From Mantamonas sphyraenae STR306 (Eukaryota; Protista; CRuMs): 64,000 nucleotides of DNA. Each line of letters begins with the position of its first letter. Position 1 is the first letter of the stretch. Below are positions 1-64,000 of the stretch, one piece after another. The translations under genes were made by a program, and so were the position numbers. The DNA is taken from assembly GCA_026936335.1 (NCBI GenBank), contig JAPMXV010000050.1, positions 186,001-250,000 of the forward strand, given 5' to 3'. Under the pieces are notes generated by a model. The model saw only the letters and a program-made list of their open reading frames with translations, was not told where the DNA came from and did no database searches.

Positions 1-3000
1 TTCTTGCCTGCCGGGGGTCCAAACACGTTGCGTCCACGCTTGCCGTAGTTGTCCTCAATGGCCTGCTGCACACTCTGTGCACTCGTGCGTGCCGAAAAGT
101 GCAACGTCACATACTTGTACGGCGACTTGTCTTCCTTGCCCTCGTCTGTGCCCGGCAACAAAAGACGCCCTGCGCCTCCGCCTGCGCCTCCGCCACCGCC
201 ACCGCCGTTGCCACTGGCTCCGTCGTTGCCATCCTCGCCGTTCTTGGCTTTGCCCTTGCCCTTGGCGTCGGCCTCGCCACCCTTGAGCAACTGCTGCCAG
301 TTGGCCGTGGTCATGCCGCCCATGGCCATCTGTGCATTGGCAGCGCGTGCGGCTGCGCGTTCGGCCAGCTTCTTGGTGGCCTTGCGGAAAAAGTCGTCTG
401 CAATCACACTCTTGCCTGTGCCTGTGACACCCGTGAGCAACACGTGGCGATCCACACGCAGGCAGGCTTCCATCATGTACTGGTAGCGCAGGGTGTCCAC
501 AGTGGGCACCAGCACCTGGTGCGACGGCGTGGCCGGATCGTACTCAAACGACGGCAACACGTCCGCCCAGCTCATCCACACCGCATCCCCGTCCGCGTCC
601 ACTTCCACAAAGTAGTCAAAGACCGTGTCTTGCGGCGGGATGACCACGTCTGCAAACAGCCCACGTGCCCAGTCGTCAAACAATTGCCGCGACTGTTCCG
701 TCAGGTTGCCACCCATGCTCCAGATAAACGCAAACGTAAACATGCGCGTCACCATCACCATCATGCGCTGCTCGTCCTCCTCTTCGTCGTCACTCTCCAT
801 GTCCATCAGCGCATTGCCACGCGCACGCAGTGCGGCTGCACCCGCTGCAGACACGCCGTTGGTGCCACCCCGCCGACGACGACGACGACGACGACGATCC
901 CACACCGCCGCCATTGCCTCCGTTGCCGCCTCCCAGTGCCTGTCCCGGTCCATCGTCGTCCCAGATCGACGTTGTCTTGCGACGTCCGCCGTCTTCGTCC
1001 TCCTCGTCCTCCTCCACGGGCGGATGGATGGTTTGCATCGGCGTGTCGTACTGCAACAGCACCGACTCGAGCATGGAACACAGCGACACAACCATGTTGA
1101 AGGGTGTCACGGGCACTTCGTTCGTGCACTTGCTCGACACAAAGTACAGGCCCCTGTCCACAAACTCCTCAAACAGGCCGTAGAACTGCTCACGCACGCT
1201 TTCCGTAAACAGAGTCACGCGTGTGTCCATCCACGTGCGCACGTACGGGCGCCACCCGATGGTGTCTTCGGGCATGTACACCATGCCGCAGCGTGACACC
1301 GTGGCCGGCGAGGCCTTGTGCAGGTCTTCCACCTCAAACAGCATGTGCATGGTGTCGATGAGGATGATGCGGTCGCCGTTGGGCAAACACAGCACGCGCG
1401 AGTCGTCCAGCACCGAGTTCATGTTTTCGATCCAGTTGGCATCCACGGGGCCGTCAAACACAACCCACTTCACAAAGTTGTTCTCCTCCACGTCCAGGCA
1501 CGCCTCGGTGATGGCCGACATCACACCAGGCTTAAAGTCCTTGGTCACCTCCGACGATTCGCCGTACAGCTCGCCCAAGGAGATGGCCTTGGGGTTCAGC
1601 ACGTACGTTTGCACCTCGTTGTACGGCAGATTCGGGTTCACGCCCTCGTGTCCCGATCGCTCGTGCAGCATCGTCATGGCCTGCTGCAGCGTCTGGTAGC
1701 ACGTTGTCTTGCCGCTCATGGTAGGGCCAATCAGCATCACGCCAAAGCGCGACTGCAGCGTCTCGTGCAGCTGGAGCACCTTGTCGATGAACGCCCCCTT
1801 GGGCTGCAGGTGGTTCATCTGCAGCACCTCCTCGATGGCGTCCTTCATCTCGCCCTGGTTCTTGGCGGGCAGCTCCGTGGTGGGGAACAGGTCCTTGATG
1901 ATGTGTTCAAACAGCACCACGTCCTCCTGCAGGAACTTGGGGATGTTGTTCTCCTTCATCGCCCGGATCAGCACCTTTTCCTCCTCCATGCCCTTGTTGG
2001 CACGCTTCATCTTGCCCGCCTGGTTCAGCACACTCTTCACGGCACGCAGCCCAAAGTCGTAGTGCTTCTGCTGCGACAGCTGCTCCGAGCTCAGTTTGTA
2101 CAGCTTCACCATCTTGTGGCTCAGGTTGCGTGCGTCCTCAAAGCCCTGCGAGTACAGCAGGTTCTCTGCAATCAGTTCGTAGTTGGGAATCATCATGGCC
2201 ACGGGACGGAACAGTGCCTTGAGGTTGTCCGGCAGCTCTGTGCGTCCGCTGTACCCGGGGTTCATCGTCACAAAGCAGCCAAACGACGGTTCCAGCGGCA
2301 TGTCGCCGTTCACATCGCCCTGTCCAAAGTTGAACGTCTTGCTCTCTGCACTCAGCGCCGTCTGGATGGTCTGGAGCATCGAGGCAATCACACTCAACAC
2401 CTCGATGTCGATGCGGTTAAACTCGTCGAAGCACGCCCATGCGCCCGCCTGGCACAATCCCTTGAAGAACTGTTCCATGAATGCGTAGCGCACGCCCTCG
2501 CCACAGTTGAACACCACACACTGCACCGCCAGCGCCTTGGCCAGATCCTTCACCGTTTCCGTCTTGCCCGTGCCTGCTGGGCCTGCGGGCGAGCCACCCA
2601 GATGCATGTTGAGTGCAGACGTGAGTGTCATGTAGCAACGGTCCGTGAGCGGCGTGATCACCAGGCGTGTGGTGGCTCCCAGGTACTCGAAGCGGTAGTT
2701 GAACGAGGCCGTGCCCTGGCGCACCACACACTGGTCGTCCTTGTCGTCCCAATAGTAACGCAGGCGGTTGATCCAGTCGTAGTCCGTCACCGAATCCACG
2801 TCGCCTTCGATCAGCTCCGCCACAATGTCGCGCGCGTGCACAACAATGGTGATGAGGGTGACCACGGTGATGCGCTGGAGGTCGTTCAGGCGGCCGGCCA
2901 CCATGGATGCATACATGCTCAGCTCCTCCTTCATCTGCCGCTTCTTCTCCTGCAGCAGCGTCTTTGTGTTGTCGCCCGCCAGCGCCATCTGTACATCGCG

Positions 3001-6000
3001 CGCCCAAAAGATCTGCCACACCGTGAGCACAATTTGCGCAGGGTACGCCAGCACCCACTTGGCACGCTCGCTCGTCTCGAAATCGCCCAGTGCGTTCTTC
3101 ATGATCTTTTTCAGCGTCTCGTGCATGCTCTTCTCCACCGTCTTGAGCCACTCCTCCACGCCGTAGCGCACGCGCGCGGCCTTGAGGAACGTCACCCGTT
3201 CGTTCTCGCCGGAAATCATGGCGTTCACGTCTGTGCTCTTGCTGTCCTGCGCAAACTGCAGCTTGTCAATGTTGGTGAAGCACTTGCGCAGGTGCGGCTG
3301 CACCGCCTGCGGCTTCTTGCTCTGCGACAGGATCTGCAGCATGTCCGTGTCCGACAGGAAGTAGAAGCGCGGGAACGCACGTCGCTTGGTCTCCAGGAAC
3401 TCTTCCAGCTTCTGTTTGATCTTTTCCAGGTGCTCGTTGCTCTTCTGGAACGTCTCCAGCAGTCCCGGTGTGATGCCTCCCTGCAGCGCGTTGGGATACT
3501 CCTTGGTGCGCATCATGATGTCCTTCCACGTCTTGTCCACCACGAGGAAGGCCTTGTACTCGCTGCTCAGGTGCCTTTGCATGTCCACCGCTGCAAAGAT
3601 GGCCTCCAGGTGGCGCCACTGCCGCTGGCACACCAGCCACTCGTCCAGCGTGGCCTGGAACAGACGCAGGTCGCGGTCCATCTGCTCCACCTCCTCCCGG
3701 ATGGGGTCCACGTAGCGCGACCCGGAAATCGTCGAGATGCTGATGATCGAGTCTTCCAACAGGATCATGATGTCCTCGACGGAGCCCAGAGTGTAGGCGT
3801 CGTTCTGGCCAGGGTACTTGTTGACAATAAAGTCGGTTTCCGCCCAGCGCATGCGGATGGTGTCCAGGGCGTCGATGAGCAGGGCCTCCTGCGTAGCCTC
3901 TGTGCTGATCATGCTGATTTCGTCCTTGTAGTCCATCACCTTCATGTTGAGCAGCAGGCCCAGGGTGAACGTCTCGTCGCGCACCACGTTGCGCTGGATG
4001 ATGTCTTCGATGCGCTCCCAGTGCCTCTGCTGCAACGCAGGGTTGCGCAGATCCAGCACCACCGGCAGCGTGAGTTTGAACTCGTCCACAGCCTCCTTGA
4101 GCTTCTTGACCACGGGGTTGTTGGGCAGGCCCACGTCCAGGCGGCGCACAATCTTGTGATACTTGAGCGTCTGGCTCTGGATCTCGTCTGCGTTGATGGC
4201 GTCGAACTGCGAGGTGGTCCACTCCGAGGTGAGCTCCTCCCACTCGTAGCGCGACTGCCACAGCAGCTTCTTGAGCGACAGATCGTGCTTCAGCGTCTCC
4301 AGGTTGTCGTACTTGGTGATGGGCTTGTTGAACAGCTCCTGGTAGTAGCTGTAGCGCTTGGCCTGCTCGTCGAGTTTCTCCACCTGACCAATGAGCTTGT
4401 TCAGGTACGTGAGCACCATTTGCAGGTCGTCCACGCGGTCGTCGCTGATGATGGCGTTCTGCGACGCACTCTTGAGCTCCAGCACCTCGCCACGCAACTT
4501 TTGGATCGACGTGGACAACTCTGTGGAGAAACGCGCAATGTTGGCATCCTTGGAGGCCTCTGCGATCTGGATGGAGGCCTTGAGCTTGGTGTACTCCGGC
4601 TGGAGCATCTGGAAGGCCGCCTTTTCCTCCTCGGGCACCTGCACGTCGTACTCGGCCATCATGTCGTAGTGGTTGCTCACCTGCTTGAACTTCTGCTTGA
4701 GCTCACGCTGGCGCGAGGTGATGTCCTGCAGGAAGGCAAGGTGGGACACAAAGTCCTCCACGGTGTCGGGCGGGCGCAGCAGACGCACGTTTGCGTCGTT
4801 GAGCTCGTCCAGCAGGTCTTTGTTCAGCGAGTATGCAATGACAGGCAGCAGCTTGTGGATGTCCGAGACGACGCGACGAGGCGAGGGCTCGAGAACGTCC
4901 TTGAAGGGTTGGACAATGACACGCACAATGCCCAGGTCTCTGTACTCGGGCAACTCTGCGATCTCCTGGCTCTGCTCGGCAAACTTGATCATGTAGTCGC
5001 GCAGGTTGTCCAGGGTGAGCAGACCCTGCTGGACGCCCGAACGCAGGCGTTCCATGTCCAGGGTGCGGTTCTCCACGTAGATGTCGCGGAAAAAGTCGTA
5101 GGACTTGCCGTACTTGTCGGCCTCCTGGAAGATGTGGCCGATGGCATTCTTCATGTTGGAAATCAGGCGCTGGTAGCGGTCGTCCTTCCAGATGATTTCC
5201 GAGAGCACGGGACCCTCGCTGTACTCGAAGCTCTCTGTGCGCTCGTTGAAGGTGGGGTTTGTAAAGGGACGGAACACGTCGTTCGTGATCATGCGACCCA
5301 CGTTCACAGACACGGTGTTTGTAAAATCCTGGATGACCAGGTCGACGCGGTCCTGCATGTCGTACATGCTCGGATCAAACATCAGATCGTCGCTCTGCAG
5401 GATCAGACGCAGCGAAAACGTAGGCACCTTTTCCACCTTGGTTTCCAGCAGACTGGCGGCTGCCAACGCATCTGCGTCCGCCTCTGCCGCTGCCTTGTCG
5501 CCTGCGCCACCTGCTGCGTTTGCGTCGTCGCCTGTGCCTGTGCCCTTGTCTGCCGCCGCTGCTGCTGCGGCTGCTGCCGAGACCGCCGACGACGAGGCAA
5601 TGGTCTTTGCCTTTTGTGCGGGTGCCTTTTGCGGCGTCATGGCCATGAGCATGTCCTCCACCGAGTCGACGGTGAGGAGATGCAGGGCGTCGATGACGAG
5701 GTAGTCGCAGAGGCGGATAAAGTTGGTCAGTCGACGACACAGCGATCCCTTGTGGGCAATCTGTGTGAAGGACATCTTGATGGTCTGCACATCGGTGTCG
5801 ATCTGGGCCATCAGGGTCTTGCCGTGCAGCTTGGCGGCGCGCGGGGTCATGTATGCGCCTCCGCCGCCTCCACCGACGCCAATGCCTGCCACCTTGGGGT
5901 TGAGCAGAGAGGCCAGCGAGGAATCCTTGCCCGAGAATTGGGAGATGGAGTTTGCGGCCTCCTGCTGGGCGGCGGCTGCGTTCTGGTTGTTTGTTTCCAG

Positions 6001-7665
6001 GTCGGCGTTGAGGAGGACGGTGTCGCAGCTCTCGTAGACCTCCTGCTGGACGGTGTCGGACAGCAGCTTGAGCTCCTCGCCCATTTTGTTCTTGTGGTGC
6101 TTCTGCTCCTCGAGAAAGTCGGGCAGGGAGTAGGTCTTGCCCGAGCGGAGGAGGTACAGGCGCATCTGCAGCATGTCGCAGCAGTGGTCGCGGACGTTGA
6201 GGAGGGCCTTGGACAGGGTGGGATGCAGGATGAAGAGAGAGTCTTCGAGTTTGGTCTTGTGTTCGTTGATGCGCTTGTTGCGGATGTTCTTCTTCCAAAC
6301 GGAAAACGCCTTCCACAGGCGGAACTTCTTGAAGAAGGCAATGCTCATGACGCGTGAAAACAGCAGCTGCTCGCGTTGCCACTGCTCCAACGACGTAAAG
6401 TCGGCCTCGCCGTTGACAAAGTGGGTCACGCCCAAACGCGACAGGGTGAAGTAGTCGTGTTCGTTGATGCGGTCGTGCGTGACAATGGTCAACTGGTACG
6501 GGTTGTGCGTGGTATGCGACGACCGCACAGGGTTCAAGTACACAAACTCCGACGAGTTGGGATGCTGGTGCAAATATTCGATAAACGTAAAGGGCGAGTG
6601 GTGCTCCTTGTGGTCGTTGGCCAGCAACCAATCGATAAACGAGTGCGTGGCCTTGGACGCAAGCTGTGCAGACTGCACCGTCTCCTCATCCGTCTCTGCG
6701 TGTGCCTTGCCTGCAGCCGATGAGCTGCTGCTGCTGCTGCTGCTGTTGCTGCTGCTATTGCTCGAGGGGAGGCTGCCGATAGGCGGGATGACGGGTGTGC
6801 TGGGCAACGGTTGCGGCTCAGGGGTGCCCTGCAAGGGCTCGAGAGGCTGCATCTTGGAATTGGTTGCCTGCACATGTGACGGATGCAAAGGGGGCAGAAG
6901 GTGTGAGTGGCAAGTGGGAGGGACAGCGCAGGACGGGTGGCGGGCGGACGAATTTTGGCGGGGGACGAAAACGGTTGCGCATGATGGGCAAAGGCGGGAA
7001 CGGGCCGGAAACGGGCAGGAAGAGGCAATGGGACGTACCTTGACGACGTTGTGTGTGCGTGGCCGAGAGCGGGAGGAAGCCTTGTGTTTGAGGTTGCGCG
7101 AAACATGGCGGAAGGTGAAGTTTGGGGCGGTGGAAGCACGCGAGGCTTGCTTGGAACCAGCGCCCTCTTGGTTTTCCGCGGCTGTGTCTGCATGGACGGC
7201 CGACACGGAGGCAAGGGAGGAGACAGTGGATGTCAAGGGCCTCTGGGAACGCAGAGAGAGGGTGCGCGGGGTGGTGGCAGCGCGTGACGAGGTGTACAGG
7301 CGGGCCGAAAGCGAAGAGTGACCGTTGGAGGCGTCGGCCGAGGAAGACGAAGACGCAGACGTCTGAGCCAACGAGGAGCCTCCCAGCCTATCCAGACGCA
7401 GCTTGAGGTCATCTGTGGTGTCGCGGGTGTGTGAAAATTGGGTTGTGTTGTCGTACACGCTGGCGACGGCGGAGGAGCCGACTGCGGTGGACGTCGAGTT
7501 GGAGTTGGCGCCCGACGACGACGACGACGACGACGATCCGGAGGAGGATGATCCGCTCGTTGTGTGCGTTTTGGCGTCGTCCTCCTCGTCGTTGTTGAAC
7601 GACAATGAGGAGCCGGTGCGGTGTCCTCGTGTGTGGAAAGCCGGTGTGTCCAGGTTTCCCGACAT
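1..7665 (-). CDS. Axonemal dynein heavy chain, DNAH6-like inner-arm type; 3' end lies outside the window
   Basis: AAA1 P-loop GPAGTGKTET, WACFDEFNRI, QQKHYDFGLR; AAA2 GPTMSGKT, FDGPVDANWIENMNSVLDD; AAA3 GVTGTGKS near 410-440; linker FPRFYFLS; DNAH6-like N-terminus (NPYQLTIV...FRLWKAFSVWKKNIR). ATG at 7665, in-frame intron 6868-7038, one frameshift in a G-run near 870, after which dynein continues (FAFIWSMGGNL). Confidence 0.95.
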
Positions 7666-7781
7666 TGTTGGGGTGGGTCGTTTCTTGGGTTGTGTGGTGG
7701 GAACTGCGCAGCGCGCTGGTCGCAACAAACGAAACGAAACGGAACATGACACAGACACAAAGGGGCAACGTGCAGGGAGGA

Positions 7782-8440
7782 ATGGCACACATGGCCATGG
7801 CAGTGATGGCCGCTGTGGCGCTGGTGCTTGTGTGTGGAATGGCAAACGAGGTGGAGGGCAAGCGACCACCGCCGCCCGAGGACTTTTACGCTCTGAACGC
7901 GGTGGATATCGATGGGAAGAATGTGTCGTTTGCCCAATTCAAGGGAAAGGTGGTGTTGATTGTCAACGTGGCCAGCGAGTGTGGGTTGACCAAGAGCAAC
8001 TATCGTGAGCTGGCCAAGGTGAGCAAGCTGTTTCCGTCGCTGGAGATTCTGCTCTTCCCGTGCAACCAGTTTGGCAAGCAGGAGCCCGGCACGGCCACGC
8101 AGATCAAGGCGGCTGTGGATAGCTTTGCTGGCAAGGGGGCTCGCTTCCGCCTCATGCAGAAAATCAACGTCAACGGCAAGAAAAGCCACGACGTGTTCCG
8201 CTGGCTCAAAGCACACGCCTCGTTTCGCAACAAGAAGAAGATCCAGTGGAACTTTGCCAAGGTGAGTGGAGACCATGCGACATGAGGCAACACCAGAGAT
8301 GATGCTGACACACACACACTGCGCAGTTTCTGGTGAGCGACGACGGGAAGCAGGTGCTGCGCTTCCAGCCCGAGTATCCACCGCTGGAGATGAAGAGCGA
8401 AATCAAGTTGTACCTGGCTGGGGAAAAGGCAATCGAGTGA
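7782..8440 (+). CDS. Cys-type glutathione peroxidase with N-terminal signal peptide
   Basis: GKVVLIVNVASECG (Cys codon TGT, not TGA), LFPCNQFGKQEPG, IQWNFAK|FLV; GT-AG intron 8262-8326. Confidence 0.93.
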
Positions 8441-8541
8441 TGCGTGTGTGTGGGGGGGGGGGGGGAGAGAGAATGCATGGAGCAAACCACAAGAAAAAAA
8501 GGATGGGAGATGAAGTGACGTGTGTGTTTCTTGCCTCTGCT

Positions 8542-10472
8542 TCACGAGGGAGGTGGCTCTTGCAGGACGGCGGAGCCCTGCACACCCTGTTGGGCAAGAC
8601 GACGCAGATACTGGATGACGCCGCCGGGGCCGTCTCGCTCCCAAATCTGCTGGATGGGATAGCCAAACGGGTTGTCGTCGAGTTCGAGCTCCTCGAGGCT
8701 GGGCATCTGGGAGAGCTCGACGGGAAGGGTCTCGAAGCGGTTTTCGGCGACGAGGAGGACACGGAGGGAGGTCATGTTGATGACTTCGGCCGGAAGCATG
8801 TCCAGGTCGTTGTGGTTGAGGTACAGGTCTGTGACAGAGGTGAGTTCGCACCACATGTCCAAGGGCACAAACTCCAGCCGGTTGTCGTTCAGATTGAGCG
8901 TTTCCAGTCGGCCGAGCTTGCTGAGCGTGGCAGGCAGCACTTCCAGGTGGTTGTCACTGGCAAGCAGGCTCTTCAGCGAGCGCAGCGAACCAATGCTGTC
9001 GGGCAGTGTCACCAGCGAGTTTTCGCTGATGTTCAGCTTGGTGAGTGACTTGAGCTCACCAATGGAGTCTGGCAGCACGGCCAGATTGTTGCCGTCCACG
9101 TTGAGTTCCTTGATGGACTTGAGCTGACCCAACTCTTCAGGCAGCTCCGTCAGCGTGTTGTCCGACACCGTAAGCTCCATCAGCGTGTTGAGTTTGCCAA
9201 TGGAAGCCGGGAGTGTGTTGAGCTGTGACGTGATGGGAGTGCAAACCAAGGAGAAGGGGAGAGGGGAGGGAGGTGTCAGTGAGTGCGTGGGAGAGAAACA
9301 ACAGGTGGTCAATCAGCAAACCTACCTGGTTGTTCTTGAGAGAGAGTCTGCTGAGGGAAGCCATCTCGCCGATGCTCTCGGGCAATTCTGTGATCCTGTT
9401 GTCCCCAAGCATGAGCGACTTGACCTTGGACCACTGGCCGAGAAGGTCTGGGATGCCCTGGAGGCGGTTGTGGGAAATCTGCACGTCGGTGAGGTTGTTG
9501 AGTGCAAAGAGGGTGTCTGGAAGGGTGACGAGGCGATTGGCTTCCAAATCGAGGTCGGTAAGACTGTGGAGGTCGCCAATGGAGTCGGGCAGCTCCTGGA
9601 GCTGGTTGTACTGGACGCCGAGCTTGCCAAGGGCCTGGAGCTGGCCAATGGTGTCTGGGAGGAGCTGTAACTTGTTGGAGTACAAATGGAGCTCCTTGAG
9701 CGATTGGAGCTGGGCAATCTCGTCGGGAATCTCCGAGATGGCGTTGTGGTTGGCGTCGAGGACCTTGAGCTTTTCCAGGCACAGACGGCGGTGCCGAGGC
9801 TGGTGAGCTTGTTCTGACGCATGGACAGGTGGTTGAGGTTGACACACTGTGCAATCTCGGGACACAGCTCGTCCTGGAGTTTGTTGTAGCGCACATAGAG
9901 CTTTTGCAGGGCGGTCAATGCGCCGATGGCCTTGGGCAGCGTGGTGAGCTTGTTGTAGCGCAGGTCGAGCACCTTGAGTTTCTCGAGGCTGGCAATCTGT
10001 GCAGTGGACAGGTGGGCGGGGCAGGCGGGACGGAGGTGGGTGGGTGTCAGACACGGTGGCTTGTGTGGAGGAGGCGTGCGGGTTGAATCAGGAATCGGGC
10101 GAAGGGTGGGAGGGGAAAGCGAACCTGTTTTGGCATAAAGGTGAGTTGGTTCTCAGACAGGTTGAGTGTCTGGATGTTGGGCAGCTGAAAGAGCTCGGCA
10201 CTGAGAGAGCTGAGCTTGTTGCGGTAGAGAAACACCTCCTTGACGTGTACGAGGCTGCTGATGTTTTCCGGGATGGAGACGAGGTCGAGTTTGCTGAGAT
10301 CCACCCAGGTCTGCTTGGCCGATGCGGCCTCATCAATGAGCTTCAGAGCCTTCTCCAGCCCCGCAGAGCTGCCGTCTGCACCCGAGCTGTTGCCCTCGCC
10401 ACTGCTGCTGCTGCTGCCGCCGCTGTTGCTGCTGCTGCTGCTGCTGTTCTTGCCCTTGAACTTTGAGGACAT
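8542..10472 (-). CDS. Leucine-rich-repeat protein (SHOC2/PIRL-like 23-aa repeats)
   Basis: About 20 LxxLPxxIGxLxxLxxLxLxxNxL repeats; introns 9997-10124 and 9223-9325; 1-nt frameshift near 9780. Confidence 0.9.
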
Positions 10473-10692
10473 CGCGGCAGGGGTGGGTTGGCTGCGCCAG
10501 GGTGCACCCAATGGAGCAGCAACATTGGACGCCCAGGGTTTGTGTCAGGATGCAACATGAGGGAGAGGGAAAACCCATGGCGCATGAATAGGATGGGCCA
10601 AGGAACACACAGAGAGTGATGTGGAAGGCTGGTTCCGCTTGTCTCGATGATTGTTGGCGTGGACAGGACCAACCAATCTGAGACGAGACGTG

Positions 10693-12642
10693 ATGGGTGT
10701 GGGTTGGAGTGCGGAGCATTCGGTGGCGTCCTCCAAGGCGAGCATGGACCATCGACACGTGAGCCAGAGTGCTGTGTGGCAGGAGCTGGATCCGGAGAGC
10801 GGCGAAGAGATTGAAGTTGGCCGCAGCAGCACAAGCAAAGAGGGAGAAGAAGTGGAGGACGGGGTGGAGGGTGCTGTACACGAGGATAAGGAAGTGGTTC
10901 GTGAGGCACGTCTGCGCAGTGTGTTGTCACCGGGCACGCTGTTGAGTCTGTTGGATCACGAACGGGTGACGATTCCTGATTTGTTCCACAGCCTGGGCAG
11001 CATGGACGAGGGCCAGGAGCGTGCGTGTGTGATGTTCCGCAGTGAAGAGGAAGACGGCCACACGTGGTCGCCGTACGAGACGCAAAGTTGCAAGGAGGTG
11101 GGGGACAGTCTGCGAGCCGCGTGTGCAGGCTTGCAACGTTTGGGCGTGGACACGGGTGACATGGCAGTGGTGGATGCAAACAACAGCGGAGGCATTGGAC
11201 ATCGCCTGGCCATGTATGCATGCATGCAGCAGGGTCTTCCTGTGGTGATTGCGCCGCGAGGGCAAGTTGCAAGTGCGGCGCATGCCTTTTCCGCCTCTGT
11301 GCTCGTGTGTGACAACAATGTGGCACGGCAACTGCTGGACAGCAGCAGTGGACGTGTGCACTTGGGTGCTGTGCGTGTGGTGGTGTGTGCATGTGCACCG
11401 AGTGCCGAGCTGACCAAGCTGGCTGAACAGAGCGGCGCCAGCGTGGTGCACTGGGCTGAACTGGTGGCCATGGGCAAGTATGTGGAGGAGGTGGATGTGG
11501 TGGATGTGGATGTGGACAGTGCAGGCTTGCTGGTGGTTGTGGAGCGCGATGACGATGCCGAGGGCGAGAGCGACGGCGAGTCGGGCGTTCTGGTCTACTC
11601 GTTCTCTCAGGCCCAGGTGATGGCAGGTGTGTCTGCCATTGTGGCGAGTGATGCGTTGCATGTGGACGAGGAGACGGTGATGATGAGCAGTGTGGGAGGA
11701 GCTCAGGTGCAGGTGGATGTGGCAATGCAGCTGGCAACGTTGTTGGCCGGCGGATGCGTGGTGATCCCGTCGCAGTCGGTGGGGGGCGTGCAGGAGGACA
11801 TGCAAATGAGTGCTCCCAATGTGTGGGTGTGTACAGACGCCGAGTTGATGGGAGTGGTGCATACGGTGGCGAAGCATGTGGCGGGCAAGTCGGGCATGTA
11901 TCGATATCTGTTTGGCATGGGCTATGAGGACAAACAGGCGGCCCAAATGACGCAAGAGGGCAGTCGTGTGTGGAACGGCCTTTTGTTCAACGGCTTGCGT
12001 GAGCTTGTGGGACTACAGAGCAAGGATGCACGGGTGCTAAACGTGGGCAATCCTGTGCCACGGGCGGTGGTGGAATTTGTGCAGTGTGTGTTGGACGTGG
12101 AGGTTGTACAGGTTCTATTTGACCGTCGCGTGTGTGGTCTGGTGTCATACGAGCGCCTGGATGCACGTGGCCTGCGTTCCGGCGGCCTCCTACCCTGCCT
12201 GGAGGTGCATCTGCGTCCCGGTGCGCAGTGGCGTATGCGTCTGCGTGGCCACAGTGTGTGCACGCGCGTGACTCGGCTCGTTGGGGAGGATGTGAGGCAG
12301 AGTGAGGATGCACAGGAGACAGCCGTGGAGGAGCTGACCACACCGCACATGTGTGTTCTCAACGACGACCTCAGCGTGCACTGGCTGGGACGTGTGCAAG
12401 ACCTGCACGCAGGCGTCAACATGCGCCTTGTAGAAAACATTGTGCGGACGAGTGACCACGTGGCACAGGTGCATGTCACGGGCGACGGAGACGACGACGA
12501 CGCGTTGTTGCACATTGTGGTGCATCCACGAGACGACACAGATGCAGACGCAGACGGCATCGAGCAGGAAGCCAAGTTGCTGTTGAAGCGGGCCGGAGTG
12601 CGGCTGAATGTGCATGTGGAGGTGGCTCAGGCTGCCCAATGA
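10693..12642 (+). CDS. Degenerate long-chain acyl-CoA synthetase-like (AMP-binding fold) protein
   Basis: LACS-like blocks (LQRLGVDTGD, VWNGLLFNGLRELVG, GNPVPRAVVEFVQ, GGLLPCLEVHL, WLGRVQD, VENIVRTSDHVAQV) but no YTSGTTGxPKG signature; start uncertain. Confidence 0.6.
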   Translation: MGVGWSAEHSVASSKASMDHRHVSQSAVWQELDPESGEEIEVGRSSTSKEGEEVEDGVEGAVHEDKEVVREARLRSVLSPGTLLSLLDHERVTIPDLFHSLGSMDEGQERACVMFRSEEEDGHTWSPYETQSCKEVGDSLRAACAGLQRLGVDTGDMAVVDANNSGGIGHRLAMYACMQQGLPVVIAPRGQVASAAHAFSASVLVCDNNVARQLLDSSSGRVHLGAVRVVVCACAPSAELTKLAEQSGASVVHWAELVAMGKYVEEVDVVDVDVDSAGLLVVVERDDDAEGESDGESGVLVYSFSQAQVMAGVSAIVASDALHVDEETVMMSSVGGAQVQVDVAMQLATLLAGGCVVIPSQSVGGVQEDMQMSAPNVWVCTDAELMGVVHTVAKHVAGKSGMYRYLFGMGYEDKQAAQMTQEGSRVWNGLLFNGLRELVGLQSKDARVLNVGNPVPRAVVEFVQCVLDVEVVQVLFDRRVCGLVSYERLDARGLRSGGLLPCLEVHLRPGAQWRMRLRGHSVCTRVTRLVGEDVRQSEDAQETAVEELTTPHMCVLNDDLSVHWLGRVQDLHAGVNMRLVENIVRTSDHVAQVHVTGDGDDDDALLHIVVHPRDDTDADADGIEQEAKLLLKRAGVRLNVHVEVAQAAQ

Positions 12643-12689
12643 AGATGATGAAGACGATTGCCAGCTGCGCTTGCGGGACCAGGGCCCGA

Positions 12690-13193
12690 ATGTCGCAGCA
12701 GTCAGTGCAGGAGACGTTTGCCCAGTTGGATGAGGCGGAGGAACACGTGTTGCAGCTGTTGGAGCTGACGATGTCCCTGCTGGACGAAATGCAGGCAGCC
12801 ATGGAGGTGGCGAGGGAGTTGCCGAAGGAGGGGATTGGCCAGGAAGCGAGGGCCATGCTCGAGCAGAAGCTGGACGGCCATTCCAAAGCGGCGAGGGGCT
12901 ATGCAAAGTCGTTTTTGGACACAGTCAAGGTGAGTGTGGTGGATGGGAAGCAGCTGCTTGGGTGTACGGGAGCCGAGAAGGGAGGAAGGAATCCATGCGC
13001 TGACTCGCGTGCGCTGTTGCAACAGGTGACACAAACGCTATTGGCGCAGCCATCGATTGCCAACAACTTTGAGCTGGTGAATTTCAATCGGCACATCAAC
13101 AACACACGTCAGCAGCTGGCCATCAACCTGCAAAAGGTGGATTTGGTCACCACACGCCTTTCAGAGGTCAAGGAACTGTTGTTGGATGATTGA
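12690..13193 (+). CDS. Mediator subunit 11-like small helical protein
   Basis: Helical pattern resembling Med11 (LDEAEEHVLQLLE...AKSFLDTVK...KVDLVTTRLSEV); in-frame intron 12930-13025. Confidence 0.5.
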   Translation: MSQQSVQETFAQLDEAEEHVLQLLELTMSLLDEMQAAMEVARELPKEGIGQEARAMLEQKLDGHSKAARGYAKSFLDTVKVSVVDGKQLLGCTGAEKGGRNPCADSRALLQQVTQTLLAQPSIANNFELVNFNRHINNTRQQLAINLQKVDLVTTRLSEVKELLLDD

Positions 13194-13266
13194 CATGATG
13201 GAATGGATGTCATTGTACATATGCGGGATTGGAATGTGTGTCATGTGCGTGTGTGTGTGTGTGTGT

Positions 13267-13739
13267 TCATTGTGTGTCTTGTTTGTCCTCCTCTGTCGTT
13301 CCCTCGCTCTTTTCTCCCTCTTGCGACTTTTCCTGACCCATCTGGGAGACATGGAAGGGAAGGGCAAAGGCAATCGGGGATGGGTGGTTGCGAGGAGTGG
13401 GGTCAGTGAGTGGCCAGGGAAACGGAGGGGGAGGGGGGCGGGAGTGGGGTGTCACACCTACCTCACTCAACAAATCCATAACCTCTTCGTAAAACTCATC
13501 GTCTGGGTTCTGCTTGTACTCCAGCGCAGCACGGATGGCTTTGTCAAAGGCTTCCACGACATTGGTGCCGTCCGAGGCACTGACAAACACCAGGTCCAGG
13601 CCTCGCTTGTGTGCAAAGTTGAACTTGCGCCGGGTCATCTCCGGGTTGGCTGCAATTTGGTGTGGTGACATTGTGTGAGTGGTGTGATGATGGAACCTGA
13701 GATCTGAGTTTGCACATCGAGGAGGAAACGGGAACGCGC

Positions 13740-13770
<31 letters not shown>

Positions 13771-14569
13771 ATCTCTCTCTCGCAGTCTTGGCTCGTCCAC
13801 TGACCATCGATTTTGTTGGCCAACACAATGACAGGCACTCCAGGCCTGTACTCGCGCAGTTCGTTGTACCAGTTGCCCAGGCTGAAGTAGCTTTCGCTGC
13901 GAGTGACATCAAACACCAGGAGGCACACGTGCGCGCGGAAATAGTAAGAGGGATGCATGCTGTCGTAGCGTTCTTGGCCCTGATGCGATGGTAAACCAGT
14001 AGCGGGTTGCAGTGAGCAGTGTGTGAGCGAGTCAGAGTGTGTGCATGCGGTGCAGTGGGGCCGGAAAACCAAAGCCGCGCCAGCGGCAGAGGGCCAACTT
14101 ACAGCCGTGTCCCACACGTCCACGTTGACCTTCTGGCCGTCGATTTCGGCCTCGTGCCGAAACAACGTAAGCGCAAAGGTGGACATCTTCTCTGGGTTGC
14201 TGTGTGCGGGTGTGTGTGGATGTGTGTGTCAGCCCAGAGGCCCGAGTGTGTGGGGCATCTGGGCGCGCGCTTCCTTCGCAACGGCACAACCGTCCTGCCG
14301 CCCCCGACGCCCACGTACTATCCATCCATCAAGAAGCGCTCCACCAGTTGTGTCTTGCCCACCGACGAGTCGCCCAGCAGACTGGCATGATGAGTGTGTG
14401 CGTGAGTGTGTGTGTGTGTGCGTGTGAGCAATCGCTGGCACCGGCGCAGGTGTTGCCTCGCCTTTTCCCACACCAAAACCCACATCAGTTTGATGTTGCC
14501 CGAGTTTGGTGACGAGTAGATCTCGTTCTGCTTGGCCTCGGACATCTCATCGCCCCCCGTCTCCGACAT
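13267..14569 (-). CDS. RABL2: Rab-like protein 2 (ciliary GTPase)
   Basis: Six exons join to give LLGDSSVGKTQLVERFLMDGY, STFALTLFRH, WDTAGQERYDSMHPSYY, WYNELREYRP, ANKID, FVSASDGTNVV; five GT-AG introns. Confidence 0.92.
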
Positions 14570-15149
14570 GGTTGTCCTTCCCGTGAATCGTTGGTTTGGC
14601 GGCGTGCGTGCACAGTGGTGGTGGCAGACACAACACAAGTGGAGTGTGTGGAACAGGACAGGGGTTGCCCATTCATGCATGCTTGGCATCGTCTGCAAGC
14701 GCTCGTCGCGGTTCGCCAGGACAAACACGGCACAGGAGCACTGTGCACAGAATTCCCAACACCATCCATGCTGTGAGATACGTCAATGGACTGGTGGTGG
14801 TGGTGGCAGGCAACGCAGTCGCTTCCCCTGCGAATTGCTTGTTGCTTGCTTGCCGTGTGCTTGTGTTGAGTGTGATCAGCTCGACCACGATGGCCAGTGC
14901 GCTGCACGCAAGCACGGCCATCACAGCCCAGCGGCCAATCGAACGGGTGGATTGCATTGGGTTCTATCGTCGTCAACGCCAGACGGGCAAAACGGCACAC
15001 TCTCGCTGGAGGAACACGGCGAGAAAAGGATGCTGCTGCCCACGGCGCATCACAGCCACACACGAAAAGTGTGTGTGGACACCTGACGCACAGAGACGCA
15101 GGAAGGGAGATAGAATTCAAAAGTGAAAGTTTGAACCTGTTCCATTCGC

Positions 15150-16183
15150 TTACTCGCGCGATCCACGGCCAGCACCGCGGCCTCCGCTGCGCTGCTGCGA
15201 ACGGTAGCCACCACGGCCAGCACCACGGCCTCCACCGTAGTTGGGCTTAAAGTCACCCTCGTCCTTGCCCTTGCGGAAGTTCTCGCCACCCTCCTGGCGC
15301 GGACCACGGGCAGAGGCAACACGCGTCGACTTCTTCAGCGTCATGGGGATCACGTCCGACGGCAGGTGCAGGAACTCACGCAGGTAGTCGATGCCCTCGT
15401 CTGTCAGGAACGCATACTTGTAGCGGAAGCAGTACGTCACACGCACGTACTTCAGGCTCTGTGTGTGTGTGTGTGTGCCAAGGGGTGGGGCGCGCGGTGT
15501 GTGAGCACTTTGGATTTCCTTCGCCGTTGTGGTTTTCCTTTCCCCGTTCTCCCGCATGCAGCACCCATCCAATGTCATCCACCTGTCCCTGCGCTTTCTT
15601 GGCATGCATGGGTGGCCACGGTGTGTCCACGTCGCCTGGGTGCTCCTCCTCCACCCTCCCCAGGCACGTTTCCCTCCACCAGCCCCTTTTTGCATGCTGC
15701 CCACAACTCGCTCTCCTTTGCCCTCCTGTGTCCACCCATCCCTCCTCCCTTCATCCATCACTCCCATCCCTCCTCCACCCACTCTCCATCCCACTCTCCA
15801 ACCCGGTCTCCTCCACCGCCACTCTCCCTTTCACTCACCTCCAGGCGCTTCATCAGCATCAGCACGTGCAGGTTGGGGATCTCACCCAGCTGCTTGTGCG
15901 ACTGCTGATGCACGTCGTGCTTGCACACAAGCACACCCTCTGTACACACCAGCACATCCATCCATCCCCACACGTCGTGTCGTCGTCCGTTGGTCCACCA
16001 CGGCCGTTGTACGTCCATTCTTTGTGTCAGCCGCCTTGCATTTCTCCCTCTGCCCGTTCCTTTCGCCGCCCCTTCCTGACGCTCCCTGCACCCTTTCCCA
16101 CCCCTCGCAACACCCTCCCCACACGCACCTTTGAACAGATAGCGGTAGACCAGCACACGCGTCTTCTTGGGAATAAGCACCAT
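15150..16183 (-). CDS. RPS10: 40S ribosomal protein S10 (eS10), copy 1
   Basis: MVLIPKKTRVLVYRYLFK|EGVLVCKHD...IPNLHVLMLMKRLE|SLKYV...LTDEGIDYLREFLHLPSDVIPMTL, RGG-rich tail; two introns. Confidence 0.97.
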
Positions 16184-16199
16184 GTTGAATTCGGCTGCC
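15150..16199. repeat. Direct repeat unit 1 of the duplicated RPS10 locus (partner 24507-25553)
   Basis: Near-identical exons, intron 1 and the 5' part of intron 2; identity ends at the stop codon and about 16 nt upstream of the ATG. Confidence 0.95.
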
Positions 16200-16232
16200 C
16201 AGGCGCGGGCAAGCACCTGTGCGCCTGAGAAA

Positions 16233-17187
16233 ATGCCCCCTCCGGTCGTGTACAACAGCCCTCGTGCCTGGGTGCAATGGACCAGCAACAAGTATTATCT
16301 GGGCAACGTGGACAGCTACAGCGAGGAGCAACAAACCATGCACCAGCGCTTCGACGACGGCGACCAAGCCACACGCAGCATCACCAACGGCGAAGTCGTC
16401 CACGAGGGTGCCCCTGTCCTCTCTGGCATCCAAGGAGACATGCTCCTTGCCCGCTACCGTGACGAGGACTATTTCTGCCTTGCCACCGTGAGTTTGCGCC
16501 AAAGGAGGAGGATGGTGTGTGTTGGTTTGTGTGAACTCACCCTCGCCTGCGTCGCCTGCGTGTGTGTACAGTGCACCAGCACAGGAAGCACGTCCTCCAA
16601 TGTCGTCTACTCCCACAACGGCGAGTCTGCCAGCATCAAAAACTACAACATGCGCCTGTTGGACAAGCGTACGCTTACTTTTGCCCCCATTCTCCCCTTT
16701 CGCCAGCATCATCCAATTTCAAACCGACTCACAAAACACACACGCACACACTCACATTGCGCTGGCGTCATGTGTATCCATGCACATGACTCGCTGCTGC
16801 ACCGCAGCATCGCACGACACGACGCGTGTGTGGTGCCGGCCCAACACGAGCACCACGGAGTTCCGGCTGGGGGAGATTGTGGAAAACGAGGACGACACGT
16901 GGCTGATTGAAACGGACGCCGGCGAACAGATGTACGTGACCGCGTCGGATGTCAACGAGCTGTTTGTGTACGAAACGTGTGTGCCCACACGATCGCAACT
17001 GGCCGAGGGCACGTGGATCCTCGGCGCCAAGAGCAACTCGCACATCCTCTACCTGGGTCAGGTCAAGAGCATCACCGACCAGGGACTCGTGCGAGTGTCC
17101 TACTCGGATGACTCCAACACCTACGACCATCACTTTTTCCAGGTACGTCTGCTCAGCAAGGTGCCCAAGGTGCCAGAGTCGTCGTAG
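16233..17187 (+). CDS. Hypothetical protein with repeated Tudor/SH3-like beta-barrel modules
   Basis: Recurrent W/Y...YxGxV...Y/F-DD pattern (RAWVQWTSNKYYLGNV...RFDDGD; LYLGQVKSITDQGLVRVSYSDD); two GT-AG introns near 16488-16571 and 16669-16807. Confidence 0.55.
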
Positions 17188-17250
17188 CCGGGATGCGTCG
17201 GCGCACACCAACAAATAGCACAAATAGCATAAAGGGTCTGTTGTGTTGCC

Positions 17251-17721
17251 ATGTCATCGGGTGAACAACAGGTGCGTGCGTTGCACGAGTCGTTCACCGA
17301 GTTGCGTCAGCGAGTGCAGGCGATTTTGGAGCCTGTGCTTGCCAAGCCTCTGGAAGAGACGCTGGCAGGCATCGACAATGCCATGGACAAGGCACGTCTG
17401 CTTATCACCCTCGCGTACTGTGTCAACGCCCTCTCCTTTATCTATCTCAAGACCCAGGGCGAATCCACAAAGGAGCATCCGGTGAAAAAGGAACTCGAAC
17501 GGACGCAGGTGTATTTCGCTCGCCTGCGCGAGCTCGATCCCAGCAAGAACAGCAGCAGCAGCAGCAGCAGCAACTCCTCCACCAGCAGCAGCAGCAACAG
17601 TAACAGCAGCGTGCCATCCAAGCCACGCACGCATGTGGTATGGGACGAGAGCGGGTCCAGCAAGAGGAGGCGGCCTGCCGAGACACAAGGCAAGAACGGA
17701 CGACAGCGCGTGGAGCGGTGA
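17251..17721 (+). CDS. C1D: C1D/Rrp47 exosome cofactor (Sas10/Utp3/C1D family)
   Basis: DKARLLITLAYCVNALSFIYLKTQG...EHPVKKELERTQVYF. Confidence 0.88.
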   Translation: MSSGEQQVRALHESFTELRQRVQAILEPVLAKPLEETLAGIDNAMDKARLLITLAYCVNALSFIYLKTQGESTKEHPVKKELERTQVYFARLRELDPSKNSSSSSSSNSSTSSSSNSNSSVPSKPRTHVVWDESGSSKRRRPAETQGKNGRQRVER

Positions 17722-17741
17722 ACACACATGAACGTTGATTC

Positions 17742-19979
17742 TCATCCTTCCGTCTTGTCCTGTGTGGAAGACCTTTCGCCTGCGCGCGGGTCGTAGCTGT
17801 TGGCACGGTGCTTGGGGGTAAAGACAAAGTTATCGGGCACGGGACCGAGGAGCATCTCGGAGATCTTGATCCAATCACCGACGTAGGTGCTTGCAAGCAG
17901 GGTTTCCAGCTCATTGCGCCCTGTGTACAGGGGCGGGCGGTCGTTGATGCGCTGGGGCAGCACCTCGAGAAGACCCACGGGCACGTAGCGACAGGTGAAG
18001 GACATCCACTCGAGGAGGAAGCGGCGTGTGTTTTCCACCCCACGCTTGTCGCTGCCCCAATGGTACAACCCGGTGTGCACAAAGTCGCGGAACAGATCCA
18101 GACGTTCGTTGGCGCTGATGTCCCAGTGGCGCTGTTCCTTGATTTCGGTGAACAGCCAGGGTTTGATCAGGGCGCCGCGACCGATCATCACGCCGCTCAC
18201 GGGCGAGTCGGCGTGGATGTGTTCGTTGTAGTCTTCGTAGGAAAGGATGTCACCGTTGCCAATGAAGGGCAGGTTGGTCAGTTTGGCACACTCTTCGATG
18301 TACTTCCAATCGGCCGTCTTTGTGTACCGTTGGTTCTTGGAGCGGCCGTGCAGTGTGATGGCATGCACACCCCACTCCTCCGCATGTGGGATCCACTTGT
18401 GCACAACCGGATTCTTCAGGCTGCGGCCCACACGGATTTTGAGGAGGAAGGGCACGTCGAGGACGGTGCTGACACCGCGGCTGATCTCCTCCAGGCGACG
18501 ATCACGATCCAGGAGGGCACAGCCCATGCCCTTGTTGCACACGAGGTCGATGGGACAGCCACAGTTGAGTTCCACATAGTCAAAGTTGGCCCACTCCTGG
18601 GCCACCTCCATGCACTGCATCACCTGACGTGTGACGTTGCCTGCAATCTGCACGCCAAACACATCCTCGCTCGGATGTCGCTTCAGCAGTGCCCACTCTG
18701 CGTTCTTGCCCTGCATCATGTTCAACGTCATGGCCATCTCCGAACACGTCGTGTCCACCTTCATGTCCTTGCAGATCTTGCGGAACGGAAGGTTGCCCAC
18801 CGTCGTCAACGGCGCAAGCATCAGCTTGCCCTTCAGGTCCAGTTTACGCTTGTCCGAACGATCTGACACGATTCCCTGCCACGCAACAGACGTGTTGCTG
18901 GAGGATGACGATGATGATGAAGACGATGACGACGTCTCAGGTTGCTTCTCCTGTGTGGTTTCCTCCTCCATCCCTGTGGTGCTGGTGCTGGTGGTCACTG
19001 TGGACGTGTCTTCCGTCTCCATGGCACTGCTGTCCTGTGTTTCCGTTTCCTCCCCTGCCGCTGCTTCCGCCGGTGCCTCTGCCGCTGCCGCTGCCGCTGC
19101 CGCTTCCCTTGCCGCTGCTCTCCTCTCTTTCTTTTCCTGCGCCTTCTTCTGCTTCTGTCGCATCTTGCGCGTAAACTTGTCCACGGGCAGTTTGATGCCG
19201 TGCTTCTCTTCCAACATGGCCTCGGTGGCGTCGGCACGCGGGTACGCCACCGTGCGTTTGCGCAGCTTGTTCTGCTGCTCAGGCGACAGCAGCATGGCGG
19301 TGGGGAACTGCCATGTCTTGCGTTGAGCCAACGCCTCCTCAGGCACCACATTGCGTGCCTCTTCGTCCACATGGTGTCGTGCAAACCGACACTGTGCGCC
19401 AAAGCGACACAGGCCGTCACGAGAAAAGTTGGGACACTCGCCCTCGAGCTGCGTCTCCGGCGCATTGTTCTCCTTGTACCACCCCAGCACGTCGTGGCTG
19501 TATCGGCACGACCCTTCGTAGTCGCACACGTTCCAGCATGCATAGTCGCTGCACAATCCGCTGCTTCGCACAAACATCCGCTCCCTGTGCTTGTGCTGTC
19601 CCCGCTGACGTTTCGCCGACGGCTGCTGCTGCTCCTCGCTCGTTTCGCTCTTCCCGTCCTCCCCCTCCGCCTGCGCCCCTTGCCCCTCCGCTGCCTTTTC
19701 TGCAGGTGCCTTGGCCTCGCCGTTGCCCTGTGCTTCTGCACGAGACGCCTCTGCTTCTGCCTCTGCCTCCTCCGCTGCCACCGTGTCTGCATCGCGCTTG
19801 CGAGACGCATGATCGCCGCTGCTCCTCGGCTCCTCCTCCTTGCTCACATCCTCCTTTGCTGCCGTCTCCTCCGTCGTCATGCTCTCTTGCACCTCGGGCA
19901 CATGTACCAGGTATTCCGCCTTGATGGGCACCTCGTTGCGGTTGAGTCGATCCTGAACCGATTCTGTGGTGCTCGACAT
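17742..19979 (-). CDS. DUS3L: tRNA-dihydrouridine(47) synthase
   Basis: VPIKAEYL, two CCCH zinc fingers, LAPLTTVGNLPFR, NCGCPID, HGRSKNQRY, HWGSDKRGV, FTPKHRANSY. Confidence 0.96.
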   Translation of the reverse strand: MSSTTESVQDRLNRNEVPIKAEYLVHVPEVQESMTTEETAAKEDVSKEEEPRSSGDHASRKRDADTVAAEEAEAEAEASRAEAQGNGEAKAPAEKAAEGQGAQAEGEDGKSETSEEQQQPSAKRQRGQHKHRERMFVRSSGLCSDYACWNVCDYEGSCRYSHDVLGWYKENNAPETQLEGECPNFSRDGLCRFGAQCRFARHHVDEEARNVVPEEALAQRKTWQFPTAMLLSPEQQNKLRKRTVAYPRADATEAMLEEKHGIKLPVDKFTRKMRQKQKKAQEKKERRAAAREAAAAAAAAEAPAEAAAGEETETQDSSAMETEDTSTVTTSTSTTGMEEETTQEKQPETSSSSSSSSSSSSNTSVAWQGIVSDRSDKRKLDLKGKLMLAPLTTVGNLPFRKICKDMKVDTTCSEMAMTLNMMQGKNAEWALLKRHPSEDVFGVQIAGNVTRQVMQCMEVAQEWANFDYVELNCGCPIDLVCNKGMGCALLDRDRRLEEISRGVSTVLDVPFLLKIRVGRSLKNPVVHKWIPHAEEWGVHAITLHGRSKNQRYTKTADWKYIEECAKLTNLPFIGNGDILSYEDYNEHIHADSPVSGVMIGRGALIKPWLFTEIKEQRHWDISANERLDLFRDFVHTGLYHWGSDKRGVENTRRFLLEWMSFTCRYVPVGLLEVLPQRINDRPPLYTGRNELETLLASTYVGDWIKISEMLLGPVPDNFVFTPKHRANSYDPRAGERSSTQDKTEG

Positions 19980-20057
19980 TTTCTCTCGTCTCCTGAGTTG
20001 AGTTGTGCTGCGTTCACAGACGCACCTGAATCCGTGCCTCATCACTCCCACTTCGGA

Positions 20058-21552
20058 ATGGCAGTCCTGCCAGCCCACCCTCGCCATGCCATGGTCATGC
20101 TTTTCCTCTATATGATGTGCAACTTTGGCACGGCGCAAGGCCTGGCCGAGTACATCATCCAGCTGTCGTGCACTGAGCACCGTGTGGAAACACCAAGCAT
20201 CAGCTGCGACAGCTCCAAGGTCTCGGCCACCGCCGCTCGCTACTCACTCATCCTCTCCATGGTCGGCTCCATCCCGGGCATTTTTGTCGCAGGCACCATT
20301 GGAGGATGGTCCGACAGAGTTGGACGCAAGCCTCTCCTCTTCCTCACCGCAGCGGCCGGCACCATCAACCCGCTCGCCCTCATCCTCATTGGCTACTTTC
20401 GCGCAGGCATCGACTGGCTCCTCGGCGTCACCCTCGTCCTTTCCTTCACCGGCGGCTATTCCGTCTTTATTGCCGGTTGTTTCAGCATGGTGGCTGACCT
20501 CACCTCACCAACCACTCGGTGCGTGTACACATCAACACACCCGGGCTCCCAGCAACTTTTAACCCCGCTGTTCACTCACACCACCCACCCACATCACCCA
20601 CACCCACACACCACCACACCACAACCACAGAGCACGCGAGTTTGTGCTCACAGAGAGCATGCTCTTCTTTGGCGCAGGTCTGGGCAGCCTGATCAATGGC
20701 CTGATTGTAAAAGAGTACGGCTTCTTCACCACCTTTGCCAGCCAGGTGTTTGTCGGCGTGGCCCTCCTTCTGTACATTTCCCTCATCCCGGAAACTGTCA
20801 CCGACGACAACCGAGTGGACAAGGTGGACCTGAAAAAGGCAAACACCCTCGCTTCGCTCTCCATCCTCTTTCGCCGCACCCGCATCGGCTCTGCCAAAGC
20901 CTTGGGCTTTCTGGGCCTTGGCTTCGGCGTGCAGTTCACCGTGTTTTACGGCTGGCTGGCCATCACTCTCCTGTACTCGCGTGTGGCCATGCAATGGGAC
21001 TCCCTCGAGTACGGCATCTGGGCCTCCATCAGCAGCTGTGCACGTGGTCTCGGCGTCATCCTCCTCAAGCCCTGGGTCTTTGGTCTCATTGAAAGGGGCC
21101 GCATCAGCGAACTCACCGTCCTCAAGATCGGCTCCGTCATCTGTTTCCTGGACTTCACCCTGTACGGCTTTGTGCCCATCACCCCCGTGTGGTTCTCCCT
21201 CACCGTCCTCGACGGCGTTGGCATCATCTTCATTCCCATCATCCGCTCCATGTTCAGCCGTGCCGTGCCCCCCACCCAACAGGGCGTCTCTCTCGCGGCC
21301 GTCAGTGCCATCGAAAGTGTCAACAGCATCGCTGCCCCGTTCATCTTCACCTCGGTCTACTTTTCATTTATCGACTCGTTCCGCCCCATGATTGGCATCC
21401 TCAACGCCGTCTTTGGCCTCCTTTGCATCATTTTCATCTGGATGGGCTGTGCACACGTCGATCTCTCCTCACTCGAGCGCAAGCCGCTCCTCCCCGACGC
21501 CGATTCCTCCTCTCCTGCCTCCAGCAAGGGTCAGGTGCAGACGTCCACATGA
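20058..21552 (+). CDS. Major facilitator superfamily transporter (SLC46/PCFT-like)
   Basis: Motif A GGWSDRVGRKP, about 12 hydrophobic segments, IRSMFSRAVPPTQQG, C-terminal ERKPLL dileucine motif; intron 20519-20630. Confidence 0.88.
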
Positions 21553-21609
21553 CCAAGTCCACGTGAGAGAACAAGGCGTTTCATTCCCATGGTTTGCTTT
21601 CGCCCCATC

Positions 21610-23242
21610 CTAGCCTGTGATCTGCACGCCCGCTTCCAAGACACGCATCTTGATTCTCCTCGCCCCCTGCCTTGCCAGCCAGTCCTGCGCCAACTCCCAA
21701 TCGTCCGTCGACTCGAGTGCCGTCCACCCATCCTCGTCGCGATACTCGATGGAAAAGTCACACAGGCCTGTGGCCTCCTGCACCATCTGCTGCAAATCGC
21801 CAAACGTTGCGTCGGCGTCCACTCGTTTGCGCTTGCCCGTCACTTCGTCTGTCGAAGAACGCACAATCTCCATGCGCACCGTCACCTTTGCACCCTTGTT
21901 TGCCTTGTCATTGTTGTTGCTGCTGCTGTTGTTGCTACTGCTGCTGCTGCCTGGACCTTGCTGCCTACCCGTTCGACGTCCCCCTCGCCCTTCCACTCTT
22001 TGCCGACCTCGTGGGCCCACGGCTGCTCGCCAAAATCCACTTCCACCACCTGCTCGCTCCTGTCCTTGTCCAGGCTGATGGTGTGCACCACCGCCAGCGG
22101 CTCACGTTGCTCGTCCCAAAAGTGGATCTTCATCGGCACGTCAAAGTAGCCCCACACCGACATGGTCAGCTCAAACGGGGCCTTGTCCAACACCTGATGC
22201 GGATCCTTGAACGTTTCGTGCAGTTGCACCTCCACCTTGCGCACAAAGCTGGGTGCAGGGGCTCCTGGCACACCGCCCACATACAACGTCACATGGTGCT
22301 TCTTGCTCACCTGCCCCACGCTGTGTGTGTTGCCCACGTGCAGTTCCTTCAACAGACGGAACCGTGGGATCTGCATCTCCATGTAGCCCAGCACACGCTC
22401 CATAAACTCGTCCGTCTTGCCAAACACCCGCAGGTGTGCCTCGTCGTCCAGGTGTGTCTTTTGCAGGTTCACAATCACCAGCTTGCAGCCCTTCTTGTTC
22501 TTCAGCGCCTGCACCGGCATGTCGTTTGCAGGTGACACCGTCAGCGACGAGCCCAGCACCACAAACACGTCGGCCTTGCGGCTGTTCTGGTACGCCGCCT
22601 CCAGGTGGTCCTCCGGCAGCGATTCCCCAAAGTGGATGATCGAATCGATCAGCGCCCCTCCACACTTGTCACAATCGCGTCCTGTGCTGTGGTAGTGCGC
22701 CACACGGTTTGGGCCGTGGTGGTTCATCACGTCGAAATCCCGACGTGCTCGAGCCTTGCAGTCCAGGCACTCCTCCACGTAGCAGTTGCCGTGAAGCTCA
22801 GCCAGACCATTCAATCCACTTCGCATATGGAGTCCGTCCACGTTCTGTGAAATTGTGAACCTCAGCACGCCTGTGTGGTCGTCCATGGCGTTTGTGGGAA
22901 TCGCGTCAGAATTCGGCGAGTGAAATCTGAACTCTCCCGTTTCCGTCACCCACCTGCATCCTCCAACGCCTTCATCGCCATGTGTGTGCGTCCAGGCAGA
23001 GCCTGTTCGATGGAAATGGACTTGGGCGGCGCCAATCCTTTGTCTCGTCGTGTCCACACGCCATCCGCAGAGCGAAAGTCGGGGATGCCGCAGCCTGTGC
23101 TGATGCCTGCCCCAGTGAAGAACACCGCGTGTTTGCTGTTGCTCAGCAGATCAGCCAATTCACGTGCGTGTTCATCCAGCACATCCTCGTCTTCCAGATA
23201 CGCCTGGATGTCTTCGTCTTCCCGTCCCAATTTGCCACTCAT
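21610..23242 (-). CDS. Class IV (SIRT6/7-like) sirtuin fused to a YEATS domain and a probable C-terminal PB1 domain
   Basis: GAGISTGCGIPDFR, SQNVDGLH, ELHGN, CxxC..CxxC, LGSSLTVSPA, IVNLQKT; then in frame YEATS (VGNTHS, FVRKVEVQLHETF, APFELTMSVWGYFDVPMKIHF); PB1 acidic motif (IEYRDEDG...STDDW) in a shifted frame after about 21960; intron 22871-22953. Confidence 0.9.
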
Positions 23243-23283
23243 GGGTTGTGTGTTCTTTGTCTTGGGTGTGCTCGAGCAGAGTG

Positions 23284-23698
23284 TCACCCACTGCTTAAAT
23301 CCATGCCCAGTCGTTTGCCAAACGCAGCCACTTCTGCATTGGTGACTTCATCCTGCGCCGTTTCCTCCTCCTCCCCCTTGCCTGGGCCCCAGAACGGCGG
23401 CGGCGAGGCCATTCGTTTCACACGCTCCTCCAGCGTCTCCTCCTCCTTGGTCCCGTGTGTTGTGTGGCCATTGTCCTTCTGCTTGACGACTGTTCTTCCC
23501 TTCCTTCCCTTCTTGCGCTTCTTCTTCCTCTTTGCCTTTGTGCCAGTGCGCGGGTTCATCCCGTTGTCCACCCCGTCGTCAAAGTCCTCCCCAAGCTGCG
23601 CTGCAAGCTCCTCCACGCTCAACTGTGCATTCGCACGCTGCGCCAATGCCAATCGAAGCTTCTGGGCCACTTCCGTCTCTGTCTCCCGTTCACTCATG
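23284..23698 (-). CDS. Hypothetical small protein with basic NLS-like tract
   Basis: Intact 137-codon ORF filling the gap between the sirtuin and ISCA2; KAKRKKKRKKGRK. Confidence 0.5.
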
Positions 23699-23774
23699 CC
23701 TGTGTGTTGCCTCTTTGGAATCGCTTTGCCTGCGACATCGCCTCCAATCAATCACACACACACACCACACACAC

Positions 23775-24441
23775 ATGTTCCGACGCGCAACTGCTTCCTT
23801 TGTGCGCACACAAACCCCAATGCTCTCTGTGGGATTGCCTTTGAGTGCAGGCATGGCTTCGCGGGCAACCGTGGAACTCGTCGACGCCCAGGCCGCCGGA
23901 ACAACACGCACTGCCACCGAAGCCGCACAGGCTGCGTTGCAAGAGGCTCGCTCCAGGCTAAAACTGGACACGGACAATCTGGACGAGGACGTGCGCGACC
24001 TCACTCTCACAGACTATTGTGCACAGGTGAGCGGAATTTCCTACCTCCGACGGCCAGCCTGTTTGAGCCCCCCCCTCTCCTTGCCTTCCTACATCGCCAC
24101 TGACGACGCCTTTGCCACTGCCACAGAAAATCAATCAACTGATGGAAGAGGAAGAGGAACAAGGCCACCTGAGGCTCATGGTCGAAGGAGGCGGCTGCTC
24201 GGGCTTCTCCTACCGCTTCGAGCTGGAACCCGGCAGCAAGGCCGGCCCACAGGACATGGTTTACGAAAAGAACGGCGCACGACTCGTCGTCGATCCAGAG
24301 TCGTTGTTGTATGTACAGGGCAGTGAGATCGACTATGTGGAGGAGCTCATTGGCAGCGAGTTTAAGATTGCCGCCAATCCAAACGCAGAGTTTGCCTGCG
24401 GCTGCGGCCAGAGCTTCTCCTTGCGCGAAATGATGGGATGA
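23775..24441 (+). CDS. ISCA2: Mitochondrial iron-sulfur cluster assembly protein, A-type carrier
   Basis: Presequence-like MFRRATASFVR; LRLMVEGGGCSGFSY, IDYVEELIGSEF, NPNAEFACGCGQSF; intron about 24027-24127. Confidence 0.92.
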
Positions 24442-24506
24442 GGTGTGTAGCGATGGAGGAATACCAATGCACCAATGCACCAATGCATGTGTTCAAGAGA
24501 TGCGTT

Positions 24507-25537
24507 TTACTCGCGCGATCCACGGCCAGCACCGCGGCCTCCGCTGCGCTGCTGCGAACGGTAGCCACCACGGCCAGCACCACGGCCTCCACCGTAGTTG
24601 GGCTTAAAGTCACCCTCGTCCTTGCCCTTGCGGAAGTTCTCGCCACCCTCCTGGCGCGGGCCACGGGCAGAGGCAACACGCGTCGACTTCTTCAGCGTCA
24701 TGGGGATCACGTCCGACGGCAGGTGCAGGAACTCACGCAGGTAGTCGATGCCCTCGTCTGTCAGGAACGCATACTTGTAGCGGAAGCAGTACGTCACACG
24801 CACGTACTTCAGGCTCTGTGTGAAGAGAAGGAGGCGGCCAGACGCAAACGCGCAATGTTGGCGCAAAATTGGGGTGAGCACATGCGCCCGTTTCCTGTCT
24901 CTCTGCTTCGTTCTCCTGCCCTCTACATCCTCCACCTCTATGCACTGATGTGTCTGCATGCATGGGTGGCCACGGTGTGTCCACGTCGCCTGGGTGCTCC
25001 TCCTCCACCCTCCCCAGGCACGTTTCCCTCCACCAGCCCCTTTTTGCATGCTGCCCACAACTCGCTCTCCTTTGCCCTCCTGTGTCCACCCATCCCTCCT
25101 TCCCTTCATCCATCACTCCCATCCCTCCTCCACCCACTCTCCATCCCACTCTCCAACCCGGTCTCCTCCACCGCCACTCTCCCTTTCACTCACCTCCAGG
25201 CGCTTCATCAGCATCAGCACGTGCAGGTTGGGGATCTCACCCAGCTGCTTGTGCGACTGCTGATGCACGTCGTGCTTGCACACAAGCACACCCTCTGTAC
25301 ACACCAGCCCATCCATCCATCCCCACACGTCGTGTCGTCACCCGTTGGTCCACCACAGCCGTTGTACGTCCATTCTTTGTGTCAGCCGCCTTGCATTTCT
25401 CCCTCTGCCCGTTCCTTTCGCCGCCCCTTCCTGACGCTCCTGCACCCTTTCCCACCCCTCGCAACGCCCTCCCCACACGCACCTTTGAACAGATAGCGGT
25501 AGACCAGCACACGCGTCTTCTTGGGAATAAGCACCAT
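24507..25537 (-). CDS. RPS10: 40S ribosomal protein S10 (eS10), copy 2
   Basis: Same exon structure and apparently the same protein as 15150-16183. Confidence 0.97.
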
Positions 25538-25634
25538 GTTGAATTCGGCTGCCGTAGCAAGCGCCCTTTTCCATTAACACACAACCCACAACCCACAGCA
25601 CAACACAACTCGCTCCTCAATGTCGTCCGCTCGC

Positions 25635-27782
25635 TCACGCCACATCCATGGCACTTCCGCTTCCACTGCTGCTACTGCTGCTGTTGCTTCCTGCGCTGCT
25701 GCCGCCGTTGCGTTGGCGCATCTGCACTGTTCGCAGCCTGTTGATGGCCGCCGCCAGGTCGTAGATTCGCGGACGTGCATAGTCGCCTGTGGCACGACGC
25801 GGGTTGACCACATCGAGACCCACCTCTGCATCAAAGGCCTCGTCAAGCTTGGTGAGCATCTCCTGCAGGGTGAGGGAGTTGTCCATCAGCGTGTCACGCA
25901 GAAAGATGATGGCATCGCCAATGCAGCGCACCTGCGATCGGTCCGTGAGCTGCTCAATGGCCCCAAGGTCGATTTCGGTCATGCCAAACCCAATGCTGCG
26001 GTCCTTGACCTTGATCTTTTCCTTGTTGCCACGGTAGGCGTTGAAGGAGCTTGCCACAGGGATGCGCTCCACAATGTCCACAAACTCGGTGTCTGCGTGT
26101 GCACTGATGTTGCTCGGGTTCTCCAGCGCAATCTGTTTGGCCTCCTGCGTCAGATCCGAAGCCGAGTACGAATCCATGGCAATCACACAGTCGGCCACGT
26201 CAAAGTACTCGCCTGCGCCACCAATCACCATGATGGTGCTCACGTTCAGCTTGTCTTTGATGTGTTCCACCCGCGAGATGAACGGTGTGATCGGCTCCTT
26301 GTCCTTGCTGATCAGCTTGGCCATCCTGTCCGATCGCAGCATGAAATTCGTCGCGCATGTGTCCTCGTCCAACAGCAGCAACCTTGAACCCATCTCCAGA
26401 CTTTCCAGAATGTACGCTGCCTGTGACGTCGACCCACTTGCGTCCGGTGTGGAAAAGTCGTCTGTGCGTTTGCCAAACGGCAGGTTGTCGATGAACGGCG
26501 TGATGTTCACGCCTGCAATTGACCGACCATCCTCGGCACGAATCTTCATGGCGCTGTCCACACACGAGACGAGCTCGCGGCCGTCACCGGGCACGTGGTT
26601 GTACACTCCCAGGGAAATGGCGTTGAGGAGGGTGGACTTGCCGTGGAAGCCACCGCCGACAATGAGGGTGATGCCTTCAGGGATGCCCATGCCTGTGACA
26701 CTGCCCTGGTTGGGCAACTCCACAGTCACCTCCAACGACGGCGGGCTGGCAAACAACACCGCCTCGTTCTTGCGCATGGGCTTGTCCGACGCACCACTCT
26801 CACGCGGCAAAAGGGCCCCATTGGCCACAAAGGCCACCAGGCCCAGGGAAGGCAGCTGTGTGCGCAGGTGCTCCTGGTCCTCCACGCTTTCCACGTGCGC
26901 CTGCAGCGACTCGCCGTCCAGCGAGGCATACATCAAACAATCACGCACCGCATTGGGGATACACTCGCAGCAGACGTAGGCGGCCATGCGACCCATGATG
27001 GTGCGTCCTCGTGCGGGCATGCCCACGGTGAAGCGGGCCTCGACGTAGTCCGCGTTGATGCTGATCGAAGTGCGTTGCAACACGTGCTGCGACGGCCGAT
27101 CCATGCTCAGGTCGCCTCCCTTTGCTCCATGCCAGCCTCCTCCGCCACTGTTCTGCACTTGGTCAAACTTGCGGTTGTGCAGGTAGTCGCAGGTGACGCG
27201 TGTGACGTAGTCCTCTGCAGCCACCTGTCGCACAAGGGTCTTGTACAGCTCGCTGGGGAATCCTGCCACGTCTGCAGGCACCACTGCACGGAAGCGTGAC
27301 GGAGCAGCATATGGATCCGACTGCACATAGTCGCACACCAGCACAAAGTCGCCAAAGTCGTAGCCCACCCCACGGATGTCGTTGTACGCCTTGTACGACT
27401 TGCCGTCCAGGTAGTTCAGTGTGTCACTCAGTGCTTCGCCCGTCGCGCTTGCTTGCGGTGCCTCCACACGTTCCAACGACGGAATTCTGCCTGTTGCCTT
27501 GCTCGTGTCCACCTGCTGGTTGTTGTTGTTGTCGTAGCTGTCGTAACCACCCCCACCACCTCCACCTCCATGGTGCCTTCCTCCTCCACCACCTCCTCCA
27601 TACTTGTTCTTGTAGTAGGCTCCTCGTCCACCACCACCACCTCCTCGGCCTCCGCCTCCACCACCGCCTCCTCCTCCTCCTCGGCCTCCGCCTCCACTGC
27701 GTCCTCCACCGTACTTGTTCTTGTAATAGTTTCCTCGGCCGCCTCCGCCGCCGCCGCGTCGATGATGTCCTCCTCCACTCAT
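25635..27782 (-). CDS. ABC-class ATPase (COG3044/PF09818, MRB1590-like) with Gly/RGG-rich N-terminus
   Basis: DYVQSDPYAAPS, MPARGRTIMG, LPRESG, Walker A GGGFHGKSTLL, HVPGDGRE, DASGSTSQAA, Walker B LLLDEDTCATNF, EPITPF, AAAINRLR; intronless. Confidence 0.92.
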   Translation of the reverse strand: MSGGGHHRRGGGGGGRGNYYKNKYGGGRSGGGGRGGGGGGGGGGGRGGGGGGRGAYYKNKYGGGGGGGRHHGGGGGGGGYDSYDNNNNQQVDTSKATGRIPSLERVEAPQASATGEALSDTLNYLDGKSYKAYNDIRGVGYDFGDFVLVCDYVQSDPYAAPSRFRAVVPADVAGFPSELYKTLVRQVAAEDYVTRVTCDYLHNRKFDQVQNSGGGGWHGAKGGDLSMDRPSQHVLQRTSISINADYVEARFTVGMPARGRTIMGRMAAYVCCECIPNAVRDCLMYASLDGESLQAHVESVEDQEHLRTQLPSLGLVAFVANGALLPRESGASDKPMRKNEAVLFASPPSLEVTVELPNQGSVTGMGIPEGITLIVGGGFHGKSTLLNAISLGVYNHVPGDGRELVSCVDSAMKIRAEDGRSIAGVNITPFIDNLPFGKRTDDFSTPDASGSTSQAAYILESLEMGSRLLLLDEDTCATNFMLRSDRMAKLISKDKEPITPFISRVEHIKDKLNVSTIMVIGGAGEYFDVADCVIAMDSYSASDLTQEAKQIALENPSNISAHADTEFVDIVERIPVASSFNAYRGNKEKIKVKDRSIGFGMTEIDLGAIEQLTDRSQVRCIGDAIIFLRDTLMDNSLTLQEMLTKLDEAFDAEVGLDVVNPRRATGDYARPRIYDLAAAINRLRTVQMRQRNGGSSAGSNSSSSSSGSGSAMDVA

Positions 27783-27861
27783 GTTTGTGGTGAGTATTCC
27801 TGTGTGTGTGTGTTTTGGTGGCGGAGGCGGCGCAGCCCGAAACACAGCTTTCCGACAACGC

Positions 27862-29890
27862 ATGCAAGAGGAATTCAACCACAGGGCACACCTGCTGATT
27901 GTGTACGGCAGCGAAACGGGCTGCTCGCAGGAGGTGGCGGAACACATGGCCCGCGAGGCCAAGCGCAGGCGCTTTACGGCTCGTGTTCAGTCCGGCGACC
28001 AAGTGGACGTCGCCAGCCTGCCCGACGAAGAGGCGGTGTTGTGGGTTTGCTCCACCACCGGCCAGGGCGAGGTGCCCGCCAACTTCAAGGTACGAAGCAA
28101 CCCGCAGCCAACCCGCGTGTGACATCCACTGACACCACCTGCCTGCATCATGCTTCCCACAGAGCCTCTGGAAGTTTCTGCTGCGCCGGTCGCTGCCAGG
28201 CGACTCGCTCAGCCGCGTGCTCTACGCCGTGTTTGGCCTGGGTGACAGCGGATACACATACTTCAACGTCACAGCCAAGAAGCTACACAAGCGCCTGGGC
28301 CAACTGGGAGCCCGTTCGCTGTGCAGTCTGGGTTTGGGCGACGACCAGCACGATCTCGGCGTCGACGGCGCCCTCGACCCGTGGCTGGACTCTCTGTGGA
28401 AGGCGTTGGACATCAAATTCCCCATGCACGAGGGCATGCAAGAGTTGGACGCCAGCACATTGCAGCCATCACGCTTCACAGTGCTGTATCAGCCACCTTC
28501 GGAAGCTGGAATGGACATTGAGCACCTCTCCTCGTCCTCCAACGGGATGTCCATGGTGGCAGTGGATGCAAAGGATGACACAGAGGCACAGAGTGGACGA
28601 GAACAGGGCTGGAGTGAGCGTCGACCGTGTCCGGCGGTACTGGAAGTGAACGATAGGTTGACGGCAGACGAATGGGAACAGAATGTGCGCCACCTGGAGT
28701 TTGCGGTGGATGTGGATGGGGAGGAGGCGGACGAAGAGGGAGAATCCAATGCGTTGGTGTTTGAGCCGGGGGATACGCTTGCATTGCGTCCGTGGAACAG
28801 TGAGGAGGCAGTGGACGAACTGTTGCAGGTTCTGGAATGGGATGGCGACCTGATGCTGTACGGTCTGCAGGCAAATGACACATACACACACGTTCCTGCG
28901 TTGGGAATGCCGTGTTCCCTTCGCACGCTGCTGACGCAGGAGCTGGACATTGCCCGTGCGCCGCGGCGCTTCTTCTTTGAGGCGCTGGCCCACTTTGCAC
29001 AGGATGACAACGAACGCGAGCGTCTGGAGTACTTTGCCAGCAGCGAAGGGCAGGATGAGATGTATGCGTACTGCCAACGTGAACGGCGGCCTGTGGCGGA
29101 GGTGTTGGCGGACTTTCCATCCGCTCGACCCACCTTGGAGTACCTGCTGGACATGGTGGGCACCATTCGTGCACGTCAGTTTTCCATCAGCAGCAGTGCA
29201 CATGCACACGCCGGACGCGTGCATCTCACCGTGGCTGTGGAGCGTGTGGTGACGCCGTACAAGAGGACGCGGCTGGGATTGTGTTCGTCGTGGCTGGCAG
29301 AACTGCAGCCAGGAACCCAGGTGGGGGTGTGGTGCAAGAGGGGCACCATGCGACTTCCAGACTCGTTGGACACGCCCATTGTGTGTGTGGGGCCAGGCAC
29401 AGGCTGCGCAGTGTTTCGCAGTTTCCTGCAGGAGCGTCAATGGCAACGGCGACAGCAGCAGCTGCAGAGGGAAGAGGATGGGCAAGAGGTGGAGGAGGAG
29501 GCGGCACACACATCCATGGACCGATTCTACTTTGGTTGCCGTCACGAAGCCATGGACTATCTGTACAGGGAGGAATGGGAGGCGATGGTGGAGGATGGAA
29601 CGCTGGGTGCGTTGAGATGTGCGTTTTCCAGGGACAACGCACAGGGACGTCGTGTGTATGTGCAGCATCGCATGCGACAGGACGGCAAGGCGCTGTGGAA
29701 GCTCATTGACGGCCATGGCGCAGTGGTGTACGTCAGTGGCTCGGCCAAGAACATGCCCCAGGATGTCAAGGAGGCTTTGCGACAGATTGTTCACGAACAG
29801 GGAGACATGTCCTTTGACGACGCCGTCCTTTACGTCAAGGCGATGGAGAAACGAGGGCAGTATCAAAGCGAGACGTGGAGCACAGGGTGA
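27862..29890 (+). CDS. NDOR1: NADPH-dependent diflavin oxidoreductase 1 (Tah18)
   Basis: YGSETG, CSTTGQGEVP, FGLGDSGY, GDDQH, RQFSISS, GLCSSWL, GPGTGCAVFRS, YFGCR, AFSRD, YQSETWS; intron 28090-28162. Confidence 0.95.
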
Positions 29891-29921
29891 GTGCGTGGCG
29901 TTGCGTTCCCTGGGCCAGCCA

Positions 29922-31301
29922 ATGCAATCCAAAACCACACCGCGGGTGGTGCATTCGTGGCTGCGTTGTTCGTTGCGTGCCACACGGTCGTCCATGGGCC
30001 ATGGCACGTGGCGGCGCGCTGCGTCGTTGCGAGTGATCCAGCCGACGTCCGGCTCTGCTTCCTCAAGGCCCCTTGTGGGCGTGCGTGGCATGCACACACA
30101 AACAATGGGGATGGGAATGATGCGACGCAGTGGCACAGACGCCGCACGCACACACATGTCGCCTTTGGTGTGCGCCGTGCGCGCAGAGGCGGTGCCGGGC
30201 GTGGTGCGACGCTGGTCGAGCGGAGGCGCGTCACGGCCTCTGAGCCAAAATACGGGCCAAGAGGGCGGACGCGTGGTACAACGGACATTACTCACGGCAG
30301 AGGGGCGACGTGTGCTGCTGTGGAGTATGGGTCTGGTGTATCTGATCACCACAGCGATCCAGTTTGGGGTGCGGAACCTGCTCGAATGGTGGGATGCGCA
30401 GGAGGACCTGCCGAATCTGCTGTGCAACACACGGCACCTGGCCGTACGCACGCTGGAAGGGCCTATGCAGCGTGTATTTGCCTCCTCGTTTGTGCAGGTG
30501 GGCGACACACACGTCACCATGCGTCAGTCGCATCAGCTGTTCAAACTGGACCTCAATGCCCTCACCGACCTCTTTGACAACATGACACAGCACACGTACC
30601 CCCGTCCCATTCTCACCATGTACGACTTTTCCGTCGTCATGCGCCTTCGCATGCTGATTGAACCTCGGATGCAGCTGGAAACGACCACAACGCACGCGCG
30701 AAGACATAACCGTGGGCCACAACACAAGCACATCGACGATCCATCATCGTCATCATCATCATCCAACCACAAATCAGAATCACAGGAGATGGAGGAGGAG
30801 GAGGACGCAGTAGCGACCACGGTTGGTTTGTCTGCGTCATCGGCCATGGAGGACGAGCTGCTGTCTTTGGATGAAGACGGGTTTTATGGCCTTGTGCCTG
30901 TGTCGTACACAAACATGCCAAAGGACATTGAAAAGCTGCTGTGCACGGCTATGGAACAGTCGCACTGGCGATCACAGCTGGGGCCTGCGCGAGTGGCGGG
31001 CCGCTTCCTCGTCCTCGAGGTGGAACTGCACAAACGCCTCTTTGGCGGCTTTCTCATTGTGTCCATGTCGCTGAGCAACGGCGCAGACAAGATTATGCTC
31101 ATGGAAGAGCCACGGCGTGTGTTCAAGCCACGTCCCAAGCCACTTGAGAGCACGGCGAGTCCTGAGGGGCCCGGCACGACTTCGGATTCCACCAACCTGC
31201 AAGAGTACACCCTCCTGCTACCCTCCCTGGTCGTATCTCTGTTTAATTTCGACGTGGAGGATCGTGTCTGGATGCGCACAGATGCACCTGAGGTCCAATA
31301 G
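29922..31301 (+). CDS. Hypothetical single-pass membrane protein, possibly mitochondrial
   Basis: Arg/Ser-rich acid-free N-terminus, one hydrophobic segment (VLLWSMGLVYLITTAIQFGV), long open frame; no family recognised. Confidence 0.55.
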   Translation: MQSKTTPRVVHSWLRCSLRATRSSMGHGTWRRAASLRVIQPTSGSASSRPLVGVRGMHTQTMGMGMMRRSGTDAARTHMSPLVCAVRAEAVPGVVRRWSSGGASRPLSQNTGQEGGRVVQRTLLTAEGRRVLLWSMGLVYLITTAIQFGVRNLLEWWDAQEDLPNLLCNTRHLAVRTLEGPMQRVFASSFVQVGDTHVTMRQSHQLFKLDLNALTDLFDNMTQHTYPRPILTMYDFSVVMRLRMLIEPRMQLETTTTHARRHNRGPQHKHIDDPSSSSSSSNHKSESQEMEEEEDAVATTVGLSASSAMEDELLSLDEDGFYGLVPVSYTNMPKDIEKLLCTAMEQSHWRSQLGPARVAGRFLVLEVELHKRLFGGFLIVSMSLSNGADKIMLMEEPRRVFKPRPKPLESTASPEGPGTTSDSTNLQEYTLLLPSLVVSLFNFDVEDRVWMRTDAPEVQ

Positions 31302-33760
31302 AGCGAATTGCCTATCCCAGGTTCCCACGCTCACGCTAAACAGCCGCACTGGCGTCTTGCGAGGCACGTTGACAATGCGCTGGCGCTTGTCGTGGACGTG
31401 GCCGAGGGCGTTGTCTTGCAGACGGCTCTCCCACGCGTCCAGAAGGGACAACTTGCGCTTGTGTGCGTTGTACCCACCGTGAGTGAAGGTGACGTGGCCC
31501 ATGGGCGTCTTGCCCGTGTGTGTGCGCCATCCCAAATTCTTGTCGTCGGCCAAAAGACGTGCAATGCCCGTGTGCGGGATGGCCCTTCCGTTGGGTAGCC
31601 TCACATGAGGCACAGGCGTGTCACGCAGTGCCTGGCGCAGAAAGGCCATGTGGGCGGCGCCGAAAAACTCTGCCAGTTCCAACACTTCATACCATAGCTT
31701 CTTGGCATCGGCCACCTGGAGTTCACCAGCCTGGAGGACGGCGTGCAGCTCCAGAGCGTTGTTCTTCAACGCTTCCTGCGAGGATTCGTTGACACGATCC
31801 ATCTGACCTGTGCAGACGAGCTGAAAGGCGGTGCGCATGGGTTGCAACAAACGAAACACATTGCCATTCAAACGATTGCTCTCACGCCACATGACGGTGT
31901 CTGCGTCCACCAGGGGCATGCACCGCGTGAGCAGATCGCGTTTGCTGTGCGACTCGCGCATACGAAAGTCCAGAACGCGCATGCGACCCTCGTGCACAAA
32001 GCGCACATAGTCGAGTTTGTGTTTGGCCATAGCCAGTGGCATCTGTGAACTGCCCATGACCTTGGTGCGTGCCACCAGGCCCATCTTTGCACTTTCCACC
32101 TCGTCCACATCGTCAGCGTGAGTGTCCTGCCTCAGCTGCACCGGTCCGTGGCTGCCCAGCAACGCACGTGCTTTGATGGTGTTTACAAACTCTCGTGTTT
32201 TGAGATCGTTGTGCAGCCTGCCCGCAAACGGATAGGTGTTGCCTTGCACACGCACGCCCTCAGGTTTGTCCACAGTCATTGCGGCGAGGTTGTACGCGGT
32301 GGCACTTGGCAGCGGGGCCACGTGCAGGCCACGTCGCGTGCGTGTCAGCAGCCGTGTGCTGCCCGATCGTGCCTTTTTGCTCTTCTTTTGCTGGTTGTTG
32401 CCATGGTTGCCCACGCAGCAGAGGAAGAAGCGTCCATTGCGTGCCACAAGAACATGTGACGCCGTCTCTTCGTCTGGTTGTGTCTGATCGCTGCTTCCAT
32501 GGCTGCTGGATGAGGATGAGGATGAGGAGGATGAGGAGGATGAGGATGATGAGGATGATGAGGATGATGAGGTGGCAGGGCCACGTCGCAGGGCCAGCCA
32601 GCAGGCATCGCCGCTGTTGAGAATGCGGGTGACAATGGGAAGACCGGCAATGTCGGTGAGGGTGAGTTGGTGTGTGCAAGTGATACGCATGCGACGGTGG
32701 TCTGCGTCGAGGCCTGCGCGTGGGTGGCATTCGCCGTGGCGGCTGGCCTTGCCCAGGTAGTGGAAATGCATGGTTTTGCGCATGCTGATGGGCGCGTGAC
32801 AGTCGCTGTCGTGAGGCCGCAACACAAGGTGCATGTGTTCCGAACAGGCGTTGGGCTGGTCTTTGCGAAGGGGCACATTCTGCACCGTCAACCTGCGCAA
32901 GCCCGCAGCCTGCACAGCAGTCTCCAACACTGTCAGGGACAGATTGCGTGGACGCGTTTGCACATGGTTAGCCGCAGCCGCCCTTGTGTCTCTTCGGGCT
33001 CCTCCTGCAGGACGCAGGTGCCCTCCAAAGCACTGAGCTTGGCCGCTCGCGTGCTTTCCACGCTCGTCACCCACACCGAACTCTGCTTGCACTGTGTGGC
33101 CATGTGTTTGGTCAGCACAGAGAGTCCTGCGCGTGTGAGACAGTAGGCAGAGTCGCCAGCAAAGTGGTTTTTGGCCAGGACGTGGACGGTGTGGAAGGCT
33201 GTGGGACGACCCCAGTTTTCGGCTTGGATAGCCATGCCCAGGATAAGCTCGCATGTGTCTCTGCATCTACACGGCGTCTGCTTGCCCTCGGTGATGTTTC
33301 CTTCGGCTGCGGAGATGCCACGTGCGTGCAGGGCCTGGACGAGAAGGGAGTGCGCTGCGCCGCAGGGCACAAACTCCTGCAGGGGCAGAAAGATCTGTTC
33401 TGCGTCGGCGTGGTTGAACACAGCCATCATGACGTTGACGTCGTAGGGAGCCACCTCGCTCAGCACTCGGATGGTGTTGAGCACAGCCTCCATGGCCAGT
33501 GCGTTGCCGCCGCGGTACACTCGCGAGTGCAACTTCTTCGGCTTGACACGCAGTGCGTCCGTCTCCACGCGCACCTCCACAATCTCCTGAGTGTTTGGCA
33601 CTTGTGTGCTCTCGATGGTCGTCTCTGCGCAGCAGCGCAGGTCCACCACAAACAGGATGTTGGTGGTGGTTGATGATGACGACGACGACGACGACGACGG
33701 CATGCCCAACGCAACAGGTTCGTTTTGGTTCGGATGTCGCAGCAGGTCGATGCCAAACAT
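31218..33760 (-). CDS. INTS13: Divergent Integrator subunit 13 / Asunder homologue
   Basis: Collinear resemblance to INTS13 blocks: ILFVVD (vWA strand), EAVLNTIRVL, LTVQNVPLRKD, SHVLVARNGRFFL, TRCMPL, LSLLDAWESR. Two ORFs joined by a 1-nt frameshift near 32950. Start could be 33703. Confidence 0.68.
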
Positions 33761-33775
33761 GACGTGCCCTCATGG

Positions 33776-34501
33776 ATGGACGACGTGTCCCACATTGTGT
33801 TTGACGTGACAGGCGTGCTGCGGGACTCGAGGGAGTCCATGGGCATCAGCATCGCCGCCGCTTTGGCGGAACACAGCGTGGAAGAACGTGTGCCGCACTG
33901 GGATGTGGACCAAGTGTGGCAACTGCGAGGCTACAACAGTTTCAATGGCCTGGGAAACGCCTTTGCTGCGCTCCTGGCCACAGGAGGCAAGCTGGAAGGG
34001 TTCCTGGATCGCGACGGGGCTGAAGAGGAATTGCTGCAGTTGTGTGCAGAAGGAGACTGCATGGAATTGGGCCAGAAACTGAAAAGCAGCTACCGGGCAC
34101 ACTTTGCCAGTCTGAAGGAGGGCGTGCCGCTGATGGCAGGGGTGCCAGAGGCGCTGAAACAATTGGGAGCACGGTTTCGCCTTGGTGTGGTGTCCAACTC
34201 CACACCCAAGAGTGTGGCACGTGACTTGGACGACGTGGCAAGTGAATTCGATTTGATTGTGGCGGATGCGTGCAAACCAGACACTCAGGTGTTTCTACAG
34301 GCGTTGTCGGAAGCCGGAGTTGAGCCACACAACGTCCTGTATGTCGGTGACGCCGTCAGTGACGTGACCATGGCCCATGCGGCGGGTGCCCACTCGTGCG
34401 CCGTGTTGGGTGGCATGGGCACCCGTGTCTTGCTGGAGGCCGCCCAGCCGGACCTGCTTGTCGACGATGTGCCTGCTTTGGCTGCGCTGCTGGCCCCATG
34501 A
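33776..34501 (+). CDS. HAD-superfamily hydrolase (phosphoglycolate phosphatase-like)
   Basis: Motif I IVFDVTGVL, motif II VVSN, motif III KP, motif IV YVGDAVSD, HAAGA. Confidence 0.85.
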   Translation: MDDVSHIVFDVTGVLRDSRESMGISIAAALAEHSVEERVPHWDVDQVWQLRGYNSFNGLGNAFAALLATGGKLEGFLDRDGAEEELLQLCAEGDCMELGQKLKSSYRAHFASLKEGVPLMAGVPEALKQLGARFRLGVVSNSTPKSVARDLDDVASEFDLIVADACKPDTQVFLQALSEAGVEPHNVLYVGDAVSDVTMAHAAGAHSCAVLGGMGTRVLLEAAQPDLLVDDVPALAALLAP

Positions 34502-34508
34502 GCACACT

Positions 34509-34979
34509 CTACAATGAGATTTCCACGTCGTTTGAACCCCCAGTTCCACTGTACACATCTTTGCCCGTCTTTCCTGCGGCTACGTTGCGTTGCACGCTGG
34601 GCAGGCGCACAATGCCGATCGATTCGGGCAGCTGCTCGCCCAGGGTTTCGAGTGTTTCGTGACGCACCAGCGTAAACGCAGGCTGGGCCTCCTTCAACTC
34701 GCTCACCTGTGCGTCAAGTTTTGTCCTGTGTTCCAGCCACGCACGCGTCTTTTCTGTGATGTTGTCCACGCCCGCCAGCTCGCGCGCCACCTTGCGCTGC
34801 CTCGCATTCGCCTTTTGCGTCTGGGACACCTTGTCGCTGATGCGTTTGACTGAGCCACGGAACTGCACGGCGGCAGCGCAAGACAATGGAGTGTGTGACG
34901 TGTGTCAGGGGGACAGAGAGAGAGAGAGAGTGTGTGTGTGTGGTGGTGGCTTGAGGGGTGGGGTGGGACAACCGACCAT
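34509..34979 (-). CDS. Hypothetical small protein, possibly mitochondrial (ATG-only first exon)
   Basis: ATG 34977-34979, GT-AG intron to 34863, then FRGSVKRISDKVSQTQKANARQRK...EISL*. Confidence 0.5.
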
Positions 34980-34998
34980 GCTTTGCTTTCGTTTGCAT

Positions 34999-36258
34999 TC
35001 ATTCGCGCGCACTCTCTGATGATTCCCTCTGCTGTGCTCTTTGGCTGTTGTACGCCTCAATCTCCTCGTCGCTGACGTCAAGTGGCCTTGTGGCAAAGGT
35101 GAGGTAACTTGTGTGCCCTCGTTGGTCTGAGAACTCTCGTGTGCTCACTGTGGCCCGTGTGCCATTCTTGCTCCTCAGTGCCTCCACGCGTGCCCGGTAC
35201 GCCGCCTTTTTGGCCTGTTTCCTCTCCCTTCGCTGCCGTTTGATGTCCTGTCGTGTCTGTTCGTCGTCCTCCGCTGCGTTTTCGCTTCGTTCACGCTTGC
35301 CACTGGCATTGATTGTGTCGTTGGTGCCGTCGTCGTTGCTGTCACGGTTCTTGCTTGTGTTGGCGGTGGATGTGTTGTTTGTGCGCGAACCACTGTGGCT
35401 GGGTTCGTCGTCGTCGTCGTCGTCGTCGTCGTCCTCCGCCTTGTCTGCGTCACCAAACCAGGGCACGACCATCTCACGCATCTTGACCTCGACAGGCAGT
35501 TCCAAACACTCGATGGTGTGCACATCCATGAATCCCAGGTCCCGCAGTTTGTTTGCGGTGCGCTGGACTTGTTCGATGCAAGGGCTGAAGCAGCAGATCT
35601 TCCCGCCCTCCCGCAGGGCGTTGCGAGCGTTCTCCGCAGCCAACCACGGGGCGGGCAGGTCGAGAAACACGGCGTCGACCTTTTCCACCACATCGCCCGA
35701 CGCCAGGGCGAAGCCTTGTGCGCAGACGTCGCGGTGAGTGACGGTGACCAAAGTGTCGGGCAACCCGAGCTGGGCAAACTCCTCGGCAGCCTTGGTGGCA
35801 CGTGTTTCGTTGAACTCAAAGGTGTACAAATGACCCGAGGGGTGGACGGCACGTGCAAAGCAGGTGGACAGCGAGCCTGTGCCTGTGCCAGCCTCGACGA
35901 CGCATGCGCCTGGGGCAAGCCCCAACTTTAACGTGATGACACCCTTGTCAATGTTGTACACCACCTGTGTGCGATGGGTCAACGCTTTGGTCCACAGCTC
36001 GCTGCTCGGGTGCAGAAGCATCACAAAACCCGCTGTGCCCAGGAATTTGCTGCCGAACGGATGGCCCACCCACTCGTCGTGCGGGAACAGGCCGTACGTG
36101 TTGTGATACTGGCCCCCCTTTTCCACCCACACCGGTTTATACGATTTGGGTCCGTCGCACACAATCACAAGGTCCCCGTAGTCGATTGTGTCCTTGACAT
36201 GCACCAACGAGTTGCGACTCGCGCTGCTGCTGCTGCTGCTGCTGCTCCCTTTCGACAT
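34999..36258 (-). CDS. TRMT61A: tRNA (adenine-58-N1) methyltransferase catalytic subunit
   Basis: ELWTKALTHRTQVVY, EAGTGTGSLS, YTFEF, HRDVC, DAVFLDLPAPW, FSPCIEQV, GHTSYLTFA. Confidence 0.96.
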   Translation of the reverse strand: MSKGSSSSSSSSASRNSLVHVKDTIDYGDLVIVCDGPKSYKPVWVEKGGQYHNTYGLFPHDEWVGHPFGSKFLGTAGFVMLLHPSSELWTKALTHRTQVVYNIDKGVITLKLGLAPGACVVEAGTGTGSLSTCFARAVHPSGHLYTFEFNETRATKAAEEFAQLGLPDTLVTVTHRDVCAQGFALASGDVVEKVDAVFLDLPAPWLAAENARNALREGGKICCFSPCIEQVQRTANKLRDLGFMDVHTIECLELPVEVKMREMVVPWFGDADKAEDDDDDDDDDEPSHSGSRTNNTSTANTSKNRDSNDDGTNDTINASGKRERSENAAEDDEQTRQDIKRQRRERKQAKKAAYRARVEALRSKNGTRATVSTREFSDQRGHTSYLTFATRPLDVSDEEIEAYNSQRAQQRESSESARE

Positions 36259-36357
36259 CCCCGCAAATGAGTTGGCTGCAGGAGGGGGAAAATGAAATCC
36301 ATTGTGTGGATTGTGCATGTGCATGTGCATGTGTGTGTGTGTGTATGTGTGTGTGTC

Positions 36358-37292
36358 TCAGCATGAGCAGCTGTCGTCGTCGTCGTTCCAGCCTTTCTCC
36401 TTGCCGCCGATCTCGACGAGGCCCCTGTCTTCTTCGGCACCCTTCTTGCTGGTTTTGTCGCGGCGTTCGGTGAACCAAAACGAGCAGGCGTGCTGGAAGA
36501 TGGACGACACAGCCGCAAAGGGATCCTTCTCCTCTATGTCGCCCTCCTCGTACTTGGACGACGTCTCGAAGTACTTGCCGCCAATCGAGCGAGCGTACAA
36601 CTGCCCTTCCTGGCTGCTTACCTGGCGTGGTGCTCGCTTGCGGTGCACCAGGTCAATCTTGGTGCCGACAACCACAGGCACAAAGCTGTTCCCACTGTTC
36701 ACCGCACGTGTGGCCTCCAGGTAGGTTTCCAGTTGCTCGAAAGAGTCGCGATCGGTCAAGTCTGTCCTCGGGAACACAAGCAAACCACCCCCCCCCGCGC
36801 AAAGGGTGTCAGTCGCATGCGGCGTGAGAGCGAAGCGTTGAGGTGGGCGGCGGTGCAACAACGTACCAAAAACCAGCAGAGCAATGGATGCGTTGCGGTA
36901 GTACATGCGGGACAGCGACTTGAACGACTCCTGGCCAGCCGTGTCCCAGATACCAATCACCAATCTCTCGTTCTCGGGCGACCTCCACTTGCGGCTCATG
37001 TACGCCGCACCCACAGTCTGCACAGCCGCCATGTGTGCAAGCGAGGCGAGCGGAACGCGCCCTTGCAGGTGTCAGTCGAGCGTGTGTGGGCTTGGTAAAA
37101 GGGCAGCGTGGGCCGGAATGGCAGCGCGTGCACACGCGTCGCAGCGGAACCCACCGATTGCGGAGAGTCGCCAAATTGGTTATACATGAGTCTGGTGAGA
37201 AAGGTGGTTTTGCCCACGGATGACTTGCCCACCACGATCATCTTGGCGTCAATGCGGTCGACTCCCGCCGGGCCGGGGCTTGTGGAGGACAT
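36358..37292 (-). CDS. Rab GTPase, Rab24/Rab20-like
   Basis: GKSSVGKT, TVGAAY, GIWDTAGQE, MYYRNA, GTKIDL, FETSSK, C-terminal CSC prenylation motif; two introns. Confidence 0.85.
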
Positions 37293-37459
37293 GGACGCTG
37301 GACAGGGGATAGGCAGAACGCAAAGTGGGTCAGCACGGGTGCATAGGGTGTGTATGGAGCCAGCACGGCTGATAGTGAGCACAAAAAGTGCATACGTACG
37401 GCGAGGGGTGGCTGGTTGTGTGGGTGTGCGCGGACGCCGCCAACTTGAACCGAGCAGCG

Positions 37460-38709
37460 ATGGTGAGTGGCACACGACAGGGAGAGGGGGGGGAGCAGAA
37501 AACAGGAACAGGGGGAATCTGACATTGGCATTGGCACCGTCCTTGGCACACAGTTTGGGTACGACCTGGGTTGGCTGGACACCATTCTGACGGGTGTGCT
37601 GGGCTTGCTGGTTACATTTGCGGTTGTACTGTACACCCTTCAGGACAAACTGCTGTATTATCCGCAGTTGCCCGAGGGATCACGCAGTACGTAGCAGGGA
37701 GAGGAAGGGGACGAGGAGGAGAGATGGCTGACGCACGCGCTCCCTTTCTGCACGCACTGGTGTCGCAGCAAGCTTTGCGTTTACACCCGACCATTGGGGC
37801 ATTGAGTACGACGACGTGATGATTGAGTGCAGCGACAAGGTGAAGATCCATGCGTGGCTGTTGAAGCAGCCAGCGCACAGGTTGTCGCTGGCACCCACGG
37901 TGCTCTACTTCCACGGAAACGCAGGCAGTACGTTGCGCGCGAGGGAGAGCAGGGAGAACAGCGTGTGAGGTGAAGAAAGGGAGAAAAGGGCAAGGGGCAC
38001 ACGGTGACGCTGTTGTATCGCCTCTGTGGGGGCACATGGCTGACACACTCGCGCTCCAAAAACGAGAGCAGACATTGGACACCGGATGCACAACGCAGGC
38101 ACGATGCATGCGCTGGGGTTGAATGTGCTCATGGTCGAGTATCGTGGCTATGGCAAGTCTGAGGGCACAGTGAGCGAAGAAGGCATCAAGATGGACGGCG
38201 AGGCGGCGCTGGACTACGTGCTGGGGCGGGAGGATCTGAACCGGGACGCGTTGATCCTGTTTGGTCGCTCACTGGGCGGGGCTGTGGCTGTGCATGTGGC
38301 AAACAAGCGACAAGACCAGATCAAGGCGTTGATTGTGGAAAACACTTTCCTGGGCATTGACGACCTGATCGACGTGCTGTTTCCGCTGTTGACGCCGTTC
38401 AAGTTCCTCAGCCGCAACAAACTGGCCAGCAAGGAGCTGATGGGCAGCCTGAGTCTGCCTGTGCTCTTTCTTTCTGGACGCAAGGATGAACTGGTGCCGC
38501 CTGCCCACATGGACAAGCTGTATTCGCTGGCCACAAAGTCAAGCGACAAGGTCATGCACATGTTCTCGCAGGGGACACACAACATGACCCCCAACGAGCC
38601 TCACTACTATCTCCACCTGTACAACTTTCTCACCTCTCTCTTTGTCAAGAACCAACTCATGCTGGACAAGAGCCAGATCCCCCAGCGGCTGGTGGGAAAG
38701 CTGCGGTGA
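37460..38709 (+). CDS. ABHD13: Alpha/beta hydrolase ABHD13/Bem46
   Basis: TM segment + QDKLLYYP, LYFHGNAGNIGHR, EYRGYGKSEG, GRSLGGAV, IVENTF, DELVP, GTHN; ATG-only exon 1, three introns. Confidence 0.92.
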
Positions 38710-38898
38710 GCTTCGGTGGGAGCATCGGAGTGTGTGTGTGTGTGTGTGTATGGGGATGAATGTTGGCAATGGATGGATGTTTGATGTTTGCGGTGTTCTC
38801 CGATGTGGAGAGGTGGGAAAACGACTTTGGCGCGTTTGCACTGCGCTGCCGCTGCCATCTCAAAGCCATTTTCATCAACGTCAAGCCACAGCCCCGCG

Positions 38899-40661
38899 AT
38901 GTCAGATCGATTGCACACGTTTGGACAACATCAAGACGACCCGTACAGTGGGTCGGAGAGTGAAAGCAGCACGAGCAGCGTGAAACGAACGCGCAAACCG
39001 CGACGTTACCAGGGGGAGGTGCCGCTGAGTGAGTTTTCCCGTTCAGGTGTGCACATCACTACAACGAGTGGGAGTGCACCGTGTCTAGGGTCACAGATGG
39101 GCGTGGGGACGGACATTGGAGGGCGGGAGGGGCGACGGTGCTTTTCTGCGAATTTCTGGTTTTCGGGTTTTGGCAAAGCGCGCAAACACAGCAGATCCCA
39201 CGGGGAGAGGCAGAAGGGACAGCGAGCTGACACGCAGCACGGGTGGGAAACAGACGCCAACAAGGAACGACGACTGCACAATGTGGGCCGCAAGGGCAGC
39301 CGACGCCACAAGCGTTGGGCAAACTCCCACTTTTATCTGAACTCGCTGCACAGCGGGTCTGTGGACGCCAAGGGTCAGCATCTCAAGTCGAGCACAGCCA
39401 CACGGCTGGAGTTGAGTATGTTGAACTGGTACAGCGACCAGCTGGGCACGAACAACACCAAGCGGGAGTTTGCTCGGCTGTACGAAGAGCGCAACCTGGC
39501 GTTTTTCGATCCGCTGCGCAGCGTCGACGTCGACGTGCACGAAAAGGTGCGTTGTGGAGAGTGGACGTGTGGCGGATGAGGCTGTGGTGAGCTGTGCTGA
39601 CGCATGGCCATCGGCACATGGCTGCCGCCCCGATGACCCAGATGATGCAATTCCTTCAGGAGTGCCTGGACGAGGGGAAGCCACGACGCGGCAAAGGCAG
39701 CTCGAGTGAGGAGGGTAGCGACAGTGATAGTGACTGGAGCGATGACCAAGAGACGGAACAATCGGAGGAGCAGAAGGCGGATCAGCACGGGAGCAGCGTG
39801 GGAAGCAGCATCGGAAGCAGCAGCAGCAGCAGCAACAGCGGCAGCAGCATGCTCGGAAGCACCAGTTCCTTTGACATGGAAGAAGGCGTGGAGGTGGTCG
39901 AACTGGACAGTGACTACACCGAATCGGAGTGGGAGTCTGAAACCGACCAAGGCTTCACAAGCAGCGCGAGCACAGGCAAGGCGCATGCGTCCGGTGCGTC
40001 GTCGATGACAGAGGAGGAGCGTGTGGCGGCGCGTGCAGCGGCACGGCGCAGGCGTCGACGACGCAAGCGGTACGTGCCCAAGATGGCGCCGAGCACTGTA
40101 CGCTTGCTGGAACGCGTGGTGCACCACGATTTTGTGACCAGCATCGACGAGGCAGTGTATGGCTTTGTGCAGGAAAACAGGCAACACCCGGCCAAGAAGA
40201 AGGGGTATGTGAACGTGGATTGCGAGCCGCTGGTGCTTGATCTTCCGATCTCCTTCCACCGCCTGGTGGCTCACCACATCGCCGACTACTACGGCCTGGA
40301 GAGCGAGAGCTTTTGGACATTGGACGACCAGCGCATGATGCGTGTGTCGTTTCCAGCCAAGTATCACCGTCGTCGCATTCCTGCGTCGCGGCTGAAGGAC
40401 TATGTGGTGCTGCAGTTGGACAGCATGGCACTGGCAAAGCGTACAGCCTCGGGCGGCAAAGGCAGCCCGGAGCCTCAGGGCAAGGATGGATCACCATCGA
40501 GGACCCCAGGCACAGCCACAAGTGGCAGCGAGTTGTCGGACAGCTCAAACCGCTCGTCGCGCAGTCGCAACATCCGTGCGCGTCTCAAGAAGGAGCGCAA
40601 GGCCAAGCGACGCATCAAGGCCAACCAGAACACCATTGATGGCATCCCCGTGTGGGAGTAG
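38899..40661 (+). CDS. R3H-domain protein, R3HDM4-like
   Basis: R3H motif SFHRLVAHHIADYYGLESES; upstream GSRRHKRWAN and FARLY...FDPL resemble the R3H-associated region; intron from 39547. Confidence 0.7.
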
Positions 40662-40721
40662 CAAAGGGTTTGTGCGGTGGTCATCGCAACAGAACAAAAC
40701 ACGGTGCACACACTCTCTTCG

Positions 40722-41605
40722 ATGCGAGCTCGGACGTGGCAGACGCTTGCGTTGGGATGCAGCGTGGCAGTGGTAGTGTGTTGCATGCTTGCGGGCGTGC
40801 AGGCGGAGCAGGAGAGCGAGTTTGAGTCGCTGAAACGCTCGGCCATGGTCTTTTACGACCGCAAGGACTACAACTCGGCCACCAAGCTGCTTTCACAGGC
40901 CCTGGACAAAGATCCAGACGACACAGAGACGCTGACGCTGTTTTGCGACTCGCTGCGCGGTCAGGGTAGGTTGGAAGGGCGCGGGTGAGGCGTGCGCACG
41001 TTTCCACGTGGCGATTCCGGACACGAGACTGACGGACGCCGTCTGCGCGCACGAGGACAGGGCGCACGGCCAACGCGGCATGCCAGTGCAAAAAGGCCTT
41101 GCAGGAGACAAAGGATTATCTGAAGGCATACGTGGTGCTGGGCCACACGTACCATGACCAGGGAAAAACGCTGTGGGCCAAGGGAACGCTGGACCAGGCA
41201 ATGCGGCAGGCACCTGTGCAGGCCCGTCGCATGATGAAGGAGCGAGGCCTGGAAATGTACTTTCCAGAAAGGTTTGTGGCGCCTGATCCGGCGACGCAGC
41301 CGAAGCGCAAGGAGAAGTTCCGCGAGGACCGCATCAGGGAGATTAAGCAAGCAAACGAAGACAAGCAGCGACGGGAGGAGGAGCGGGTGCGCCAGCAGAA
41401 GGAAGCGGAGCGGGAGGAGCGGCTGAACAAGATCCGAGAGATGGAGAAGGAGCAGTACCAAAACTCGGGGGCGTTTACGTATGGCCAAGGCGCAGCCGAC
41501 CAGAGTGGAGGCGCCTCGGGGGCATTTGGCGCACACCCGCACGACATCAACCAGTTTGCCAGCACCGAGGGTATTGCACAGCACCAGCAGGCCGGGTCGC
41601 ATTGA
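40722..41605 (+). CDS. Signal-peptide TPR protein with charged coiled coil
   Basis: Hydrophobic N-terminus ending VQA; TPR-like FYDRKDYNSATKLLSQALDKDP and AYVVLGHTYHDQGK; intron about 40966-41060. Confidence 0.7.
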
Positions 41606-41622
41606 GAGCAAAATGCCCCACT

Positions 41623-43494
41623 TCACCAGTTCTCCTTGAGCCAGTCTCGCCAGTTCTTGCCTGCCTTTGTGTTGCCATCGGGCGCAGCGTCGCTGTCGAG
41701 GTTGCCTTGCTGGTCAACCGAGGCACGCACAGGCCTGCCCTTGCGTGTGGGACGCGTGTGTGCGCTCGCCATGCGTTCGTCTCGTGTTTGCTTCTGCTCG
41801 CGTGCCTCGAGCTGTTGTTCGTTGAGGGCGCTGATCTTGCGTGTGTGTGTCTTTGCACTTGTGCTGGGACTTGCAGCCACGCTCTTGTCTGCACGCACTG
41901 TCTGCATGCCGCCCATTCCGGTGATAATCACGCTGACGCGCACCCTTCCGTCCAGGGTGGAGTCGAAGCTGCTGCCAAAGATGATGTTTGCATCCGGATG
42001 CACCTGCTCACCCACAAAGTTGCTCACTTCGTTGATTTCAAACAAAGTCAGGTCGTTGCCGCCGCTGACGGAGATGAGCACCCCTCGCGCATCCTCCACG
42101 TCCACGTTGGCCAGCAGCGGGTTCTTGAGTGCCGCTTTGGCTGCATCCAGGGCCCGTGTGTCGCCTCCTGCCTCGGCTGTGCCCATGAGGGCCTTGCCGG
42201 CGTCCTTCATCACCGTTTTGACGTCGGCAAAGTCTAGGTTGATGAGACCCGGCTGGATGATGAGGTCTGTGACGCCCTTGACGCCTCTGTACAACACGTC
42301 ATCGGCCATGCGAAAGGCATCGGCAAACGTGGTCTGCTTGCTGGCCATGCGCAGCAAATTTTGGTTGGGAATGACAATCATGGTGTCCACGACGCGCTCC
42401 AGCTCAATCATCCCCTGGTCCGCAAGGCGTTGGCGCTGTTTGCCCTCAAACCCAAAGGGTTGTGTGACCACGGCCACGGTGAGCATGCCTGCCTTTTTGG
42501 TGTGTTCGGCAATGACCGGAGCGGCGCCTGTTCCGGTGCCTCCACCCATGCCAGCTGTGATGAACACCATGTTGGAGCCCTGAATGTGTTGCATCACCTC
42601 TTGGATGCCCTCTTGGGCAGCCTCGCGTCCCACGTGTGGTTGTGCGCCTGCGCCGAGCCCCTGGGTTACGGTGGCGCCAAGTTGCACGCGCTTCTCGCTC
42701 AGCGAGTCACCCAGTGCCTGTGCGTCTGTGTTGGCCACCACAAACTCCACGCCAGCCAGCTGCGAGGCAATCATGTTGTTGACTGCGTTTCCGCCAGCGC
42801 CGCCGACGCCGATGACGCTGATCAGCGGGGTGGTGGCGAAATCTGAGCGGGAAAACACGCGAGACGGTGTTAGCGAGCGAATGCCAAAACGTATGCCATG
42901 GACACAGTGCACAGGGGGTCACTCACTAAACACTTCACTCTTGGTGCGCTTTGTCTGCGTCCTGGTCTGCTGTTCGTGGGCCGGGGCCTGTTGTTCGGCA
43001 GCTTGGGTCGTGCGCGGACGACGCGGTTTCACGGGCGGCTTGCCTTGCATGCGCTTGTTGCGTGCCTCGAGGATTTCTGCACGCGACCGACGTCTCTGCT
43101 TGAGCATCTGGTCGACCTGGTCAGCGTCGTCCTGGTCGCTGCGTGCACAGGGCGTGGTGAACACGGGCCGGTGCGTGGAGGCGAGCACCGAAGCTGGATT
43201 TTGGCGGGAAGAGGCCGAGGGGACGATGTTAGTGGACGATGCAGATGATGCATAGCATGGAAGGATGTGTGTGTGTGCGTGTATGTTTGGCGAGAGGAAG
43301 TGCGGGGTGTGTTTGAGTGCACGTACCTTGCGGCATGCGTGTACGACGAGCAGCAGCACGAGCAAACTGGCAGGGTTGGGAATCCGTGTGTCAGCGCGAG
43401 GATGGATGAGAAGGAAAGCGGCGGGGAAGGAGGATGGACCCAAGCGGTGGATGATGGTGGAGGGTGGTGGTGGAGGGTGATGGTGGGGTACCAT
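41623..43494 (-). CDS. ftsZ: Mitochondrion-targeted FtsZ
   Basis: [54 protein letters not shown]; spliced N-terminus [23 protein letters not shown] is presequence-like; introns 43367-43491, 43194-43326, 42843-42926. Confidence 0.95.
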
Positions 43495-43562
43495 TGGAGA
43501 TTGGGATGGGTGCGCTGGCGCGGGAAAGTGAACCGGCGCGCACGACCTTTCCCGCCGGCGGC

Positions 43563-45237
43563 ATGTCGGAACAACAGCTGTACGAGCTACGTGCAGAGGA
43601 TGGGTCTGTGTACTACCACGATGGAACGTACTACTATGACGAAAACGGGTTTGCGTTTTACTACACGGAGCTGGGCGACGTAGTGTACGTGGACGCAGAC
43701 GGGAACCCTTACTACGTGGATGCAGAAGGTCAGGCATACTACTACCGAGACCACGAAGTGCCAGCACCGATGCAGGCGCTGTCACAGGGGACGACAGACA
43801 CGTCACGGTTCGAGGTGGCGAGCAACAGCGCGATGGGCTCGGTGGAAACAAGTTCGGCAAGGATGGAACAGCAGCGCCTGAAACAGGCGGCAGCGAGCAA
43901 GAAAAGGGTGAAAGCAAACGGGGAAAAGGCGCAACAAAAGAGCAGAAGCGCACGGTCGAAGAACAATCTGAAGCAGGCGGCGTCTGCGAGCAGCAGCGGG
44001 AGCAGCGGGAGCAGCGGGAGCAGCAAGGGCGGGTCGCACCATGGAGGACGATCGAGTGGGAGCAGGGACAAGGGAAAGGGCAAGAGCAGGAGTAAGGGAC
44101 ATTCGGGGAAGGGAAAGTCGGGAAGGGGCGAAGAGATTGCGTTGAAGGAGCGGAACGGGGATCTATTTATGGGCGTTTCGCCGGCGTCGCGCAAAGCTGC
44201 AAAGAAGAAGCGGTTGGAGGAGGAGATCAGCGCAGTGACGACGCCTATGGCGAAGCAGCGCAGCCACGTGCGCAGCAAGACCAAAATGCGTGCGGCAGGC
44301 GTGGGCAGTTCACACGGGATGCGAGAGCGCGAACTGGAGCGGGAGGATTCGTCGCGGATGGATCCGTCGAAGCGAGCGCGGCACAACTGGGGCAAGGCAC
44401 GCGCAGCGGCCAAGCTTCTGGTGGAGGAGGTGAAAGTGACGGAGCGCATTGCTGCGTTCAAGAGCGTGCCCAAATCCTTCAAATGGGTGACGTACTTTGA
44501 AGGGGAGAAGCGGTTCGACGTGGTGACCAAGTAAGGAGAAAACGGGCCAGAAACGGATGCCCGTAGCGTGGAAGGCGCCCACACAGACAGCCACTGACAC
44601 ACGCATACACACACACACGTACACAACGGACACACGTGACTGTGCACACAGGTACCCACAACCAGAGGACACGGATGACGATGTGTCTGTGCAGTACCTG
44701 GGCAACGAACCCGGTTGGGTGGACGACATCGGGCCCGTGCTCATTCGGTACGCAGGCGGGCTGGCGTTGAACGTAATCCCCGTGCGCGAGTGGTACGTGG
44801 TTCAAAAGATCCTGCCGTTTGTGGAGCTGAAGCAGCGCAAGGCGCCGCTGCTGTTGGTGCCGTCGTACGAGGTGACCGAGACGCACGAAGAGATCACCCG
44901 GTACGGAGGCGAGCAGCGAGAGGACAGCAAGTTCCAGGTGGTTCACCAAACCGTGGATATGTTTCACACCATCCGCGGCTTCAGCAAGCTGGACCGCAAC
45001 GTGTCGCCCGGGGCGAAATTTCGCTGCTTTCTGGCATGGGCAAATTCAGACTGGGGCGACGACGTGGCTCACTTTAAGAAGTACCTGGGCGAAGATGACG
45101 ACGGTTTTGTCACACCACTGTTCTGGCGCATCTTTTGCTGCGAGTGTGAACCGGACTTTAACGTGGAAGACCGCGGTGTGCTGGAAAAGGTGTACGCATT
45201 GCCCATTCTGGGTCCCAAGGCGCTGCTGAAGAGATGA
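43563..45237 (+). CDS. Hypothetical protein: N-terminal Tyr-rich beta-hairpin repeats, basic linker, globular C-terminus
   Basis: YYHDG/YYYDENG/YYTELG/YVDADG/YYVDAEG repeats; intron about 44531-44651; open to 45237. Confidence 0.65.
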
Positions 45238-45291
45238 GGGGAACATGGGTGACTACAGTAGATGCCCATGGAATATACATTAAAAACGCCC

Positions 45292-47912
45292 TCATCCGCT
45301 GCTCTGGCCGTTGCCCTCAGTGTCAAAGGCGCTCCAGCGACACTCGGGACAGATGGACTTGCGCTGGAGCCACTCGTCAATGCACTTTGCGTGGAAGGAG
45401 TGAAAACAGGGCAGTGTGCGCAGGACGTCGCCGTCCTCGTAGGGCTCGAGGCAGATGAGGCAGTTGTCTTCGCTCTCGCCGCTGGCAATGCTGTCTGCGT
45501 CGTCAAAGGCCAGCTTCTTTGCGTTGGAGGAAGAGCTGCCGCCGCCCTGGGCTGTGTCTTGATGCAAGAGCAGAGAGGAGGTTTCCTTGGTGTCGAGGTC
45601 AAGGTCCAGGTCCTCGTAGGATTCGTTGTCGTCGTCGAGGCGGTGCATCTCGATGGTTTGCTGGTGTGCAGCGTGTGCATGGGACGTAGCCTTGTAGACG
45701 CGTGTGGGCAGCCTGTCGATGGCTCGTCGAGAGGCACCCTGGCGCATGGCGCGGCGTGCACGACGCAGTTGCTCTCGTTGGAACTGGGCAACATACTGCT
45801 GGTGCTGCTCGGGGTTGTCCAACACCACAACGCTTACCTCGTAGCCGTTCATGGACGGGACGAGGACGTTGATGGTGGCTGGGCCTCGGCGTGGCGGGTC
45901 GTCGTCGTTGATGATGCCCTGGCGGCGTCTGCGCTGGCGTTCTTCCATGCGACGTGCTTCGGCTTCGTGCATGAGCTGCTGTTGACGACGGTAGTGGCAC
46001 TGGCGCACGAGGGAGGTTGTGAGCAGCCCTGCACTGAGAGTGAGGAGGAGAACAAAACGAAAGAACATTTCGTTGCGTTCGTCGTCGTTGTTGTTGGCCT
46101 TTCCGGTGGGCATGCTGTCCGGAGAGGCACAGGAGTGTGGATAATAAAGAAAGTAGGCACCACGGAGGTGGATATTGCGTGCGGCGGTGCTGAGCGTGGG
46201 GGGCATGACGTGAAAGGTGCGTCCACAGTCCAGACATTCACCGAGCCACTCGGGACCACGCGGTACAAACACATCCAAGTGCACAGCAGCCTTGCTGAGC
46301 CAAGCGGGAGTGCCGTTGACGGGCAGGGCCAGGACGAGGCGTGCGTCGACAAAGATGCGCAGTTGCGACGCAGACCATTGGATGGCATAGTCGTGCATCT
46401 TGCCGGCGAGATCGCCATTGAAACGGACGATGCTTGTGGCCATGGGTTGTCCAGGCACCTGGTACTGCACCATCAGCCAGTACTCGAGACCGAGGGCGTT
46501 CCAATCAACATCGACAGCCTCTTGACGGGCGTCGGAAAAGATCATGAGGGAAATGGAGCCGTGGGCGTCGAGCGGGTCTTCAGACGTGTTGTGTGAAGTG
46601 AGGGAGATGCGCGAGACGACGCCTGGGGCTTCATCGGGCACCTGGAGGGCCATCTCGACTGTACCCTGGTCAAAGAGGGTCTTTGAGGAGATGCGAGCTG
46701 CGGTGTAGGTGGAATTTTGTGCGGGTGTGTCGCGTGTGGCGACAAGGACCAGCTGCGATGTTTTGCTGCTGTAGAGCACCTGGTTTGGGTCGTAGGAGGA
46801 GTGTGCTTGTCGGGCCGTGGTTTCGCCGCAGAGGACGGGCATGGACGCCGGTCCTGTGGCGAGGGTCCATCGGTGGTGGTCCGAATTGGCCAGTGCGATG
46901 CCAAAGGTGGGTCTGCAGCGACGTTGGGCTTCGACAGCGGCGGAGACGTCGCTGTACATAAACTGGGAAACGGCAACGTTGACGCGGGAGGTGTTTGCGG
47001 GCATATACGCGACAATGGCAGGGTTGCTGGCCCAGAGAACAAGGTCCCAGGAGACGGGCACCTGTGTGGATGGGGATGGGGAGGGGAGGGGGAAAGTGTG
47101 TGTGTGAGGCGGGGGCAAAAAGGAGTGGCTGGGACGAGTTTCGGGGCCATTTCGGGGAAGCGTACCTGAGGAATAGGCAGCCCTGCAAAGACATTGGAAG
47201 GGTCAGGGGAGCCGTCGGAGGGGGATGGAGTGGAAGAGGAGACGCTGTGGACGAGCTTGGAGTCGATGTACCACTGGACGGAGGTTGCGTCGCGTGTGAG
47301 GGCGATGCTGTGCTGCTTCTCGCACAGATCGACGTTTGCGTCGAGGACAAAGGAGCGAGAGCCCATGCGGAGTCGTACACGGGAACAGACCTTGGAGGCC
47401 GGGTAGGTGTCTGGGTTGGGCCCAAGGATGTCGATGGAAAACACGGGGCTGCCGCGGTGGCGGGCCTGCAAGGAGACGACGGTGTGAGGAAGAGGAACGC
47501 CTTGGAGGAGCGACTCGACCAGGCCAAACGAGGTGTTGACGACTGAGCGGTACATGGAGGAAGTCCAGCGGCGAGTGACGTTGCCTTGTGAATCGGAGAG
47601 ATTGCTGTACTGCATGCTGAGAGTCATCTGGTGTTGGTAGGGAGTGCCGAGACACACAAGCCGGGGATCAAAGGCGTCGACGATGCCGTACGCAGACACA
47701 TTGTCCTGGCGCACCTTGAGGAAGGTGGCTGGACTGGGTGCGTCCATGGGCTCAAGGAGAGAGACAGCCGCAAACGGGCTGGTCTGCTCGACGTCGACCG
47801 TGAGAGAGGCGGCGCGGACCGGAAGTTGCGGGGCAGCGACAAAGGCGAGGATGAACAGGGCGGCGAGCGGCAAGCCGCAGCGAGCACGCTGCAGTTGAGC
47901 CTCCCAGTGCAT
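45292..47912 (-). CDS. Type I membrane RING-H2 E3 ligase with two GH16/ConA-like extracellular domains
   Basis: Signal peptide; [22 protein letters not shown] and [22 protein letters not shown]; [22 protein letters not shown]; [11 protein letters not shown]; CLICLEPY...[16 protein letters not shown]...CPECR; intron 47062-47165. Confidence 0.85.
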
Positions 47913-47998
47913 TCGGTGTGTGTGTGTTGGGTGTGGAGGACGAGTGTGGAGATTGGTGTTGCGCGGATGGGGCAAAGGCAAGCACGGACCACACGCGG

Positions 47999-48985
47999 AT
48001 GGGTCGGAAGAAGAAGGCGCTGCTGCCGGACTACTATGGCAACGACAGCAACGAAGACATCCTGGGCCTGGAATGGGAGCACAGGAAGAAGGAGGACAGG
48101 CGGCAGGGCAAGGTGTTTGACCTGGCGCCGGGAGAGGTGGAGCGAAGCAGCAATCGAGGCAAAAGCAAGGCACGGCTGAAGCGCGAGGCAAACAAGGAAG
48201 CGGCAGCACTGGCAAAGAGGAAGCGGCAGCAGGAAAAGCGAGCTCGCAAGCGGGAGCGAGAGGCGGCAGGTCTTGAGGAGGAGTCGGAAACGGACGGGAA
48301 GCGAGCACGAGCGGGGGTGGCGAACGAGGGCGGCGGAAGCAGCAGCAAGAAGAAGAAGAAGAACAAGAGGAAGAAGGAGTCGCGAGAGATTAAGCCAGTG
48401 AAGCTGCTGGACGCGGGCAAAGAGGTTGTTTTTGAACCACGGCGGGAGGGGGAGTCGCTAAAGGCGTTTCGCATTCGCATCAACCAGGCGACGAGCGAGC
48501 GGCTGGCAGCCATCGAGCGGAGGCAGAACGGAGTGAGCGAGAAGCGCAAGGCGTTTCTGAAGGGACGCAAGGAGAAGGAAAAGGCACGAAAGGCAGGGGT
48601 GGTGGAGGTGGACAAGGAAGAGCTGGAGTACGACGAGCACGGGAACTTGGACATGCGGAACAAGCGTGTGGTGGAACGGGAGCTGGATGATGAGTTTGGC
48701 CATGCGGAAAAGGTGGAGTATGGTGACGTGGTGGATGCACCGCCGAAACTGCGTGTGCGGCCGCGGCTGAAGAAGACGACGCAGATGCTGGTGGATGCCA
48801 AGAAGAAGATGGAGGCAGCGGCAGCGGCGGCGGCAGGCAAGCAGGAAAAGAAGAAGAAGGCACAGCTGCGTGACCAGGCGTATGCGGCGCTGCGTGAGCA
48901 GGTGAAGCAAGCGTACAAGGAGCAAAAGGTGCGTGCGCGTAGCGAGCGCGGCGAGGGTGGAGAAGGAGCGGCAAGCTACTTGTGA
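47999..48985 (+). CDS. CCDC137-like basic nucleolar coiled-coil protein
   Basis: RREGESLKAFRIRI, EKRKAFL, EKVEYGDVVDAPPKL, LREQVKQAYKEQK. Confidence 0.7.
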   Translation: MGRKKKALLPDYYGNDSNEDILGLEWEHRKKEDRRQGKVFDLAPGEVERSSNRGKSKARLKREANKEAAALAKRKRQQEKRARKREREAAGLEEESETDGKRARAGVANEGGGSSSKKKKKNKRKKESREIKPVKLLDAGKEVVFEPRREGESLKAFRIRINQATSERLAAIERRQNGVSEKRKAFLKGRKEKEKARKAGVVEVDKEELEYDEHGNLDMRNKRVVERELDDEFGHAEKVEYGDVVDAPPKLRVRPRLKKTTQMLVDAKKKMEAAAAAAAGKQEKKKKAQLRDQAYAALREQVKQAYKEQKVRARSERGEGGEGAASYL

Positions 48986-49009
48986 GTGGGGTTGCACTCC
49001 TTTATTTTT

Positions 49010-51502
49010 CTACTCTTGTTTGTCGTCTGTGGAAACGGGCGGAAGGCCACGAAAGAGGGTGCGGGCGGGGTCGGGGTGGAGGAGATTGGCGAGGACGAGG
49101 ACGTTTGTGGCGTAGTAGACAGCGGTGGCAAGGAGCTCCCATCGGAGGGGGCCGCCACGGAAAAGGTACTCGTGGGTGAGCCAGAGGAGGGCAGAGAGGG
49201 ACACGGGGGTGCCCGAAGTGTACAGGAGAGCGGGAAAGGCGTAGAAGTACCAGCACATAAACGGAGTGTACAGGCCGCGTGCAAGGGTGACAAAGATGTG
49301 GTTGGTGGCAAAGAGAGAGACGGCAAAGAGGCGCTGGTGGTGGGAGAGGGTGTGTGCGCGTGTGTGGTGTGCGCGGAGGCGGAGGAAGAAGAGGGCAAGG
49401 AGGATGAGAATGGTGACGAGGGTGGCGCGGTGGAAGAGCGGGCTGTCGTAGATGTGGCGACCAACAAACTTGAAGTTGCGTGTCTTTTCCCAGAGGAGGG
49501 TGCGTGAGAGATCAAAGGCGGTGGCAATGTAGGCGTGTGCGTTTGCGCGGAGGAAGGGGTAGCCGACGATGAGCTGCGTTGCCAACATGTAGACACCCTG
49601 CATGATGGTGGAGGTGAGCCCCAGGTGGGAGAGGTAGAGGTAGAGCATGGCTGGGCCGTAGAATACAAAGTTGAGCTTTGTGGAGAGGACAAAGGAGTAG
49701 AGGACGGAGGCGGCGGTCCAGCGACGACGGAGGAGGAGGGCGATGACAAGGTACATGAGAAGGACGGAGGGCATGTCGTTGATGACAACGCGGACGTTGT
49801 AGAGGTGGAGGCGATTGGAGAGGAACGGGAGAAGGGCAAGGAGGGGCGGGATGCGGAGATGGTCGCGGGTGAGACGGTAGGTGAGCTGGAGGAGGGCAGC
49901 CTCGAGAAGGGCCCAGAAGAGCTGAAAGGCGAGGAGGGAGCCGCTGGTGAGGCGGACGAGGAAGAGGTAGAGCCAAACAAAGCCTGCCGGGTAGGTGTTT
50001 GGGCCATGGTAGTGCATAAAGGCGGCATAGTTGCGTGTCTGTTCGTGGTCAAAGTGACGTATGTGGTGGAGGTGTGCGGGCCAGTCGTTGACAAAGGCAG
50101 GCTGTGCGAGAGCCTCAAAGATGGAAAAGGCGAGGAGGCCAGCGGTGAGGAGGGAGGCAATGTGGTCTGCGTAGCGTGTTGGAGTGGCAAGGCGGGGCGC
50201 AATGGCTGTGTCGATGGCATGAAAGACGGGCTGGATGGAAAAGAGGAGGATGAGGGTGACAGCGACGAGGAGGTAGGTCTGGGGCTGTTTGAAGAGACCG
50301 CGATCCTGGAGCTTGGAGTCGAGCGGGGCGGGTGGGAGATAGAAGGAGGAGATGCGTGCGACAGATTGGCAGTTGGGAACCTGCGGGGCAGCAGAGCGAA
50401 AGACGAGGAGGCCTGCATCTGTGGCAAGGAGGAGAAAGTCGTGTCGGAAGCGATGGAAAGCCAGGGCATTGATGGAACGGTTGAGACGCAGGTGTTGGAT
50501 GGGAGTGTAGGATTCGTTGTGAGGGGTCCAGCCATAGAGAGAGATGGCGCCTGAGGAAGCATGTGCTGTGGCAATGAGGCGACCGTCGGCAGAGGCAGCG
50601 AGGAGGTCTATGGGGGCATGGGGCGTGAGGAGCTGGATGCGCTCTGTGAGGGAGTCGTAGACAGAGACCGAGTGCGGGGACTCGATGCGAAGCATGGCCG
50701 AGTGGACACGATGAGAAGGGCAGAGGGCACGGTCAAACTGGAGGGTGTTTGGAGCGTGTTGCGGGGCGAGTGGTCGTGGTGGATGGTGGGGCTGGTCGAG
50801 GTCGAGGGCGTGCCAGGTGGACTGGTTACGCATGTAGAGGAGGTGATCGTAGTGTGAAAGGCGCATGTGATGTGCGTGGATGAGGCGAGAGGCGTTGTGT
50901 GGGCGCTGATGCATCTGCGGGTGGTTGCGGTCGAGGAAGCGAGGGCCGGAGGGGCGGAGGAGGTGTTGAGGGAGCGGGTCAAAGGACCAGACGTTTTGGT
51001 AGTCGTCCTGGGGAAAGATGACTTGGGCGTGGTTGAGGACGGGAGGGTTTGTGCGGCCGTCGACGAGGCGTGCGGCAGGAAGGACGAGGAGGATGGAGTG
51101 GTCGAGGAGGACGTGGAGGTAGGTTTGGTTTGCAGAGAAGGCACAGTGTGTGATGGAATGGGTGTGGAAGCGGTGGGGAAGGCGGAGCTTGGCGTAGTAC
51201 AAGTAGGGCCAGTGGGTTGATGCGTAGAGGGACGGGTACATGAGGACGCGGTAGACATTGATGGAGTTGTCTGCAAGGCAGGCGGCAATGTGCTCCTGGG
51301 AGTGGGAGATTGCAAGGGCACGCACGGGAGCGGAGCGCTCTGTGTGTGTGTCGAGGCCTGGGGCAGAGCGGCCTCGGAGGAGCTGGAAGTGGGCGTAGGA
51401 TGGGGCCGGGTGGGTGTCGATGGGAGCAGGCACGGGCACAAGGAGGTGCATGAAGAGAGGGAGGGCGAGGAGGGAGACAAGGAGGAGGTGGGACGTTTGC
51501 AT
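49010..51502 (-). CDS. ALG3-family GT-C mannosyltransferase-like protein with N-terminal WD40-like domain
   Basis: NDW...GPNTYPAGFVWLY, LSNRLHLYNVRVVIND, STKLN, AFDLSRTLLWEKTRNFKFV, FATNHIFVTLARGLYTPFMCWYF; N-terminal signal and WD-like strands (VRALAIS...DNSINVY; ASADGRLIATAHASSGAISLY). Confidence 0.82.
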   Translation of the reverse strand: MQTSHLLLVSLLALPLFMHLLVPVPAPIDTHPAPSYAHFQLLRGRSAPGLDTHTERSAPVRALAISHSQEHIAACLADNSINVYRVLMYPSLYASTHWPYLYYAKLRLPHRFHTHSITHCAFSANQTYLHVLLDHSILLVLPAARLVDGRTNPPVLNHAQVIFPQDDYQNVWSFDPLPQHLLRPSGPRFLDRNHPQMHQRPHNASRLIHAHHMRLSHYDHLLYMRNQSTWHALDLDQPHHPPRPLAPQHAPNTLQFDRALCPSHRVHSAMLRIESPHSVSVYDSLTERIQLLTPHAPIDLLAASADGRLIATAHASSGAISLYGWTPHNESYTPIQHLRLNRSINALAFHRFRHDFLLLATDAGLLVFRSAAPQVPNCQSVARISSFYLPPAPLDSKLQDRGLFKQPQTYLLVAVTLILLFSIQPVFHAIDTAIAPRLATPTRYADHIASLLTAGLLAFSIFEALAQPAFVNDWPAHLHHIRHFDHEQTRNYAAFMHYHGPNTYPAGFVWLYLFLVRLTSGSLLAFQLFWALLEAALLQLTYRLTRDHLRIPPLLALLPFLSNRLHLYNVRVVINDMPSVLLMYLVIALLLRRRWTAASVLYSFVLSTKLNFVFYGPAMLYLYLSHLGLTSTIMQGVYMLATQLIVGYPFLRANAHAYIATAFDLSRTLLWEKTRNFKFVGRHIYDSPLFHRATLVTILILLALFFLRLRAHHTRAHTLSHHQRLFAVSLFATNHIFVTLARGLYTPFMCWYFYAFPALLYTSGTPVSLSALLWLTHEYLFRGGPLRWELLATAVYYATNVLVLANLLHPDPARTLFRGLPPVSTDDKQE

Positions 51503-51507
51503 TGACC

Positions 51508-53608
51508 TCAGAAGGAGACGATGGTGTTGTCGATGGGTTGGCGGCACTGGGGACATGAAACGAGGGAGGAGGCGCAGCGTTGGCAGATGGTGTGGCGGCA
51601 GGGTTGGAGGAGAGTGTCGATCTTGTTGTCAAGGCAGACGGGGCAAAGGACCTCGTCGAGGGAGGCGTTGAGTGTTTCGATGAGTTTGTCCTTGGCTTTG
51701 GAGACGGCCATGAGGCCAGCGAGGTGTGTGTTTTCGAGGGATTTGAGCTCTTTGAGGGAGAGGGTGTGGAGATCTGTGGGGTTTTGGAGGTTGGACAGGG
51801 TGGTGCGGAGGGCTTGGTTTTCCTCGCTGAGGGTTTTGAGAGAGGTTGTGAATGGGGAGGGAGAGGAGGTTGTTGTGGTTGTGGTGGATGCTTGGAGCTG
51901 TGCGTCGAGGAGCTGTTGTTTGAGGGTGTCGATTTGGGAATGGAGCTCTGCGATGAGGGCGGATTGGTCGAGGGTGGGTTCGGGGATGGAGGAGGAAGAG
52001 GAGGAGGTAGAGGAGGAGCTGGTGGTGCTGCGCAGGAGGCGGTCAAGGTCTGCCTGGGCCTGGTTGGCTTCGGTGAGCTGTTTGGAGAGGGATTGTTTGT
52101 CGTGAAGGAGATCGGAGGCAGTGGCAAGGAGGCAGAGATGTGTGCGCTCGTCACGGCCAAGGTTCTCGGAGAAGGAGGACATGGTGAGGGCAAGGTGGCG
52201 GATGATGGTGTCTGCGGTGAGGACCTCGCTGCAGTGGCAGTGGCTGCGGTTTGCAGAAAGGCAGGTGTCGTGGAGGAGCGCATTGTGGACCCAGTTGTTG
52301 TCGAGGAGGTGGATGGAGAGGCAAAGGGAGGCGGGGGACGGGCCAGAGTCGATGTGGAGGTGCTCAGAGGCGAATTGGACAAGGGAGAGGGAGTCGAGCT
52401 TGAGGTCTGGGAGGTGGGTTTGGGTGATGGACAGAGCGGCGGCGAGGCGCGAGACCTGGGTGTTGGAGAGGTCTGCAATGTCGATATGGCGGAGGACTAG
52501 GTCGACGCTGGCTGTGGTTTGCTTGGTGGCGTTGAAATGGGCTGTGATGAGGGAGGCCAGGGTCTCGGAGACCGGAACCGGCTCGAAGCCAAGGGTGGTG
52601 AGCTCGGCGAGCTCTGTGGTGGAGGCGTTGTGGACAGGAAAGGCAGAGGGGCCGTTTTGGTCTATGAAATTGGTGGCCAGGAGGGAGAGGGTGCTGTCTG
52701 AGAGGTGCCATCGGGCCTGGGCGACGTCTGCGGTGACGCGGCCCTGATTGAGGAGGTCAGCATACCGAGGCAGGAGGTTTGGGTGTGTGCGTACGGCCTC
52801 GGCCCAAGCGGCAGAGACGGCGGTGGCGAGGTCGCCGGCCTTGACGATGGCGCGGCGGTCGCGATCAATGTCGAGGGTGGGGAGATCGACGCCCGTGGCG
52901 AGGTCGTCGACGTCGGCGACAAAGAACTGCTTGACGTAGAGCTTGCCCGCGTATGAGTCGCCGAGAAGGAGGGTGCCGTGGGAAGTGCGCACGCACTCGT
53001 CGGGGGGCGTGAGGAAGAGGAAGTTGGGTGCGAGTTTGGCCCAATCGAGGTCTGGAAGCTGGATGACGGTGCGTGTGTCGTCGGGATTGAGGGAGGTTGT
53101 GTCCAGTGGGCTGATTTCGATGGAGAGGACGCGCTCGCCGCCAAACTCGTCGTCGGCAAGGAGGCAGAAGGTCCACAGCTCGCGGTTGGTTTCCATTGGA
53201 GATGCGGGCGCCGTTGCGGATGAGGGCGAGGGCTCCGACCTTGAAACCCTCGCCAAACTGGCCGACACTTTTTGCGTCGTTGCGCTTGGAGGAGGCGCCG
53301 ATGAGGAGGACCTTGCGGGCGAGGGAGACGTGGTGGTTGAGGAGAGTGATGGAGAATTCCCCGTGGTCGACGGAAATGGAACCGAGCGGAGTGCGGGAGG
53401 TGGACACGTTGACGTCGCGGTAGGCGGTGTAAGTGTGGTTGTTGAAGGCCTGTTGTGTGTCGATGGCCACGCCGGTGGAGTCTGCGGCGTCGTTTACGCC
53501 GTCCCACCAATTCTGCACAAACTCTCTCAGGCCGTCCTGTGGAGTCCAGAAGGGGGCGTAGTCTGCGGTGAGGCTGAGTTTGATGGTGGAGGGTGACGGA
53601 GTGGACAT
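51508..53608 (-). CDS. GHKL (Bergerat-fold) ATPase + coiled coil + C-terminal RING-HC protein
   Basis: LSLTADY..WT..DGLREFVQNWWD (N-box), LLIGASSK, VGQFGEGFKVG (G-box), LDIDRDR; RING CPVC...PCRH.IC..C...CPQCR; 1-nt frameshift near 53196. Confidence 0.8.
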
Positions 53609-53661
53609 GGAGTCTGATGTGCAATGCGAAATGGGTTTTGATTGAGTTGTGCCGTGCACGC

Positions 53662-55079
53662 TCACGCCGACTCGATGGTGGAGCCAGAGTTTGCTGGGAG
53701 GCCGAGGCCAAAGGGATCCTCCTGTTCGTGGAGACCAGCCTCGGTGTGGAATTTGTCGATGTGGTCGCTGACGGCAACGCTGAGGGATTCGTCGTGGCGT
53801 TGGACGTCGACGTCGTGGACGTGACTGACCTCGAGAGCAAGGAAGCGGGAGGAGGAGGAGGAGCGGCGGGTGAGGGAAGGGCGAGGGCGCTGTTTGGGCT
53901 GGGCCTTTTCTGTGGAAGAGGCAGAGGCAGAGGCAGAGGCAGAGGCAGCGGGGGCCTGTGTAGGCTCCTGGGCGTGTGTGCCGTCGTCCTGGGGCGAGTT
54001 GCCAAAGCCGAGGCCAAACACGTCTTCGTCGTGGTCCATGACGGGCTCCTTTTCGTGGTGGAGGAATCCAGTGAGCTGTGGCGAGATGGTAGAGTCTGCA
54101 TGGGGCGGGACGGCAGCGTCGAGGGCGTCGACATTGAGGTGGAGGAAGGAGGAGCGGCGTCTAAGTTGTTCTGCGGCGTCTTTGGTTTGGTCGTCGTCGC
54201 CGCGGAGGCCAAAGGGGTCCTCTTGCTGTTCATGGAGCTGCTGGTCGGCTTGGGCGAGCTTGGGAGCGGCGTTTGCTTTGACGGCGGCGACGTTGAGGTG
54301 GAGAAATGAAGTGCGGCGTGTGTTTTCGGGAGGAGGAGGATGGGTTGTGTGGTCATCGTCGTCACGGAGGCCAAAGGGGTCCTCCTGTTGTTCGTTGAGC
54401 TGTTGGTCGGCCTGGGCTTGCTGCGGGGTGGAGGCCGGGCCGAGGGCGGCGAGATCGAGGGTGAGAAACTGCTTCTTGCTGGGGAGGGTTGCTTCTGCGC
54501 CGTGGCCGAGGCCAAAGGGGTCTTCGTCGGCGTGCATGCGTGCCTCTGTGGGAGCCACGGCGATGCCCGTGTCGGCGAGGGTTTCTGTTTGCACGGTGAG
54601 AAAGCGAGGGGCCGTGCGTTTCCTGAGGCGCATCGGGGGAGCACTTTGGGGCGTTGTGGAAGAGGTGGACGAGGAGGAAGAGGACGAGGAGGAGGAGGAG
54701 GAGGCGAGGTCTGCGTCTTGGGCGAGAACAATGCCAAAGGGGTCGTCGTGTTCGTCGCTGGGCTGTGCGTGTGCAGGCTGGGTGGAGGGCGAGGGCACGT
54801 TGATGGAGAGGAAGCCCAGGGATTTCGACCGCGAGCGCTCTGGGGCTTGTTTTCACGCTGGGCTCGCCAGGCCTGGATGTTTTCTGTGGTAAAGACGTCG
54901 TGGTCGGTGGCAGAGTCGTCTCCAAAGCCAATCTGGAAGACGTCCTCGCTCTCGTGGAGCTCTGCGTCGTCGAGCGGTTTGCGCTGGGCGACAGGCGGGG
55001 CCTGTGTGTTGATGCTGAGCCTTGCGGCAAAGCCAGCCTTCTTTGAGGCGGCAGGAGAGGATGGGGTGTCTTCAGACAT
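53662..55079 (-). CDS. Intrinsically disordered protein with about 7 alternating FLxLxV and EDPFGL motifs
   Basis: Repeats visible in DNA (gccaaaggggtc on +) and protein; 1-nt frameshift in a C-run near 54843. Confidence 0.75.
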
Positions 55080-55159
55080 GGCGGGGTTTGGTTTGGGTGG
55101 GGTTGGGCGGGGTCGGGAGAAGGCGAGGCACGCAGCCGGGGCAAAAGCAAAACGGTTCG

Positions 55160-58100
55160 ATGTCCAGCAGCCTGTGGAAGAAGAGTGTGCTGGAAAAGAG
55201 CCGGCCAAAGGTTGGACGGACATTCGTGGGCCTGGTGCAGGCGGTGACGGCGATCAAGAAGAGCAACCAGAGCCTGACGAAGCTGGAGCTGTTTGAGCGG
55301 GCAGTGAACGAGCTGTGGTACGAGCCGTACTTTTACAGGTGCCCGTTTGACAAGCTGGGCCGCAGTCTGAACATGTTTGCCGAGTCACTGACGGGTGAGT
55401 GGTGATGAGGGGCGAGGAGGCAGAGGGTGTGGGTGTGTAAAGGGCGGGAGCATGCGTGGGGCGCGGGTGAAGGGTGGGGAGATGGCGGGAAGTCGGCGGG
55501 CTGGAGGACGTTTGGCGGTCGTACAGGCGCAGAGGAGGTGATCTAACACACGGGATTGGCACCACACAGACGAGTATGAACCGGAACGCAAGCGAGCGTA
55601 TGCACGTGCGTGGAAAGTGTTCCATCGGAGCCTGGAGCACCCGGAGCCAGTGTGCCGTTACATGGCGCTTGAGGCTTTGCGGGAGGCGTACAGCGGGATG
55701 AACAGCACGCTGATCAAGTCGGACGGGTTGGGACTGAAAAAGAAGATTATGTACACGTTGGTGGATATGATTGAGGGAGACGAGCATGTGGACAACCGGA
55801 TGAACGCGATCTGGCTGCTTGGGCGGATCGGAGAGAGCACAGCCCCGCTGAATGCCGACGACGTGAAGTTGGTCGGTGATGTGTTTATGCTGTTGCTGCG
55901 TAGGTTGTGTGTGATGTTGAACCGGGAGTATTGTGAGATGTTTAATGAGGAGGAGGGAGAGGAAGGAGAGGAGGGAGAGGAAGGAGAGGAAGGAGAGGAG
56001 GGAGAGGAAGGAGAGGAGGGAGAGGAAGGGGGAGAGGAGGGTGAGGAGGGAGGAGAAGAGGGGAAGGGGCGAGAGGAGGTGGTGGACGGGGAGGCGGATC
56101 CGCAGGCGGAAAAGATCTTTCTGTTTGAGGCGGTGGGGATGTTTGTGAGCGTGGCAAACAAGGTGCCTGTGATCAGGAAGCATCTGGACACGGTGATCCG
56201 AGCCGTGTTTGTGGAACTGAAAGTGTGCGCCGAAGTGGCGGAAATGGCGGAGGAGGAGGAAGCGGAGAAAGAGGAGGCGGAGGAGGAGGTGGTGTTCTCT
56301 GTGTACACAGTGCTGAAGCTGCTGAATTACAAGCTGCCCAAGGACGCGGTGACACGTGCAGTGGTGGGACCGCTGTTTGTGACGATGGTGCGTGCGTACG
56401 TGAGCAGCAGCAACCGTCGGGTGCAGCAGGAGGCGATGAACTTTATCAGCATCTGGTTTCCGGTGAACAAGCAAGCGTTTTCGCGATTCCTGCTGTCGGG
56501 ACTGCGCAAGTTTGCAGCCCTGCTGCCGCCGGATGAACCGCAGGCGCAGGACACAAAGGCGGAGATCGAAGTTCTGGAGAGCAATTGCCAGCTTGAGGCG
56601 AGGGCAAAGCGGGAACGAACAAAGCGCGTGCGCAAGCTTCTGGAGATTCCAGGCACGAGCGCAGTGCTGCATGCAAGCGGAGAGCGCAACAAGAACGGAG
56701 ACGCGGTGTTTACGAGCGAGGCGCTGCAAGGGTCGACGCTGCCGCACACGGGCAAACTTGCAGTGGCGTTGGCTGGAGTCGGGGAGGAGGCGGAGGTGAC
56801 GATTCGTAGGCTGCTGCCACAGCTTCCAGGAGTGCCGCGAGGGGCGACGACGGTGCCGCCGGTGATGTTTGGGAACGCCGACCGGAACGAAGAGATCTTT
56901 TCGGACGAGCGGGAGACGGAGGACACGCTGCCGTACGGATTCACGACGCAACCGCCGGCAAGTCTGGTGACATCGAACATCCCGCCGCACATGTCTCTGA
57001 AGCCGCCGGATGTGGGGAGCGAGATGGGGGCGATGCAGCTGGGCATCCGTGGGGGTGACCAGGCAAGCGAGTATGTGCAGGACCGGGTGAGCAAGAACCC
57101 GGATTTTGCGACCAATGCGCCTCTGGTGATCGAGGTTCAGGAGGAGGTGCGGGCAGAGGAAGGGCTGCCGGGGTACATTGTACGCACGATCCAGGGGCGT
57201 GTACTGTCGCAGTCGGAGCACATCAGCAGGAGCGGCGTGGACGTGGTGTTTGACGAATGGGGCATGGAGGTGGAGGATCCGTACAGCGTGGGGCGAGTGC
57301 TGTACATCCAGGCGTCGCACAAGCCGAACGCCACGGTGCGTGCAAAGGCAAAGCGGATGACGGCGCGTGAGAAGCTGGACGCAATCCTGGCCGGCAGAGA
57401 CGAGGATGAAAGTGAGGGAGAGGAGGAGAGGAGGAGGAGGAAGGCAAGGGGGCCAAAGACGAAGAGGCGCCGTTGGAGATGATCCCGGTTGTGATCACAC
57501 GGGTGGAGGTAAGCAACGATGCGCAGGACGCGCTGAACGACAAGGCGCTGGAGGCGGCCGGGATTGCAAGTGCAAAGGAGGAGGAAGAAGCAGAGAGGCA
57601 GGAGCGTGAAGGAGACGACAAGAGCTCGACGGTGAGCGGAAGCAGCGCAGGGACGGGCACAAGCAGCAAGACGTCGCAGGGAAGAGGAGGAGGCGGAGGC
57701 GGAGGCGGGAGCACGGGTGTGTTTCAGTACGACGAAAGCAACCGGTTTGTGCCGCGTGCGGTGGTGCCGCCGCAGCCAGATGCGTTTGACGAGTCGTCGC
57801 ACGCGCTGTACGCACACGCAGCGACGGTGAACACACTGCTGCCGAGCGGATTTCTGGAGGACGGAAGCCCGTTCTACAGGCCGTACGTGGACGCGAGCGG
57901 AGACAAGGTTGTGCAGGAGGCGGTGGTGGGATTCACACGCGAGGGCAAGGCGATTTTTGTGAAACCTCACGGCGAACTGCCGAAGCCGAGCGGGTACACA
58001 GAGCACGGGATCCCGTACTACGTGGCGTCGGATATGGTGGAGCAGGTGGATGCGTTTTACGAAAAAGTGCGGTCCAAGATGGTTGCGCGGCGGCGTGTGG

Positions 58101-61100
58101 GCAGTCCAAAGAGTGTGTACAGTGGGCGCAGCGGGCGACGAGCGAGCGGATCGCATGTGCCGTCGGGAGACGAGGTGTCGACGCGGCGCAAGTCGTGGAA
58201 GCAAATTGTGGAGACGAGCCGAGACCGGGGCGACCTGGACACGATCCAAGAGCACTCGGGTGGAAAGGTGGCCGAGGAAGCGGAGGACAGGAGTGGGATA
58301 GATTCCGGACGAGGGAGCGGACGGCTGGAGCGGCCTGTGAGTCTGTACAGCGCGCGAAGGCGGAGGACAAACAGCACCCTGAGCAGCCTGAGCGAGCTGG
58401 ACGAGCTGGAGGAAGAAGAAGAAGGAGAGGAAGGGGATGAGGAGTACGAGGAAGGAGGCGGAGGGCTCGGAGGAATTGCAGAGCAAAGTGAGGAGGACGA
58501 AGAAGCACGTGAGCGGCGCATGAGCTCGCTGAATGTGCCGACGATTGCGGTGCTGGACGAAGAGGAAATTGACGAACTGGAGGAGATGATGGACCAGTAT
58601 GGACTGGATGATGAGGAGGATGCGGAGGAGGAGGAGGGTGCGGAGAAGGAGGGTGGAGAGGAGGGCGAGGAGGAAGACGACAGTTACCTGGACGAAATCG
58701 TAGACGTAGAGGTGGAAGTGCCGATTGTGGTTGTGGACGGGGAAGGGTCGGAGGACGGAGAGCCCGAGGTGGGTGGAGGCGAGGAAGGGGAGGAGGAGAA
58801 CGAATTGGACGGGACTCCGACAGCGAACACAAGCAGGGGCAAGGCAAAGACAAAGATTGAGGTGCGCAAGATGACGCGACGGGAGGCACGGGCGGCAGAA
58901 AAGGCGCGACGCAAGGCAGAGAGGCGAAAGGAGCGGATGGAGGCGAGGCGAAAGATGCGGGAGTTCCGAAAGAGCGTGACGGAATTCACAGAGGCGAACA
59001 ATCGAGCGCGTATCGAGCGGCTGAGTGCGGACGTGCTGCGGCTGATGAAGCTGAAGCGAAGGCAGATGCGATTGAACCGGGACGACATTGAGTTTGAGAC
59101 GGAAGTGGGTGGCCTGTTGCAAGGAGTGCACGGGGCGTCGGAGCTGCTGCGCAAGTCGAGCCTGAGTGGACGTGAAGAACAGGAGGCGGACCACGGGTCG
59201 TCTTCATCGGAGGAAGTGGAAGTGGGAAGCAAGCGCACGGGATCGAGGAGGAAAGGAGGGCGGAAGGGAGGAAGGAGGCGAAAGGGAGGGAGCAAGGGCC
59301 TGAGCGCAGCGGATGTGATGGCAGCGGCAATTCGTGCAGAGCGTGGGGAAAAGGTGGATCTGGAGGCGGAGGCGGAGGCGAAGCGCAAAGCGATTGCAGC
59401 GGCAAAGAAGAAGCGGCGTGGTGGAGGGAGGCGCAAGAGGAGCGGGCCAAAAGGGCGTGGAAAGAGGAAGGACGGGGAGGAAGGAGGGCAAGCGGAGAAT
59501 CTGAGCAGCATGGAAGAGTTTTACAGGTCGTTGAGCAAGGATGCAAAGAAGCAGATGCAGGTGGACAGGCGGCAGGTGATTCTGGAGAAGGAGCGAGCAG
59601 AAAAGGAGCGACGTGAGAAGGAGGCAGCGGCGGAAATCCGTGAGTACGAGGAGGCGAGGCGCAAGGAGAGGCAGGAACGGGAGAGGAGACGAAGGAGGGT
59701 GAAGGAGAAGCAGCGGCTTAAGGAGCTGCAGGAGAGCGGAGAGTTGGGCGAGGGTGTGGCAGTGGACGACGGGGAAGAGTCTGGGTCTGAGGGAGCGACG
59801 AGGAGGGTGAGGGAGTGGTGGTGGATCTGGACGACATCCGGCGGATGCATGCAGAGAGACAAGGGCAAGAGGACGACGGAGATATGGGCGAGTTTATGGA
59901 CGTCGCGGACAGCGACGAGGAAGGAGTGGCCAAGATGACGGTGGACCTGTCGTTCAAGCAGGAGCGGGTGCACTTTATGAGCACGGTGCTGGACCAGCAG
60001 TTGAAGGTGAACATGCAATACCGTGTGGGAATGGCCAGGAAGAAGGAGGACGGGGAGGGAGGGGACAATGATGAGGATGGCGATGATGATGATGATGAGG
60101 AGGAGGAGGTGGAGGTTGTGACGGAAGGGAGCGAGCCGGTGACGTGCTTGGTGACTGTGTCGCCGGCGGAGGTGTTTTTGGTGTCGCCTGCGATTGTGGA
60201 TGTGCACGGGGTGGGGGAAATGCAGTTTGCGGTGACGTTCCGTCCGCAGGCATGCGCGACAAAGAGCGCAAGCGTGCGTGGCGTGCTCAAGGTGTTTGAC
60301 ATCTACGGAAACACAACGTTTGCCGAGTGCAAGCTGGACGCATTCTGTGGACCGATGCTTGATGTGCCTCGGCACGCAACGATCAACGCAGGGTGGCTGA
60401 TGCCGGACAAGAGCAAGCGGGTGGAGTTTCGTGTAAAGAACGTGAGCACGGGGGTGGTGAAGATGAGCGCACACGTTGATGGAGGGGCGAGCGGGAGCCT
60501 GGGGAGCACGAGTGGAAGCAGCAGCAGCGCGTTGAGCGGGCGTGGAGGGCGGAAGACGGGAGGGAAGGGATCGGGAGGTGGTGCGAGCGACGTGTTTAGC
60601 CTGGACCAGAGCAACTGGACGCTGCAGCCGCAAGAGGTGGTGACGATTGGAATTGTGTGCAAGCCGCGTGCGATGGGCCTGTACGACACGAAGCTGTGTG
60701 TGCGAAGCACGGGCGGAGAGACGTACAACATCCCGTTGTACGTGGTCGGAGGCACGCCGTTGATTGTGGGAGCCGGGAAGCGGCGGTACGTGGACGAGCG
60801 CCCGTCATCGAGTGGAAGCGTGTCGAACGGGCGTGGAGCAAGCGCAGGGGAGAGCCTGATGGTGGATGCGGACGAGACGTTTACGCCGGAACCGATCATC
60901 GACCTGCGGACGATTCTGGGCGGGAACATGACGCCGTCGTCGATGCGTGTGGACTCGCCTGCGCTGGAAGGGTTTGCGGAGCGCGGGCCGAGCGTGTTGA
61001 GCGGGTCGCTGGTGGGATTGAGTGGAGTGGGAGCTGGAGGACAGGGAGAGATCAACGCGGAGCTGAGTGTGGTGCGCACACTGATCACAGAGGTGGAGCG

Positions 61101-64000
61101 GCAATTTGCGGCGGACGGAGCGCCGAGCACACGCGTGGACTTTGGCATTGTGATGAACCGGCGGGACGTGGTGTCGCGACACATTGTACTACAGAATCTG
61201 AGTGGGGCGACAATCCTGGTGGGGCTGTACTCGACGAGCAACGTGTTTGAGTATTCGGCTACGGCGAGCGTCGATCCGTTTTCGACGACGCACGTGCCGA
61301 TTTCGTTTTCGCCCGGCACACAGCTGCCGGAAGGAGAAATCGAGGAGTACCTGTATGTGGTGAGCGAACACAGCGACGAAAAGATCTGCTTCTCGCTGCG
61401 CGGGTATGTGGGCCAGCCTTTGGAGACGCTGATGAGCGAACACAGCTTTTTCAAGCCCGCGCGGATTGCGCAGCAACGGTTCATGACGACGACGCTGTTC
61501 AACTACTCGAGCCACCGGCTGGAGTACATCCTGCGGATGGACGAGTTTCGCGTGCACGCGCAGGAATATGGGCGCGGGCAGGGAAGCGAGCAAGTGAGCA
61601 GCCGAGAGTGGCGTGCGAGCCGTGGAGAGGACGTGCTGCGTGAGGCGACGATGTCTGCGAATGTGGGCACGACGGAGGATCAGGTGGAGGTGATCGAGCC
61701 GTACGGGACACGTGAGGTGCAGCTTGTGTTTCAGCCGAGCGGGACAGGCTTCTACATGACGGAGTTGCATCTGGAGATGGTGTCGCCGCAGCAAATGGAG
61801 TTTGAAGCGTGCTCGAGCAACAGCGTCCGGCTGTACGGAATCTGCATGGAGCCGAGTGATCTGCAGCGTGTGCAGCACGTGAACAGGGAGAACATGCAGG
61901 CGTTTCTGCGATGGCTGCGGCGTGGTTGCACGCACCTGGAAGAGATGCAGTGGCAGAGTGTCGTGATCCCGGACAATGCGCTGCTGCCGCTGAATGCAGA
62001 GCGAGAACACTCGCACTTTGGGGCGAAGCGGCTGGATCTGACGCTACCGCTGCCTGCGTTGCACGAGGTGAAGGTGATCCGGAATGTGGGGGGCAAGATG
62101 GAAGTGCGGAACCCGAGGAGTGAGGAGGAGCAGGTGGAGTTCATTTGCACGCCTGGGTTCCGTGTGGCGCCGCCACGGGTGCAGGTGAGCGGAAAGGAGA
62201 GCGTGGAGCTGGACGCGGTGTTTGCGGCAGACAGGCACGACTACAGGACACACCGGGGCGTGGCGTTTGGGACAGTGAGCAACTCGGCAAACACAGAGTA
62301 TCACGTGTGTCACATGGAGTTTGTGGGTACGCGCAAGCACGGGCTTCGTGTGCAACCGGAGAGCATGGAATTTATCGGAGGGACGGATGCGCCGGTGGTG
62401 AGACGGCTGACGGTGCGGAACATGCTGAACAGCACGACGACGTGGCGTGCGAAGCTTGTGGGGCAGCGGTCTGCGAGTGCGGGAGAGGATGGCGGTAGCA
62501 GCAGCGTGACGGTGGAGCCGTTTGTGCTGCGCAAGGACCACGGTACGCTGGAGGCGCTGGAGAGCGTGGTGATCAAGATTGTGTTCCAACCGGCAGCGCT
62601 GGGAGAATTTGTGTCGAATCTGGTGTTTGAGATGGACAACGAGGAGATTGAGGCCAAGTCGCCAAAGGTGGCCAAGGTGCTGCTGACGGGGATGGGCGTA
62701 AACGTGGCGCTGGACGGACTGCCGAGCAAGATTGACTTTGGGCACGCGCTGACGGACACGCGTGTGGTAAAGACGTTCATGGTGCAGAACCACAGCCGAC
62801 ACGCAAACTTGAACGTGAACATTGTGGCAGAGGAACCATTTACGAGCGAGGAGCCGATGGTGCTGCGGCCTGGGGAGCGGACGGCAATGACGTTTGAGTT
62901 TCGTGCGAGTGAAGCGGGCACGTATGCGTCGCGGTACACGATCTTTGCGAACGACGCACACTTTGACATCCCGTGCGTGGGTGTGACGGGATCGCTGGAC
63001 GTGCGGGTCCTGGGCAACCGGGAGCAGCTGGAGTTTGAGAGCTGCCGTCTGGGGACGATGAACTCGTTTGACGTGTACCTAAGCAACGAAGGGACGCTGG
63101 ACGTGGCTTTGCAGGAGGTGACGTCTTCGGAGCCGGCGCACCTGAACGTGGAGGTTGTGGAGGTGTTGCCACGTAGCGCGATTGGAGAAATCAGCGGGGA
63201 GAAGCAATCGAAGCTGATTCCATGGAAAGTGATGAACATGAAGCTGAAGCGACTGGTGGCGAGCGTGAGGCGCCGTTCGACGACGGCGGAGCAGGTGCTG
63301 GAGGCGATGCGCTTGACGACGCCACCCACAGAGAGCCTGGGGGCAGAGTATGACAACACGATGTTTGAAGAGATGCCAAGCGAGCTGGGCGAACTGGACC
63401 CTGTGGAGCTGACGCGTCTGATCAGCGAGGAGACGTCGCGGCAAGGGCGTGGAGGCAAAACGCAGAGGCTGGAGATTGGCCACCTGCGAGGGGAGGGGAT
63501 CAGCGAAATGATGATGAACGGACGAGGCGGAGAGGAGGAGGAAAGCGACGACGATGAGGAGGAGGGAGGGCGAGGGGATGACGGGCGTGCGTCGACGGTG
63601 GTACTTGGGCCAACAGGATGGGGTCAGTCACGGGCGGCGAGCAAGAGCATGACGCCACATCCGCCGCGGCAAAGCGGGGAGCAAACACCTGTTCAAGTGA
63701 ACGAGACGTCGTCGACACGAGGTGTGGTGCGCAGCAGGAGTTCGAGTGGAGCGAGCGGAAGCGGGTCGTCGCTGATGCGCACGTCGACGAGCGTGGGGAG
63801 CAACAGTGGGAGCAACAGCACGGCGAGCAGCACGTGGCGTCCGGGGAGTCGCGGGGGAACGGTGCGCCTGAGTACGCCCGGAGTTGTGCTGGAGAGCCAC
63901 GGGAAGCGTTTGCGGACGCTCGGCCACGGAATGGTACTGCGTGTGCGCGTGTCGTTCCTGGCAACGCGGCCGCTGGATCTGGACAGCGATTTGAACTTTG
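55160..64000 (+). CDS. Giant protein (>2800 aa, runs off the window): HEAT/ARM-like N-terminus, acidic/coiled regions, tandem ASH/Ig-like domains
   Basis: Exon 1 55160-55394, intron to 55570 (ctaac branch point), frameshifts near 57428 and 59794, then an unbroken frame to 64000 with ASH-like motifs (VDFGIV...IVLQNLS; IDFGHAL...FMVQNHS; LEFESC...VYLSNEG; IVFQPAALGEF). Confidence 0.75.
55948..56065 (+). repeat. Coding 9-bp tandem repeat (GAGGARGGA)n encoding (EEG)n
   Basis: About 12 imperfect copies read directly. Confidence 0.9.

Follow-up and report, generated by a model that had tools for sequence, protein, structure and literature searches.

A SIRT6/SIRT7-like sirtuin fused to a YEATS domain, and probably to a PB1 domain, in Mantamonas sphyraenae

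A sirtuin gene in compact eukaryotic DNA

The window analysed here is a stretch of 64,000 nucleotides from Mantamonas sphyraenae STR306 (GenBank assembly GCA_026936335.1, contig JAPMXV010000050.1, positions 186,001 to 250,000), and all positions are counted from its first letter. It consists of compact, intron-bearing eukaryotic DNA of approximately 60% GC. A minus-strand gene begins with an ATG at 23242 and, once spliced, provides a frame of 425 amino acids that ends at a TGA (21884-21882). This frame encodes a sirtuin that runs into a YEATS domain. Its features are as follows.

22954 to 23242, minus strand: exon 1, with the start codon and the N-terminal half of the sirtuin (Pfam, motifs)
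23113 to 23069, minus strand: GAGISTxxGIPDFR motif in exon 1
23062 to 23051, minus strand: class IV GVWT motif in exon 1
22871 to 22953, minus strand: 83-nt phase-1 intron with a GTGGGT donor, a CTGAC branch point at 22909 and a CAG acceptor (inferred from sequence and frame continuity)
22359 to 22870, minus strand: exon 2, with the remainder of the sirtuin (Pfam, motifs)
22847 to 22827, minus strand: QNVDGLH motif in exon 2
22799 to 22785, minus strand: ELHGN motif with the catalytic His in exon 2
22769 to 22758 and 22673 to 22662, minus strand: CxxC pairs in exon 2
22553 to 22542, minus strand: GSSL motif in exon 2
22029 to 22349, minus strand: YEATS domain adjoining the sirtuin (Pfam PF03366)
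22223 to 22209, minus strand: LHETF motif of the YEATS domain
22157 to 22143, minus strand: VWGYF motif of the YEATS domain, with Val at a conserved Gly position
21882 to 21884, minus strand: TGA closing the sirtuin-YEATS frame as assembled

The SIR2 profile (PF02146) matches both exons above its cut-off, at 32.2 and 77.1 bits, and the GAGIS, QNVDGLH, catalytic HG, paired CxxC and GSS elements of sirtuins are all present. In the PDB, the best matches of both exons are SIRT6 and then SIRT7; for exon 2 these have E values of 8e-34 and 2e-28, and the next sirtuin follows at 7e-22. Together with the GVWT motif, this places the enzyme in class IV, an assignment made by similarity rank rather than from a tree that includes classes I-III. 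A sequence-only reading of this DNA had proposed a complete class IV sirtuin in frame with a YEATS domain. Pfam bears this out, and the motifs and coordinates quoted in that reading are correct; the 83-nt intron inside the sirtuin had been overlooked.

Several neighbouring features were recorded. A Lys-rich open reading frame of 137 amino acids (23284-23697, minus strand), with no significant Pfam match, ends 41 nt before the sirtuin ATG. The gene for ribosomal protein S10 is present in two copies that are 99% identical, introns included, at 15150-16199 and 24507-25553, about 9.4 kb apart. The minus strand also carries an MRB1590-like ABC-class ATPase (25638-27782), whose Gly-rich N-terminus contains repeated YYKNKYGG, and an FtsZ-family gene (41626-42918), perhaps of the mitochondrial type. 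A very G-rich region of about 6 kb (48980-55167) contains several open frames with neither a Pfam match nor a coding call from the codon model described below.

The acyl-lysine cage and YEATS folds among relatives

The YEATS profile PF03366 matches in the sirtuin frame at 62.4-65.4 bits (cut-off 22; E 3.9e-17 at 62.4 bits), so that the profile check suggested in the earlier reading is positive. The nearest solved structures are those of GAS41 and Yaf9 (E 4e-12 for GAS41). The cage retains its His, Thr, Phe, Trp and Phe, and the segments H-E-T-F and W-G-Y-F align with H-E-S-Y and W-G-E-F of GAS41. The claim that both cage segments are conserved thus stands for these five residues. It does not stand for the Gly before the cage Trp, which is present in 21 of 21 cage-bearing relatives and is replaced here by Val (22157-22155), through a codon that lies a single base away from a Gly codon.

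Relatives were collected by searches with exon 2. The 248 distinct homologs comprise the best 120 of 349 matches, restricted to lengths of 180-574, and a further 128 taken from the best 150 of 6507. Both SIR2 and Pfam YEATS occur in 26 of the 248 homologs listed: 14 of the first 120 by precomputed annotation, one more on rescanning the first 30, and 11 of the further 128. Named relatives that bear the cage come from Mantamonas plastica, Gefionella okellyi and Oopsacas minuta. A scan of metagenomes with exon 2 gave 44 pattern matches, none of them a relative. In a FastTree analysis of 207 sirtuin half-domains, the Mantamonas query pairs with P0001 of M. plastica (0.975), and cage-bearing members are scattered over several weakly supported groups. 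Because this tree has no outgroup, we claim no order of events from it. In one homolog, P0067, the order is reversed and YEATS precedes the sirtuin, suggesting either an independent fusion or domain shuffling.

Many homologs that lack a Pfam YEATS match nevertheless have a conserved, beta-rich domain immediately after the sirtuin, at the position of YEATS in the query. A profile of these cage-less tails matches the profile of cage-bearing tails with a probability of 90% and a score of 38.2; a reversed control scores 12.9, and none of 30 column shuffles exceeds 14.75. One representative was modelled: the tail of P0013 (Cavostelium apophysatum), folded with 93 other cage-less members, reached a pLDDT of 95.9. 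When this model was compared with 48,161 solved chains using VIA-align, YEATS domains took the first eight places (Z 9.3-11.2; rmsd 2.2-3.6 over 91-103 residues), and the next chain scored 6.6. Foldseek also ranks YEATS structures first, with E values of only about 1e-3, and an atlas feature search gave leads only (0.87 and 0.81). The predicted structure of this cage-less tail matches YEATS domains better than it does unrelated beta-sandwiches.

Among the listed homologs with tails of at least 80 amino acids, 163 of 180 match either the YEATS or the cage-less profile, compared to 0 of 180 reversed tails; since the same tails went into building the profiles, this count is circular in part. The other 68 of the 248 homologs were dropped because the tail was too short or was not detected. 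The cage motif is intact in 19 of the 163 matching tails and absent from 144, so acyl reading may not be the role that the fold has in common. In three homologs (P0002, P0121 and P0124), a canonical YEATS domain is present in addition to the cage-less fold. A cage-less form of YEATS likely follows the sirtuin in most of the relatives found, possibly in plants too. The fold has likely long belonged to this sirtuin subfamily, with the cage retained in a minority of members and lost from most.

The case for plants depends on two homologs, a lycophyte protein (P0243) and a second plant-type locus (L001), which we take to be of the SRT1 type. A WEDAL motif quoted in the passages seen of a rice SRT1 preprint supports this label. 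The first ~110 residues past the sirtuin core of these two sequences match the YEATS profile with a score of 38.2, compared to at most 16.7 when shuffled, and they have no cage motif and no Pfam match. A model built from three sequences (pLDDT 59; best Z 3.9, with no YEATS match) is too poor to judge the fold. The atlas feature search again gave leads only, with an unnamed entry at 0.82 and a pYEATS/YEATS cluster at 0.76, and a search that used the plant-type tail as query recovered, among 54 candidates, nothing but the query. The plant SRT1-type tail is thus possibly a YEATS derivative, as judged by profile similarity.

These relatives bear on whether the Mantamonas copy still reads acyl-lysine. 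The Val position presumably corresponds to G77 of AF9, judging from its place before Y78 and from YEATS alignments. In the portion of a preprint that describes it, the AF9 G77A mutation abolishes binding to H3K9la (bioRxiv 2025.06.18.660498), so acyl reading by the Mantamonas copy may be impaired. Either the reader is weakened or retuned, or the Val base is a sequencing error. The domain could instead be a non-reading structural or protein-docking appendage that is drifting toward the cage-less state of most relatives. The Gly-to-Val change and the AF9 result are what such an appendage would predict, as are the 144 tails without a cage motif and the partly lost cages of P0010, P0123, P0128 and P0181, which appear as intermediates in the alignment. 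However, every other cage residue is present in the Mantamonas copy, the Val codon is one base from Gly in an assembly that apparently has errors elsewhere (see below), and the AF9 evidence, in the part of the preprint seen, concerns the lactyl mark only. We consider the non-reading alternative a real one that is somewhat doubtful. Continued acyl-lysine reading by this copy is close to an even call, and we hold to it only tentatively.

The PB1 segment and its frame junction

Downstream of the YEATS domain, the strand continues to code in a frame that is offset by one base.

21947 to 21968, minus strand: change of reading frame through one missing base, with an indel in the assembly as the most likely cause (codon model)
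21889 to 21948, minus strand: Ser/Asn-rich linker, coding in the PB1 frame (codon scores)
21610 to 21888, minus strand: PB1 domain with an acidic OPCA-like motif, ending at a TAG stop at 21612-21610 (Pfam PF00564)
21750 to 21727, minus strand: IEYRDEDG of the PB1 domain
21717 to 21694, minus strand: LESTDDWE of the PB1 domain

The PB1 profile PF00564 matches at 27.4-28.3 bits (cut-off 23.6; E 2.1e-6 at 28.1) over model positions 15-81 of 84. This match, at 28.1 bits, agrees with the earlier description of a PB1-like domain with an acidic OPCA motif, 1 nt out of frame near 21960. The profile match and the acidic OPCA motif, together with an alignment to Cdc24, place the segment among PB1 domains. 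Self-polymerising (type I/II) PB1 domains have a conserved Lys in strand 1; at the likely equivalent position here the residue is Arg, as aligned by eye in a strand that lies outside the profile match. A basic KRKR stretch in the PB1 segment (21826-21815, minus strand) could be a nuclear signal or part of a PB1 basic face. Prediction of a PB1 homodimer scored 0.00 and gave no answer.

When nine long frames from other parts of the window were used to train a codon model, it located the passage from YEATS to PB1 coding at ~21947-21968; a single missing base separates the two frames. The 75 nt upstream of the first ATG in the PB1 frame (21873) have a coding score of 13.4 in that frame versus -18.7 in the YEATS frame. 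Of 19,686 non-coding windows, fewer than 0.01% reach 13.4. Taken alone, the 36 nt of this stretch that are not repetitive score 6.0, which is matched by 0.3% of 21,012. Other genes in the window also change frame without an intron in a parse of the whole window. One switch, at 867-870 on the minus strand, splits a Pfam domain of a dynein heavy chain, and two occur in a HYDIN-like gene on the plus strand (57428 and 59780-59792). All of these fall in low-complexity linkers. A possible further switch is located at 12626-12705 on the plus strand.

Since candidate introns at the junction lack a branch point and three other intron-less shifts interrupt conserved genes, an assembly error of one base is the most likely explanation, and PB1 probably belongs to one protein with the sirtuin and YEATS domains. 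The likely presence of indel errors in the assembly also matters for the interpretation of other frameshifts found in this window. If the assembly were correct, the protein would end at 21882, and PB1 would be a separate gene of 87 amino acids starting at ATG 21873, or else a recent and real frameshift would have removed it as a tail. A separate gene is possible because the Pfam PB1 match lies wholly downstream of this ATG and needs just that part of the sequence. The tight packing of genes, with a gap of 41 nt between the upstream open reading frame and the sirtuin ATG, is compatible with such an arrangement, as is the lack of PB1 among the listed homologs. Against it, only 8 nt would separate the stop from ATG 21873, the 75 nt ahead of it score as coding in the frame of PB1, this ATG is without the AC-rich context of those at 23242, 23697 and 27782, and similar shifts occur in three places in large conserved genes. 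We judge a correct assembly to be unlikely. The 47-nt GT-AG intron at 22007-21961 offered as an option in the earlier reading, any other short intron and a programmed frameshift are rejected as highly improbable: 45 GT-AG pairs restore the frame arithmetically, the 47-nt one included, but none has a YTRAY branch point, whereas the ~10 candidate introns of the window carry CTGAC or CTAAC by eye, 22016-21951 codes best in the YEATS frame, and no slippery heptamer was found in 21930-22030.

If PB1 is joined to the sirtuin and YEATS domains across a one-base assembly error, the fusion is a narrow one. PB1 is among the listed domains of none of the 248 homologs, eight of which, all Kelch-bearing, have domain lists that are cut short, and a direct search of all 248 with the PB1 segment gave a best E value of 0.85. 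A search of longer proteins found no match at E <= 10 among 125 candidates, which is weak evidence. The closest relative among the listed homologs, P0001 of M. plastica (51-54% identical), ends 37 amino acids past YEATS, without PB1. Together, the listed homologs and this closest relative indicate that PB1 is a lineage-specific addition, likely recent and predicted from its motif to present an acidic face to a partner PB1. Accessory domains are swapped freely among the homologs listed, which include zf-UBP, C1, Kelch, CAP_C, UBA, PUB and SUI1. This makes a one-off PB1 plausible and also less remarkable.

Proposed function and known systems

We slightly favour the view that the encoded SIRT6/7-like sirtuin-YEATS protein, likely with PB1 across a one-base assembly error, acts as a nuclear, NAD+-dependent lysine deacylase. 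YEATS would likely dock it on acylated histone tails, its affinity for them probably being reduced or changed. The activity and location are predicted by analogy with SIRT6 and AcSir2. The YEATS domain would grip one acyl-lysine or a substrate surface, and the sirtuin would remove a neighbouring acyl group; docking would use acyl-lysine binding if the cage still works. PB1 would be a late docking module, with its acidic face toward the partner. The self-targeting, possibly processive or spreading action proposed in the sequence-only reading would be a further conjecture, as would self-polymerisation through PB1.

A broader proposal is more tentative still. Outside bilaterian SIRT6/7, class IV sirtuins may have an ancient YEATS component that has been overlooked. 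In scattered protists it would act as an acyl-lysine reader, and fungi, ciliates, amoebae and plant SRT1 would retain it as a cryptic fold without a cage; the C-terminal domain of plant SRT1 would be a YEATS derivative. The Mantamonas copy with PB1 would then be an oligomerising reader-eraser.

An eraser and a reader of the same mark in one chain offer a simple test of how a reader affects the reach and acyl preference of an eraser, and this is the kind of experiment called for in the accessible text of the AcSir2 paper (PMC7376869). Many class IV sirtuins lack annotation, and the cryptic fold suggests concretely what their C-terminal domain may be, possibly in plant SRT1 as well. How reader domains are repurposed can be studied in a natural series that is already at hand, with the cage intact, partly lost or absent. 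The PB1 tail alone carries little weight until it is confirmed by reads.

The fusion of sirtuin and YEATS is known; the literature searched yielded nothing on how widespread it is, on the cryptic form without a cage or on the PB1 tail. Outside subscription journals, we found no paper on a wider sirtuin-YEATS family, on cryptic YEATS in SRT1 or on a sirtuin-PB1 fusion; older comparative-genomics reviews in those journals could mention the sirtuin-YEATS fusion. The term YEATS is absent from the main-text passages seen of PMC9486876 and bioRxiv 2021.11.30.470311, whose supplementary domain tables may list it.

In rice, OsSRT1 is described in the available portions of two preprints as having a distinct C-terminal domain, the role of which is called unclear (10.1101/2021.11.05.467508, 10.1101/2021.06.18.449075). 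One rice preprint states, in the part seen, that this domain is needed for catalysis, yet reports there that a construct without it is comparable to the full-length protein in activity, so support for the domain is mixed. Plant SRT1 resembles the Mantamonas gene in that the tails of two plant-type homologs match the YEATS profile, a comparison of profiles made with those two sequences.

The PB1 domains of Cdc24 and NBR1, which are signalling and autophagy scaffolds, match the Mantamonas PB1 weakly (E 0.03 and 0.3-0.5), with matches centred on the acidic OPCA motif. They differ in context, and fusion of a sirtuin to PB1 is found in none of the listed homologs.

Members of the YEATS family such as GAS41/YEATS4, Yaf9, Taf14 and AF9/ENL have the fold and most cage residues in common with the Mantamonas copy. 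However, they keep the Gly before the cage aromatic residue where Mantamonas has Val, and they are subunits of acetyltransferase, remodelling or elongation complexes that are not known to be fused to an eraser. Human SIRT6 and SIRT7 are the best solved matches of the sirtuin and have its NAD-binding, catalytic His, zinc and GVWT motifs. To our knowledge they contain neither YEATS nor PB1, and SIRT6 has ILDWED where the Mantamonas gene has IIHFGE.

The closest known system is AcSir2 of Acanthamoeba castellanii, a nuclear class IV sirtuin of 536 amino acids with YEATS at residues 443-524, whose overexpression raises sirtuin activity in nuclear extracts about fourfold, according to the accessible text (PMC7376869). 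That text calls AcSir2 unique, with no other SIR2-like protein containing YEATS, and asks for deletion experiments. The combination is not unique, since 26 of the 248 homologs listed here have both Pfam domains; the architecture that the sequence-only reading did not recognise from model organisms is, for its sirtuin-YEATS part, both published and common. AcSir2 is like the Mantamonas gene in joining a class IV sirtuin to a C-terminal PF03366 domain. It differs in that no PB1 is reported in the text seen (PMC7376869) and in that its YEATS domain lies ~130 residues past the core, rather than abutting it. AcSir2 may consist of a sirtuin, a cage-less fold and a YEATS domain, the layout found in P0002, P0121 and P0124.
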